Assembly (NCBI RefSeq): GCF_037042905.1
Contig: NC_087250.1
Span: 3,908,001-3,972,000 of the forward strand
Length of the DNA: 64,000 bases
From: Lytechinus pictus
Taxonomy: Eukaryota
Direction: 5' to 3'
This document shows, piece after piece, positions 1 to 64,000 of the stretch (positions are counted from its first letter, which is position 1; each line of letters opens with the position of its first letter). The notes under the pieces were generated by a model. That model was not told the origin of the DNA. It made no database searches and was given only the letters and a program-made list of their open reading frames with translations. The position numbers and the translations under genes were made by a program.

Positions 1-3000
1 TTCAAGACATAAAAAGGTGATTTCGATTAGCGGCGAATTTATTACCAAACCAAAGTGGAATAGTTGGAATACACGTACATAATATATAGCACGCCATAAC
101 AGCTCGCGCGATATTTTCGGCAATGCACCCCCACCTTTCGGGGCACCGTAGACCCCGTCCTCCTTTTCTGTGCACCAATGTTCACCCCTAGATCGATGGA
201 ATGATTAATGAAGATCAATTTGGTTCATTTTCAAGACATAAAAAGGTGATTTCGATTAGCGGCGAATTTATTACCAAACCAAAGTGGAATTGTTGGAATA
301 CACGTATATAATACATAGCATTTTCGTCCATGCACCCCCTACCTTTCGGGGCATCGTAGACCCCGTCCCCCTTTCCTGTGCACCAATGTTCACCCCTAAA
401 TCGATGGAATGACTAATAAAGATCAATTTCGCTGATTTTCAAGACATAAAAAGGTGATTTCGATTAGCGGCGAATTTATTACCAGCCCCCGGCCACCAAA
501 GTGGAATAGTTGGAATACACGTACATAATATATAGCACGCCATAACAGCTCGCGCGATATTTTCGGCAATGCACCCCCACCTTTCGGGGCACCGTAGACC
601 CCGTCCTCCTTTTCTGTGCACCAATGTTCACCCCTAGATCGATGGAATGATTAATGAAGATCAATTTGGTTCATTTTCAAGACATAAAAAGGTGATTTCG
701 ATTAGCGGCGAATTTATTACCAAACCAAAGTGGAATTGTTGGAATACACGTATATAATACATAGCATTTTCGTCCATGCACCCCCTACCTTTCGGGGCAT
801 CGTAGACCCCGTCCCCCTTTCCTGTGCACCAATGTTCACCCCTAAATCGATGGAATGACTAATAAAGATCAATTTCGCTGATTTTCAAGACATAAAAAGG
901 TGATTTCGATTAGCGGCGAATTTATTACCAGCCCCCGGCCACCAAAGTGGAATAGTTGGAATACACGTACATAATATATAGCACGCCATAACAGCTCGCG
1001 CGATATTTTCGGCAATGCACCCCCACCTTTCGGGGCACCGTAGACCCCGTCCTCCTTTTCTGTGCACCAATGTTCACCCCTAGATCGATGGAATGATTAA
1101 TGAAGATCAATTTGGTTCATTTTCAAGACATAAAAAGGTGATTTCGATTAGCGGCGAATTTATTACCAAACCAAAGTGGAATAGTTGGAATACACGTACA
1201 TAATATATAGCACGCCATAACAGCTCGCGCGATATTTTCGGCAATGCACCCCCACCTTCGGGGCACCGTAGACCCCGTCCTCCTTTTCTGTGCACCAATG
1301 TTCACCCCTAGATCGATGGAATGATTAATGAAGATCAATTTGGTTCATTTTCAAGACATAAAAAGGTGATTTCGATTAGCGGCGAATTTATTACCAAACC
1401 AAAGTGGAATAGTTGGAATACACGTACATAATATATAGCACGCCATAACAGCTCGCGCGATATTTTCGGCAATGCACCCCCACCTTTCGGGGCACCGTAG
1501 ACCCCGTCCTCCTTTTCTGTGCACCAATGTTCACCCCTAGATCGATGGAATGATTAATGAAGATCAATTTGGTTCATTTTCAAGACATAAAAAGGTGATT
1601 TCGATTAGCGGCGAATTTATTACCAAACCAAAGTGGAATTGTTGGAATACACGTATATAATACATAGCATTTTCGTCCATGCACCCCCTACCTTTCGGGG
1701 CATCGTAGACCCCGTCCCCCTTTCCTGTGCACCAATGTTCACCCCTAAATCGATGGAATGACTAATAAAGATCAATTTCGCTGATTTTCAAGACATAAAA
1801 AGGTGATTTCGATTAGCGGCGAATTTATTACCAGCCCCCGGCCACCAAAGTGGAATAGTTGGAATACACGTACATAATATATAGCACGCCATAACAGCTC
1901 GCGCGATATTTTCGGCAATGCACCCCCACCTTTCGGGGCACCGTAGACCCCGTCCTCCTTTTCTGTGCACCAATGTTCACCCCTAGATCGATGGAATGAT
2001 TAATGAAGATCAATTTGGTTCATTTTCAAGACATAAAAAGGTGATTTCGATTAGCGGCGAATTTATTACCAAACCAAAGTGGAATTGTTGGAATACACGT
2101 ATATAATACATAGCATTTTCGTCCATGCACCCCCTACCTTTCGGGGCATCGTAGACCCCGTCCCCCTTTCCTGTGCACCAATGTTCACCCCTAAATCGAT
2201 GGAATGACTAATAAAGATCAATTTCGCTGATTTTCAAGACATAAAAAGGTGATTTCGATTAGCGGCGAATTTATTACCAGCCCCCGGCCACCAAAGTGGA
2301 ATAGTTGGAATACACGTACATAATATATAGCACGCCATAACAGCTCGCGCGATATTTTCGGCAATGCACCCCCACCTTTCGGGGCACCGTAGACCCCGTC
2401 CTCCTTTTCTGTGCACCAATGTTCACCCCTAGATCGATGGAATGATTAATGAAGATCAATTTGGTTCATTTTCAAGACATAAAAAGGTGATTTCGATTAG
2501 CGGCGAATTTATTACCAAACCAAAGTGGAATAGTTGGAATACACGTACATAATATATAGCACGCCATAACAGCTCGCGCGATATTTTCGGCAATGCACCC
2601 CCACCTTTCGGGGCACCGTAGACCCCGTCCTCCTTTTCTGTGCACCAATGTTCACCCCTAGATCGATGGAATGATTAATGAAGATCAATTTGGTTCATTT
2701 TCAAGACATAAAAAGGTGATTTCGATTAGCGGCGAATTTATTACCAAACCAAAGTGGAATAGTTGGAATACACGTACATAATATATAGCACGCCATAACA
2801 GCTCGCGCGATATTTTCGGCAATGCACCCCCACCTTTCGGGGCACCGTAGACCCCGTCCTCCTTTTCTGTGCACCAATGTTCACCCCTAGATCGATGGAA
2901 TGATTAATGAAGATCAATTTGGTTCATTTTCAAGACATAAAAAGGTGATTTCGATTAGCGGCGAATTTATTACCAAACCAAAGTGGAATTGTTGGAATAC

Positions 3001-6000
3001 ACGTATATAATACATAGCATTTTCGTCCATGCACCCCCTACCTTTCGGGGCATCGTAGACCCCGTCCCCCTTTCCTGTGCACCAATGTTCACCCCTAAAT
3101 CGATGGAATGACTAATAAAGATCAATTTCGCTGATTTTCAAGACATAAAAAGGTGATTTCGATTAGCGGCGAATTTATTACCAGCCCCCGGCCACCAAAG
3201 TGGAATAGTTGGAATACACGTACATAATATATAGCACGCCATAACAGCTCGCGCGATATTTTCGGCAATGCACCCCCACCTTTCGGGGCACCGTAGACCC
3301 CGTCCTCCTTTTCTGTGCACCAATGTTCACCCCTAGATCGATGGAATGATTAATGAAGATCAATTTGGTTCATTTTCAAGACATAAAAAGGTGATTTCGA
3401 TTAGCGGCGAATTTATTACCAAACCAAAGTGGAATTGTTGGAATACACGTATATAATACATAGCATTTTCGTCCATGCACCCCCTACCTTTCGGGGCATC
3501 GTAGACCCCGTCCCCCTTTCCTGTGCACCAATGTTCACCCCTAAATCGATGGAATGACTAATAAAGATCAATTTCGCTGATTTTCAAGACATAAAAAGGT
3601 GATTTCGATTAGCGGCGAATTTATTACCAGCCCCCGGCCACCAAAGTGGAATAGTTGGAATACACGTACATAATATATAGCACGCCATAACAGCTCGCGC
3701 GATATTTTCGGCAATGCACCCCCACCTTTCGGGGCACCGTAGACCCCGTCCTCCTTTTCTGTGCACCAATGTTCACCCCTAGATCGATGGAATGATTAAT
3801 GAAGATCAATTTGGTTCATTTTCAAGACATAAAAAGGTGATTTCGATTAGCGGCGAATTTATTACCAAACCAAAGTGGAATAGTTGGAATACACGTACAT
3901 AATATATAGCACGCCATAACAGCTCGCGCGATATTTTCGGCAATGCACCCCCACCTTTCGGGGCACCGTAGACCCCGTCCTCCTTTTCTGTGCACCAATG
4001 TTCACCCCTAGATCGATGGAATGATTAATGAAGATCAATTTGGTTCATTTTCAAGACATAAAAAGGTGATTTCGATTAGCGGCGAATTTATTACCAAACC
4101 AAAGTGGAATAGTTGGAATACACGTACATAATATATAGCACGCCATAACAGCTCGCGCGATATTTTCGGCAATGCACCCCCACCTTTCGGGGCACCGTAG
4201 ACCCCGTCCTCCTTTTCTGTGCACCAATGTTCACCCCTAGATCGATGGAATGATTAATGAAGATCAATTTGGTTCATTTTCAAGACATAAAAAGGTGATT
4301 TCGATTAGCGGCGAATTTATTACCAAACCAAAGTGGAATTGTTGGAATACACGTATATAATACATAGCATTTTCGTCCATGCACCCCCTACCTTTCGGGG
4401 CATCGTAGACCCCGTCCCCCTTTCCTGTGCACCAATGTTCACCCCTAAATCGATGGAATGACTAATAAAGATCAATTTCGCTGATTTTCAAGACATAAAA
4501 AGGTGATTTCGATTAGCGGCGAATTTATTACCAGCCCCCGGCCACCAAAGTGGAATAGTTGGAATACACGTACATAATATATAGCACGCCATAACAGCTC
4601 GCGCGATATTTTCGGCAATGCACCCCCACCTTTCGGGGCACCGTAGACCCCGTCCTCCTTTTCTGTGCACCAATGTTCACCCCTAGATCGATGGAATGAT
4701 TAATGAAGATCAATTTGGTTCATTTTCAAGACATAAAAAGGTGATTTCGATTAGCGGCGAATTTATTACCAAACCAAAGTGGAATTGTTGGAATACACGT
4801 ATATAATACATAGCATTTTCGTCCATGCACCCCCTACCTTTCGGGGCATCGTAGACCCCGTCCCCCTTTCCTGTGCACCAATGTTCACCCCTAAATCGAT
4901 GGAATGACTAATAAAGATCAATTTCGCTGATTTTCAAGACATAAAAAGGTGATTTCGATTAGCGGCGAATTTATTACCAGCCCCCGGCCACCAAAGTGGA
5001 ATAGTTGGAATACACGTACATAATATATAGCACGCCATAACAGCTCGCGCGATATTTTCGGCAATGCACCCCCACCTTTCGGGGCACCGTAGACCCCGTC
5101 CTCCTTTTCTGTGCACCAATGTTCACCCCTAGATCGATGGAATGATTAATGAAGATCAATTTGGTTCATTTTCAAGACATAAAAAGGTGATTTCGATTAG
5201 CGGCGAATTTATTACCAAACCAAAGTGGAATAGTTGGAATACACGTACATAATATATAGCACGCCATAACAGCTCGCGCGATATTTTCGGCAATGCACCC
5301 CCACCTTTCGGGGCACCGTAGACCCCGTCCTCCTTTTCTGTGCACCAATGTTCACCCCTAGATCGATGGAATGATTAATGAAGATCAATTTGGTTCATTT
5401 TCAAGACATAAAAAGGTGATTTCGATTAGCGGCGAATTTATTACCAAACCAAAGTGGAATAGTTGGAATACACGTACATAATATATAGCACGCCATAACA
5501 GCTCGCGCGATATTTTCGGCAATGCACCCCCACCTTTCGGGGCACCGTAGACCCCGTCCTCCTTTTCTGTGCACCAATGTTCACCCCTAGATCGATGGAA
5601 TGATTAATGAAGATCAATTTGGTTCATTTTCAAGACATAAAAAGGTGATTTCGATTAGCGGCGAATTTATTACCAAACCAAAGTGGAATTGTTGGAATAC
5701 ACGTATATAATACATAGCATTTTCGTCCATGCACCCCCTACCTTTCGGGGCATCGTAGACCCCGTCCCCCTTTCCTGTGCACCAATGTTCACCCCTAAAT
5801 CGATGGAATGACTAATAAAGATCAATTTCGCTGATTTTCAAGACATAAAAAGGTGATTTCGATTAGCGGCGAATTTATTACCAGCCCCCGGCCACCAAAG
5901 TGGAATAGTTGGAATACACGTACATAATATATAGCACGCCATAACAGCTCGCGCGATATTTTCGGCAATGCACCCCCACCTTTCGGGGCACCGTAGACCC

Positions 6001-9000
6001 CGTCCTCCTTTTCTGTGCACCAATGTTCACCCCTAGATCGATGGAATGATTAATGAAGATCAATTTGGTTCATTTTCAAGACATAAAAAGGTGATTTCGA
6101 TTAGCGGCGAATTTATTACCAAACCAAAGTGGAATTGTTGGAATACACGTATATAATACATAGCATTTTCGTCCATGCACCCCCTACCTTTCGGGGCATC
6201 GTAGACCCCGTCCCCCTTTCCTGTGCACCAATGTTCACCCCTAAATCGATGGAATGACTAATAAAGATCAATTTCGCTGATTTTCAAGACATAAAAAGGT
6301 GATTTCGATTAGCGGCGAATTTATTACCAGCCCCCGGCCACCAAAGTGGAATAGTTGGAATACACGTACATAATATATAGCACGCCATAACAGCTCGCGC
6401 GATATTTTCGGCAATGCACCCCCACCTTTCGGGGCACCGTAGACCCCGTCCTCCTTTTCTGTGCACCAATGTTCACCCCTAGATCGATGGAATGATTAAT
6501 GAAGATCAATTTGGTTCATTTTCAAGACATAAAAAGGTGATTTCGATTAGCGGCGAATTTATTACCAAACCAAAGTGGAATAGTTGGAATACACGTACAT
6601 AATATATAGCACGCCATAACAGCTCGCGCGATATTTTCGGCAATGCACCCCCACCTTTCGGGGCACCGTAGACCCCGTCCTCCTTTTCTGTGCACCAATG
6701 TTCACCCCTAGATCGATGGAATGATTAATGAAGATCAATTTGGTTCATTTTCAAGACATAAAAAGGTGATTTCGATTAGCGGCGAATTTATTACCAGCCC
6801 CCGGCCACCAAAGTGGAATAGTTGGAATACACGTACATAATATATAGCACGCCATAACAGCTCGCGCGATATTTTCGGCAATGCACCCCCACCTTTCGGG
6901 GCACCGTAGACCCCGTCCTCCTTTTCTGTGCACCAATGTTCACCCCTAGATCGATGGAATGATTAATGAAGATCAATTTGGTTCATTTTCAAGACATAAA
7001 AAGGTGATTTCGATTAGCGGCGAATTTATTACCAAACCAAAGTGGAATTGTTGGAATACACGTATATAATACATAGCATTTTCGTCCATGCACCCCCTAC
7101 CTTTCGGGGCATCGTAGACCCCGTCCCCCTTTCCTGTGCACCAATGTTCACCCCTAAATCGATGGAATGACTAATAAAGATCAATTTCGCTGATTTTCAA
7201 GACATAAAAAGGTGATTTCGATTAGCGGCGAATTTATTACCAGCCCCCGGCCACCAAAGTGGAATAGTTGGAATACACGTACATAATATATAGCACGCCA
7301 TAACAGCTCGCGCGATATTTTCGGCAATGCACCCCCACCTTTCGGGGCACCGTAGACCCCGTCCTCCTTTTCTGTGCACCAATGTTCACCCCTAGATCGA
7401 TGGAATGATTAATGAAGATCAATTTGGTTCATTTTCAAGACATAAAAAGGTGATTTCGATTAGCGGCGAATTTATTACCAGCCCCCGGCCACCAAAGTGG
7501 AATTGTTGGAATACACGTATATAATACATAGCATTTTCGTCCATGCACCCCCTACCTTTCGGGGCATCGTAGACCCCGTCCCCCTTTCCTGTGCACCAAT
7601 GTTCACCCCTAAATCGATGGAATGACTAATAAAGATCAATTTCGCTGATTTTCAAGACATAAAAAGGTGATTTCGATTAGCGGCGAATTTATTACCAGCC
7701 CCCGGCCACCAAAGTGGAATAGTTGGAATACACGTACATAATATATAGCACGCCATAACAGCTCGCGCGATATTTTCGGCAATGCACCCCCACCTTTCGG
7801 GGCACCGTAGACCCCGTCCTCCTTTTCTGTGCACCAATGTTCACCCCTAGATCGATGGAATGATTAATGAAGATCAATTTGGTTCATTTTCAAGACATAA
7901 AAAGGTGATTTCGATTAGCGGCGAATTTATTACCAAACCAAAGTGGAATAGTTGGAATACACGTACATAATATATAGCACGCCATAACAGCTCGCGCGAT
8001 ATTTTCGGCAATGCACCCCCACCTTTCGGGGCACCGTAGACCCCGTCCTCCTTTTCTGTGCACCAATGTTCACCCCTAGATCGATGGAATGATTAATGAA
8101 GATCAATTTGGTTCATTTTCAAGACATAAAAAGGTGATTTCGATTAGCGGCGAATTTATTACCAAACCAAAGTGGAATAGTTGGAATACACGTACATAAT
8201 ATATAGCACGCCATAACAGCTCGCGCGATATTTTCGGCAATGCACCCCCACCTTTCGGGGCACCGTAGACCCCGTCCTCCTTTTCTGTGCACCAATGTTC
8301 ACCCCTAGATCGATGGAATGATTAATGAAGATCAATTTGGTTCATTTTCAAGACATAAAAAGGTGATTTCGATTAGCGGCGAATTTATTACCAAACCAAA
8401 GTGGAATTGTTGGAATACACGTATATAATACATAGCATTTTCGTCCATGCACCCCCTACCTTTCGGGGCATCGTAGACCCCGTCCCCCTTTCCTGTGCAC
8501 CAATGTTCACCCCTAAATCGATGGAATGACTAATAAAGATCAATTTCGCTGATTTTCAAGACATAAAAAGGTGATTTCGATTAGCGGCGAATTTATTACC
8601 AGCCCCCGGCCACCAAAGTGGAATAGTTGGAATACACGTACATAATATATAGCACGCCATAACAGCTCGCGCGATATTTTCGGCAATGCACCCCCACCTT
8701 TCGGGGCACCGTAGACCCCGTCCTCCTTTTCTGTGCACCAATGTTCACCCCTAGATCGATGGAATGATTAATGAAGATCAATTTGGTTCATTTTCAAGAC
8801 ATAAAAAGGTGATTTCGATTAGCGGCGAATTTATTACCAAACCAAAGTGGAATTGTTGGAATACACGTATATAATACATAGCATTTTCGTCCATGCACCC
8901 CCTACCTTTCGGGGCATCGTAGACCCCGTCCCCCTTTCCTGTGCACCAATGTTCACCCCTAAATCGATGGAATGACTAATAAAGATCAATTTCGCTGATT

Positions 9001-12000
9001 TTCAAGACATAAAAAGGTGATTTCGATTAGCGGCGAATTTATTACCAGCCCCCGGCCACCAAAGTGGAATAGTTGGAATACACGTACATAATATATAGCA
9101 CGCCATAACAGCTCGCGCGATATTTTCGGCAATGCACCCCCACCTTTCGGGGCACCGTAGACCCCGTCCTCCTTTTCTGTGCACCAATGTTCACCCCTAG
9201 ATCGATGGAATGATTAATGAAGATCAATTTGGTTCATTTTCAAGACATAAAAAGGTGATTTCGATTAGCGGCGAATTTATTACCAAACCAAAGTGGAATA
9301 GTTGGAATACACGTACATAATATATAGCACGCCATAACAGCTCGCGCGATATTTTCGGCAATGCACCCCCACCTTTCGGGGCACCGTAGACCCCGTCCTC
9401 CTTTTCTGTGCACCAATGTTCACCCCTAGATCGATGGAATGATTAATGAAGATCAATTTGGTTCATTTTCAAGACATAAAAAGGTGATTTCGATTAGCGG
9501 CGAATTTATTACCAAACCAAAGTGGAATAGTTGGAATACACGTACATAATATATAGCACGCCATAACAGCTCGCGCGATATTTTCGGCAATGCACCCCCA
9601 CCTTTCGGGGCACCGTAGACCCCGTCCTCCTTTTCTGTGCACCAATGTTCACCCCTAGATCGATGGAATGATTAATGAAGATCAATTTGGTTCATTTTCA
9701 AGACATAAAAAGGTGATTTCGATTAGCGGCGAATTTATTACCAAACCAAAGTGGAATTGTTGGAATACACGTATATAATACATAGCATTTTCGTCCATGC
9801 ACCCCCTACCTTTCGGGGCATCGTAGACCCCGTCCCCCTTTCCTGTGCACCAATGTTCACCCCTAAATCGATGGAATGACTAATAAAGATCAATTTCGCT
9901 GATTTTCAAGACATAAAAAGGTGATTTCGATTAGCGGCGAATTTATTACCAGCCCCCGGCCACCAAAGTGGAATAGTTGGAATACACGTACATAATATAT
10001 AGCACGCCATAACAGCTCGCGCGATATTTTCGGCAATGCACCCCCACCTTTCGGGGCACCGTAGACCCCGTCCTCCTTTTCTGTGCACCAATGTTCACCC
10101 CTAGATCGATGGAATGATTAATGAAGATCAATTTGGTTCATTTTCAAGACATAAAAAGGTGATTTCGATTAGCGGCGAATTTATTACCAAACCAAAGTGG
10201 AATTGTTGGAATACACGTATATAATACATAGCATTTTCGTCCATGCACCCCCTACCTTTCGGGGCATCGTAGACCCCGTCCCCCTTTCCTGTGCACCAAT
10301 GTTCACCCCTAAATCGATGGAATGACTAATAAAGATCAATTTCGCTGATTTTCAAGACATAAAAAGGTGATTTCGATTAGCGGCGAATTTATTACCAGCC
10401 CCCGGCCACCAAAGTGGAATAGTTGGAATACACGTACATAATATATAGCACGCCATAACAGCTCGCGCGATATTTTCGGCAATGCACCCCCACCTTTCGG
10501 GGCACCGTAGACCCCGTCCTCCTTTTCTGTGCACCAATGTTCACCCCTAGATCGATGGAATGATTAATGAAGATCAATTTGGTTCATTTTCAAGACATAA
10601 AAAGGTGATTTCGATTAGCGGCGAATTTATTACCAAACCAAAGTGGAATAGTTGGAATACACGTACATAATATATAGCACGCCATAACAGCTCGCGCGAT
10701 ATTTTCGGCAATGCACCCCCACCTTTCGGGGCACCGTAGACCCCGTCCTCCTTTTCTGTGCACCAATGTTCACCCCTAGATCGATGGAATGATTAATGAA
10801 GATCAATTTGGTTCATTTTCAAGACATAAAAAGGTGATTTCGATTAGCGGCGAATTTATTACCAAACCAAAGTGGAATAGTTGGAATACACGTACATAAT
10901 ATATAGCACGCCATAACAGCTCGCGCGATATTTTCGGCAATGCACCCCCACCTTTCGGGGCACCGTAGACCCCGTCCTCCTTTTCTGTGCACCAATGTTC
11001 ACCCCTAGATCGATGGAATGATTAATGAAGATCAATTTGGTTCATTTTCAAGACATAAAAAGGTGATTTCGATTAGCGGCGAATTTATTACCAAACCAAA
11101 GTGGAATAGTTGGAATACACGTACATAATATATAGCACGCCATAACAGCTCGCGCGATATTTTCGGCAATGCACCCCCACCTTTCGGGGCACCGTAGACC
11201 CCGTCCTCCTTTTCTGTGCACCAATGTTCACCCCTAGATCGATGGAATGATTAATGAAGATCAATTTGGTTCATTTTCAAGACATAAAAAGGTGATTTCG
11301 ATTAGCGGCGAATTTATTACCAAACCAAAGTGGAATAGTTGGAATACACGTACATAATATATAGCACGCCATAACAGCTCGCGCGATATTTTCGGCAATG
11401 CACCCCCACCTTTCGGGGCACCGTAGACCCCGTCCTCCTTTTCTGTGCACCAATGTTCACCCCTAGATCGATGGAATGATTAATGAAGATCAATTTGGTT
11501 CATTTTCAAGACATAAAAAGGTGATTTCGATTAGCGGCGAATTTATTACCAAACCAAAGTGGAATTGTTGGAATACACGTATATAATACATAGCATTTTC
11601 GTCCATGCACCCCCTACCTTTCGGGGCATCGTAGACCCCGTCCCCCTTTCCTGTGCACCAATGTTCACCCCTAAATCGATGGAATGACTAATAAAGATCA
11701 ATTTCGCTGATTTTCAAGACATAAAAAGGTGATTTCGATTAGCGGCGAATTTATTACCAGCCCCCGGCCACCAAAGTGGAATAGTTGGAATACACGTACA
11801 TAATATATAGCACGCCATAACAGCTCGCGCGATATTTTCGGCAATGCACCCCCACCTTTCGGGGCACCGTAGACCCCGTCCTCCTTTTCTGTGCACCAAT
11901 GTTCACCCCTAGATCGATGGAATGATTAATGAAGATCAATTTGGTTCATTTTCAAGACATAAAAAGGTGATTTCGATTAGCGGCGAATTTATTACCAAAC

Positions 12001-15000
12001 CAAAGTGGAATTGTTGGAATACACGTATATAATACATAGCATTTTCGTCCATGCACCCCCTACCTTTCGGGGCATCGTAGACCCCGTCCCCCTTTCCTGT
12101 GCACCAATGTTCACCCCTAAATCGATGGAATGACTAATAAAGATCAATTTCGCTGATTTTCAAGACATAAAAAGGTGATTTCGATTAGCGGCGAATTTAT
12201 TACCAGCCCCCGGCCACCAAAGTGGAATAGTTGGAATACACGTACATAATATATAGCACGCCATAACAGCTCGCGCGATATTTTCGGCAATGCACCCCCA
12301 CCTTTCGGGGCACCGTAGACCCCGTCCTCCTTTTCTGTGCACCAATGTTCACCCCTAGATCGATGGAATGATTATATAAGATCAATTTGGTTCATTTTCA
12401 AGACATAAAAAGGTGATTTCGATTAGCGGCGAATTTATTACCAAACCAAAGTGGAATAGTTGGAATACACGTACATAATATATAGCACGCCATAACAGCT
12501 CGCGCGATATTTTCGGCAATGCACCCCCACCTTTCGGGGCACCGTAGACCCCGTCCTCCTTTTCTGTGCACCAATGTTCACCCCTAGATCGATGGAATGA
12601 TTAATGAAGATCAATTTGGTTCATTTTCAAGACATAAAAAGGTGATTTCGATTAGCGGCGAATTTATTACCAAACCAAAGTGGAATAGTTGGAATACACG
12701 TACATAATATATAGCACGCCATAACAGCTCGCGCGATATTTTCGGCAATGCACCCCCACCTTTCGGGGCACCGTAGACCCCGTCCTCCTTTTCTGTGCAC
12801 CAATGTTCACCCCTAGATCGATGGAATGATTAATGAAGATCAATTTGGTTCATTTTCAAGACATAAAAAGGTGATTTCGATTAGCGGCGAATTTATTACC
12901 AAACCAAAGTGGAATTGTTGGAATACACGTATATAATACATAGCATTTTCGTCCATGCACCCCCTACCTTTCGGGGCATCGTAGACCCCGTCCCCCTTTC
13001 CTGTGCACCAATGTTCACCCCTAAATCGATGGAATGACTAATAAAGATCAATTTCGCTGATTTTCAAGACATAAAAAGGTGATTTCGATTAGCGGCGAAT
13101 TTATTACCAGCCCCCGGCCACCAAAGTGGAATAGTTGGAATACACGTACATAATATATAGCACGCCATAACAGCTCGCGCGATATTTTCGGCAATGCACC
13201 CCCACCTTTCGGGGCACCGTAGACCCCGTCCTCCTTTTCTGTGCACCAATGTTCACCCCTAGATCGATGGAATGATTAATGAAGATCAATTTGGTTCATT
13301 TTCAAGACATAAAAAGGTGATTTCGATTAGCGGCGAATTTATTACCAAACCAAAGTGGAATAGTTGGAATACACGTACATAATATATAGCACGCCATAAC
13401 AGCTCGCGCGATATTTTCGGCAATGCACCCCCACCTTTCGGGGCACCGTAGACCCCGTCCTCCTTTTCTGTGCACCAATGTTCACCCCTAGATCGATGGA
13501 ATGATTAATGAAGATCAATTTGGTTCATTTTCAAGACATAAAAAGGTGATTTCGATTAGCGGCGAATTTATTACCAAACCAAAGTGGAATAGTTGGAATA
13601 CACGTACATAATATATAGCACGCCATAACAGCTCGCGCGATATTTTCGGCAATGCACCCCCACCTTTCGGGGCACCGTAGACCCCGTCCTCCTTTTCTGT
13701 GCACCAATGTTCACCCCTAGATCGATGGAATGATTAATGAAGATCAATTTGGTTCATTTTCAAGACATAAAAAGGTGATTTCGATTAGCGGCGAATTTAT
13801 TACCAAACCAAAGTGGAATAGTTGGAATACACGTACATAATATATAGCACGCCATAACAGCTCGCGCGATATTTTCGGCAATGCACCCCCACCTTTCGGG
13901 GCACCGTAGACCCCGTCCTCCTTTTCTGTGCACCAATGTTCACCCCTAGATCGATGGAATGATTAATGAAGATCAATTTGGTTCATTTTCAAGACATAAA
14001 AAGGTGATTTCGATTAGCGGCGAATTTATTACCAAACCAAAGTGGAATAGTTGGAATACACGTACATAATATATAGCACGCCATAACAGCTCGCGCGATA
14101 TTTTCGGCAATGCACCCCCACCTTTCGGGGCACCGTAGACCCCGTCCTCCTTTTCTGTGCACCAATGTTCACCCCTAGATCGATGGAATGATTAATGAAG
14201 ATCAATTTGGTTCATTTTCAAGACATAAAAAGGTGATTTCGATTAGCGGCGAATTTATTACCAAACCAAAGTGGAATAGTTGGAATACACGTACATAATA
14301 TATAGCACGCCATAACAGCTCGCGCGATATTTTCGGCAATGCACCCCCACCTTTCGGGGCACCGTAGACCCCGTCCTCCTTTTCTGTGCACCAATGTTCA
14401 CCCCTAGATCGATGGAATGATTAATGAAGATCAATTTGGTTCATTTTCAAGACATAAAAAGGTGATTTCGATTAGCGGCGAATTTATTACCAAACCAAAG
14501 TGGAATTGTTGGAATACACGTATATAATACATAGCATTTTCGTCCATGCACCCCCTACCTTTCGGGGCATCGTAGACCCCGTCCCCCTTTCCTGTGCACC
14601 AATGTTCACCCCTAAATCGATGGAATGACTAATAAAGATCAATTTCGCTGATTTTCAAGACATAAAAAGGTGATTTCGATTAGCGGCGAATTTATTACCA
14701 GCCCCCGGCCACCAAAGTGGAATAGTTGGAATACACGTACATAATATATAGCACGCCATAACAGCTCGCGCGATATTTTCGGCAATGCACCCCCACCTTT
14801 CGGGGCACCGTAGACCCCGTCCTCCTTTTCTGTGCACCAATGTTCACCCCTAGATCGATGGAATGATTAATGAAGATCAATTTGGTTCATTTTCAAGACA
14901 TAAAAAGGTGATTTCGATTAGCGGCGAATTTATTACCAAACCAAAGTGGAATAGTTGGAATACACGTACATAATATATAGCACGCCATAACAGCTCGCGC

Positions 15001-16337
15001 GATATTTTCGGCAATGCACCCCCACCTTTCGGGGCACCGTAGACCCCGTCCTCCTTTTCTGTGCACCAATGTTCACCCCTAGATCGATGGAATGATTAAT
15101 GAAGATCAATTTGGTTCATTTTCAAGACATAAAAAGGTGATTTCGATTAGCGGCGAATTTATTACCAAACCAAAGTGGAATAGTTGGAATACACGTACAT
15201 AATATATAGCACGCCATAACAGCTCGCGCGATATTTTCGGCAATGCACCCCCACCTTTCGGGGCACCGTAGACCCCGTCCTCCTTTTCTGTGCACCAATG
15301 TTCACCCCTAGATCGATGGAATGATTAATGAAGATCAATTTGGTTCATTTTCAAGACATAAAAAGGTGATTTCGATTAGCGGCGAATTTATTACCAAACC
15401 AAAGTGGAATAGTTGGAATACACGTACATAATATATAGCACGCCATAACAGCTCGCGCGATATTTTCGGCAATGCACCCCCACCTTTCGGGGCACCGTAG
15501 ACCCCGTCCTCCTTTTCTGTGCACCAATGTTCACCCCTAGATCGATGGAATGATTAATGAAGATCAATTTGGTTCATTTTCAAGACATAAAAAGGTGATT
15601 TCGATTAGCGGCGAATTTATTACCAAACCAAAGTGGAATAGTTGGAATACACGTACATAATATATAGCACGCCATAACAGCTCGCGCGATATTTTCGGCA
15701 ATGCACCCCCACCTTTCGGGGCACCGTAGACCCCGTCCTCCTTTTCTGTGCACCAATGTTCACCCCTAGATCGATGGAATGATTAATGAAGATCAATTTG
15801 GTTCATTTTCAAGACATAAAAAGGTGATTTCGATTAGCGGCGAATTTATTACCAAACCAAAGTGGAATAGTTGGAATACACGTACATAATATATAGCACG
15901 CCATAACAGCTCGCGCGATATTTTCGGCAATGCACCCCCACCTTTCGGGGCACCGTAGACCCCGTCCTCCTTTTCTGTGCACCAATGTTCACCCCTAGAT
16001 CGATGGAATGATTAATGAAGATCAATTTGGTTCATTTTCAAGACATAAAAAGGTGATTTCGATTAGCGGCGAATTTATTACCAAACCAAAGTGGAATAGT
16101 TGGAATACACGTACATAATATATAGCACGCCATAACAGCTCGCGCGATATTTTCGGCAATGCACCCCCACCTTTCGGGGCACCGTAGACCCCGTCCTCCT
16201 TTTCTGTGCACCAATGTTCACCCCTAGATCGATGGAATGATTAATGAAGATCAATTTGGTTCATTTTCAAGACATAAAAAGGTGATTTCGATTAGCGGCG
16301 AATTTATTACCAAACCAAAGTGGAATTGTTGGAATAC
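1..16337. repeat. Homogeneous tandem satellite, ~72 monomers of types A (229 bp), B (208 bp) and C (238 bp), with a 1350-bp AABCBC higher-order repeat; truncated by the window start
   Basis: Monomer start TTCAAGACATAAAAAGG recurs at 1, 230, 438, 676, 884, 1122 and onward. C has GCCCCCGGCC replacing one A (+9 bp); B lacks 21 bp. Identical ORF-track entries at 1788, 3138, 4488 and 5838 are 1350 bp apart. Confidence 0.98.
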
Positions 16338-17038
16338 AAATATCAAATTCATCATCTGAAATAGTAAAATAGCCCTAATTCTTCCGCCACATTAAAACAT
16401 AGTTTTAAAGTCATTGATGTATCTTCCAATTAGGGCAAAGGAAGTTCAGTAGTTACCATTTCTAGAATCAGTGTTAGATTTGTAACCATATTCATACACT
16501 TTTGTCAATCAGGAATATCAAATTATAGAAAATCGAATGGGTTGGGTCGAACGAATATCTTTTGCACCCTGCTGTAATTAGTCTCATGACATCCGTATGA
16601 AGCGCTATATAAAGCGGATTATTGAATTTTAATTATTGTTACTGTTATTATTATTCTTATATATTTCCCTCCAATTTCGTTAATATATCAACCGATTTAA
16701 TGATGTAATAATGCACATCAACTAATTTGAATGCCCTATGAGATCATCATTTCAATAGCCAAATTCAATTCAATTTTCTTGGCATTCGATTTCATGGGTA
16801 TCTCGTTTAAACATGTATAAAGAATTAACGATCAAATTAAAATAGCTGAAGAAATGTTTTCAAATTTGCATCTGTACCCTCCTTGCGATCGTCTATGAAT
16901 TAAAAAATAACTTAAAGTAAATTGATCATCATTAATCTCTTTATCGATCTAGGGGTGAACATTGGTGCACAGAAAAAGGGAACAGGGTCTAAGATGCCCC
17001 CAAACGTATGGAATGCATATCACGTGCTATGTATATTT

Positions 17039-17830
17039 CAGTGCCGCACCGTGGGTCACGGCACTAGGGGGGGGGGACCCGCAAAAAAATTCGAGTCACA
17101 TAGTGAGCGCGCGAAGCGCGCTCAGTTGCCAGATATACTGACCTAATAGAGGTATTTTAAGGACAGTGCCATTAAAGGGATATATATATTTCAGTGATCA
17201 AATAATCCAAGCGTGAAGCGCAAGCTGAAATTTTTTTATATTCAGACCAAAAATTAGACATAATAAGCCAATTTTTGTAGTCATGATACGTACCTGTCTC
17301 GCTAAACAAATCTATGCGAGCGTAAAGCGCGACCTGTAATTTTTGTATATAATCATTAACCCCAAACAGGGATATTTTAAAAACTACATTTTAGTAATCC
17401 ATTAAGGGTATACATGTCTGACCATAGTCATCTAATGCGATTGCCAAGTGCTTGCTGATTTTGTTAAAATTACATCCAAGCACAGAAGCACTTGTAGTCA
17501 TTGTAATCATGACAAACGCATCTCACTAATCAAATATTGCGAGCGCGAAGCGCGAGCTGGATTTTTAGGAAATTCAGACCTGCAGAGGGGAATTTAAGGC
17601 TTGTTTGTAGGAATTCACGAAGACCATATGTATTTCACTAACCACAGAATGCGAGCACGAAGCGCAAGCTAAAAATGTTTGATATTCAGATCAGAAAGCA
17701 TTTTAAGGACTGATTCGCGGATTTCATGAAGAGCAGACATATCTCACTAATCCACTTATGTGAACGTAAGCACGAACAGGAAATATTATGTATGAAGAAC
17801 TTATAATGAGACAATCACTTTAAGAAGTCA
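17039..17830. mobile_element. Non-autonomous DNA transposon fragment with periodic GCGAGCGCGAAGCGCGAGC-type motifs
   Basis: Begins CAGTGCCG followed by a G-run. Internal motifs recur every ~105-120 bp and resemble those inside 19131-20485. A possible partner end CGGCACTG lies at ~18506-18513; no target-site duplication (TSD) confirmed. Confidence 0.55.
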
Positions 17831-18101
17831 TCGAAATCACCATTTTATGTCTTGAAAATCCACCAAATTAATCTTTATAAATCAATTTTATCGATCTAGG
17901 CGAACATTGGTGAACAGAAAAGGGGGACGGGGTCTAAGATGGCCCGAAACGTAGGGGTATATCTACGAAAATATAGCTATTATGTTACGTGTATTCCAAC
18001 AATTCCACTTTGGTTTGGTAATAAATTTGCCGCTAATCGAAATCACCATTTGATGTCTTGAAAATCAACCAAATTGATCTTTATAAATCACTCCATCGAT
18101 C

Positions 18102-18332
18102 CACTAGCGTACCTACGGGAGGGGGGGGGGGGGGTGGGCAGGGGGGCACTCTGCCGCCCCTGACGAGTCACAACCCATGCAAAGTACGTATCCCTGTCCC
18201 CCTGACAAGCTTGAAAGACTTTTTTTGCCCCCCGGCCTGACGAGCTTGAAGACCCTTTTTTTATTTGCTTGTAAAATTTTTGGGCGGACGGTTTTACCCC
18301 CCCCCCTGTGGAAAATCCTAGGTACGCCACTA
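18102..18332. mobile_element. hAT-like MITE inserted in a satellite monomer
   Basis: 8-bp TSD CATCGATC at 18094-18101 and 18333-18340; imperfect terminal inverted repeats (TIRs) CACTAGCGTACCTA / TAGGTACGCCACTA. Confidence 0.8.
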
Positions 18333-18640
18333 CATCGATCTAGGGATGAACATGACGAGCCACAGCACATGCAAAGGACGTATCCCTCCCCCCCCCCTTG
18401 TATGTAATATACCATAATTATGACATAATATTACCTTATAATGAACAAGAGTTTCTTATTTCCAACTGCGTTCCTCTTCCTTCCCCCCCCCCCCCCCCGT
18501 AGTTACGGCACTGATTCCAACTATTTTACTTTGGTTGGGGCTCGTAATAAATTCGCCGCTAGTCAAAATCAACTTTTCATGTCTTGAAAATCAACCAAAT
18601 TGATCTTCATCAATCTCTTCATCGATCTAGGGGTGGACAT

Positions 18641-21440
18641 AATTCTACCTTATTTTTTTCTCATCAGAATCCACAAACTTTAGTTGATGTTATTAATTCT
18701 GAACTTATTAATGTTACTGAATGGATAAGAGCCAATCGATTATTTTTTAACCTTAACAAAATAAAATACATGTTATTTAGTAATTCCATAGACAAGTTAC
18801 CGATGAACATCATGTTTGATAATACCCCATTGGAAATGGTACCTTACACCAAATTTCTTGGAATAACAGTTGACAGTAAACTTTCTTGGAAAATTCATAT
18901 TGAAAATATATCCAAACTAATTTCATGAAATATTGGTATTATTAATAGGCTAAAATTTTGCATTCCCTCCACATCATTAATCATGCTCTACTGATCCTTA
19001 ATCTTGCCTTATTTAAACTATGGGATTCTTATTGGGGGATGATACCCATCAATATTTATTAGATAAATTGTTGCTTTTGCAAAAGAAAGCACGTATTATT
19101 TATAGTACATGTTTCCGTTCTCATACGGACCAGTGGCATAGCTAGGATGTTTTTCCTGGGGGGGGGGGGGCACTGGGGGGTGGTCCTTGCTTTTTCAGGG
19201 GGGCACCGGCGATTTTTTTCCGGTGTGTGTGTGTGTGTATGTGTCACAAGGGCGGATCCGACTTTCGCCAATAGGGGACGGGGCCCGAAATTATCTTTAC
19301 CTATATTTTCCCCCGATTAGTCACTTCTTAGTTTTATTCTTATAAAACAACATAAACATGAAATAATCTCATACGCCTTATAAAAAGTGCGAGCGCGAAG
19401 CGCGAGGCGATTTTTTTTTTGCTTTCATGTATTTTGTCCTGAAAATTTAATATTCTGGGCAATGTTATGTGTGATCCTGAACAAGATTCGTATGTAACTA
19501 GATGGTTACTGCGAACGCCAAGTACGAGCAGAAATTTGTATTAACTGTTCTAGCATTATCGAAAAGGGACCTGTTAAGGACTGCTTACAGTTACCCACGA
19601 AGACGGTATATATTTTTTTGACATTCCGACCTAAAAATTGTCATTCTAAGCACTTTTTGTATTAATAAGTGGGATAGGTATGTAACTAAACAATTGATGC
19701 GAGCGCGAAGCGCGAGAGGAAAAAAAAGAGATTTTATAGACCTAAAAGCAGGACACTCTATTCATATTTTGTAATCATAAATAGGATGTAGTTAATTGGG
19801 TATCATTAATAATGCGATCGTGAAGCGTGAGCAAACAATTATTGTTATTCTGATGTGAAACTGGATAATTTAAGTACTGACATTTTAAATAAAGAACATG
19901 CATGCTATCGCGCATGTTTTAGATTTAGACCTAGAATCTGGGCATTCTGAACATATTTATTTAATGGAACATAATGGAATACACGTAGACAATATGAACT
20001 TGGCAAATCAAACAATGTGACCACGCAGCGTGAGCTTAAAAATTATGTAGACCATAAAACGGACATTTTACAGAGCACTTAAATTTGTAAATGAAGAAAA
20101 TAATGAAAGCTCGGTGTCCGAGCTAAAATTTGATTTGTATATTGACTTCAAAACTAGCTCCATATCAGCCTATTGAGCAAGATATGAATCTCATCGAACA
20201 GGCAATTCTGGCGCGAAGTGCTAGCAAAATAAATATTTAGTAACATGAAAGATTTTTTTTTGCAAGTCTTCCCCTCACATTATTTCATTCACTCGTCTTC
20301 CTCCTCTTATTTTCCTCTTCTTCTTTTTTCTTCAGTCTTTCTTCTTCTTTTCCTTTTTCTTTTCTTCTTTTCTTCTTTCTCCTTTTTTTTTTTGCTCTGC
20401 CAATTTTTTTTTTCTGGGGGGAACACCAAATCTCAGGGGGGGGCACGTGCCCCCAGGCACCCCCCCCCCCGTAGCTACGCCACTGATACGGACCCACTTT
20501 TTCTAGAAAGTAAACTGCTGAAAGTCAAAGACCTGTATTTACTACAGTTAGGGCACTTCATGTATAGTTATAATAATAATGCACTTCCCCATATTTTTGA
20601 TGCCATGTTCCCTTAATATCAATTTTATCATAACTACCCCACGAGACACTCTGACGAACTTCACATTCCACTTTACAGAACTTTACTGGCCAAAAATACA
20701 TTCCTATTCAACGGTCCTAAATTCTGGAACTCACTCGCTAATAATGTTAAAGACAGTGTCTCCTTAAATTCATTCAAACGCAAACTCAAACTTATTCTGC
20801 TTAATTCCCTATAATTCTTCGCAACGGAACTAACACTTCATTATCTTGATTATAATCCTTACATTTTTCACTTTTATTGTTTTATCTTTTTTCATCTGAT
20901 ATTGTCCAGTTATATCATCTTTTGTTATTTCACCAGATCAAGCTGGTTCATGGTCAGCCCTTTCCCATTCGTAGTTTTACTACTTTTTAAAAAATAGTTG
21001 TTTTGTACTGTCCTGTCTCTTGTTTTGTCTTGTCTTCTATGTCTTGTCATCCCCTCTCTCTGTTTTTTTTTCTTCTGTCTTGCGCAACATATCCTTTACA
21101 ACGAAGACCTCTTTGTGTGAAAAGCTTTGCATTTGTTCAGTAATTATGTTTCCATCAATATGATTTCTTTTTTCTCTGTTTCTTTCCTGTAATACATGCA
21201 TGTACGCATATAATAGGTCGACTATAATTTCTTCATTTCCAAGGGGATCCACACTTAGATCCCCTTAGTAGATCCCCTCATTTCCATTTATGCTCGATAT
21301 TATACTGTTTTGTTGTTGTCTGTTTTACGAAGTAAGAATGCCCTTCTGTAAAATTGTATTTGATTTGTATTGCTTAATATTACTTTGTATTATGTTTTGA
21401 ATGGAAATGAAATAAAAGAATTGAAATGAATTGAAATAGA
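18641..21440 (+). mobile_element. 5'-truncated, degenerate CR1/L2-group LINE (C-terminal RT region plus 3' UTR), split by a hAT element
   Basis: Translation includes WIRANRLFFNLNKIKYMLF and TKFLGITVDSKLSWKIHIE, with stops. AATAAA and a (TTGAAA)n-like tail at ~21400-21440. The satellite breaks at GGACAT (18640) and resumes at TGGTGAACAG (21441). Confidence 0.85.
19131..20485. mobile_element. Non-autonomous hAT-like DNA transposon nested in the LINE
   Basis: TIRs CAGTGGCATAGCTA / TAGCTACGCCACTG (13/14 match); perfect 8-bp TSD ATACGGAC at 19123-19130 and 20486-20493. Confidence 0.9.
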
Positions 21441-24401
21441 TGGTGAACAGTAAAGGGGGACGGGGTCCAAGATCCCCAAAGTTAGGGGGTGCATCGACGT
21501 AAAAAACATGTGCTATGTACGTGTATTCCAACTATTTTACTTCGGTGGCGGCTGGTAATAAATTCGCCGCTAATCGAAATCACCATTTTATGTCTTGAAA
21601 ATCCACCTAATTGATCTTTATAAATCACTCCATATCGATCTAGGGGTAAACATTGGTGCACAGAAAAGAGGGACGGGGTCTAAGATGGCCCGAAAGGTAG
21701 GGGGTGCATCGAAGAAAATATAGCTATTATGTTACGTGTATTCGAACAATTCCACTTTGGTTTGGTAATAAATTCGCCGCTAATCGAAATCACCATGTTA
21801 TGTCTTGAAAATCCACCAAATTGATCTTTATAAATTACTTCATCGATCTAGGGGTGAACATTGGTGCACAGAAAAGGGGGACGGGGTCTACGATGGCCCG
21901 AAACGTAGAAGGTGCATCGACGAAAATATAGCTATTATGTTACGTGAATTCCAACTATTTTACTATTTTACAACTATTTTAAAGGGGGACGGGGTCTCCG
22001 ATGCCCCGAGAGGTGGGGGGGGGTGCGTCGACCAAAAACCTAGCGCGTGCTATGTGGATTCCAACAATTCCACTTTGGTTTGGAAATAAATTCGCCGCTA
22101 ATCGAAATCACCATTTTTATGTCTTGAAAATGAACCAAATTGATCTTCATTAATCATTCCATCGATCTAGGGGTGAACATTGGTACACACAAAAGGGGGA
22201 CGGGGTCTACGATGCCCCGAAAGGTGGGGGTGCATTGACGAAAATACGGCGCCTGCTATTATGGCGTGCTATATTATGTACGTGTATTCCAACTATTCCA
22301 CTTTGGTGGCCGGGGGCTGGTAATAAATTCGCCGCTAATCGAAATCCCCTTTTTATGTCTTGAAAATCAGCGAAATTGATCTTTATTAGTCATTCCATCG
22401 ATTTAGGGGTGAACATTGGTGCACAGAAAAGGGGGACGGGGTCTACGATGCCCCGAAAGGTCGGGGTGCATTGCCGAAAATATCGCGCGAGCTGTTATGG
22501 CGTGCTATATATTATGTACGTGTATTCCAACTATTCCACTTTGGTCTGGTAATAAATTCGCCGCTAATCGAAATCACCTTTTTATGTCTTGAAAATCAAC
22601 CAAATTGATCTTTATTAGTCATGACATCGATTTAGGGGTGAACATTGGTGCACAGAAAAGTGGGACGGGGTCTACGATGCCCCGAAAGGTAGGGGGTGCA
22701 TGGACGAAAATGCTATGTATTATATACGTGTATTCCAACAATTCCACTTTGGTTTGGTAATAAATTCGCCGCTAATCGAAACCACCTTTTTATGTCCTGA
22801 AAATGAATCAAATCGATCTTCATTAATCACTCCATCGATCTAATATATAGGGGTGAACATTGGTGCACAGAAAAGGGGGACGGGGTCTACGATGCCCCGA
22901 AAGGTGGGGGTGCATTGACGAAAATACGGCGCCTGCTATTATGGCGTGCTATATTATGTACGTGTATTCCAACTATTCCACTTTGGTGGCCGGGGGCTGG
23001 TAATAAATTCGCCGCTAATCGAAATCACCTTTTTATGTCTTGAAAATGAACCAAATTGATCTTCATTAATCACTCCATCGATCTAGGGGTGAACATTGGT
23101 GCACAGAAAAGGAAAACGGGGTCTACGGTGCCCCGAAAGGTGGGGGTGCATTGACGAAAATACGGCGCCTGTTATTATGGCGTGCTATATTATGTACGTG
23201 TATTCCAACAATTCCACTTTGGTCTGGTAATAAATTCGCCGCTAATCGAAATCACCTTTTTATGTCTTGAAAATCAACCAAATTGATCTTTATTAGTCAT
23301 TTCATCGATTTAGGGGTGAACATTGGTGCACAGAAAAGGGGGACAGGGTCTACGATGCCCCGAAAGGTAGGGGGTGCATGGACGAAAATGATATGTATTA
23401 TATACGTGTATTCCAACAATTCCACTTTGGTTTGGTAATAAATTCGCCGCTAATCGAAATCACCTTTTTATGTCTTGAAAATGAACCAAATTGAAATTCA
23501 TTAATCACTCCATCGATCTAGGGGTGAACATTGGTGCACTGAAAAGGGGGACGGGGTCTACGGTGCCCCGAAAGGTCGGGGTGCATTGCCGAAAATATCG
23601 CGCGAGCTGTTATGGCGTGCTATATATTATTATGTACGTGTATTCCAACGTACAATTCCACTTTGGTCTGGTAATAATTCGCCGCTAATCGAAATCACCT
23701 TTTTATGTCTTGAAAATCAACCAAATTGATCTTTATTAATCACTTCATTGATTTAGGGGTGAACATTGGTGCAGAGAAAAGGGGGACGGGGTCTACGATG
23801 CCCCGAAAGGTAGGGGGTGCATGGACGAAAATATAGCGCGTGCTATGTGTTATATAGTGTATTCCAACAATTCCACTTTGGTCTGGTAATAAATTCGCCG
23901 CTAATCGAAATCACCATTTTATGTCTTGAAAATCAACCAAATTTATCTTTATTAGTCATTCCATCGATTTAGGGGTGAACATTGTAGCACAGACAAGGGG
24001 GACGGGGTCTACGATGCCCCGAAAGGTAGGGGGTACATGGACGAAAATATAGAGCGTGCTATGTGTTATATACGTGTATTCCAACAATTCCACTTTGGTC
24101 TGGTAATAAATTCGCCGCTAATCGAAATCACCATTTTATGTCTTGAAAATCAACCAAATAGATCTTTATTAATCACTTCCTCGATTTAGGGGTGAACTTT
24201 AAATGGCTCACAAAAAAAGGGACGGCGTCTAAGATGCCCCGAAACCGACGCAGGTAGTGCATCAAAGTTGTAATTTTTACTGAGAATTTAATGTGGTCAT
24301 CTACCCCCCCCCCCCCTGTTCCAAGGCCCATGTGAGAGACACTGATCCTTCATATAAAATTAATTAACAGATGCATTTTATTTAGGGAACAAGCAAAACT
24401 A

Positions 24402-25886
24402 CAGTGCGTCCCAAAAAAAAACTATACACTTTTGAAATGGCTGCCAAATAAAAAATGTAGCACTTTGGGGGAAAAGACTTATAGATATGGAAAGCCAATA
24501 AAGTCAACTTTCAAATGACACCAAAAAGTTGGAAAACTATTCATGCTTGAGCGAGCACTGCCCACTGAAACAAAGGGTATGAAAATTAGGGTGGGCCGGA
24601 ATTAGCCTTCCAATTTCTTTCAGGTTTTTGTGTTTGGTACTTGCAAAGTTGAGGGTTATTTGGTGAATTAAAGATCAGATGTGATCAGTTTGTTGTTTGT
24701 GAAAATTTCATGAGTTACTAAATTGAAATGTAATGCATGAGTGAACAGGAATTGTAATTTTAGTGTAGCATATTCATCTTGTGGACGGTGTGGACCTCAG
24801 AAGTGTGTTCGTGAGAGTCAGAGTAATGTGATGGTACCTGTTACAAGCAAGAGTGAGGGCGAGATATGCTAAGACTTGGTTAAAAGGGCATTCCTCTTCT
24901 TTTTGTCCTTTTACAAATTAAAAGTCATATGTACCCTCCCCTCTCCATCTCCCAGCCCCCCCCCCCCTCTCTCTCTCACTTCCTGGATTGTAGCCTATAT
25001 TCAAAACTTAACTGCCAAGTGACCGGTGGCTGTTTTTTTTTATTGAATGAATACCAAGAAATTTAATTATTATGATGATTAATGAAGTAATTGATTGAAA
25101 AAAAAAATGAATGTTTGATTGATCACATTACACATTGAATGATATGATTTACTGATAAATTGTTGATTAAATGATTGATAGGAAAAAGTTGATGCCCCAA
25201 TTCAGAATTAATCATTAAATCAACATTCTGCTCTGGACTTCACGCGTACATGACAATAGCCATCAGTCTCTCAACAGGAGGGGAGGGCGGGAAAGAGGGA
25301 GGGGGCGGGGGATGAATGTTCTGTTGACCCTTATTCCATCAACCTACTTCTCCCACTTAAGTCCTATCTCCCGACTCCCATGAACACATGAACACCATGA
25401 ACACATTGCTGAGATCCACATGATAAAGTTGAAATGCTGCCCAAAAAGAGATCCAAATGATAAAGTTGAAATGCTGCCCAAAAAGAGATCCAAATGATAA
25501 AGTTGAAATGCTGCCCAAAAAGTGTAATTTATGTTCACTCATGCATTAAAGTTCAATTTAATAATTAAAAAAATTGCTTAAGTAACCAAAACTGGTAACG
25601 GTTGATCATTAATTTATCACAACGCCCTTAACTTTGCAAGTTCGAAAGTATTTGCCTCTCAAAAACTGACATACATTGGAAGGCTAATTCCAGCCCACCC
25701 TAATTTTCATACCCTTTGTTTCAGTGGGCAGTGCTCGCTCATGCATGAATATTTTTCCAACTTTTTGGTGTCATTTGAAAGTTGACTTTATTGGCTTTCC
25801 ATATATGTAAGTCTTTTTCCCCAAAGTGCTACATTTTTTATTTGGCAGCCATTTCAAAAGTGTATAGTTTTTTTTGGGACGCACTG
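24402..25886. mobile_element. Non-autonomous Tc1/mariner-type element with long TIRs
   Basis: TA|CAGTGCGTCCCAAAA ... TTTTGGGACGCACTG|TA; near-perfect TIRs of ~210 bp, extending imperfectly to ~350 bp; no transposase ORF. Confidence 0.9.
25411..25521. repeat. 37-bp tandem repeat x3 inside the Tc1-like element
   Basis: GAGATCCAAATGATAAAGTTGAAATGCTGCCCAAAAA at 25411, 25448 and 25485. Confidence 0.9.
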
Positions 25887-26971
25887 TATATTGATACACA
25901 TAGGAAACTCAGAAGACATAAAATGGTTGTATACTCCGTGCTGGAAATAAGATAGTTATCAATAAGAGTTGAATTTACAAAAGAGAATCCGGAAGCAATC
26001 ATCAAACTCTGATACTGAATTTTGAAGTAAGCAGTATATTGTGAAAATAAAATGCACGCAGTCATAACTATCCATTTGAAGTGATCATGATGTCTTGTTC
26101 CAACTTTCGTTTGGCTTATAAAATGTTACGTGAAATCATTTTTTAATCATGTGATGTCTCTTATATTAAAATAATGTCCATAAATTAATGAAAAAATGCA
26201 TTAAATATTTTTGATACAATATTTTTAATTCTATAGGAGGAGGTAATTTGAATAATCACGAATTCATATGATTAAAAAAGTGGGAATATACAGGAGAGAT
26301 TACTTTTCTCCATTGAATGTTAAAGAAGAAATTTAAGGAATATAGAACTGGCCGAAATGCGGATCTTTAAAATATCATAACTCTATTATCCTTGTCCGAT
26401 ATTGTTAACATTTTACCTACTTTGTTTGATTCTTCTTGATCCGTGTTATTTTCAGCTGCACTCATGCCATATAGAAACATACTCCATTCAATTCTTTATG
26501 ATTATATTCAAATGTTATACAAATCAGTCATATACTAACATTTGAAGCAATCATAATGTGGAATGGTGCATTATGGAAGTTCCATATTTTCAATCATCTG
26601 TAAGTTCGGGTAACTATGCCTTTTTACTATACCATTTCCGTGCGCATTAAGACAATCTTCGAAACGTTTGAGAATTTAAGCTGTATTTAGGGTCTGCGAC
26701 TATTAGACTACGCACACGGTGTAGGGCGGTTTGTATCGCGATAGCTCTGTGCGCTGGGTTTGTGCGCTGGCTTGCTTCAATATATTCTGTGCGCTGGGTT
26801 TGTGCGCTGGCTTCAGCCTGGTAGGTCTGTTGACGTTGGCGCTATATCCATCGATTTCGATGATTTTCGCCAGGCTTGGTTTGAGAGCTTCGGCGTCGGA
26901 GCTTCCTGGAGTTAGGGCGCGGCGTACTGCTCCCTTCTTCATAATTATATGCCATCAGGTGGTAGTTATAA

Positions 26972-27438
26972 ATAAGTGGTGGGAACCACTTATAAGTGGT
27001 GGTAACGACTTATAAGTGGTGGGAACCACTTATAAGTGGTGGGAACGACTTATAAGTGGTGGGAACGACTTATAAGTGGTGGGAACGACTTATAAGTGGT
27101 GGGAACGACTTATAAGTGGTGGGAACGACTTATAATTAAGTGGTGGGAACGACTTATAAGTGGTGGGAACGACTTATAAGTGGTGGGAACCACTTATAAG
27201 TGGTGGGAACCACTTATAAGTGGTGGGAACGACTTATATAAGTGGTGGGAACCACTTATAAGTGGTGGGAACGACTTATAAGTGGTGGTAACGACTTATA
27301 AGTGGTGGGAACCACTTATAAGTGGTGGTAACGACTTATAAGTGGTGGGAACCACTTATAAGTGGTGGGAACCACTTATAAGTGGTGGGAACCACTTATA
27401 AGTGGTGGGAACGACTTATAGTGGTGGGAACGACTTAT
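26972..27438. repeat. 20-bp quasi-palindromic minisatellite, ~23 copies
   Basis: Unit ATAAGTGGTGGGAAC(C/G)ACTT repeated head to tail without spacers. Confidence 0.95.
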
Positions 27439-29780
27439 TAAAAAAATATTGTCATGCATGTCCCCTCCCGGGCTCCGTAGACTGAAGTGCATTTTGGAGG
27501 CCCTTTCCTCCGATTTCCTATATTTTTCAAAGAAAAAAAAATGGAAATTATAGTACACAGCTCCTCGTCATAATATTCAAGGTTACCAAAAATTTTCTGT
27601 AGAATCTGATTTTTTGTGCTATTTCCCCTATTTTGAGGGTGCTGAACATGAATCTGCTTGTTGCCAAATTTATAAATGCCGTCTTCGACCGTTGCCATGG
27701 CAACGGATTAATTTATCAAAAATAGCATGTATTCCCATGTAAATGGTAGATAAACATGATATAAATTAGCCAATAGATTGAATTCAAGGTTCCAATTAAA
27801 TACAAATGAAATTCAAAATATTCAAGATCATCAAAATGGTTCCAATTGGCCTGTTGCCATGGTAACGGCTCATTTTTCCTCCAGAAAAGTAAAAATTTTG
27901 ATTTAAAGTTGTAAAATTTGTGTTTTGTTTCATTTTCCCTGCGTTTAGGGTGTTAAACATAGGAGTGATTTTTGCTAAATGTATAAATACACTCTCATTC
28001 CATTGCCATGGCAACCAAATAATACCTAATTTGGTAAAAAAAGAAATAACATGGTAAAAAAAGACAATGGCGAGAAATACAATAAAAGCAACCTACATGT
28101 AATCTACATGCGTTGGGTTTTTCCCACTCATTTACTACAAAAACTACACAAGTGTTATGCATGAGTTTATTGGAATGATAGGAATTTATGTTGCCTTGAC
28201 AATGCTTGAATTTAAAGTTAAATATCAATATTGAAAATTGGCCATTGCCATGGTAACACCTTATTTTTTCTCAGAAAAGTATACATTTGATAAAAAATAT
28301 TGTAGAATCTGAATTTTCTTTCATTTTCCCTAATTTTATGATGCTAGATCTATATGTGCTTGTTGCTAAATGTTTAAATACCATCTTAGGCCATTGCCAT
28401 GGCAACCAAATAACATCGGGGGAAATAATGGTGGAAAATACCATTAAAATCACAATCTACATGCGTAAGGTTTGAACCATTAAATATTGAACAAAAAATA
28501 CAGTAAGTGGTCTGCATGAGTTCATTAGAAAGAAAAGAATTGATGTTGCCTTGGTAACACTTGCATTTAATATAAATATAAATATGAATGTTGCAAACCT
28601 CCCATTGCCATGGTAACATCTTATTTTTCTCAGAAAATTACAAAGTTGAAAAAAACTTCAAATTTTCCTTTCATTTCCCCTAGTTTTAGGGTGCTCAACA
28701 TACATATGCTTGTTAATGTAAAAATACTCTCTCGGGCCATTTTCAATTTAGAATTAAATCCAATCCACATAACATGTACTCAAATAAATTATCCAATTAC
28801 ACTCATTTTAATGCTGGACAATTTTTGAAGAAAAATGGTACTTATTCTGCATGAAATCCAGTATTGTAACTCCAAAATGACCGCAGATAGTCATTTTGAG
28901 TATAGTGATTTTGGGTGATTTGTGCTTTTTTAGAAGTGTTAAATATAATAATAGGGGGGGGGCATACACTTGATGAATGAAAATTTTAAATCTCTCAGGA
29001 GGTGACATGGTCTTGACCTCCTAATCTGAGATTATTGCCATAACCAAATTGGCAGGTGGTGTCCATTTTGAAAAAGTAAACTTATAAATATTTTCATAAT
29101 TTTGGAAATATATGGATCTATATTACGATATTTCAACAAAACATTGGGTAATCATTAAATATAATTAATCATATTGCACAAGTCTCAGGTCACATGATCA
29201 AGGTCCGAGAGGTATTTTACGATCACCAAAATTTGACAATGTTGAATTATCATCATTGAATCTCATCAAGTTTCTGAAAAGGAAAACCTTTGAGAGTGCA
29301 TATATAAATCTATTTCAAGAAAGTTGGACATAAAGGTATTTAACTATCACATCATTGTGCATGAGTTTCAGGTTAAAGTTATGGTCAATGAACTTTGACT
29401 GTACTGTGGTATCAAAATCAAAAAATTTACTTAGGTTTATTAATTTTTAAGATAATTAGATATCATGTCACTAGGTGAAGGTCAAGGGTCTTCTGAGGTT
29501 TAAAAAAAACCATGGGATTCTATTATTAAATGAATGGGTTTTTCATGAAAGTCCCACATTGAGTCTACATTAAAAAATGGAAGAATTTTACCTTTGTTTC
29601 CTCAAAAGGTCAGTTATATCTAATAGGAGGAGGCCAGGATTATGTCAATTTGCCAAATAAACTTTGGAGTTAAATTATCTTGAACAGCTTTCTATTAAAA
29701 TGAATACATACATTTTAACATTTATAGCACTTCTTCATGTAAACATGCTCAAAGCACTTTCCAATATAATTGTGGGGGGG

Positions 29781-30030
29781 GGGGCGTCGTGGTCTAGTGG
29801 TTAAGACTCTTTTTTTCAATCTGAGGGATATGGGTTCGATTCCCAGCCAGGATGTGTTTTCCTTCAATAAGAAATTTATCCATATTGTGCTGCACTCAAG
29901 CCAGGTGAGTTAAATGGGTACCCGCAGGAAGTCCTTAAAAAGCTGTGAGCACTGGATGCGGTAGTCTAGCTTAGCCGGGGTAATATAGGTCAATATACAA
30001 ATCCTATATTATTTTATTTATTATCATAAA
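29781..30030 (+). mobile_element. tRNA-derived SINE
   Basis: Pol III A box (GTGGTCTAGTGG) and B box (GGTTCGATTCC), core GTGCTGCACTCAAGCCAGGTGAG..AATGGGTACC, AT-rich tail; same family at 41050-41335 and 54721-54995. Confidence 0.85.
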
Positions 30031-30059
30031 AATGAATAATTCTACTTTTCAAGTGCTTT

Positions 30060-30515
30060 CAATACATAAAGTGGGTGTTACCAATAACATTCATAGGTTT
30101 GTAAGCTTTAAAAAAACAATTGTACAGAAGGACATGAACGGATTTTGAATATTGGGACCAGTGAAACTTATGCACTGTTGACCTAAGTTGGGGGATAGAA
30201 AAGGGTCTGTAAACAAAAACCCAGCATGAAATGTATTGTGGTGTCAGGTTATTAATGGGCAAGTAAACAAAGCAATTTTGTCTATAATTCTGTTTTTGAC
30301 CAGTAGCAAGTGAATCTATTTGAACAAAGGAAACACATGATCATACTTTCTGGCCGTTGAAATGGTACCGACTGCTCGATTCTGAATGTACTGTAGTGAT
30401 CGACTATTATATAGGCAGCTGAACACCAGTTCAAAGTGTCCCCAAGTGGTTATAAATACGAAGTAAAAAGTAAAGGTCCCAATACAAAACCCTGAGGAAC
30501 GCCATATTGCAACCC
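30060..30515 (-). mobile_element. Short degenerate LINE reverse-transcriptase fragments
   Basis: Minus strand reads QYGVPQGFVLGPLLFTSYL, a variant of the GVPQGSVLGPLLF RT motif, followed by a stop. Confidence 0.6.
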
Positions 30516-31589
30516 ATGACCCTTTTTTTCTTAATGGTTACCGACCGCGATTCGTTTTAAAGGCAAGGTCAGTATGTCAAAGGTAGTTCAGATTTTTATT
30601 TCTTGACTCTAAAACCCCCAAATAAATATTTTGAACAACTCTATTAAAATGGAATCATCCCCTAAAGTTTACATTTTTCAAAATGACAGGCAGCTGTCAG
30701 TTTAAATTTTTCATGGCGGTAATCTCTGATTAGGGTCAAGTTTAGGTCAGTTAAATGTGTGGACTTAAGACTTTAATTTCCTAACCTCAAAAATCCCCAT
30801 GTTGCTATTTTAAAAGGCTCATTTATAGCACTAATCAACCCAAATTCCTTTTTTTTTTAAACTGGCCACCAGCAGCCACTCTGGATATTTTAATTATACT
30901 AAAGTCAATTTCTGTTCAGGAGGTCAAGATCACTTCAACTCATCAAATAGGCTTAAGATTTTTATTTCCTTTTCCCCTATAAAACTCATTCTTTATATTT
31001 TTATCAGCTTTATAACAAAATCCACCCAAAATTTATTTTTAAAATGGTTTCCGGCAGCCATTTCAAAGTTTTTATACAAATTTCATGGTCAATTTTCTTC
31101 ATACAATTAATTGTCCAGAAACACAATATACATGGATGTGATTGGCAAATTTATTTTATCCCATTAACCAATAGCTTTAAAATATAGACATTTGTGACCC
31201 TTAAATTGGCAGCCACCTTGGACTTTGAAGGTGGGGGTAATTCAATTCAGCAAATAGATGTCACATGTCAATCTTTTGAAAACTTTACCCCTAAATCAAT
31301 ATTTCTGTCAGATTACTAGGCCAAATGGCACAAAATATTCTCAAAATGGTCTCTAGCTGAATTCTCCCTAATTTCACAAACCCTTAGAAAAATTGGCATG
31401 CTGGCCATTTTTTATAAACTTTATTAGCTCTAGCACAAATGGTCAAAAACAGATCTTTACACTCCGCATTCCTCACTTGAACCTAGGAAGTGATTCGCTA
31501 GGTCCATAGGAGAGCTTGTGTGTCACAGACTGTAGATGGTTGGACCATAGGGTGACCCTTTGATTGTGAGCAAGCCATCAAGGGAATCA

Positions 31590-33300
31590 GTCGAGTGAAA
31601 AAGGCTACATCTTGTTTTGAATCTCTTTTTGGCAGGTTCATAGTTAAAGAGTGGATGAAGAGGGTGATCTTCATGCTTGTTTATTTCCACCTTTGCTGAC
31701 ACCTATCTTCTGATGTGTGGATGGGCAATACCACACAGTAGGTAGAGATCATCTGCTCTTGTTTTGTCACAGCCAGTAATTGCTCTGCAAGCAGCATTCA
31801 GGTCTGCATCAATCTTTGCAGCATGTGATGACCTAAAATGGATGGGGACTGCATACTCAGCAGTCTAGTAGCATAGAGCAAGAGCTGTCGCACAGATGGT
31901 TTTGGCATCTGTTCCCATTTTATGTTAGCAAGCTTCTTCAGGATGCTGTTCCTTGCTCCAACTTTAGCCTTTGTCTTGGAAACATGGTCTTTGTAGGTAA
32001 GGGAACTGTCTAGGGTGGCGTCAAGGTAGATTGGCTTACTGGTGTGTTCCAACCATTTTGTATACCATCTGAACCTTAGTTAATGGTCTGCATCTCTGTT
32101 TTTTTAGGTGAAAAGCACTTGAGTTGGTTTTTTTTTCTGGATTTGCCCAGAGATGATTTGCAGCGTAGTAAGGAGTCAGGCCTACCAGAGTGCTTTTTCA
32201 TCTCTTCAAAGGACTGTTTCTGTGAAGCAATGCAAATGTCATCAGCGTACAGGTAGCTCTCATTATTTGGTGGATTGCTTGGTCATTTGTGTAGATGCTA
32301 AAGAGTGGGACGATGATGCTTCCTTGTGGGAGACCTTTTGTGTGTCAGCCATCTGCTAATGGAACCACTGAGATTCACAAAAACTTCTGATTTGAGAGCA
32401 TGCTCTGAATCATCTGTTTCAGCTTAAGCCTTCCTTTGTCATCTCAAAGACTTTCCTTGTGAATATTCGATGATTGTGTCATAAGCTGCAATGAGGTCAA
32501 CAAAGGCTGCTCCAGTTATCAACCCTTTCTCGAAGCCACCATCTTCAATGCACTGTGCCAGATTCAGCAGTTGTCTAGTACAGGACTTTCCTGGCCTAAA
32601 TCCTGCCTGTTCTGGAATGAGGAGCTCATCCACCAAGGGAGCAATGTGGTTGAGCAGGAGCCTTTCAAAGATCTTGTATGTGTGACAAAGCAGAGATATG
32701 GGCCGGTAGCTCTTTGCCTTGGCTGGTTTTTTGCCTGGCTTGAGTAAGGCAACTACCCTTAATTTCCTCCATAAGTTTGGCATTGTGCTTTCACTCAGAC
32801 AGTAGTTTAGCATGTCAAGCAGCCGTTGGAGTGCAACAGGCCCAAGATGTTTCATCTGCTCACAGATCGAGGACATCATCCAATCCAACTGCCTTGCTGA
32901 TCTTCATTGCTTTGATAGCATTGCACAAGTCGTTCATGTTGAAAGGTCTTGTGAACTCAGATAACTCTTGGCAGGCTGTCCGCACACTTTTAGGTTGGAT
33001 CTTTGCGGGTGATTATGAGGGTTACCTTGGCTGTTCACTAGAAGCTGGTTGGCCACTTGGCCGGCGGTAACTTGGGACCTAGATTGGGACTTTGTAGAGT
33101 CATTCCCAAGGATCCGAATCTGGTGTTTCGGCTGGCCCTGAGTATAGCTTGTAGATTTCTTCAGCAGCTCTAAAAATGTGTCGTAATGAGTAGGGAGTGC
33201 AGGGAGGTTCTGAAGATATGTATCCAGATATATGGCAAACTGCTCACAGTTTACTTTCTTCAGGTTGAAAATCTGCAGAAGGGAACTTTGCGAGGAGTGA
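31590..33300 (-). mobile_element. Degenerate non-LTR retrotransposon RT region (Ingi/Vingi-like, I group)
   Basis: Frameshifted ORF pieces LLKPGK..SYRPISLLCHTYKIFERLL..EQAGFRPGKSCTRQL..AFVDLIAAYDTI and YLDATLDSSLTYKDHVSKTKAKVGARNSILKKL. Clade assignment is from recalled motifs. Confidence 0.8.
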
Positions 33301-34559
33301 TGTTTACCACGGCATCAGGCCATTTGCAACATTGATATTTATCATATAAAATCAAATTAATTAACCACTACCAAAGCAGCAGCAACAAGAATATCAATGT
33401 TTAGTAACCTACGTGTATACTTTGGCGGAAATGAAAGAAAAATCGGACTCTACATATTTTTATTAAAACTTTTCTGGTGTAAAATGAGCCGTTACCATGA
33501 CAACAGGCCATTTGCAACAATGATATTTATTGATAAAATCAAGCCTTGCCAAGGGAACATCAATTTTTATCATTCTAATGAATTCATGCAGAATAATTAC
33601 GTAATTTTGGTTTTGTTTTTGGTTTTGGTCATGTAGATTAGTTTGTTTTTACTGTACATCCCACCATTACCTTTTTCAACATGTTATTTTTTACCAAATA
33701 AGTTGGTATTTGGTTGCCATGGCAATGGTCTGAGATGGTACTTACATATTTACCAACAAGCATATTTATTTTTAGCAACCTAAACTTAGCGGAAATAAAT
33801 GAAAAAAATGTGACTCTATATGTTTTTATCAAAATTTGTTTTTTTCTGATAAAAATAAGATGTTACCATGGCAACGGGCCATTTGCAATATTGATATTTA
33901 TCTTTAAATTCAAGCATTCTCAAGGCAGCATCAATTCCTATCATTCCAATAAACTCATGCATAACACTTACTGTAGTTTTGTTCTAAATGAGTGGTAAAA
34001 ACCCAACGCATGTAGATTACATGTAGGTTGCTTTTATTGTATTTCTCGCCATTGTCTTTTTTTACCATGTTATTTCTTTTTTTACCAAATTAGGTATTAT
34101 TTGGTTGCCATGGCAATGGAATGAGAGTGTATTTATACATTTAGCAAAAACCACTCCTATGTTTAACACCCTAATCGCAGGGAAATTAAACAAAACACAG
34201 ATTCTACAACTTTAAATCAAAATTTTTACTTTTCTGGAGGAAAAATGAGCCGTTACCATGGCAACGGGCCAATTGGAACCATTTTGATGATCTTAAATAT
34301 TTCTAAATTTCATTTGTATTTAATTGGAACCTTGAAATCAATCTATTGGCTAATCTATATCATGTTTATTTACCATTTACAGGGGAATACATGCTATTTT
34401 TGAGAAATTAATCCGTTGCCATGGCAACAGTCGAAGACGGCATTTATAAATTTGGCAACAAGCAGATTCGTATTCAGCACCCTAAAAATAGGGGGATAAG
34501 CACAAAAAATCAGATTCTACAGAAAATTTTTGGAATTCTTACTACTTGCCGCCTACTAT

Positions 34560-34718
34560 TAAGGAAATAAAAATTCCTTACGCTCGAGATCCGGGTACCA
34601 GTGTGACCCCTCTTTCATCTCTTCGCCATTTACATGTTTTTCCGGTATCCTCCCCTAACGTTAAATAGCGCCGAAACTAAATTATCTTTTACATTTTGGT
34701 TAATTATTCCACACAGTC
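34560..34718 (+). promoter_or_regulatory. Putative compact promoter/5' UTR of synaptojanin
   Basis: The only non-repeat sequence between the inverted-arm element and the ATG; locally CpG-containing; YY1-like core CGCCATTT at 34624-34631. Confidence 0.35.
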
Positions 34719-34845
34719 ATGGCTACTACGATGGGAAAGTCATTCCGAGTTTATCATAAAGTTGGTCCACCCTATTCTGTGATTCTGGAGGCAAGAAATA
34801 AACAAGAAACACTTCTTTTTGAGTCGGAGGCGGTCGCCGTGCTGA
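34719..34845 (+). CDS. SYNJ1: Synaptojanin exon 1
   Basis: [42 protein letters not shown]; donor GTAAGT. Confidence 0.9.
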
Positions 34846-37800
34846 GTAAGTATTGAAAATGTTCCAACTGCGGCAGCGACTGAGCGGATCCTGTAAACCT
34901 TCTACGCCTTCTACTACGGGCAAAGGTTGAGTCAGATGTTGGTGTGTGCCGCGACTGCGTCTGGGCACTGCTCTGTGACTGTGAGCTGATTGCAATTGCG
35001 CGACTGCTTCCTAATTGAATAAGATCTGGGCAAGACTACTTCCAGTAATTAAAAAAAATCTATGGAGAAGGTTTATAGATCTATATCAAGTCATAATACT
35101 AAATAGGCCTAAAGGCTAAACAGCTGGCAGCCGTCTGTTTCGAGTCCTGAGTTCTTATTCTTATAAAATCTTAACCTTTTTATTTTTTTTAATAACTCCT
35201 CATTAAGACATTATTATGAATATGATCATGATGATGGGGTGACCATAATTTGCGCACATTTGCAAAATTATCATGAAGTGGATTTTCAATAAAAAATTTC
35301 TCACAGCTCACACAAAATCAATCAAAATAATAAATTTATACCAAACGGAAGGCAAGATCCCAAAGACAAATTCGCTTGACGGAATCATAAAGTACGTAGG
35401 TCAAGGACAAGGGTTTCGGTGGTATCGCGATCTAAAAATTCCATGGCGATCAACTATTGCGCACTCGGCTGACAAAGACAAAGTCAAAGTGTCATAAAAA
35501 AGTGTGACCTTAATTTGCGCACGATCGTTTTGCAAGGCTTTAGAAAAGAAATCAAGTAGACAAAGGTAAGATAATTATATCAGATGGAGGTTAAAATGTC
35601 ATAAAATCGGTTGGTATCACATTTTACTTACTTATTTGGAGACCTCTGCTTGCAAACTGGCGATTTCTTGATGCTGGTTGAGGAGATCGGATTTTCTTGG
35701 AGCGGACGCAAAAGTTAACAAAATTTGCCAATGTTTTGCCAATATATTTACAAATATAGCTATTTATATAGGCCTAGAGACCTTTCCTTCAAGAAATTAC
35801 CATACTGAGTAATTTTAAGCCCTCTTTCTGTTGGTGATATCAGTTTTTCAAGATATTAATTAGATATTGAGATATTCGACCGTGCTCAAAATTAGGTAAC
35901 GCGCAAATTAAGGTCACACTACCATGTACACACACGGCTCGCTATCGTACAGCCGCCATTACGGACAGTGATTTTCCGTTGGAATAAATGGCCTTTTCCG
36001 TTTCAGAAAATCCTAAATTCCATTTCAGAAAACGGAAATTCTGTTTCCCCATAGACTTTGGGCGATTTCAAGTACGGTGTTGGCCTTGGTGTTGAAATTT
36101 GGATTGCTGCCCCTACATGTACTATGTAGCTCCAAAACTTATTCAGAGTTTGTAAAACTGATCTCAACAAATAGTGAATGACTTTTTCGAGACCATCTTC
36201 ATTTTATGTTTTATGTTATTTTTGTGTAAAAAATTACCGAACACCAACACCAGATGGTCAACACTGACCTTGAAATCACCCTTCGTGTTAATGAAAAAGT
36301 GATTATTCCGTTTACATAGCGATGTGCAACACTCGCGTTGGTCAAAATTTGTATTTGCCACTGGACATACTAAACAGCGCATTAGAATCCGTTCTAATCG
36401 GATCTTTACATGCGTACAAAATATTTTTGACAAACACATTCAACATGAAAACATTTATCCTCACCTTTCAAATTATAAATATTAGCATTAATTACTGTAT
36501 TTTAGGTTGAATGAAGGTTTATCAATAATTTTGGGATTTTTTCAACATCGTCTTCAGCAGTCAACAATTTTTGCCTATCCATTTTGGATTTCAAGAGTAC
36601 AGTACAGCGATATTGTGCTGTAACATCACCGAACATAGAGGGCAGCAGTACACGACCGTGTTGCTGCCTTCTACATACGTTGGTTAAAATCAAACAATGT
36701 GTGCATGTGACCAACCGGGGGCGTGAGGTACGATCGAGTGCAGTCACGATGTGTGGATTGTCATGAAACATAGCGAAGTGAGATCATGTTTTCAGGCCAG
36801 TAAATATTCATAATTTGTTGAGATTTTGGAGTCATTTCTGTTGCTGTTCTGTGCATTTTGAGAAAAAATATATTTTCCATGATTTTCCATTTGCAAAGCC
36901 ACTTTCCATTTCAAAAGGCTGTTTCCGTGAATTTCGTCAGTTTTCCGCGATCGTGGAAATTCACTGTCCCTACATGATCTACATGTAGGCCAAGTCTCAT
37001 CGAAAAGAATTTGGTCATACATTTGGCGATTTAAAAAAAAAAGGTTAGAGTAGACTCACTAGATCTAGGTCTAGTCTAGATCTACTTACCGATAATTTGG
37101 TTTGGTCGTTCAAAATTTGCCGTCAGCGTAGCTACATAGGGGCAAATCAAATTTTGACATAATCTTACGCCATTATTTTGACCATCTTCTAATTCTGTTC
37201 CTACTTCTGAGAAATTCCCAATTTCAACTAGATCTTCCATAATTCATGATATAAGAAAGCTTGCTAAATGTAAGAACAGAGCATTAAATCCCTCAATGAG
37301 TTTGTCTTTCTTGTTTTTATACAGGCATTGCTGAAACAGAAAGTTTAAGAAAGCAGTACCAGAAGATGACGGATGCTTACGGGTGTTTAGGTGCTCTCAG
37401 ACTCAATGTCGGTAAGAATATTACATTATTTTCATATCCCAATGTTGAATTTTATGGGTGACTTGCAAGAAATCCTTAATTTAATACAATCCATAGTTTA
37501 ATACAATGTAGTTCTTCATAGATAAAGATCAACACAATAGGAGAAGTGGTGTGCATGCAGACTGCAAGGCTCAACCCACTGCACTATATTCATATCAGAG
37601 TAGGGGGAACAAACAGATTTAAAAACAGTGCCCTCCCTAATCTTGTATGTGTGCTTAACATATATTACAAATCTTAACTGAAATAATTTGAAAATTCTTT
37701 AACGTTTGATATATATACATGCTTAGAAATTGTGAAATCTCTTTAATCACCATTGACTTATTGTGCTTTTAACAGTTTTATTATGAATGATTTTATCAAT

Positions 37801-40800
37801 CTATCATAGGCATTCTCCTTTTATTCATTCATCTTTATCAATAACTTACTGTGCAAATGTATGTGAATAATTTTAATTGTCTCTGTATTTTTTACCATGT
37901 ATTTTTAATTGATACCCTGTAAAGCATGTGTAATTCAGTTTTTTACTGCGATACATGTCTACTGAATAAACCATTAATGAAAAAAATCCCGGTGTAGTGG
38001 TCCACCTACACTCGCCCAATCAGTTATATCAGGAGGAGAGACCTGCGGGTCATAGTGATTCTGTCCATCAACCTTTCGTCTAACAAGCATTTGGTCCAAT
38101 CATCACTTTGTCCAATCACCATTTCGCCTATGACCATTTCGTCTAATATCCATTTCATTTTCATTCATTTTGCACAATTCAAGACTTAGTCCAATAAGAC
38201 CAAATGGTATATGAACTTAATGGCTATTGGACCAACTCGTTATTAGACGAAATGGCATTAGACTAAATGAAAGTAGACCATGTGGATATTGGACGAACTG
38301 ATGATAGACCAAATGATAGTAGACTAGTTGGCAATTGGACGTATTGGCATTACACGAATTGGAAATAAACACTATTTTTCTCTATAAAGCACCTTGAGCA
38401 TCTACATGTTAATAATTAAGAAAATGTGCCTAGTAGAGAACTATTACTTTTGTCATTCATAATAAAAATCAGATTTGATTATGGACCCAGTCAGTAAGAA
38501 CCTAAAGATGTATATATGTATTTTTTTTCTGAAACCATAGGTGATGAATCACTGCTATTCTTAGTCCTAGTGACGGGATGCTCATCCGTAGGTAAGGTCC
38601 AGGAATCAGAAATCTTCCGCATCACATCCACCCTCTTCATCTCGTTACGGAATAACTCCAGTGACGACGACCGCGTCAGCGAAGTCCGCAAGCTTCTCAA
38701 CTCGGGCACATTCTATTTCTCGTGGTCGGCATCAACAAAATCGAGGTTCGATCTCAGTCTCTGCGCCCAAAGGCAGAAACAAGATCACGTCACAGACAAT
38801 AGGTTTTTCTGGTAAGTTTTTGGGAGTAACTAATTCATGAAGCAGATAGTCAGTGAGAGCTGTTATAAGCTACTGAAATCCTGGCATCTGATTGACTCGT
38901 ATCAAATTAGTAATTTTCACTGCATCACAGATATAGGTAAAGAAATCAGATCTAGATCTGCCATGATATGGTGACAATTTACCCTTCATTAAATACAAAA
39001 ACTTTTCATGAAATTATTGATTGCTGCAACTTGAGGTCTTTAGCTTTATTCTCTAACTAAGATGAGTTAGGCCCTGTAGAGTACTGAGGTGATGACGTCA
39101 CAATTTTTTTTTTGTATTTCAGTACTTTACATGCCATATTCTAGTAGAGCATGATGAAAAAACCCCATTTACAAAATTTGGTGAGAATCGGTCCATGGGG
39201 GCCTGCGATATGACCTCATGAATACATAATTAGCCCCATTGAAGTCAAATGTGTTATTGGCCTGGTTTCTGACATTTAGAACCAGGCCTATAATACATTG
39301 ACTTCAATGGGGCTAATTATGTATTCATGAGGTCATATCTTGGGGCACCATGGCACCGATTTCCACCATATTTTGGGTTGTGGGGGGTTTTTCATCATGC
39401 TCGACCAAACTGGTGTAAAAAACGCTGAAATGCAAAAAGTGAAAATTGATGACGTCACACTTTTGTCCTCGTATTTCCGTGGTTTCAAGACTTCAAATCT
39501 GTACTCCCCATTGAAAACAGCATAAATAATAATAATAATATGAACATTTGTAATGCGCCGGTATCCATCATAAAAAGATGCTCATGGCGCAATAAAGAAA
39601 AGAAAAGAAAAGAAAAAGGAAAAGAAAGGAAGGAAGAAAGATAGAAAACCTACTAAAAAGAGGGGTAGAATAACAATTACAAGCTTGCGTGAATAACCAG
39701 GTTTTAAGAGAACTTTTGAAAGTGGTGAGACAAGAAATATTGCGGATTTCTATTGGCAGTTTATTCCATAGGAAAGGCCCAGCATGTTGAAATGATCGAT
39801 AGATGGTGTGCTGGCTCAGTTTGTTGAGCATCTGTCTCACAACCGGGAGGTCGGGAGTTCAAGTCCCTGTCGCATCAAACCATAAGACAGTAAAAGATGG
39901 AAGTTGCTGCTACCCTGTTTGGCATTCAATGATTTCAGGGATAGAACAACGTTGATCTGGCGCTGCACAGCGGCTGCTGGGCCCACGATCAATTGGTAAA
40001 ATAGGATTTTCAGGAGTATTTCTTTTTCAGATTTCTATTTGAAACAATGAAACATGGATTTCATCATTGTCATTTTCCTTTTATTTTTTTCTCCCAAGGA
40101 ATCGAGCCTTACATCTTCACCTGCAGCGGTTTGATGTGAACTGCTCCGACTGGTTGCTTAAGACCATGTGTGGAGGGGTGGAGGTGCGGACTGTCTACTG
40201 CGGTACCAGGCAAGCTAAGGCTTGTATCATCTCGAGGCTAAGCTGCGAAAGGGCTGGTACTCGGTTCAACGTAAGAGGGACCAACGACGATGGCCACGTC
40301 GCAAACTTCTGCGAAACAGAGCAGGTAAGTGTGTATCAGGGCTGTTATCGATAACATCTTTATCGCCAGTCTTGTCGATATTCGCTTGTTTTTTACCACT
40401 AAGCGATATCGATAACCGCAGTAAATCTGAAAACTCTCTTATGGTAAAATCAGGAAACAGTACGGTGCAAAGTCCTTATGCAGAAATGGGGCTACAGCAT
40501 AGATAGAGAGACCGCCTGCGAGCGTGGGGAAGATCATATGCAACACCTTTTGGTCTGCCCCCTCCTACCAGAGCCGTGCACTGCCAAAGATATGGAGTGT
40601 ATTAACCTCAAAGCCAGATCTTTATCCTCCATTGTGCAGGACATGTGTAGTGACCTGAGAAGAAGAGAAAAAAAGAAGAAGAATAATGAAGTGTTTTGGG
40701 GGAAAAATGTCAGGGGTCAATGGTAGGTAAAATGCCTCAGGAATGTGAAATATTGTATCTCATTGTTCTGTTCAGGTGATATTCCTTGATAATAAGGTCA

Positions 40801-43800
40801 CATCGTTCATTCAGACGAGAGGGTCCGTACCGTTGTTCTGGGAGCAGCCGGGTATACAGGTGGGAGTTCATAAGGTCAAGATGTCACGAGGCTTTGAGGC
40901 ATCAGCCCCGGCTTTTGACCGGTGAGTAGTGATATTATATTGCATGGCTCAGAATGGGACAGCAGAAATATTCCAAAGTAGTTTCAAAGTCGTTTTTGGA
41001 AATGGTGTCATATAGATTGGGACAATGTTCTGCTTTGAAATAATTATGATAATAATATGCATTTACATGTATATTCATTCGCTATCTACCTAGAAATAAT
41101 CTATTCCGAGGCGCATTATCATTATTGCCGTGGCTCGAGCTCGAGCTGCCTTTCAGCGCTCAGTGCATACAGGGGATTGATTAATCCTGCCGGGTACCCA
41201 TTCACCTCACCCTGCTTGAGTGCAACACAATAAGGGTAGATTTCTTGCTGAAGGAAAACACGCCATGGCTGGGATTTGATCCCATGTCCCTCTGATTGAA
41301 AGATGAGAGTCTTAACCACTAGACGACAATCCCCTCCCCCCCTCTTCTGAATGAGATATATGTAAAACTTGATTCTGAAGTATAACACTATAGCCCATCC
41401 CTATTAGTCTGCAATCACAGACTCATGTTTGACCCTTAAACCAATAACAGGTCTAGAGCAAAGACTAGACTCCAAAGACTCTGTGTGTGTCAAAAAATAA
41501 TAGAGCCAGCCACAGTGCACAGTGAATCTAGTCTCACTACTTCAGACTCTGTATTATGTACTATGCGAATTGCAAAAACCAAGGGTCTGTGTTTGCAGAC
41601 TACACCACTATTGACGTCAATTTGTACATTGATTTGTTTATTTCTTCAGTCATCTAACCATGTTGAAGGCTCATTACGGGGATCAAGTCATAGTCAACCT
41701 ACTCGGAAGCAAAGAAGGAGAGGATATGCTGAGTAAATCATTCCAGGTAAAAAACAAAGTACCACTATTATAGGGTCCGGTTTCACAAAACTTGTTATGT
41801 TTACCAGTTTGCAATATCAGTTTAAAGCTACTGAATCATTTGATTTGATAGGTTGATAGTAAACTTGATATAGAAGTTCATATTAGAATGAAATAGGGTT
41901 CTGCTGAACATGACTACAGCTGCCGGTATTACCAGTTCTACTTCTTCTCCTAATTCTCCTCCTACTACACCTATTAATACTACTACTACTACTACTACTT
42001 CTCCTTTGTCTTATTCTTCCTCCTCTTCCTCTCCTTCCTTCTCTTCTTCTTCTTCTCCTCCTTCTCCTCCTCCTCCTCCTCCCCCTCCTCCTCCTCCCTC
42101 CTCATTCTCATTCTCCTTCTTCTACTATATATAACCCTACCTGGTATTCTTCTATTTTCACCATAGAATCATCTAAAAGCCTCATCCCATGTTCAAGATA
42201 CCCCCCACATACTGTTTGACTATCATCAGATGTGTAAAGGGAAAACAGATAACCTCCACCTCCTCAAGAAAAAGGTGGCCACGGACGTTGACCGATTTGG
42301 TTTCTTTTACAGCGAGGGAGAGGAAGTCATACGGTAAGTCTTGTATTCCTCCTGATATTTTAAAAGGGGAATCCAACCCAAATAAAAACTAATTTTTAGA
42401 GGAAAAAGAAACAATCAGACAAATTGATAGGTGAACGTTTGAACAATATCGGACACACAATAAGAAAGTTATGAATTTTTTAAAGTTGTAAATATTTGTA
42501 ATAACTATACTTATGGAGACTTCAAATTGGCCACATATGTGATGTCATAGTGATGTTAAGGGGCTTTCACAATTACTTGTGCGATCGTTTGCGATCACTT
42601 GGTCACAATATATGTTACAAAGAATCGCAATGGATATAAGCAGTCGCACCACCAATTGTGAAAGGGGCAAGGACTACTCTTCCATGTACTGCAATATATA
42701 AAGTGGCCAATTTATTTTTTTCAAAAGTTTTACTTCATATATATTTTTTTTCATCAGGACATAAAACAATACACTACCTGGGTTATATTTAGATTACTGC
42801 CCCAGGGGAATGAGTACTTAGGAGAAAGCCACAAATCCCTTATAATTTAAATATATGGCCTATGGGGAAAGGTGTCCTTGCCCCTTGTCATAATTTACTT
42901 ACCCTGTTACCAATTGCAAATCTACATAGTCTTAGGGATCTCAATTTGAAAGCAGCAATAGCTTTCTTATTGCTTGCCCGATTTCTTTGAAATTTTCACC
43001 ATTTTTTTTCTTTCCAATATAACATTTTATGACGAAGGCTGAATTCCCATTCAACTACTTTCATACATGGGGAAAATAATAATTTTATTTAATAGAGAAA
43101 AATGAGTTGCCGGACAAAGACAAATATCTTGCAATTCCATCTGCTTTTGTTCGTTTTTTTCTTCTTTAATTTTGTCAAATACCACAATCTCGATGAGTTG
43201 TATAAAAACCAAATGAGTCAAGTCTTCATTTATCCATTATACGAACTATCAACCTATCTTCTAGGACCTCTCTTATTCATACTGCATATAAATGATTTTC
43301 AAAATTCATCAAACAAATTATCCTTCAATTTCTTTGCTGATGATTCTAGTTTATTTTTTTCACATAGGAATCCTCTAACCCTGATAGAAACAGTGAATTG
43401 TGAATTGAAGAATGTTATCTTGTGGGTTCAAGCCAATAAATTATCACTTAATTTTCAAAAGACAAATTATATGCTTTTTAGCAATTCCTAAAAAATGCTG
43501 CCTGGCAATGTAATGTTTAATAATGTCTGTCTTGAAAGAGTAACGTCAACTAAATTTCTTGGGTTATTTATTGATGAGAAATTGAACTGGAAACTTCATG
43601 TAAATCATCTCTGCAAACTGTTGTAAAAAAATACCGGTGTTATATACAAGTTGAGATCAGTTTTTCCTAAAGAAATTTTATTTATATTATATTCCTCATT
43701 AATTGTTCCTTACTTAAACTACGGTGTGCTTGCCTGGGGCAACTCACTTAAAACGCAATTGCAAAAATTATTCATTGTTCAGAAGAGAGCTATTAGAAGT

Positions 43801-46800
43801 ATATGTAATGTCAGTTATCGTGCCCATACAAATGTTTTATTTCATGACAATCACTTTATATAAAAGTGGAAGATATTTACTTTATGCAGCTAGGATCTCT
43901 TTTTATGTATGATTTTGATTCAGGAAGTCTCCCTTCAGCCCTGGCACTGATATTTAAGAAAAATAGTCAAGTACACAATTACAATACTAGACAATCTTCC
44001 ACTCTCCATATATCTCGTGCAAGAACAAAGTTCACTTTGGGCACTCTAGTTTGCACTGGACCCAGGTTTTGGAATGCACTTGGCCCTGACATTACACATG
44101 CTGTCAGTTCTACAGTGTTTAAACGAAAATTGAAATCTTATTTACTGAGTAACTATGGAAGTGATTCGTAAAGCCTATTTTTCGTGTGTTATTTATCAGT
44201 TAATGCTAAATTATCAATACTTAACATCCCCCCCTTTCCCGGGCCTGGCTGGTCTCTGTCCTCATGTCCCCTTTTTTGTCCCTTTTGTACATAAATGTGT
44301 CCCTCTTCTCTCCCCTCCTCTCTCTTTAGTTATCATATTATATTATATTGCCATTTCTTTGTTGTTTATCCAATGTTCTTTGAATTTGTAATGAGGAACC
44401 TTAATTTACAAGCATTGCTTCACTTAGGTCTCCTCGTCTTCCTTTAAAATTATTTCTTTTCTGTCTTAAGCTGTATAATGTATTTAAAAACAATGTTTTC
44501 TGCATACTCTGTTTTATATATACCTGTTTTATCATGTACTCTGCTCATTGTTTCATACACACTTATATGTTTGTCATGTATTCAAACTCAAAGTTGGAAG
44601 ACAAATAAAATGAACTTATGAACTTATGAACTTATCAACCCTCGTTGATGCTGTGTTCATTCCATTGCACTTAGCCTAACGGCTTTGTGCAATGGATTGA
44701 ACAGAGCCCCAACTCAAGTGAGGATAGATCGCATAATGAACTCATGTGCATGCGTCATTTTCTTGACCTCAGACATCAGACGGGAACAATCAGGACAAAC
44801 TGCCTCGATTGCTTAGACAGGACGAATGCCGTGCAGACCTTCTTCGGACAAGATGTAAGTTTAGGAGGCATTCTTTGGATACATGGATAGAGACATAAAT
44901 ACATATGGGCCCGCGACAGGCGATTTTGGCTGTCATGTGGTGGAAAAAAGAGGTTGTTGAGATATCTCAGAGTTGTGATGCCAAGCTATCAGATGTAATG
45001 TATTTTTAAATGGGAAATGGTGGAGGCATGGATTTAGAATGCTTGGAATTGAGGATGATAATAAATAATTGATATGCACAATTTATTTTGTGCTTAATGC
45101 AATGTTTCTAAGTGCTCGAGCATTCAAGGAATTCCTTCCTACTGGGTACCCATTTAGCCTACTACACCTTGATGGAGAGTGGCAAATGTAGATAGATGCC
45201 TTACTAAAGGACACAGGTGATGTGGTGAGATTTGAACCCCAGACCTTGTAGTTCATCTACTGAGCCACAACACTTCTACTAGAATCCATATTAAAATTCT
45301 TTTGTTAAGATTTTTTTTTTTTTCAATTGATTGATTGATTTTGATTATGTTACAGATGCTGGCTAAGCAGTTAGAAGCTCTTGGTGTTACTAGCAAACCT
45401 CAGATCATGTCACGATTCTTAGAAACATACAGGACCATATGGGGTTTGAGTGGTGACCATATTAGTAGGATATATGCTGGTACAGGCGCATTAGAAGGCA
45501 AGACAACGGTAAGTCAAGAAAAGATGTTACACCAGTCTTAGAAACATACAGGACCATATGGGGTTTGAGTGGTGACCATATTAGTAGGATATTCGCTGGT
45601 ACAGGCGCGTTAGAAGGCAAGACAACGGTAAGTCAAGAAAAGATGTTACACCAGTCTTAGAAACATACAGGACCATATGGGGTTTGAGTGGTGACCATAT
45701 TAGTAGGATATTCGCTGGTACAGGCGCTTTAGAAGGCAAGACAACGGTAAGTCAAGAAAAGATGTTACACCAGTCTCAGAAACATACCCGTCCATATGGG
45801 GTTTGAGTGGTGACCATATTAGTAGGATATATGCTGGTACAGGTGCGTTAGAAGGCAAGACAACGGTAAGTCAAGAAAAGATGTTACACCAGTCTTAGAA
45901 ACATACAGGACCATATGGGGTTTGAGTGGTGACCATATTAGTAGGATATGCTGGTACAGGCGCATTATAAGGCAAGACATCGGTAAGTCAAGAACAGATG
46001 TTACACCAGTCTTAGAAACATACAGGACCATATGGGGTTTGAGTGGTGACCATATTAGTAGGATATATGCTGGTACAGGTGCGTTAGAAGGCAAGACAAC
46101 GGTAAGTTGAAAAACAACTTTACACCAGTCTTAGAAACATACTGGACCATATGGGGTTTGAGTGGTGACCATATTAGTAGGATATACGCTGGTACAGGCG
46201 CGTTAGAAGGCAAGACAACGGTAAGTCAAGAAAAGATGTTACACCAGTCTTAGAAACATACCAGACCATATGGGGTTTGAGTGGTGACCATTTTAGTAGG
46301 ATATACGCTGGTACAGGCGCGTTAGAAGGCAAGACAAAGGTAAGTCAAGAAAAGATGTTACACCAGTCTTAGAAACATATCAGACCATATGGGGTTTGAG
46401 TGGTGACCATTTTAGTAGGATATACGCTGGTACATGCGCATTAGAATGCAAGACAACGGTAAGTCAAGAAAAGATGTTACACCAGTCTTAGAAACATACA
46501 GGACCAGATGGGGTTTGAGTGGTGACCATATTAGTAGGATATATGCTGGTACAGGCGCGTTAGAAGGCAAGACAACGGTAAGTCAAGAAAAGATGTTACA
46601 CCAGTCTTAGAAACATACAGGACCATATGGGGTTTGAGTGGTGACCATATTAGTAGGATATATGCTGGTACAGGCGCGTTAGAAGGCAAGACAACGGTAA
46701 GTCAAGAAAAGATGTTACACCAGTCTTAGAAACATATCAGACCATATGGGGTTTGAGTGGTGACCATATTAGTAGGATATACGCTGGTACATGCGCATTA

Positions 46801-49800
46801 GAAGGCAAGACAACGGTAAGTCAAGAAAAGATGTTACACCAGTCTTAGAAACATACAGGACCAGATGGGGTTTGAGTGGTGACCATATTAGTAGGATATA
46901 TGCTGGTACAGGCGCGTTAGAAGGCAAGACAACGGTAAGTCAAGAAAAGATGTTACACCAGTCTTAGAAACATACAGGACCAGATGGGGTTTGAGTGGTG
47001 ACCATATTAGTAGGATATATGCTGGTACAGGCGCGTTAGAAGGCAAGACAACGGTAAGTCAAGAAAAGATGTTACACCAGTCTTAGAAACATACAGGACC
47101 ATATGGGGTTTGAGTGGTGACCATATTAGTAGGATATACGCTGGTACAGGCGCATTAGAAGGCAAGACAACGGTAAGTCAAGAAAAGATGTTACACCAGT
47201 CTTAGAAACATACCAGACCATATGGGGTTTGAGTGGTGACCATATTAGTAGGATATACGCTGGTACAGGCGCGTTAGAAGGCAAGACAACGGTAAGTTAG
47301 GAAAAGATGTTACACCAGTCTTAGAAACATACAGGACCAGATGGGGTTTGAGTGGTGACCATATTAGTAGGATATACGCTGGTACAGGCGCGTTAGAAGG
47401 CAAGACAACGGTAAGTCAAGAAAAGATGTTACACCAGTCTTAGAAACATACAGGACCATATGGGGTTTGAGTGGTGACCATATTAGTAGGATATACGCTG
47501 GTACAGGCGCATTAGAAGGCAAGACAACGGTAAGTCAAGAAAAGATGTTACACCAGTCTTAGAAACATACCAGACCATATGGGGTTTGAGTGGTGACCAT
47601 ATTAGTAGGATATACGCTGGTACAGGCGCGTTAGAAGGCAAGACAACGGTAAGTTAGGAAAGGATTGTATTCCATCTTTATCTTAATTCCGGGGCCCTGT
47701 CTTTCAAAGAGTTACGATTGATCCAATCAATCTCAACTGAATAGAAATCCATCCATACCGTAATTTTTTCTACAGGAAGTTTGTACAATCTCCTTTGTAA
47801 ACAAAGAGAATCACACTGAATCTTCAAAAGAACGATGATTGTATGAATATACATCGTATCTAGAAAATAGTTTGAACAGATTTGCAATTTAGATGATGAC
47901 GTTGCTGGCTGTCCATAGTCCTGGTTGATCGGATCAATCGTAACTCTTCGTAAGACGGGCCCTTAACCTGCCAACTGCCCTGATTTGATCAGGATTGTCC
48001 TGATTTTCAACTTTCAAAATGGCCCGAAGTCAGGACGTCCTGATTACTGAAATTTAATGTGAGAAAAAAAAATTGTGGAAAAAATCACCATAGACCCATT
48101 CATGCTCCAAGTCTTCAATACATCTTTAAATAGCCCAGTCCTTTTAAGGTTAAATGTGCTACAATTCCGAGGGTAAGTGCCTTCTTCACCCCCTGCACAG
48201 GGCACTGCCTGCCTTTCCCTGAACCCCGCTGGGGGCTTCGTTGTCCCCTTAGACCTTTACACTAGCCTATCCAGCATCAACTACGACAAAGAAATGTATG
48301 GGCCCGTGCACAAGCATAGTAGAGTCACTATTGTCCCCAGACAATTGGGCCCATGAAATGCTTTGTAGGATCTGATGCTGGATACACGCCTGCTCTAGCT
48401 ATTGGGTTATCCGGATTTTGCAGTTTTAATGTTGGCAGGTATGTAATCCAGGTATAGACCAAGAGAGTTACAATTTTTTGGTTTGGGATATTGAATTAAC
48501 GATAGCTTTGAACTAGATCCTTTTCCATGAGTTATGGTCCGGGCTGAAAGTATTTATAGCTTAATAGAGTAGAATTCACTGAGCAAAATGCCGAAAATTT
48601 CAGTAAAATCGGATAACAAATAACAAAGTTATTGAATTTTAAAGCTTAGCAATATTTTGTGAAAACAGTCGTCATGAAAATTCATTAGGTGGGCTGATGA
48701 TGTCATATCCCCACTTTCCGTTTTCTTATGTTATTACATAAAATCATAATTTTTTCATTATTTCATACTTGTGTGAATAATAAGTCTCCCTTATGATGAA
48801 ATAAGTTGCAGCAATAAATATCTAATGCACTAAATCAGTTGCCAATCCAATTTTTCTAGTTCTTGGAGGAAAAAATTTGAATATAATAAAATACAAAAGA
48901 ACAAGTGGGGATGTGACATCATCAGCCCACCTAATGAATATTCATGACGACTGTTTTCACAAAATATTGCTAAAATTAAAATTCAATAACTTTGTTATTT
49001 GTTATCAGATTTTGATGAAATTTTCGGCATTTTGCTCAGTGAATTCTACTCTATTAATTAAGCTATAAATACTTTCAGCCCTGACCATCCCTTTAATCTC
49101 TTATGTTCCCTTACAGGCTGGTAAGCTCCGGGACGGTGCAAGATCGGTGACGCGAACCATACAGAACAACTTCTTTGATGGCACAAAGCAAGAATCTATC
49201 GATGTTCTTTTACTTGGAAGCTCATTAGTAGGAACCCTGGCGGACAAGGCTAGCTCACTCTTACCTAGCAGTCATTTGCATGGTGAGGCATATTTGTTAG
49301 ACTTGTGTCTGGGTGTTTTTTTTTTAATATACTGATGCAAGGAAAATAATCTTCTGTGAAGTTAGTAGACAAGGAGCTTGGTTGACAAGGCTAGCCTAGC
49401 TCACTCTTACCGCGCAGTCTTTTACATGGTGAGGCATATTTGTTAGACTTGTGTCAGGTTGTTTTTGTAACCTATGCTGCTGTAGTGAAAAGATATTCTG
49501 TGAAGTTAGTTGACAAGGAACTTTGTTGACAAGGCTTGCTCACTCTTATCAAGTTGTCATTCATGTGGTAAGATGTCTGTGCAGACTATTGTCTTTTGGT
49601 ATTCATTAAGAATGATATTCTCAAATGGCATAGCCAAATGATGAAAAGCCTGGCTATTTTGAATAATTTGATGGTGTTCATGATAGATAACAAATAAATA
49701 ATCATACCAAATCAATTTTCAAATCAATATGATGTGAAGAGTGATGTTTGAATCCTAGCTATGGCATAATTTCTTTCAAGTAAATGGTGAGTTAAATGGA

Positions 49801-52800
49801 TAGCTAGCAGGAATTTATTCCTTGAAATGCTTGTGCACTGGATAAGGCTGCCATGCTAAATCCGATGTAATAATACCAAGTCCTTTAAAAAGCCACATGA
49901 ACGTTATAAGTGCACTATACAAGTCTTATGTTCTATCATTGTTGTTATCATAAAAAGTGATATGCACTTTAAAGAAATGGCTATCATTTTTAATCCGGTA
50001 AGATATTAAAAGCCATTTCTTCTCTCCCTCTTTCAGCTTCACCGCACATTCTGCAAGGTGTGTGTGAGAGGGAGGGGGACTTCACATCGAGCTCGCGTTT
50101 CAGGATATGCGTCGGGACGTGGAACGTGAACGGGGGCAAGAACTCGCACAGCATCGCGTTCAAGAATGAATCTCTCGCCAACTGGCTTCTCGACAACCCA
50201 CAGGTCGTAGAGGAAACGAATCAAGGTGAAAAGCGTGGTGACATGGGCCCTTATTCTGAAGTCGGGTTTAATCTAAACTCTGGTTTAAAGTTGTGGTTTA
50301 ACTATGGATAGCCAATAGTGGCATAAACCTCTTAACAGCATGATTTCAATGTATTAGCTCACTTTTCTCTCAAATCATTCTAAACTGTTTCGGAAGGATA
50401 TGTAAGATAGCTTTCTTCGCTATTCACAAGTTAGGAAAGAGCACAGTAAACATAAAGTAATGTCCAATGTAAGGACAATTTTGACATGTTTGGCTTTTCA
50501 TAATTTTTACACAGAGTTAGATAATGGTCTAAGTTACTTCAGAATACGGGCCATGATGTTTGCTCCTGCTACAATTGTTTCAGGCTTTTTTTATTTCATC
50601 AGAGAATAGTATTGGGCATTCAATAGGATACAGATATTCAATGTTTATAAGTGCAATGGTAGACAAATAGCAAACAGGCATGAGTGTGGTGGTACAGGAT
50701 TTAGCAGGAGGTGAAAGAAAAATGCTCTTTTCAATGAGGCATTAGCCAAGTTGTAAAGAGTTCTCTTTCGTCCATGAAATGCGAAATGTCGTACCATTCG
50801 CTATTTGTGTTGTACGATGCCTTGGAAGTTAGCGAAAATATGAAGAAAAATCGAGTTTTTCCCTGCTTAATCTATGATAAAGGAGAAAAAAATATTGAAA
50901 GCGAAAAGCAAAATCTCTGAAAATTTTCTTTCACCTAATGCGAAATCTTGCTCCATCGCACTCATGCCTGTTTCGCTATTTGTATACTGATATTGATCAA
51001 AAGTGGATATACATATAACTGCTCTTTGGAGCCAAACTCTTCATGTAAATATTTCATTGGTTTGCTTCATCTTTCAGGTTGTTCAGAGATGGGCGTTGAC
51101 TTCTCTGTTCCGAATGACATCTATGCTATCGGCTTTGAAGAAATGGTGGATCTGAATGCAGGCAATATCATTAGTGCAAGGTGGGTCTTGTGACTTAAAG
51201 GGTTACATTACGGTTGTAATTGATTGAACGTCAGTTTTAGATGCCCCAAACAATTTCAAGTCTTGAAATAAGTAGCATTTTCCCACTGCTTTTTGTAAGG
51301 AAAGACAGAATTATATTTTCAGTCAGTTTTAGTTTCCCTATTCAATCACAAGCTAGCTGCAAGTTTGCACTATTTCTTTAGAGATTAAGAACAAACACAT
51401 TTACCTTCTTTAGTCAGTTTTACTTCCAGTAAATGATCACAAGTCTTGAAATTAGGTTGCAGGTTTGCATTATTTCTTGTTCAAAAAGACAGAATTATCT
51501 TGTCCGGCGCCACATTAATTTTAGGGTGCAACCTCGAGAGGAATTTCGCATGGACTCTGCTAAAACAACTCGCGATAACTTTGGATTTAAAAGAAAAGCT
51601 TTGTGTGTACACTGCAGAATGCCGTGCACACAGTACTATTGTGTGTGTGTGTATGCACAATAGACTTTCTGCATTTCTGTGTGTATTGTTAATCAAATGT
51701 GAAATAAGTTGAAGTTGGCATCTGTGGTATGATTCACTAGTTGAACAAAGCAGGCAAAGAATGAAATTCAACAAGAATTGCATTTTTTTTTCTTTCCATT
51801 TCTTGTAGTACAACAAACCAAAGAAAATGGGGAGTGGATCTCCAAAAGACGTTATCAAGAGAACACAAATACGTTTTACTGGTGTGTGAACAGCTCGTCG
51901 GAGTGTGCCTCTACATCTTCATCCGACCTCAGCACGCACCGTTCATCAGGTAAATTTTATTTTTGAAATATTTTTAATAACTCGTATTTACCCAGAGTAG
52001 CAACTTCACATGTTAGCTGATTTTCAAGCAGGCCCTCCATAACCTAATGTGCAATATGCCAGTTTGCAGTTCCATTCTGCGCATGATCAGAAGGTCATTT
52101 GTACTAAAGTGACATGGCGGTTTAATATTTAATGAGTTAAGCACCAACTTTGATGTCTTGATTATTCATACATTCTTTTGAATTGGGTTTTTCATTAGAT
52201 CCACAAAAAATAACAATGCGTCCATTAGCGACTGGTATTTCACAGTCGGCCAAGTGCACATTGATATAACAACATGCTAATGCATTCGTAGCATAAATGC
52301 AACAAATACCTTCATAGAGTGTTCATTGTGTGCTATTTTAGTCACCTGGGCCCGTCTTACAAAGAGTTACGATTGATCCATCAGTGTCATAATATTTTCT
52401 ACAGGAAATTTGCCCAATGTCATTTGTGAACAAAGAGAAGCACAGTGTATTTTCATGAAAACAATGGATGCATCAATATAAATCATAGCTAGAAAATATT
52501 TTGAACAAACATGCATCATACATGTTGATGTTGCTGGTCGTCCATACTTGTGATTGATCGGATCAATCGCATCTCTTCATAAGACGGGGCCCTAATCTAT
52601 GCAATTTCTGCATCCTGCTATGTAAGGCATGCTTACATAATATCTTGCTTTGAAATCTGCCTATCATAATGAAAGAAATGAAAGGTCATTTGACCAAAAT
52701 TGCCCATGAGGTAACTTCAAACTGGTCTATTATGACACTTCTCCATTCTCAAAATTGTTCATTCACCCCCTCCCCCCCTTGACATTCAAATTGATAGATT

Positions 52801-55800
52801 TGTAATGCCAGAAGAACTGGCCATGATGTGATTACTCTTTTTTTTTTAAAATCTTGCACATCTTTTTGAGTCCAAATTTGGATACCCTTTTGAGCGGTTC
52901 CAAAGTTATGCACTATTTTGTAGTCGTAAATTGGATAAAAAATTGCTCATCATGATGAAAAACCTCCATTTGAGAACACTATACCCCAGTTTTTCTCAAT
53001 CAATTCTCTTCTCCAAGTACGACAAACCCTACTGCCCCAAGCATGCAATGTAAGTATCAAAACACCTGTTTCTTGACCTCGGTCCGAAGATAACACAACA
53101 GCCCGAGCGCGGTCCGTACAGCGAATGCCGCCATTTTTGTCTCGCCTGCATAGCAGAGCGAGACTATAGGCGCCGCTTTTCCGACGGCGGCGGCGTCAAC
53201 ATCAAATCTTAACCTAAGGTTAAGTTTTTGAAATGACATCATAACTTAGAAAGTATATGGACCTAGTTCATGAAACTTGGACATAAGGTTAATCAAGTAT
53301 TACTGAACATTCTGCTTGAGTTTCAGGTCACATGACTAAGGTCAAAGGTCATTTAGGGTCAATGAACTTAGACCATGTTGGGAGAATTATTTTCAAAATC
53401 TTAACCGAAGGTTAAGTTTTTGAAATGACATCATAACTTAGAAAGTATATGGACTTAGTTCATGAAACTTGGGCATAAGGTTAATCAAGTATAAGTGAAC
53501 ATCCTGCTTGAGTTTCAGGTCACATGACCAAGGTCAAAGGTCATTTAGGGTCAATGAACTTTGGTCAAGTTGGGGGTATTTGTTGAATTACTATCATAAC
53601 TTTGAAAATTTATAGATCTAGTTCATGAAACTTAGACATAAGGTTAATCAAGTATTAGTGAACATCTTTCCTGAGTTTCAGGTCACATGGTCAAGGTCAA
53701 AGGTCATTTAGGGTCAATGAACTTTGGCCGTGTTGGGGGTATTTGTTGAATTACCATCCTAACTCTGAAGGTTTATGGATCTAGTTCATAAAACTTGGAC
53801 ATAAGAGTAATCGAGTATCACTGAACATCCTGTACGAGTTTCAGGTCACATGACCATGGTCAAAGGTCATTTAAGGTCAATGAACTTTGGCCGTGTTGGG
53901 GGTATTTGTTGAATTACCATCCTAACTCTGAAGTTTATGGATCTATTTCATAAAACTTGGGATATAAGAGTAATCAAGTATGACTAAACATCCCCTGTGA
54001 GTTTCAGGTCACAAAACCAAGGTCAAAGGTCAGTTAAGGTCAATAAACTTAGGCCATGTTGGGGTAATTGTTGAATTGCCATCATAACTTTGAAAGTTTA
54101 TGGATAGAGTGAATGAAATGTGGACATGGGTGTATTTGACAAGTCTTAAGTCACCGTTCAAATGTCATCTATGGTCAATGAACGTGGTATTATGTCATTA
54201 TATGAATGGTGTTTTTGTGAATGATTATTTTATAGTAGTTTTCAAAGTTAGCACTGCTGCTATATTAAATGCAGGCGAGACTGCCAGAGGCGTTCCACTT
54301 GTTTATTCACTTACTTTCCTTATTTCGAGGTTGATTTTCTTCGTTCGAAATTGAAAATGGACTAACATTGAATTTCTGAATACAATATGCCTTTGAAAAC
54401 GTGATTAAATATCGAATACAATAATTTCATTCCGAAGGTCCTTCTACAGGCAGAGAAGTCTTACGTAATAGCACAGCTGTTGTTTATCATTTCGTCCTTG
54501 GCTTTACTGGCCTGTGGAGGTGAAATTGAGACAACGGGGATTACCTGGCCAAGATGGGTTTATTGGGGCTTGGAAATGTTATTGAGAGTTTCAAATGAAA
54601 AATGGGGTCTAGAACCGCAGTTTGCAATCCGAACTGCGGTGTCCCCCCAAATGGGGTTTTGACGTAATGTCAGTCGTGATTTCATTGACATATTCAAATT
54701 TAGAAATTCACTTCAAATGCGGGGCGTTGTGGTCTAGTGGTTACGAATCTTGTCTTTAAATGAGAGGGACGTGGGTTCGAATCTCAGCCATGGCATATTT
54801 TCCTTCAGCAAGAAATTTATCCACATTGTGCTGCACTCAACCCTGGTGAGGTGAATGGGTACCTGGCAGGATTAATTCCTTGAATGCACCAAGCGCCTTA
54901 AGCAGCTGGAGCTACAGCCTGGGTAATATATAGTGCACCATTGAATAGGAAACTAGATGAATCGGCGCCTCATAAATGCTAAATATTAGTATTGTTATAT
55001 CAAATGTGATGGCATTGAATTTATTTCTGCATTCAAATTAAAAACCAGAGAATACAATGCATAACAAACGACATTTAAAAAAATACACACAAACGACTTT
55101 ACAAAAAGAATTATAACGGAAATTAAGTGGGATCATAGAAAGTTCTTAAAATGCTTTCACAAATGTACATGTATGACGATTGTTTGCCATTGCTGATCAA
55201 GATTGCTCATTGTTTACAACAATACAGGGATGTCGCCGTGGACACTGTAAAGACTGGACTCAAGGGGGCAGCAGGCAATAAAGGGGGCGTGGCAATTCGA
55301 TTTGTCTTCCATGGAACGTCCATGTGCTTCGTATGTGCTCATCTAGCCGCGGGCCAGTCACATATCAAGGATCGGAATGATGATTATGCCGAGATTAGCT
55401 CCAAGATTATGTTTCCTATGGTGAGATTGAGTGTTCCAATAATAAAAGAAAAAAGTTTTGTATGTTACTCAGATTAGAGATTTTGATTGACTCAATGCAA
55501 GATCTTTTGCATTAGGCCTTTTTCATGAAACTTATTGCAATAACAGTTTATGATAACAGTTTTAAGCTACTACAATAGTTTTATTTGATAGGCTGATAGT
55601 GAACTTGTTAGAAAAAAAATGTACATTTGTTATCATAACATACATTTTGAAATGGGACCCAAATTTTTTAAAGCCTTATGATGGTAACCATCAAGGAAAA
55701 ATTGATAATAATTAGCTGCTAACTTTTGTTACTACAAAGGTAGGTACATACCAAAGTCATGTGAGTTTTGTATTTGATGTCTCCCATGCCAAGAATTTTC

Positions 55801-58800
55801 TAAAATGAATTTGAACAGAATTGAATAAAGACCACCCATATCTTTGTATATGTAAGTAAGAATTTTGTGCTGATTTATTCTGTTAAAAAGTGCGTAATTG
55901 TTGAAAAATAAGCAATGCATTCTTGATGTTTTTTTTCCTAGCAATAATAACGTTAGATCTATATATCCAAAGATATGATTGCAATTAAAGGTTAAAGAAT
56001 GTATTTACTGCAAACAATTATTTCATGAGGAAGTCTTTAAAATCAAGATTAATTAACACCCTATTAACATAGATCTAGATCTGGTACATTAACAAATTTA
56101 TCTTTGTGAAATCATGAAATCCTTGATGAAAACTGACAACACTTATGATTACTAATCCCCAAAAGGATATATGAGACAGTGCATTAATATTGCTTGAAAA
56201 AATACCAGACATCTGATGGAATTCTGTTTTTATTTTGTTCATTTCTAAGCAATTACACATTTTCTTTCAGAGCCATTTGGCACAAATTCTTTATTCATAC
56301 ATACAAACTCTTGGTTGGTCCTGTTATTGGATTCTGTGCAAACTCATTTTAAACCTCATTTTAAAGACTGTCTAATTAAATTATTAACCCGTTGCTTACG
56401 GGAACCGGTGGGTTCCCTGTGTTAAACATATGGGATTCAAAGAATCTCGGAGGCAACGGATTAAGAGATCTTGAGTTCAGCTTTAACCCTTGACTTTCTA
56501 TTGCCAGGGCCGTACTCTGGAGAGCCATGACTATGTGTTCTGGTGTGGGGATTTCAACTATCGGATTGACAAGGACAACGATGAAGTCAAAGATCTAGTA
56601 GCCATCCATGACTATGAAGCGCTCAAGGAATGCGATCAACTCTTGATTGAGAAACGTAGTGGAAATGTAAGTATCCCATTCTTCAACATACTTTATGTTA
56701 CCAGCCTGACAAAATTGAATAATAATAAAAATGATAGGCATTTAGAATGTGCTCAACTCTTGATTGAGAAATGCAATGGAAATGTAGTTGTCCCAGTTTT
56801 CTAGATGTGTTATGTTACCAGTCTGATAAAGTTCAGTAATAGTGAAATAAAGGCATTGGGAATGTGATCAACGTTGTCGCCAGAGCAAATGTCATGAATA
56901 TGATTGTATTCTGGGTATTTTGATGGGGGGGGGGGGGCTGAGGGGATTGGCACAGGTTGGGATTTCAAGAGCCAGGCCCTCAATGTCAGCTTTTGAAAAG
57001 ATGACTTCCCTACATCGATTTTCAATCTAGACTTACTTAAAGGGGACACCATTTTTTCTTGATGGAATAACCGGTACTGAATACTTTCTCCTTTTTTTTC
57101 ACTATTTTAGAAAAAAAATTGTGGGCCGGGAGTGGTAGCAGGTCTTTCGTATATGTACTTCCTCCTTTCCCTCTTTCTTCTATCATTTGAAGAAAAGAAA
57201 TTGTGGGTAGGGTTCGGGTAGTGGAAAATCAACAATATATATTATTATTTTTTTTTACAATTATTGATGCTGCGTCACAACATTCCGCTGTGTTTTACGC
57301 TCTTACAGACATTCCAAGGGTTTTCGGAAGGAACGATACGCTTTGCACCGACCTACAAATATGACCTGTTTTCTGATGATTACGATACAAGTGAGAAGAT
57401 GAGGACACCAGCCTGGACGGATCGCATTCTGTGGAGAAGGCACAAACCATTCTACTTCAAACATAGCACAGATAGTAAGACATTAAGACAATTAAATCTG
57501 AAATGGGCATATTAATTTAATTATTCTTATGCCTCCGTCTAGCATAGGTGGTGCCAGAGGCACAGGGGCGGATCCAGGATTTTCCAAAACGGGGGGCAAA
57601 TTTTTCGAAGGAAAACAATTTGACAAGGAAAAAAAAAAAGGTCTTCAACCACAAATTAAACTTGTACCCGAAAAAAATTGACAAGCAAAAAAAAGGTCTT
57701 CAGTTTAAAAAAGGGGGCACACCTCTGTTTTCATGGCATTTTTACATTACAAATTTTTTTGCTTCTCAAAAGGGGGGGGCACCTGCCCCCTGTGCCCCCC
57801 TCGATCCGTGCCTGCAGAGGCATGAAGCTCAACGCACATTATGTGAGGCGATGCGACACATTTTTTTAATTAATTGCATATGGCATTAAAGGTGGAAGTT
57901 TTGAAGTTAATAATGTTAGGAATTATAAAATCATGATGGAACTTTGCGGCAAGCCCTGTGGTCAGAGTAAAGTCCAAATCGGCTTCAAGTCGCAGTCGAT
58001 GATGACATCATTACGATTTTGATTTGAATTTGGTTTTGGTTTTATTCATACATGTACGGGGAGACTCAAACTGGACTGAATTTTGAATTCAGTAGTCCTA
58101 CCACTATTCTGAACACTGAACGCTAAGATTTTATTGGTTGTAATGTTCATATAAAATACTATTGCTATTTCTTTGAAATTTGGATTGCAACGAATTGCAT
58201 AGTATGCGCCGGGCTCTACGCTTTCTGGTTGTCCGTCTGCCCCTTTTTCATTCTCTCAATAACTAAAAGTACTGTTTGACAGAGGAACTTCGAACCTGGT
58301 CCAAGTATGCATATAGAAGTCACGATGATCTGATTAGTTTTGTTCACAGAAGTATTTTGTTCTCACGCTGACTAAGAACCGTTTGAGGGTTCAATATCAA
58401 ACTTTACTCATGTATCCTTATGGGAACGGCAGTGATCTCATTAGATTTTGAGGTCAAAGGTCGAAGGTGAATGTAGAGAATTAATCTAAATTTGGTTTAG
58501 CTTTAAGATTTATTGCCGTCAAAGTTGAATCAACAAAGACATGATGAGACCCTTTCTATTTTGCATGCCTTGGATGGTACGCTTAGATATCAATTGAATT
58601 TACAGGAGATCCCGCTCATGCGTTCACGAGCATGTTCATCACCATCACTCGACGCCATTTTGCGCTTTTTATACGTCTGTCCTACAGGACATATTATGGT
58701 ATAACTTAACCTAGGCTCATATAATCTGGTGTGTATGATACTAGCATAGATCCCAGGAAGCCTATTGATTTTTACGTCAAAAGGTCAAAGGTCAAGGTCA

Positions 58801-61800
58801 CAGTGACATGCTTTCATCTTACCCTTCTGAAGTCCTTGTAAATGCAATAACTTCAGTTTAACTTAACCTAGGCTCATATGATTCGGTGTGTATGATACTA
58901 GCATGTATCCTAGGAATTCTATTGATTTTGAGGTCAAAAGGTCAAAGGTCAACTCGCCACCTTCCACTTTTCTTGCTTGACCAATAAATCCATATTTCGT
59001 TTTACAGGCGGGCGTATTATGTGCTCGCCCCAGTGGCACTCTTTTCAATTCATTATTATTTCTGACCTGTTTTTATCTGGAACTTTGTGGGAAAAAAATA
59101 GCGTACCTGGATTATTTTAAATTTGTGATTTCTTGAAGTGGCTAGAAAATTATTGTGACATCGTTTTCTGAATTTTTTTTTGCATTATGCCCCAACACTT
59201 TACTTCTTGATACATACTCCTCTCTCCACTTCTGTCCCTCTGGCCCATATTCTAAAGTCAGGTTTAACATAGACCACGGTCAAAGTCTGTGCTAAAATTT
59301 TGGGGAGCCAAAAGATCAAAAATCCTGTTTATATTGTATATTTCTTATGTTTACTATTTTGTTTCCTTTTGCTTTCATAATGAAGAAAAATGACTTCAGT
59401 CATCATTCCCAGACAATTATGAAATACTTTGGTCTCATATGAGTTAATACATGTATATAGAATGTGTACTGTTAGGGATTTGTGCTCTAATTTGCTCTCC
59501 ATAGTTAAACCACAACTTGAAACCAGGGTTTGATTTAAACCCGAGTTCAGAATACGGGCCTCTGTCTTTATCTCTCTCTCTCTCTTTGTATTTCTATGTT
59601 TAGATCCATTTGAAGCTTTTCCTGATAACTGGGACCCTGGTCGTGTACTGCACTACGGTCGAGCTGAGCTCAAGACCTCCGATCACAGGTATGGAAACTT
59701 TATCTAAATTTAGAGTTTAAGAATGTAGTTGCAGCAATCCTGGGCCCTGTCTTACAAAGAAGGGCAATCGACCAGATCAACCACAACTATGGAAAGCCAG
59801 CATTGTCAACATCTGCACTCCATGTTGTTATGAAATATATTCTAGATATGATGTAAATCCATACATTCATTGTTTCCTTGACAATTCAGTGTGCTTCTCT
59901 TTGTTTACAAAGGACATTTTGCAAACGTCCTGGAGACAAAATTATGATGTTGAAGGATTTCCATATAGTTGTAGTCGATGGGATCAATCCTAACTCTTTG
60001 TAAGACGAGGCCCTGGTCTATGCAAGGGTTCCTAAGTTAAAACTGAATATCCCATATTTGTATACCAGGCAAGTTTACCTAACATCTTCTCTTAAAAGAT
60101 TAACAATAATTGGGTTCCTGTCCAATTGTGAAGAGGAAACGTCATTTCCAAATAAATTTGCTAGAGAGCTTATTACAAAATGGCTTATTGCAATCATCAA
60201 TGAGGGAAGTGGTGATTTTTTAACTGGTTGCTGAGAATCAGTAACGCTTGTAAGCAAGCAACCAGAGGACTGAACACTTTAAGGTCCTCTCCAAGGGACT
60301 TGGTGTGGAGGATATATGGCTTGAGGGTTCTTACACACTTCTTCTGGCCTTATACATTGTTTCTTTCTAGCGTTCTGTTCATTCATGCAATTTTACCTTG
60401 ATGAGTTCATATTAAAGCTATTTTACAAAAAAGAAGTGAAGCATAGGATTTTCTTCTCAATTAAGATTGGCAGCTTTGTTTGCTACTTCTTCTGTGTACA
60501 GACCCGTGGTGGCCATCATCGAGGTCGAAGTCCAGCTGGTCGATGAGGACACCCGGGAATCAATCTTCCACGATGTCTTCTGCCAGCAGGGTCCTCCAGA
60601 CGCCACTGTCATCCTCTCACTCACTGATCACCATGGAAACCAGGTAGCATTTGCTGAGGATGATATCGATGAGGCGGTGGAGCTGACTGCGTCAGAAGGC
60701 GTGGCTATACTTGTCAGGTGAGAGTGAAATGCAGAAGGCTTGTTGCCACAGTTATTCAATTAACTATTTCTGCCCCTGGTCGCTGCACAGCTCATGAAGA
60801 TTGATGAATTTGCCACACACAGCATGATTAAAGGTAAATGCTAGTTTTGGTAACGATATCAAAATGAGTTCGTACAGAATCCAATGAAATGACCACCAAA
60901 GTGTCTGTTGTATAAATAAAACGCATGTGCCAAAGGATTCTGGAAGAAATTGTGTAATTGCTGAGAAATCATCAAATAAGCACAGGATTCGGGTAGAGCG
61001 TCGGGCCCGACGCTCAAAGCAATAATTATACACAGTCCCACGTGCGCTTATCTGTGTTGTGGAAGTTCAGTCTGAACATTTTCAGCGTAGATTTCAAGAT
61101 TTCACAAAGTTCAGTTTATGTAACTGTACCAGATCTAGATCCTCGATGATATACTGACAATTATGCCTGGTTTTACAGACTTTCTCATGAAATCAGTGTT
61201 TACTGCAACTACTGGAATTTCTCTTTAACATGCAATTTTGACTTCTGTGATTGGTTAATGCCTAGCCCCACTTTTCCTTAGCCTGGTTTCGTTTCACACT
61301 GCATCTCCTAGCACCGCAAAAAGCCAGCTAACCCTGCTTTTTTGCAGGGCCAAATAGTACCGTACTGTTTACCGTGCTAGCCCACTTTGCTAAAACGTAG
61401 TGTGAAAGTGGGCTAATCTAAACCCCGTGAAATTGGTGGGGCTAAGACCCACCAATTTGCCGGCGTCAAGGAAAATATCTGCATTGTGAAAAGCATAATA
61501 TGCTTCTTATATTATAAGAAGCTGTGCTATTTTTGCTTTGACCATACCTTTTCTGTTATGATACTCCTGGAATTTTGTTACTAAGCACAAATGATATTCT
61601 TTTACAGGTTTGTTGGATCTGACATGCTGGTGACCTTCCGGCACGGACACAGTGCTTTATCCGCTCGGGATAACCTCAACAATCATAGCGTGAGTAATAG
61701 ATGAAATGAAAATAAATACAGCCCCGAGTATACATGCTACAGCTTTTCAAGTGACACTCATTTAATTGTGCAAATATAAAAATGAAGGCGTGGTGAAATT

Positions 61801-63057
61801 TGTGTGCAGTTACAGTTGAAGGGATCATTTCACTTTGTGAGCAGCTGATTAAAAAAATTATCAAACTAAGATGAAACATGTGTATGAGTGCCTGTATTTG
61901 TCCTAAAAAATCTGAAACAGAAATATAGGATGAAAAACTCTAATTTAGACATAAGTAGCAATTTATTAGTCTGATTTTGAAAACCGTCTGCAAGATACAT
62001 TTAGCTTATGCCCAGTTTTCTCAAATTCCAAAAGTCTGTTGGCTGTGTTGACTGCCTTCTATGCACACACTATTATTAGCTGCACTGTACATTCAGTGTA
62101 CCTTGTACACACTGTGTATGTAGGTCATGCTGGGTTCATCCAGAGTTTATGTGTTGTAGTGTACAGATTCGCTGTATACACATAGTCATTGAAACCAACC
62201 CCCATTTATTTTAAAACTTTGGTTTACACCTCCAAAGTTATAAAATAGTTCCTGTAAATATAATACTTTTAAACCTTTTGGGATGGTATTTTATACGATA
62301 AGCCTAATGTTTAGCCCATTTCCAAGAACCAAAATTAGATTTTTTTAAAATCAGAACAAAGTGAAATGATCACTTTGATATTATTATCAACCTTTGACCC
62401 TAGATTGGACATAACCTTTTCAAGAGCCAAAATGAGAATGTTTCAAATCAGAACAAAGTGAAATGATCATTTAAATATAATTATCGACCTTTGACCCTAG
62501 ATTGGACATAACCTTTTCAAGAGCCAAAATGAGAATGTTTCAAATCAGAACAAAGTGAAATGATCATTTAAATATTATTATCGACCTTTGACCCTAGATT
62601 GGACATAACCTTTTCAAGAGCCAAAATGAGAATGTTTCAAATCAGAACAAAGTGACATGATCACTTTGATATTATTATCGACCTTTGACCCTAGATTGGA
62701 CATAACCTTTTCAAGAGCCAAAATGAGAATGTTTCAAATCAGAACAAAGTGAAATGATCATTTGAATATTATTATCGACCTTTGACCCTAGATTGGACAT
62801 AACCTTTTCAAGAGCCAAAATGAGAATGTTTCAAATCAGAACAAAGTGAAATGATCATTTAAATATTATTATCGACCTTTGACCCTAGATGGGACATAAG
62901 GTGCTCCATGTGAAGCTGAAGATGGAGGGCTGGTTGGAGCTGCTGGAGAAGGAGCTAGCCATGTGTAGTCCAAACACGGAGAGACTCTTCAACCCTGTAT
63001 CCAGCAGTCTGCTCGGGGAGTCCTTTGATGTGCCGTCAATGAGCTTTGACTTAGAAG
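34719..63057 (+). CDS. SYNJ1: Synaptojanin (SAC1 + inositol polyphosphate 5-phosphatase + RRM-like domain); 20 coding exons, 3025 nt, 3' end beyond the window
   Basis: Spliced translation is collinear with vertebrate synaptojanin-1 as recalled: SAC1 catalytic [12 protein letters not shown], 5-phosphatase motifs [35 protein letters not shown] and TSDHRPV. All introns are GT-AG and phases are consistent. An invertebrate copy may be co-orthologous to SYNJ1 and SYNJ2. Confidence 0.96.
35960..36972. mobile_element. Non-autonomous TIR element in intron 1
   Basis: Ends TACGGACAGTGATTTTCC / GGAAATTCACTGTCCCTA are inverted repeats with 2 mismatches; no TSD confirmed. Confidence 0.55.
37325..37411 (+). 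CDS. SYNJ1: Synaptojanin exon 2
   Basis: [29 protein letters not shown]; flanked by ACAG and GTAAG. Confidence 0.92.
38541..38811 (+). CDS. SYNJ1: Synaptojanin exon 3
   Basis: [29 protein letters not shown]...TDNRFFW. Confidence 0.95.
39085..39462. mobile_element. Foldback (palindromic) MITE in intron 3
   Basis: ATATGACCTCATGAATACATAATTAGCCCCATTGAAGTCAA is mirrored by TTGACTTCAATGGGGCTAATTATGTATTCATGAGGTCATAT around a centre at ~39270. Confidence 0.75.
39525..39800 (-). mobile_element. 3' end of an L2/CR1-group LINE
   Basis: Minus strand reads [36 protein letters not shown], followed by an (ATT)n tail. Confidence 0.7.
39804..39990 (+). mobile_element. tRNA-derived SINE (second family)
   Basis: A box TGGCTCAGTTTG and B box GAGTTCAAGTCC, followed by a non-tRNA body. 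Confidence 0.6.
40099..40324 (+). CDS. SYNJ1: Synaptojanin exon 4
   Basis: NRALHLHL...[32 protein letters not shown]. Confidence 0.95.
40445..40685 (+). mobile_element. 3' terminal fragment of an Ingi/Vingi-like LINE
   Basis: [30 protein letters not shown] resembles a C-terminal Cys/His finger, followed by an (AAG)n tail. Confidence 0.55.
40776..40921 (+). CDS. SYNJ1: Synaptojanin exon 5
   Basis: [48 protein letters not shown]. Confidence 0.95.
41050..41335 (-). mobile_element. tRNA-derived SINE
   Basis: Reverse complement of the 29781 family (GGGTACCCATTCACCTCACCCTGCTTGAGTGCAACAC; TTAACCACTAGACGAC). Confidence 0.85.
41650..41746 (+). CDS. SYNJ1: Synaptojanin exon 6
   Basis: [32 protein letters not shown]. 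Confidence 0.93.
41935..42127. repeat. Low-complexity (CTA/CTT/CCT)n microsatellite upstream of exon 7
   Basis: Trinucleotide runs visible directly. Confidence 0.9.
42167..42333 (+). CDS. SYNJ1: Synaptojanin exon 7
   Basis: [25 protein letters not shown]...[11 protein letters not shown]. Confidence 0.93.
42365..43052. mobile_element. Kolobok-like non-autonomous element
   Basis: Starts TTTAAA|AGGGGAATCCAACC and ends GGCTGAATTCCCATT (imperfect TIR, TTAA-like flank). Confidence 0.45.
43257..44633 (+). mobile_element. 5'-truncated CR1/L2-group LINE in intron 7
   Basis: [22 protein letters not shown] (YADD-like) and [19 protein letters not shown], with stops and frameshifts; AATAAA followed by an (ATGAACTT)n tail. 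Confidence 0.9.
44773..44854 (+). CDS. SYNJ1: Synaptojanin exon 8 (SAC1 CX5R catalytic motif)
   Basis: [27 protein letters not shown]. Confidence 0.95.
45356..45508 (+). CDS. SYNJ1: Synaptojanin exon 9
   Basis: [51 protein letters not shown]; only the first donor (45509) keeps the frame open. Confidence 0.93.
45417..47662 (+). repeat. 119-bp tandem repeat x19: last 92 nt of exon 9 plus a 27-nt spacer beginning with the 5' splice site
   Basis: GTAAGT donors at 45509, 45628 and onward to 47649 (18 intervals; one copy has a 2-bp deletion). Confidence 0.97.
47691..47962. mobile_element. PIF/Harbinger-like MITE, family 1 (further copies at 52348-52592 and 59742-60013)
   Basis: TIRs GGGCCC(T)GTCTT..AAAGAGTTACGATTGATCC / GGATCAATCGTAACTCTT..TAAGACGGGCCC shared by three copies. 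Confidence 0.75.
48534..49091. mobile_element. MITE with ~185-bp TIRs (Kolobok-like end ...CCATCCCT|TTAA)
   Basis: GGGCTGAAAGTATTTATAGCTTAAT...GGTGGGCTGATGATGTCA is mirrored at 48903-49088. Confidence 0.8.
49117..49282 (+). CDS. SYNJ1: Synaptojanin exon 10
   Basis: [34 protein letters not shown]...HLH. Confidence 0.94.
49243..49590 (+). repeat. Diverged ~140-146-bp triplication spanning the exon 10 donor
   Basis: GACAAGGCT..CTCACTCTTA..ATG|GT(G/A)AG, with donors at 49283, 49429 and 49568. Confidence 0.85.
50037..50225 (+). CDS. SYNJ1: Synaptojanin exon 11
   Basis: [10 protein letters not shown]...[41 protein letters not shown]. Confidence 0.92.
50246..50552. mobile_element. PIF/Harbinger-like MITE, family 2 (second copy, inverted, at 59242-59560)
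   Basis: TIRs GGCCCTTATTCTGAAGT / ACTTCAGAATACGGGCC; 3-bp TSDs ATG (this copy) and TCT (59242 copy). Confidence 0.8.
51078..51180 (+). CDS. SYNJ1: Synaptojanin exon 12
   Basis: [33 protein letters not shown]; an alternative in-frame acceptor 9 nt downstream is possible. Confidence 0.88.
51809..51949 (+). CDS. SYNJ1: Synaptojanin exon 13
   Basis: [46 protein letters not shown]. Confidence 0.95.
53134..54303 (+). mobile_element. Helentron/DINE-like non-autonomous element with five internal 162-192-bp tandem units
   Basis: Subterminal inverted repeat GTCTCGCCTGCA (53139) / TGCAGGCGAGAC (54270), T-rich termini, internal units carrying GGTCAAAGGTCA. Confidence 0.7.
54721..54995 (+). mobile_element. 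tRNA-derived SINE
   Basis: A box GTGGTCTAGTGG, B box GGTTCGAATCT, same core as the 29781 copy. Confidence 0.85.
55228..55420 (+). CDS. SYNJ1: Synaptojanin exon 14
   Basis: [25 protein letters not shown]...[21 protein letters not shown]...FPM. Confidence 0.95.
56508..56666 (+). CDS. SYNJ1: Synaptojanin exon 15
   Basis: [21 protein letters not shown]...[12 protein letters not shown]. Confidence 0.95.
56627..56875 (+). repeat. Diverged 117-bp duplication (plus partial third copy) spanning the exon 15 donor
   Basis: GAATG..TCAACTCTTGATTGAGAAA..GGAAAT|GTA with donors at 56667 and 56784; TTATGTTACCAG occurs twice. Confidence 0.85.
57309..57474 (+). CDS. SYNJ1: Synaptojanin exon 16
   Basis: [55 protein letters not shown]. 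Confidence 0.94.
57563..57814. mobile_element. hAT-like MITE
   Basis: 8-bp TSD CAGAGGCA at 57555-57562 and 57815-57822; TIRs CAGGGGCGGATC / GATCCGTGCCTG. Confidence 0.85.
59604..59688 (+). CDS. SYNJ1: Synaptojanin exon 17
   Basis: [27 protein letters not shown]. Confidence 0.93.
60502..60717 (+). CDS. SYNJ1: Synaptojanin exon 18
   Basis: [36 protein letters not shown]...GVAILV. Confidence 0.93.
61608..61689 (+). CDS. SYNJ1: Synaptojanin exon 19 (RRM-like)
   Basis: [27 protein letters not shown]; flanked by TTTACAG and GTGAGT. Confidence 0.88.
62347..62899 (+). repeat. 97-bp tandem repeat x~6 containing the exon 20 acceptor and the first ~11 exon nt
   Basis: CCTTTGACCCTAG ends at 62403, 62500, 62597, 62694, 62791 and 62888. 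Confidence 0.97.
62889..63057 (+). CDS. SYNJ1: Synaptojanin exon 20
   Basis: [56 protein letters not shown]; acceptor CCCTAG, probable donor G|GTAATG. Confidence 0.82.
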
Positions 63058-63103
63058 GTAATGGGATGAAAATGACGAGGAGGAAGGTGGAAGAAGAGAA
63101 GGT

Positions 63104-63725
63104 TGATGATGCTGATGATGTTGATGATGATGCTGAGGATGATGCTGATGATGCTGATGATGATGATGATGATGATGCTGATGATGATGATGATGATGCT
63201 GATGATGATGATGATGATAGGATGGTGATGATGATGATGATGATGATAATGATGATGATGATGCTGATGATGATGATGCTGATGATGATGATGATGATGC
63301 TGATGATGATGATGATGCTGATGATGCTGATGATGATGATGATGATGCTGATGATGATGATGATGATGCTGATGATGATGATGATGATAGGATGGTGATG
63401 ATGATGATGATGATAATGATGATGATGATGCTGATGATGATGATGCTGATGATGATGATGATGATGCTGATGATGATGATGATGCTGATGATGCTGATGA
63501 TGATGATGATGATGATAATGATGATGATGATGCTGATGATGATGATGATGCTGATGATGATGATGCTGATGATGATGATGATGATGCTGATGATGATGAT
63601 GATGCTGATGATGCTGATGATGATGATGATGATGATGATAATGATGATGATGATGCTGATGATGATGATGCTGATGATGATGATGATGCTGATGATGATG
63701 ATGATGATGATTGATGGTGATAATG
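63104..63725. repeat. Long (GAT)n microsatellite with GCT interruptions
   Basis: Directly visible; the GATAGGATGGT interruption recurs 170 bp apart (~63216 and ~63386). Confidence 0.97.
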
Positions 63726-63730
63726 ATATT

Positions 63731-63870
63731 GCTGGTGTGTACTCCAGTACAGAGAGACTGTTCAATCCTGTATCTGGCAGTCTGCTTGGAGACTCCTTTG
63801 ATGTGCCATCAATGACCTTTGATGTGCCATCAATGACCTTTGACTTAGAAAGTACTGGAATCAAAATGAT
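63731..63870 (+). other. Diverged duplicate of the 3' part of exon 20 and its donor region
   Basis: Translates [34 protein letters not shown] versus exon 20 [27 protein letters not shown]. Confidence 0.9.
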
Positions 63871-64000
63871 GATGATGATGGCGGTGATGATAATGATGTT
63901 GGCAAAGGTGGTGATGATAAGGAGGAGGATGATGATGATGAGGATGGCATTGATAATTTTGATGAGAATGATGGTTATGATAATTTTTATGATGGTGATG

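What the first reader, a model, noticed from the sequence alone, without database searches (positions are those of the whole stretch)
45417..47662. Nineteen tandem copies of an exon end plus 5' splice site: a decoy or poison splice-site array inside synaptojanin
Seen: each 119-bp unit is the last 92 nt of coding exon 9 followed by GTAAGTCAAGAAAAGATGTTACACCAG (27 nt, starting GT and ending CAG), so each copy looks like AG|exon|GT. Only the first of 19 near-identical donors gives a full-length protein. Using any later donor reads [14 protein letters not shown]. Splicing into an internal CCAG from a phase-0 donor reads TCT TAG (Ser-stop). Either route ends at residue ~453-462, just after the SAC1 core and before the 5-phosphatase. 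The last three units are themselves a 357-bp duplication (GTAAGTTAGG at 47292 and 47649). Established: 27 nt is below normal spliceosomal intron size, and premature stops trigger NMD. Inference: the array could act as a copy-number-dependent expression rheostat, yield a SAC1-only isoform or circular RNAs, or simply be tolerated because exon definition selects the first donor.
Basis: partly seen in the sequence, partly recalled or inferred. Interest (0 to 1): 0.75.

Follow-up and report, generated by a model that had tools for sequence, protein, structure and literature searches.

The report
Repeated splice donor in urchin synaptojanin
The end of one exon of a sea-urchin synaptojanin gene, with its splice signal, is copied 18 more times into the next intron; the limited RNA data fit use of the first signal only, as in similar repeats already known from human and lancelet genes, so it is most likely a harmless by-product of DNA duplication.

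Summary
The array is real: 19 units of 119 bp (one of 117) at 45417-47675 in intron 9 of Lytechinus pictus synaptojanin, each holding 92 nt of exon 9 and an intact GTAAGT donor. It is a boundary-spanning minisatellite of a known kind (human F7, CBS, LMNB2; amphioxus 'mirages'). Evidence for a passive repeat: the 20-exon model using donor 1 matches the RefSeq protein at 1008 of 1008 residues; one transcript-like contig with copy-1 letters leaves at donor 1; internal acceptors are purine-rich; the copies show no coding constraint; a related species shows one copy; four other junctions of this gene carry similar duplicates. A 'SAC1-only' product would end at the equivalent of yeast Sac1 residue 470, and longer Sac1 fragments are inactive. 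RNA depth was low (about 5), so minor use of later donors with NMD is not excluded. The rheostat and circRNA ideas have no support but were barely tested. This scan has already found many such arrays elsewhere in this genome, some far larger. The remaining interest is the apparent bias of local duplications towards splice junctions (5 of 7 in this gene).

The parts
34719..63057 (+). Synaptojanin gene, coding exons 1-20 (residues 1-1008; the gene runs on past the window's end)
   Evidence: Spliced model with GT-AG introns translates without a stop, 1008 of 1008 residues identical to P0003, L. pictus synaptojanin-1-like X1
45356..45508 (+). Coding exon 9 (153 nt, phase 0/0, residues 402-452, C-terminal part of the SAC domain)
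   Evidence: exon 8-9 joint 44854>45356 seen in runs X1 and X24
45417..47675 (+). Minisatellite, 19 units of 119 bp (unit 5: 117 bp): last 92 nt of exon 9 plus 27 nt of intron start; 16 distinct unit sequences; mean pairwise difference 4.2% in the exon part
45509..45514 (+). Authentic donor of intron 9 (ACG|GTAAGT), first of 19
   Evidence: gene model; X1 contig with copy-1 letters leaves the reference after 45509
45628..47654 (+). 18 pseudo-donors, all keeping GTAAGT; the one at 46340 is AAG|GTAAGT, the best consensus match (8 of 11 U1 positions against 7)
45539..45541 (+). TAG met by any exon 9 extended to donor 2 or later; 86 nt upstream of the donor-2 junction
46962..47661 (+). Higher-order three-unit duplication (units 14-16 and 17-19); unit 16 has a hybrid spacer that starts like the terminal intron (GTAAGTTAGG) and ends like the array spacer
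47649..47678 (+). Terminal intron start, alignable to the spacer but diverged (23 of 32 columns match); ends in TCTT, the same 4 nt that start the unit at 45417 (microhomology)
45509..49116 (+). Intron 9 (3608 nt, the longest of the 19 introns modelled; 1468 nt without the extra copies)
49117..49282 (+). Coding exon 10 (residues 453-507), carrying the end of the Sac1-homologous region

Best explanation
A boundary-spanning minisatellite ('mirage') without a function of its own. Step 1 (inferred): a segment of about 119 bp across the exon 9 donor was duplicated head to tail, probably by repair or slippage at a 4-nt TCTT microhomology. Step 2 (pattern shown, mechanism inferred): unequal exchange or slippage expanded it to 19 units and homogenised the interior, leaving shared variants, a three-unit block duplication and a diverged last unit. 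Step 3 (shown weakly here, established in the F7 model): the spliceosome defines exon 9 from its acceptor and takes the first donor, so copies 2-19 are removed with intron 9. Step 4 (inferred): rare slips to a later donor carry a stop at 45539 and are cleared by NMD. The array persists because it costs little.
For: Donor 1 gives the 1008/1008 match to the RefSeq protein. None of the 126 proteins fetched carries the read-through or cassette peptide. In run X1 the only contig on exon 9 has 0 differences from copy 1, joins exon 8 to exon 9 and leaves after 45509; no contig lies on the spacer. Donor 2 would give an exon of 272 nt and donors 3-19 exons of 391-2293 nt, against 82-271 nt for the gene's 20 exons. 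All 13 AGs in a unit have an upstream pyrimidine share of 0.50 or less, below all 19 real acceptors. Variants: 6 synonymous of 19 substitutions, 22% expected at random (p=0.24), plus a nonsense change and a 2-nt deletion in unit 5. In DNA run X9 (another organism label) one contig crosses exon 9 and the spacer at flat depth, with no second unit laid. Four other junctions of the gene carry duplicates, 70-98% alike depending on locus. Precedents: only the first donor is used in F7, LMNB2 and PDGF, and amphioxus mirages do not disturb splicing and spare their border units from homogenisation.
Against: RNA evidence is thin. X1 is one assembled contig at depth 5.5, its library type is not on record, assembled contigs drop rare forms, and I did not see the letters after its exit (exon 10 is inferred). 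The raw-read RNA run X24 had exon depth of only 2-6 and differs from the window at 6 exonic positions, so it may not carry the array. All 19 donors are intact, whereas later copies at the exon 15 and exon 20 donors have lost GTAAGT; this fits a young array but is also what retention would look like. In CBS and IFI6 two pseudo-sites are used besides the true donor. A RefSeq model picks the open frame by construction. X9 excludes only a unit at least 85% alike.
Confidence: 0.8

Rival explanations
1. Leaky, unselected expression modifier: donor 2 or the near-perfect donor 8 takes a measurable share of splicing, these mRNAs go to NMD, and longer alleles give somewhat less synaptojanin.
For: All donors intact and the stop lies 86 nt before the donor-2 junction. 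CBS and IFI6 use two pseudo-sites. In F7 constructs only a perfect-consensus pseudo-site drew splicing, and donor 8 is AAG|GTAAGT. ABCA7 VNTR length goes with lower expression and exon skipping (review passages). NMD would hide such RNA in ordinary libraries.
Against: No RNA read or contig on the spacer in X1 or X24 (low power). Donor 8 would need a 984-nt exon. In the scanning model only the nearest donors compete, so adding copies beyond the second should change little (inference). Copy-number variation was not shown here.
Confidence: 0.12
2. Selected regulator (poison or decoy donor array) that tunes synaptojanin dosage by cell type or stage.
For: The spacer and donors are highly uniform: 15 of 18 full-length units have an identical spacer. 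Synaptojanin dosage matters in mammals (recalled, not checked here).
Against: Uniformity is expected from recent expansion. No second unit in X9. Other junction duplicates in this gene are decaying. Earlier notes report many such arrays in unrelated genes of this genome (unchecked AI notes).
Confidence: 0.03
3. Source of new products: a SAC1-only protein, a 38-residue in-frame cassette, or circular RNAs using internal AGs.
For: An in-frame GTAAG|T route exists on paper. Repeats of this kind have been proposed as raw material for new introns and exons.
Against: Internal AGs lack pyrimidine tracts. Residue 452 aligns to yeast Sac1 residue 470, and Sac1(2-460) and Sac1(2-490) lack substantial activity. 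No such peptide among 126 fetched proteins. No back-joint listed for the rRNA-depleted run X24, but at depth 2-6 and a 3-read threshold.
Confidence: 0.03
4. Assembly artefact: the array, or much of its copy number, comes from mis-assembly.
For: No long read spanning the array was seen, so 19 copies rests on the assembly alone.
Against: 16 distinct units with variants shared among several copies and a three-unit block structure. A 149-nt contig in DNA run X15 runs from the spacer straight into the next unit start (pieces 45479-45535, then 45417-45508), the form that a 119-bp tandem repeat takes in such an assembly (depth 3.8; independence from the window's source unknown).
Confidence: 0.02

Closest known systems
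Human F7 intron 7 37-bp VNTR, and the cases listed with it: CBS intron 13 (15-20 units), IFI6/6-16 (25 pseudo-sites), LMNB2 (100 bp x 10-15), PDGF intron 4 (81 bp x 16-18). Source: Borensztajn et al. 2006, PMC1557585 (abstract, Introduction and Discussion read; the other four genes known to me only through its Introduction)
   Same: First unit spans the exon-intron boundary, so the donor is repeated down the intron; unit size and copy number are close to LMNB2 and PDGF; the first donor gives the normal mRNA.
   Different: Here 92 of 119 nt are coding exon (4 of 37 in F7). Length polymorphism and minor pseudo-site use are measured in the human cases and were not measured here.
Amphioxus 'mirage' minisatellites (Adh3, globins BflGb6 and BflGb9, PGBD5, troponin C). 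Sources: PMC3087553 and PMC3902484 (passages read); Canestro et al. 2002 seen only as a citation
   Same: Tandem copies of an exon-intron boundary at either donors or acceptors, 81-100% alike, homogenised inside with border units left out, no reported effect on splicing, several per genome.
   Different: 19 copies here against 3-6 in BflGb6; an echinoderm; somatic and allelic length instability not tested here.
ABCA7 intron 18 VNTR (review PMC6660495, passages read)
   Same: Intronic tandem repeat between coding exons; a precedent for repeat length affecting expression and splicing.
   Different: There the effect is measured and put down to factor binding and exon 19 skipping; here no effect is shown and the unit is a copy of the exon end itself.

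Membership tests
Boundary-spanning minisatellite (F7/CBS/LMNB2 type; amphioxus 'mirage') | Head-to-tail repeat of minisatellite-sized units | tested here: met
   19 units of 119 bp, 95% matches
Boundary-spanning minisatellite (F7/CBS/LMNB2 type; amphioxus 'mirage') | Terminal unit spans a real exon-intron boundary of a coding gene | tested here: met
   Unit 1 = 45417-45535 across donor 45509 of exon 9
Boundary-spanning minisatellite (F7/CBS/LMNB2 type; amphioxus 'mirage') | Splice signal repeated in the intronic copies | tested here: met
   GTAAGT in 19 of 19 units
Boundary-spanning minisatellite (F7/CBS/LMNB2 type; amphioxus 'mirage') | Normal mRNA made from the exon-proximal site | tested here: met
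   1008/1008 match to RefSeq protein; X1 contig exits at donor 1 with copy-1 letters. Major form only; low depth
Boundary-spanning minisatellite (F7/CBS/LMNB2 type; amphioxus 'mirage') | Concerted evolution inside the array, border unit diverged | tested here: met
   Shared variants, three-unit block duplication, unit 19 spacer differs at 8 of 27
Boundary-spanning minisatellite (F7/CBS/LMNB2 type; amphioxus 'mirage') | Length polymorphism between alleles or cells | not testable with these tools
   No long reads or well-covered conspecific DNA run among the 24 runs listed
Poison-exon / regulated AS-NMD element | Alternative form carries a premature stop well upstream of a junction | tested here: met
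   TAG 86 nt before the donor-2 junction
Poison-exon / regulated AS-NMD element | The stop-carrying form is actually made and rises when NMD is blocked | tested here: inconclusive
   No RNA on the spacer, but depth 2-6 and no NMD-blocked sample
Poison-exon / regulated AS-NMD element | Conserved between species | tested here: not met
   One DNA run of another organism label shows no second unit at 85% likeness or more; one sample only
Tandem exon duplication / mutually exclusive exons | Each copy has its own usable acceptor and keeps the frame under coding constraint | tested here: not met
   Copies lack the exon 9 acceptor; internal AG pyrimidine share 0.50 or less; 13 of 19 substitutions change the amino acid or make a stop

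The most novel reading that the evidence does not exclude
In Lytechinus, splice junctions are hot spots of short tandem duplication through a transcription- or splicing-coupled process (5 of 7 local duplications in this gene cross a junction). Arrays like this one then form a class of length-variable cis-modifiers that leak transcripts into NMD, here tuning synaptojanin dosage, and give a genome-wide natural experiment in 5' splice-site choice.
Probability: 0.1. Interest if true: 0.65.

Novelty: new member of a known kind. Interest (0 to 1): 0.17.

Why it matters
On its own it is one more boundary minisatellite, and it shows that first-donor choice copes with 18 intact competitors carrying 92 nt of the true exon context. 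The part worth pursuing is collective. Junction-spanning duplicates are common in this gene (5 of 39 junctions), and earlier notes of this scan report them in many other genes of this genome. If that bias holds genome-wide, it bears on how minisatellites start and on the duplication route to intron gain, and a laboratory urchin would offer many natural tests of donor selection. My searches of the held library listed no echinoderm case; subscription journals are largely missing from that library.

Tried and rejected
No whole genome is held for this window, so no genome-wide count of junction duplicates was possible. The run search listed no holder on record as RNA; this is not evidence either way. 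Run X24 (raw RNA reads, about 6 in 100 read) gave 0 reads through donor 1 and no listed back-joint, but exon depth was 2-6, most of its 2398 laid reads came from an interspersed repeat in intron 8, and its reads differ from the window at 6 exonic positions; I do not count it as a test of donor choice. X15 depth cannot be read as copy number. A PDB sequence search with exon 9 alone found nothing; longer queries found Sac1 and Fig4. RNA structure as the reason for donor choice was rejected: the donor hairpin is the same for donors 1 and 8 and weak (z -1.46 and -1.35). Gene conversion between copy 1 and the intronic copies was considered because T59 and A74 are shared, but both are CpG transitions and may be recurrent. 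Look-ups of earlier notes near the window, by sequence and by words were empty. Canestro et al. 2002 is not held. Searches were read as listings only, except for the papers named. No supplementary files were read; those of PMC3087553 hold the mirage alignments and could refine the comparison.
Full report
OBSERVATION. The array is there as described. TRF reports 45417-47665, period 119, 18.9 copies, 95% matches. Splitting at the unit start gives 19 units, unit 5 being 117 bp, and all 19 hold GTAAGT. A 27-nt junction pattern occurs 18 times with up to 3 mismatches, against 0 in 100 shuffles. There are 16 distinct unit sequences; the exon parts of the 18 full-length units differ by 4.2% on average. 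Units 14-16 and 17-19 match at 342 of 343 nt up to the point where unit 19 leaves the array.

HOST GENE. The 51-residue exon is 100% identical to synaptojanin-1-like proteins of Lytechinus variegatus and L. pictus. A 20-exon GT-AG model from 34719 to 63057 translates without a stop and equals P0003 (L. pictus isoform X1) at 1008 of 1008 residues, with 15 differences from the L. variegatus protein. The window is therefore taken to be L. pictus. Exon 9 is 45356-45508 (phase 0/0) and intron 9 is 45509-49116. All seven members of the P0003 cluster read ...LEGKTT|AGKLRD..., and none of the 126 proteins fetched holds the read-through peptide or the in-frame cassette peptide. Annotation favours open frames, so this shows that the normal form exists, not that other forms are absent.

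WHAT OTHER SPLICE ROUTES WOULD GIVE. Any later donor extends exon 9 through [10 protein letters not shown] to TAG at 45539-45541, 86 nt before the donor-2 junction. By the 50-55 nt rule (established for mammals; assumed for urchins) this is an NMD substrate. The extended exons would be 272-2293 nt, against 82-271 nt for the 20 exons modelled. Of 13 AGs in one unit none has an upstream pyrimidine share above 0.50, while the 19 real acceptors have 0.56-1.0; CCAG|TCT has 0.25. The product ending at residue 452 is not a complete SAC domain. Homology to yeast Sac1 runs to about residue 486, residue 452 aligns to Sac1 residue 470, and Sac1(2-460) and Sac1(2-490) lack substantial PI4P phosphatase activity while Sac1(2-511) has it (PMC4137058; abstract, passages and part 2 of 4 of the text read). 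An active SAC1-only isoform is therefore unlikely (inference from the yeast enzyme).

NO SIGN OF CONSTRAINT ON THE COPIES. Against the consensus there are 19 distinct substitutions in the exon part, 6 synonymous and 13 not (22% synonymous expected at random; p=0.24), including a nonsense change, and unit 5 has a 2-nt deletion. Changes at neighbouring bases were counted singly. No variant falls in GTAAGT; with so few variable sites this says little.

READS. Four of the 24 listed runs were laid on 44726-45535, which holds exon 8, exon 9 and one unit, so all copies collapse onto it. X1 (same organism label as the best holders; library not on record): one 2519-nt contig, depth 5.5, joins exon 8 to exon 9, has 0 differences from copy 1 and leaves after 45509; nothing lies on the spacer. 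The letters after the exit were among rows not shown, so the join to exon 10 is inferred. X24 (raw RNA): 3 reads join exons 8 and 9 and none runs into the spacer, but depth was 2-6 and all covering reads differ from the window at six exonic positions, so this sample may lack the array and is not counted. X9 (DNA, another organism label): one contig crosses exon 9 and the spacer at a flat depth of 68 and runs 76 nt beyond without a second piece being laid, so there is no unit at least 85% alike there; a decayed second copy is not excluded. X15 (DNA, a third label): a 149-nt contig runs from 45479-45535 into 45417-45508, a head-to-tail unit junction with the letters of unit 2. This argues that the tandem arrangement exists in reads; whether X15 is independent of the assembly is unknown, and the number 19 is untested.

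HOW IT AROSE. The unit begins with TCTT at 45417. The intron start after the last donor aligns to the spacer (23 of 32 columns) and ends in TCTT at 47675-47678. A duplication at this 4-nt microhomology is the simplest origin (inference). Shared variants, the three-unit block and the hybrid spacer of unit 16 point to unequal exchange or slippage (pattern shown). The last spacer differs at 8 of 27 positions while 15 of 18 full-length units have an identical one. That fits exclusion of the border unit from homogenisation, but the size of the gap is not explained: the first duplication may be older than the expansion.

SAME THING ELSEWHERE IN THE GENE. A search of all 20 exons with 60-nt flanks found duplicates across the exon 10 donor, the exon 15 donor, the exon 20 acceptor (97 bp x 6) and the exon 20 end: 5 of 39 junctions with this one. 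A self-comparison of the gene found 7 local duplication events, 5 crossing a junction. Random placement gives p=0.0025, or 0.011 without this array; with doubled lengths, 0.016 and 0.050. This is one gene, chosen because of one such event; unit lengths were set by hand (130 nt for the displaced exon 20 copy); and exon-anchored copies stay recognisable for longer. It is a hint only.

COMPARISON WITH WHAT IS KNOWN. Borensztajn et al. 2006 (PMC1557585; abstract, Introduction and Discussion read) describe minisatellites whose first unit spans an exon-intron boundary: F7, IFI6, CBS, LMNB2 (100 bp x 10-15) and PDGF (81 bp x 16-18). Only the first donor is used in F7, LMNB2 and PDGF, while two pseudo-sites are also used in IFI6 and CBS; F7 mutagenesis supports 5'-to-3' scanning. 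Amphioxus 'mirages' are the same structure at donors and acceptors, length-unstable, homogenised inside, and without reported effect on splicing (PMC3087553 and PMC3902484, passages). The 'mirage' lead came from earlier notes of this scan, and I checked it in those two papers. The array meets five of six features of this kind; length polymorphism could not be tested. It fails the tests for tandem cassette exons and for a conserved poison element. The eight notes shown report similar arrays in other genes of this genome, up to 176 and 377 copies; I did not check those loci.

VERDICT. Real, and a new member of a known kind. Passive repeat with first-donor choice 0.80; measurable unselected leak 0.12; selected regulator 0.03; new products 0.03; artefact 0.02. 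Interest 0.17. The open questions are minor donor use under NMD block, allele length variation, and the junction bias of duplications in this genome.

Noticed in passing
window 62319-62899: Mirror-image case in the same gene: 97-bp x 6 array ending at the exon 20 acceptor, each unit repeating TTGACCCTAG|AT; the real acceptor is the last one.
   Followed up: partly
window 49247-49561: Exon 10 end plus donor duplicated (about 146-bp shift, 82-90% alike), with a third, more decayed copy near 49528.
   Followed up: partly
window 56628-56872: Exon 15 end plus donor duplicated (117 bp, 78% alike); the copy's donor has decayed from GTAAGT to GTAGTT.
   Followed up: partly
window 62962-63941: Exon 20 end and donor region copied 774 bp downstream (70-84% alike, donor lost), separated by a 624-bp (TGA)n microsatellite at 63104-63727.
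   Followed up: partly
window 46102-46128: The spacer of unit 6 has 7 clustered changes that form a hairpin over the donor (GTAAGTTG...CAACTTTAC; z -2.56, 2 of 200 shuffles, one of four folds tried); possibly a template-switch mutation.
   Followed up: partly
window 45475 and 45490: The real exon carries T and A where the array consensus, run X9 and run X24 have C and G; the same changes are scattered among intronic copies. Both are CpG transitions, so exchange between the exon and its copies is possible but not shown.
   Followed up: partly
window 45104-45265: Intron 8 holds a piece of a very high-copy interspersed repeat (contig depth thousands of times the single-copy level in X9) that is also abundant in RNA run X24.
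   Followed up: no
window 1-16338 and 21441-24244: A 16-kb satellite (period about 229/446 bp) and a second, shorter array of what looks like the same family on the opposite strand.
   Followed up: no
window 31798-33314, minus strand: Broken reading frames that look like a LINE reverse-transcriptase remnant upstream of the gene (judged by eye; no family search run).
   Followed up: no
proteins P0125, P0126 and P0121, P0122: Both Lytechinus species have two records of the same 1499-residue length; the L. pictus pair differs from P0003 at 19 positions. Either assembly duplicates or a real second locus.
   Followed up: no

What the first reader, a model, noticed from the sequence alone, without database searches (positions are those of the whole stretch)
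45417..63870. Recurrent amplification of exon-intron junctions: five independent events of different ages in one gene
Seen: tandem duplications straddle the exon 9 donor (119 bp x19, near-identical), exon 10 donor (~143 bp x3, diverged), exon 15 donor (117 bp x2-3, diverged), exon 20 acceptor (97 bp x6, near-identical) and exon 20 3' end (x2, separated by a GAT tract). Four of the five units are ~100-145 bp. In every case the intact exon is the terminal copy and the extras extend into the intron. Five of 39 splice sites are affected, while tandem repeats elsewhere in these introns are mostly inside transposons. Inference: this may reflect a junction-biased duplication process (splicing- or R-loop-coupled repair, nucleosome-sized units) that seeds intronic satellites from exons. 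The alternative is detection bias plus selection removing only the disruptive events.
Basis: partly seen in the sequence, partly recalled or inferred. Interest (0 to 1): 0.7.

Follow-up and report, generated by a model that had tools for sequence, protein, structure and literature searches.

The report
Splice-junction "mirage" repeats in synaptojanin-like gene
In one animal gene, five exon edges and their splice signals have been copied head to tail into the neighbouring introns; this repeat type is already known from lancelets and a few human genes, and this gene alone only hints that such copying favours exon edges.

Summary
Five of 39 splice sites of a 20-exon synaptojanin-like gene (name recalled from motifs) lie in head-to-tail duplications: 119 bp x19, ~143 bp x3, 117 bp x2, 97 bp x6 and ~770 bp x2. 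They match amphioxus 'mirage' minisatellites and human F7 intron-7-type repeats.

The interpretation needs cutting back.
- 'Intact exon is terminal' follows from geometry.
- 'Different ages' is not shown. The outer edges of the two near-identical arrays are only 70% and 74% identical, like the diverged events. The arrays differ in homogenisation, with a hybrid copy and three-unit block duplications.
- Unit size does not single out junctions: non-junction units are 46-192 bp.
- A local excess remains: 5 of 9 robust duplications span a junction against 1.4-1.7 expected (P 0.005-0.014). P rises to 0.02-0.055 with a 1.5-2x retention weight, in a gene picked after the fact.

No genome-wide test was possible, and splicing was not observed. 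The scan reported the same pattern in other genes of this genome (unchecked notes). New member of a known kind; junction bias stays open and testable.

The parts
34719..63057 (+). Host gene, 20 coding exons in the window, synaptojanin-like (SAC1 + inositol 5-phosphatase; name recalled from motifs, no database result); probably continues past 64000
   Evidence: 1008 codons without a stop; 19 introns bounded by GT and AG, plus a GT donor after exon 20
45417..47675 (+). Exon 9 donor array, 119 bp x19 (92 nt exon + 27 nt intron); exon 9 = 45356-45508; 18 spare GTAAGT donors; read-through meets a stop 10 codons past the true donor
49225..49594 (+). Exon 10 donor triplication (~143 bp); exon 10 = 49117-49282; copy 2 is a hybrid (5' part like copy 3, 3' part like copy 1); donors at 49283, 49429, 49568
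56627..56872 (+). Exon 15 donor duplication, 117 bp x2 plus a short remnant; exon 15 = 56508-56666; second donor decayed (GTAGTT) but in frame and stop-free (+39 codons)
62318..62899 (+). Exon 20 acceptor array, 97 bp x6 (86 nt intron + 11 nt exon); first-exon-base positions 62404, 62501, 62598, 62695, 62792 and the authentic 62889; read in the phase of exon 20, each spare acceptor meets a stop after 20 codons
62962..64000 (+). Exon 20 donor duplication: exon end 62962-63057, GAT tract 63104-63727, second copy 63736-63851 with a 21-bp internal repeat and decayed donor (AAA|GTACTG), GAT-rich tail to the window edge
51230..51504 (+). Comparison: purely intronic ~92 bp x3 duplication (71-75%), single-copy DNA, 50 nt downstream of the exon 12 donor
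   Evidence: low-depth bin
53204..54199 (.). Comparison: 163/192-bp tandem units inside a high-copy interspersed repeat
   Evidence: very high depth
58699..58952 (.). Comparison: 157-bp x2 inside a multi-copy repeat
38198..38370 (.). Comparison: 46-bp diverged tandem repeat in intron 2; copy status not tested

Best explanation
These are 'mirage' minisatellites, ordinary local tandem duplications that include an exon edge. Step 1 (inferred): a short template switch during replication or repair duplicates about 100-150 bp; short matches at the break points fit this. Step 2 (geometry and reading frames shown, selection inferred): a unit with one splice junction leaves the exon intact at the end of the array, so it is tolerated; most spare sites lead to a premature stop. 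Step 3 (shown as pattern): unequal exchange between copies expands and homogenises some arrays and leaves the outer edge diverged. Step 4 (inferred from F7 and amphioxus data): only the splice site nearest the exon is used. The excess at junctions is most likely a survival and visibility effect: the exon-anchored copy is held constant by selection and keeps serving as template, and exon flanks escape the transposon turnover of intron interiors. A mild mutational bias may add to it.
For: Hybrid copy 2 at exon 10: its 5' part is 87% like copy 3 and 71% like copy 1; its 3' part is 92% like copy 1, while copies 1 and 3 are 77% alike. Three-unit periodicity in units 8-19 of the 119-bp array: mean difference 2.1 at lag 3 against 3.75-5.4 at other lags, permutation P 0.0015; units 15=18 and 16=19 over the 105 columns compared. 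Boundary exclusion: last intron tail 19/27 against 476/486 for the other tails; first 97-bp unit 23/31 at its outer end against 62/67 for the rest. Ebner et al. describe the same features for mirages (PMC3087553, section 16). Distinct variants in the exon part of the spare 119-bp copies are 6 silent and 13 amino-acid-changing, so no clear coding constraint. Most intron bins are multi-copy repeats in a relative's DNA: 5 of 30 bins have depth under 250 in both DNA runs. Run X8 has one contig of depth 55 on the exon-9 unit, like single-copy exons (46-66), which suggests the x19 expansion is absent there (depth is a weak measure).
Against: The excess survives most nulls. For 5 of 9, P is 0.005-0.014. 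For events outside known repeats (5 of 6), P is 0.0004 on the whole gene and 0.002-0.056 when 30-70% of intron DNA is removed. The one single-copy intronic duplication also lies only 50 nt from a donor. The 1.5-2x retention weight is my assumption, not a measurement. Unchecked notes of this scan report 7 of 19 exons, 7 exon edges in an 18-exon gene, and 7 of 35 junctions in other genes of this genome. Use of the authentic splice sites was not seen: the joints table showed only repeat-derived rows.
Confidence: 0.6

Rival explanations
1. Junction-biased mutation. Duplications arise preferentially at exon edges. One route: repair or recombination between highly divergent haplotypes starts in the conserved exon, runs into the mismatched intron and re-anneals out of register. 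Another: transcription- or splicing-coupled breaks and R-loops concentrate there.
For: 5 of 9 robust duplications, and 5 of 6 outside known repeats, span a junction. The sixth is 50 nt from a donor. G-skew and purine content are nominally raised at affected junctions (P 0.046 and 0.045). Mirages were called possibly general in amphioxus, with unclear origin.
Against: One gene chosen after the fact. The excess fades to P 0.02-0.055 under a modest retention weight. The skew result is uncorrected for four tests and absent for donors alone (P 0.32). All five seeds look old (23-30% diverged at their outer or intron parts), as survival bias predicts. Unit lengths match the non-junction duplications.
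Confidence: 0.27
2. Pure chance: a duplication-rich genome and one outlier gene, with no bias of any kind.
For: Each ~120-bp unit has a 12-22% chance of spanning a junction in this gene. 296 windows of this genome carry notes, so a few at P about 0.01 are expected.
Against: Nominal P 0.005-0.014 here. Several other genes of this genome are reported with equal or higher density (unchecked notes).
Confidence: 0.09
3. Functional arrays: spare splice sites tune expression through unproductive splicing or add an in-frame extension (exon 15, +39 codons).
For: 17 of 19 donors of the 119-bp array keep the exact sequence ACG|GTAAGT. Read-through from exon 15 to the second donor is in frame and stop-free.
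Against: Donor conservation follows from homogenisation of the whole unit. The exon 15 spare donor has decayed, and 23% of 78-nt intron stretches in this gene are stop-free anyway. The array looks absent in a relative.
Confidence: 0.04

Closest known systems
Amphioxus 'mirage' minisatellites (globins BflGb6/BflGb9, Adh3, troponin C, PGBD5). Ebner et al. 2010, PMC3087553 (passages and whole section 16 read); PMC3902484 (one passage); Canestro et al. 2002 seen only in a reference list
   Same: Tandem units spanning an exon-intron boundary, at donors and acceptors; units of 10-160 bp; 81-100% identity; many but not all copies keep GT/AG; concerted evolution with the boundary units left out.
   Different: Different organism (sea-urchin-like, per the scan's notes; not established by my own calls). 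Five junctions in one gene, up to 19 copies, and one unit inflated by a GAT tract. Haplotype length variation and correct splicing were shown in amphioxus and are not shown here.
Human F7 intron 7 37-bp VNTR, and the 6-16, CBS, LMNB2 (100 bp x10-15) and PDGF (81 bp x16-18) cases listed with it. Borensztajn et al. 2006, PMC1557585 (abstract and 12 of 26 passages)
   Same: First monomer spans the exon-intron boundary and repeats the exact donor. The LMNB2 and PDGF arrays match the 119-bp x19 array in unit size and copy number.
   Different: The passages read describe one donor array per gene; here there are several events and one acceptor array. Use of only the first donor was shown experimentally for F7, not here.
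Internal tandem repeats at exon-intron boundaries and intron gain by tandem duplication. De Grassi and Ciccarelli 2009, PMC2812944 (part 1 of 6 and passages); PMC4974935 and PMC3443670 (search listing only)
   Same: Tandem repeats at exon-intron boundaries that multiply potential splice sites.
   Different: There the repeats form new introns or alternative transcripts. Here no new intron is needed for the reading frame; the spare copies lengthen existing introns.

Membership tests
Mirage minisatellite | Head-to-tail units that span an exon-intron boundary | tested here: met
   5 of 5 events include a junction; the exon 20 acceptor unit holds only 11 exon bases
Mirage minisatellite | Authentic exon intact; spare copies lie in the intron; both donors and acceptors can be affected | tested here: met
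   Open 1008-codon frame using the terminal copies; 4 donor events and 1 acceptor event
Mirage minisatellite | Many but not all copies keep GT/AG signals | tested here: met
   19 GTAAGT donors and 6 AG acceptors kept; decayed donors at 56784 and 63852
Mirage minisatellite | Concerted evolution inside the array with boundary units excluded | tested here: met
   Outer edges 19/27 and 23/31 against inner 98% and 93%; block duplication P 0.0015
Mirage minisatellite | Normal splicing unaffected | tested here: inconclusive
   RNA of two relatives was laid; exon depth was low and the 15 joints shown (4215 more not shown) were repeat-derived
Mirage minisatellite | Copy-number instability between haplotypes or cells | not testable with these tools
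   No second haplotype of this species; a relative's DNA run looks single-copy at the exon 9 unit
F7 IVS7-type donor VNTR | Identical spare donors follow the authentic one | tested here: met
   17 of 19 donors are ACG|GTAAGT
F7 IVS7-type donor VNTR | Only the most upstream donor is used | tested here: inconclusive
   The first donor gives the open frame and read-through hits a stop at codon 62; no RNA from this species was seen
Tandem exon duplication (whole, possibly mutually exclusive exons) | Unit holds a whole exon with both acceptor and donor | tested here: not met
   Each unit holds one junction only
Intron gain by tandem duplication | A new intron is formed from the duplicated copies | tested here: not met
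   The model needs no intron bounded by spare copies; minor isoforms are not excluded

The most novel reading that the evidence does not exclude
In this genome, and perhaps in other highly polymorphic marine deuterostomes such as amphioxus, short tandem duplications arise preferentially at exon edges. Conserved exons would anchor strand invasion between divergent haplotypes, and synthesis would slip in the mismatched intron. Repeated exchange with the functional exon then grows these seeds into satellites. Exon edges would be a systematic source of intron growth and of spare splice sites. The unexplained origin of mirages would become testable as a function of heterozygosity.
Probability: 0.25. 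Interest if true: 0.7.

Novelty: new member of a known kind. Interest (0 to 1): 0.35.

Why it matters
As it stands, this is a clear multi-site example of a rarely noticed repeat class whose origin Ebner et al. call unclear. It shows that near-identity of such arrays should not be read as youth: the seeds are old and the copies are kept alike by exchange. It also gives natural substrates with 18 spare donors and 5 spare acceptors for testing splice-site choice in an invertebrate. If a genome-wide count showed that young duplications favour exon edges, it would identify a mutational bias that shapes intron length and supplies raw material for new splice sites. My nine literature searches listed no echinoderm report and no genome-wide enrichment test. 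The library holds only openly licensed PubMed Central papers and bioRxiv, and I judged most hits by listing only.

Tried and rejected
2. Sequencing runs: no RNA holder listed; no run holds half the words. The four runs laid come from related organisms. For the DNA runs, exon pieces are about 96% alike and the intron pieces that align are about 90% alike. I laid 47520-62425 only, which has one unit of each large array and leaves out exon 9 itself and exon 20. The joints and loose-end tables were swamped by interspersed repeats, so there is no evidence on splice-site use or on whether the relatives share the exon 10 and exon 15 duplications.
3. GAT tract as coding poly-Asp: rejected. Read-through shifts from poly-D to poly-M and stops after 169 codons.
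4. Weak candidates dropped before the count: 5 of 14 clusters (39090, 41936, 57074, 57613, 58246; scores 21-23, within the shuffled range up to 28). All are non-junction, so including them would weaken the excess.
5. Nucleosome-sized units: no distinction from non-junction units.
6. R-loop skew: nominal only.
7. The value 14/30 for the first 97-bp unit was a one-base misalignment; 23/31 replaces it.
8. Transposon mask by self-BLAST covers only 17.5% of intron DNA, a lower bound, so I bracketed with 0-70%.
9. Searches of earlier findings for an enrichment test or nearby notes returned nothing.
10. The gene's family name rests on recalled motifs and has no database result behind it.
Full report
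Setting. The window holds a large satellite region upstream and, from 34719, a 20-exon gene on the + strand. Its exons join to 1008 codons without a stop and give 39 splice sites. From recalled motifs (SAC1 and inositol 5-phosphatase signatures) it is synaptojanin-like; no database result backs the name. No genome is held. Earlier notes of the scan call this genome a sea urchin; I did not test that.

Observation. Self-alignment of the gene found 14 local clusters. Nine score 35 or more, above the highest of 10 shuffles (28); five score 21-23 and were dropped. Exon 9 donor: 119 bp x19, 92 nt exon plus 27 nt intron. Exon 10 donor: three copies 137-146 bp apart. Exon 15 donor: 117 bp x2 plus a remnant. 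Exon 20 acceptor: 97 bp x6, with only 11 exon bases. Exon 20 donor: a second copy 773-794 bp on, behind a GAT tract that is not coding. Of the four others, two sit in bins that are multi-copy in a relative's DNA, one (51230-51504, ~92 bp x3) sits in a single-copy bin 50 nt past the exon 12 donor, and one was outside the laid stretch.

Age and turnover. The near-identical arrays are not shown to be younger in origin. The last intron tail of the 119-bp array matches the inner consensus at 19 of 27 bases, against 476 of 486 for the other tails. The outer end of the first 97-bp unit matches at 23 of 31, against 62 of 67 for the rest. The diverged events give 77% (exon 10, copies 1 and 3), 72% (exon 15 intron part) and 77% (exon 20 intron part). 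Intervals are wide (about 52-89%) and overlap. The difference between events is how far later exchange went. Copy 2 at exon 10 is a hybrid, like copy 3 in its 5' part and like copy 1 in its 3' part, as unequal crossing-over predicts. Units 8-19 of the 119-bp array show three-unit periodicity (P 0.0015). Break points show short matches (about 3-8 nt, about 14 nt at exon 15, read by eye), which fit template switching but do not prove it. In run X8, one contig of depth 55 lies on the exon 9 unit, in line with single-copy exons, so the x19 expansion looks absent there; X13 has no contig at that place.

Consequences for splicing. Read-through to spare donors meets a stop at exons 9, 10 and 20, and each of the five spare acceptors, read in the phase of exon 20, meets one after 20 codons. 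The exception is exon 15, where the second donor is in frame and stop-free but decayed; 23% of 78-nt intron stretches here are stop-free anyway. Variants in the spare exon copies are 6 silent and 13 amino-acid-changing. Actual splice-site use was not seen, because the RNA laid came from relatives and the joints shown were repeat-derived.

Is there a junction bias? I collapsed the gene to 24,818 bases and placed units at random, excluding wholly exonic or whole-exon placements. Each unit then has a 5-22% chance of spanning one junction, or about 30% for the 773-bp unit. Expected 1.4-1.7 of 9, observed 5, P 0.005-0.014. Without the window-edge event, 4 of 8 gives P 0.019-0.034. For events outside known repeats, 5 of 6 gives P 0.0004 on the whole gene and 0.002-0.056 when 30-70% of intron DNA is removed as transposon. 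Giving junction events 1.5-2 times the chance to stay visible raises P for 5 of 9 to 0.023-0.055 (all); that weight is assumed. The gene was chosen for being extreme among 296 noted windows. The excess is therefore real locally but cannot separate mutation from retention.

That the intact exon is terminal follows from geometry. Unit sizes overlap those of non-junction repeats and are capped by exon length (median 156). G-skew is nominally higher at affected junctions (P 0.046) but not among donors alone (P 0.32).

What is known. Ebner et al. 2010 (PMC3087553; passages and section 16) describe amphioxus 'mirages': tandem duplications of either boundary, 10-160 bp, 81-100% identical, with concerted evolution that leaves out boundary units, no effect on splicing, and unclear origin. 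PMC3902484 (one passage) adds PGBD5 and troponin C. Borensztajn et al. 2006 (PMC1557585; abstract and passages) show that only the first donor of the F7 intron 7 repeat is used, and list LMNB2 (100 bp x10-15) and PDGF (81 bp x16-18). De Grassi and Ciccarelli 2009 (PMC2812944; part 1 of 6 and passages) report repeats at exon-intron boundaries in duplicated human genes. Every structural feature of mirages that I could test is met; splicing and haplotype variation are untested. The lead to mirages and to F7 came from earlier notes of this scan, and I checked it in the papers. Those notes also report the same pattern in other genes of this genome; they are unchecked and are not counted as support. 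Nine paper searches listed no echinoderm case and no genome-wide enrichment test.

Verdict. Real, and a new member of a known kind. Best reading (0.6): tolerated local duplications, expanded by unequal exchange, over-represented at exon edges mainly through survival and visibility. Mutational junction bias 0.27, chance 0.09, function 0.04. Interest 0.35; about 0.7 if a genome-wide test of young duplications shows the bias.

Noticed in passing
window 1-16338 and 21441-24244: A large satellite of ~217/229-bp subunits (446-bp dimer, 36 copies, 94% matches) runs off the window's start; the same family recurs in inverted orientation at 21.4-24.2 kb, with fragments between.
   Followed up: no
window 51230-51504: Old ~92 bp x3 duplication in single-copy intron DNA only 50 nt past the exon 12 donor; near a junction without spanning it.
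   Followed up: partly
window 56508-56783: Read-through from exon 15 to the spare, decayed donor is in frame and stop-free (+39 codons); a possible minor isoform, probably chance.
   Followed up: partly
window 63104-63727 and 63795-63843: A 624-bp GAT/GCT tract with internal block repeats inside the exon 20 donor unit, and a perfect 21-bp repeat inside the second exon copy; more copies may lie beyond the window.
   Followed up: partly
window 48535-49092: A ~555-bp multi-copy element just upstream of the exon 10 acceptor is absent from a contig of run X8 (record 9 joins 48534 to 49093), so it is a lineage-specific insertion or a loss in the relative.
   Followed up: partly
window 26972-27438 and 25411-25522: A 20-bp minisatellite x23 and a 37-bp repeat x3 upstream of the gene, away from any modelled exon.
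   Followed up: no
window ~31600-33300 (- strand) and ~43200-44000 (+ strand): Decayed non-LTR retrotransposon-like stretches, recognised by eye from the sequence; not searched.
   Followed up: no
window 62872-62888: The exon 20 acceptor region contains the reverse complement of a motif that recurs in the 163-bp interspersed repeat units at 53.2-54.2 kb; may be coincidence or a repeat-derived acceptor.
   Followed up: no
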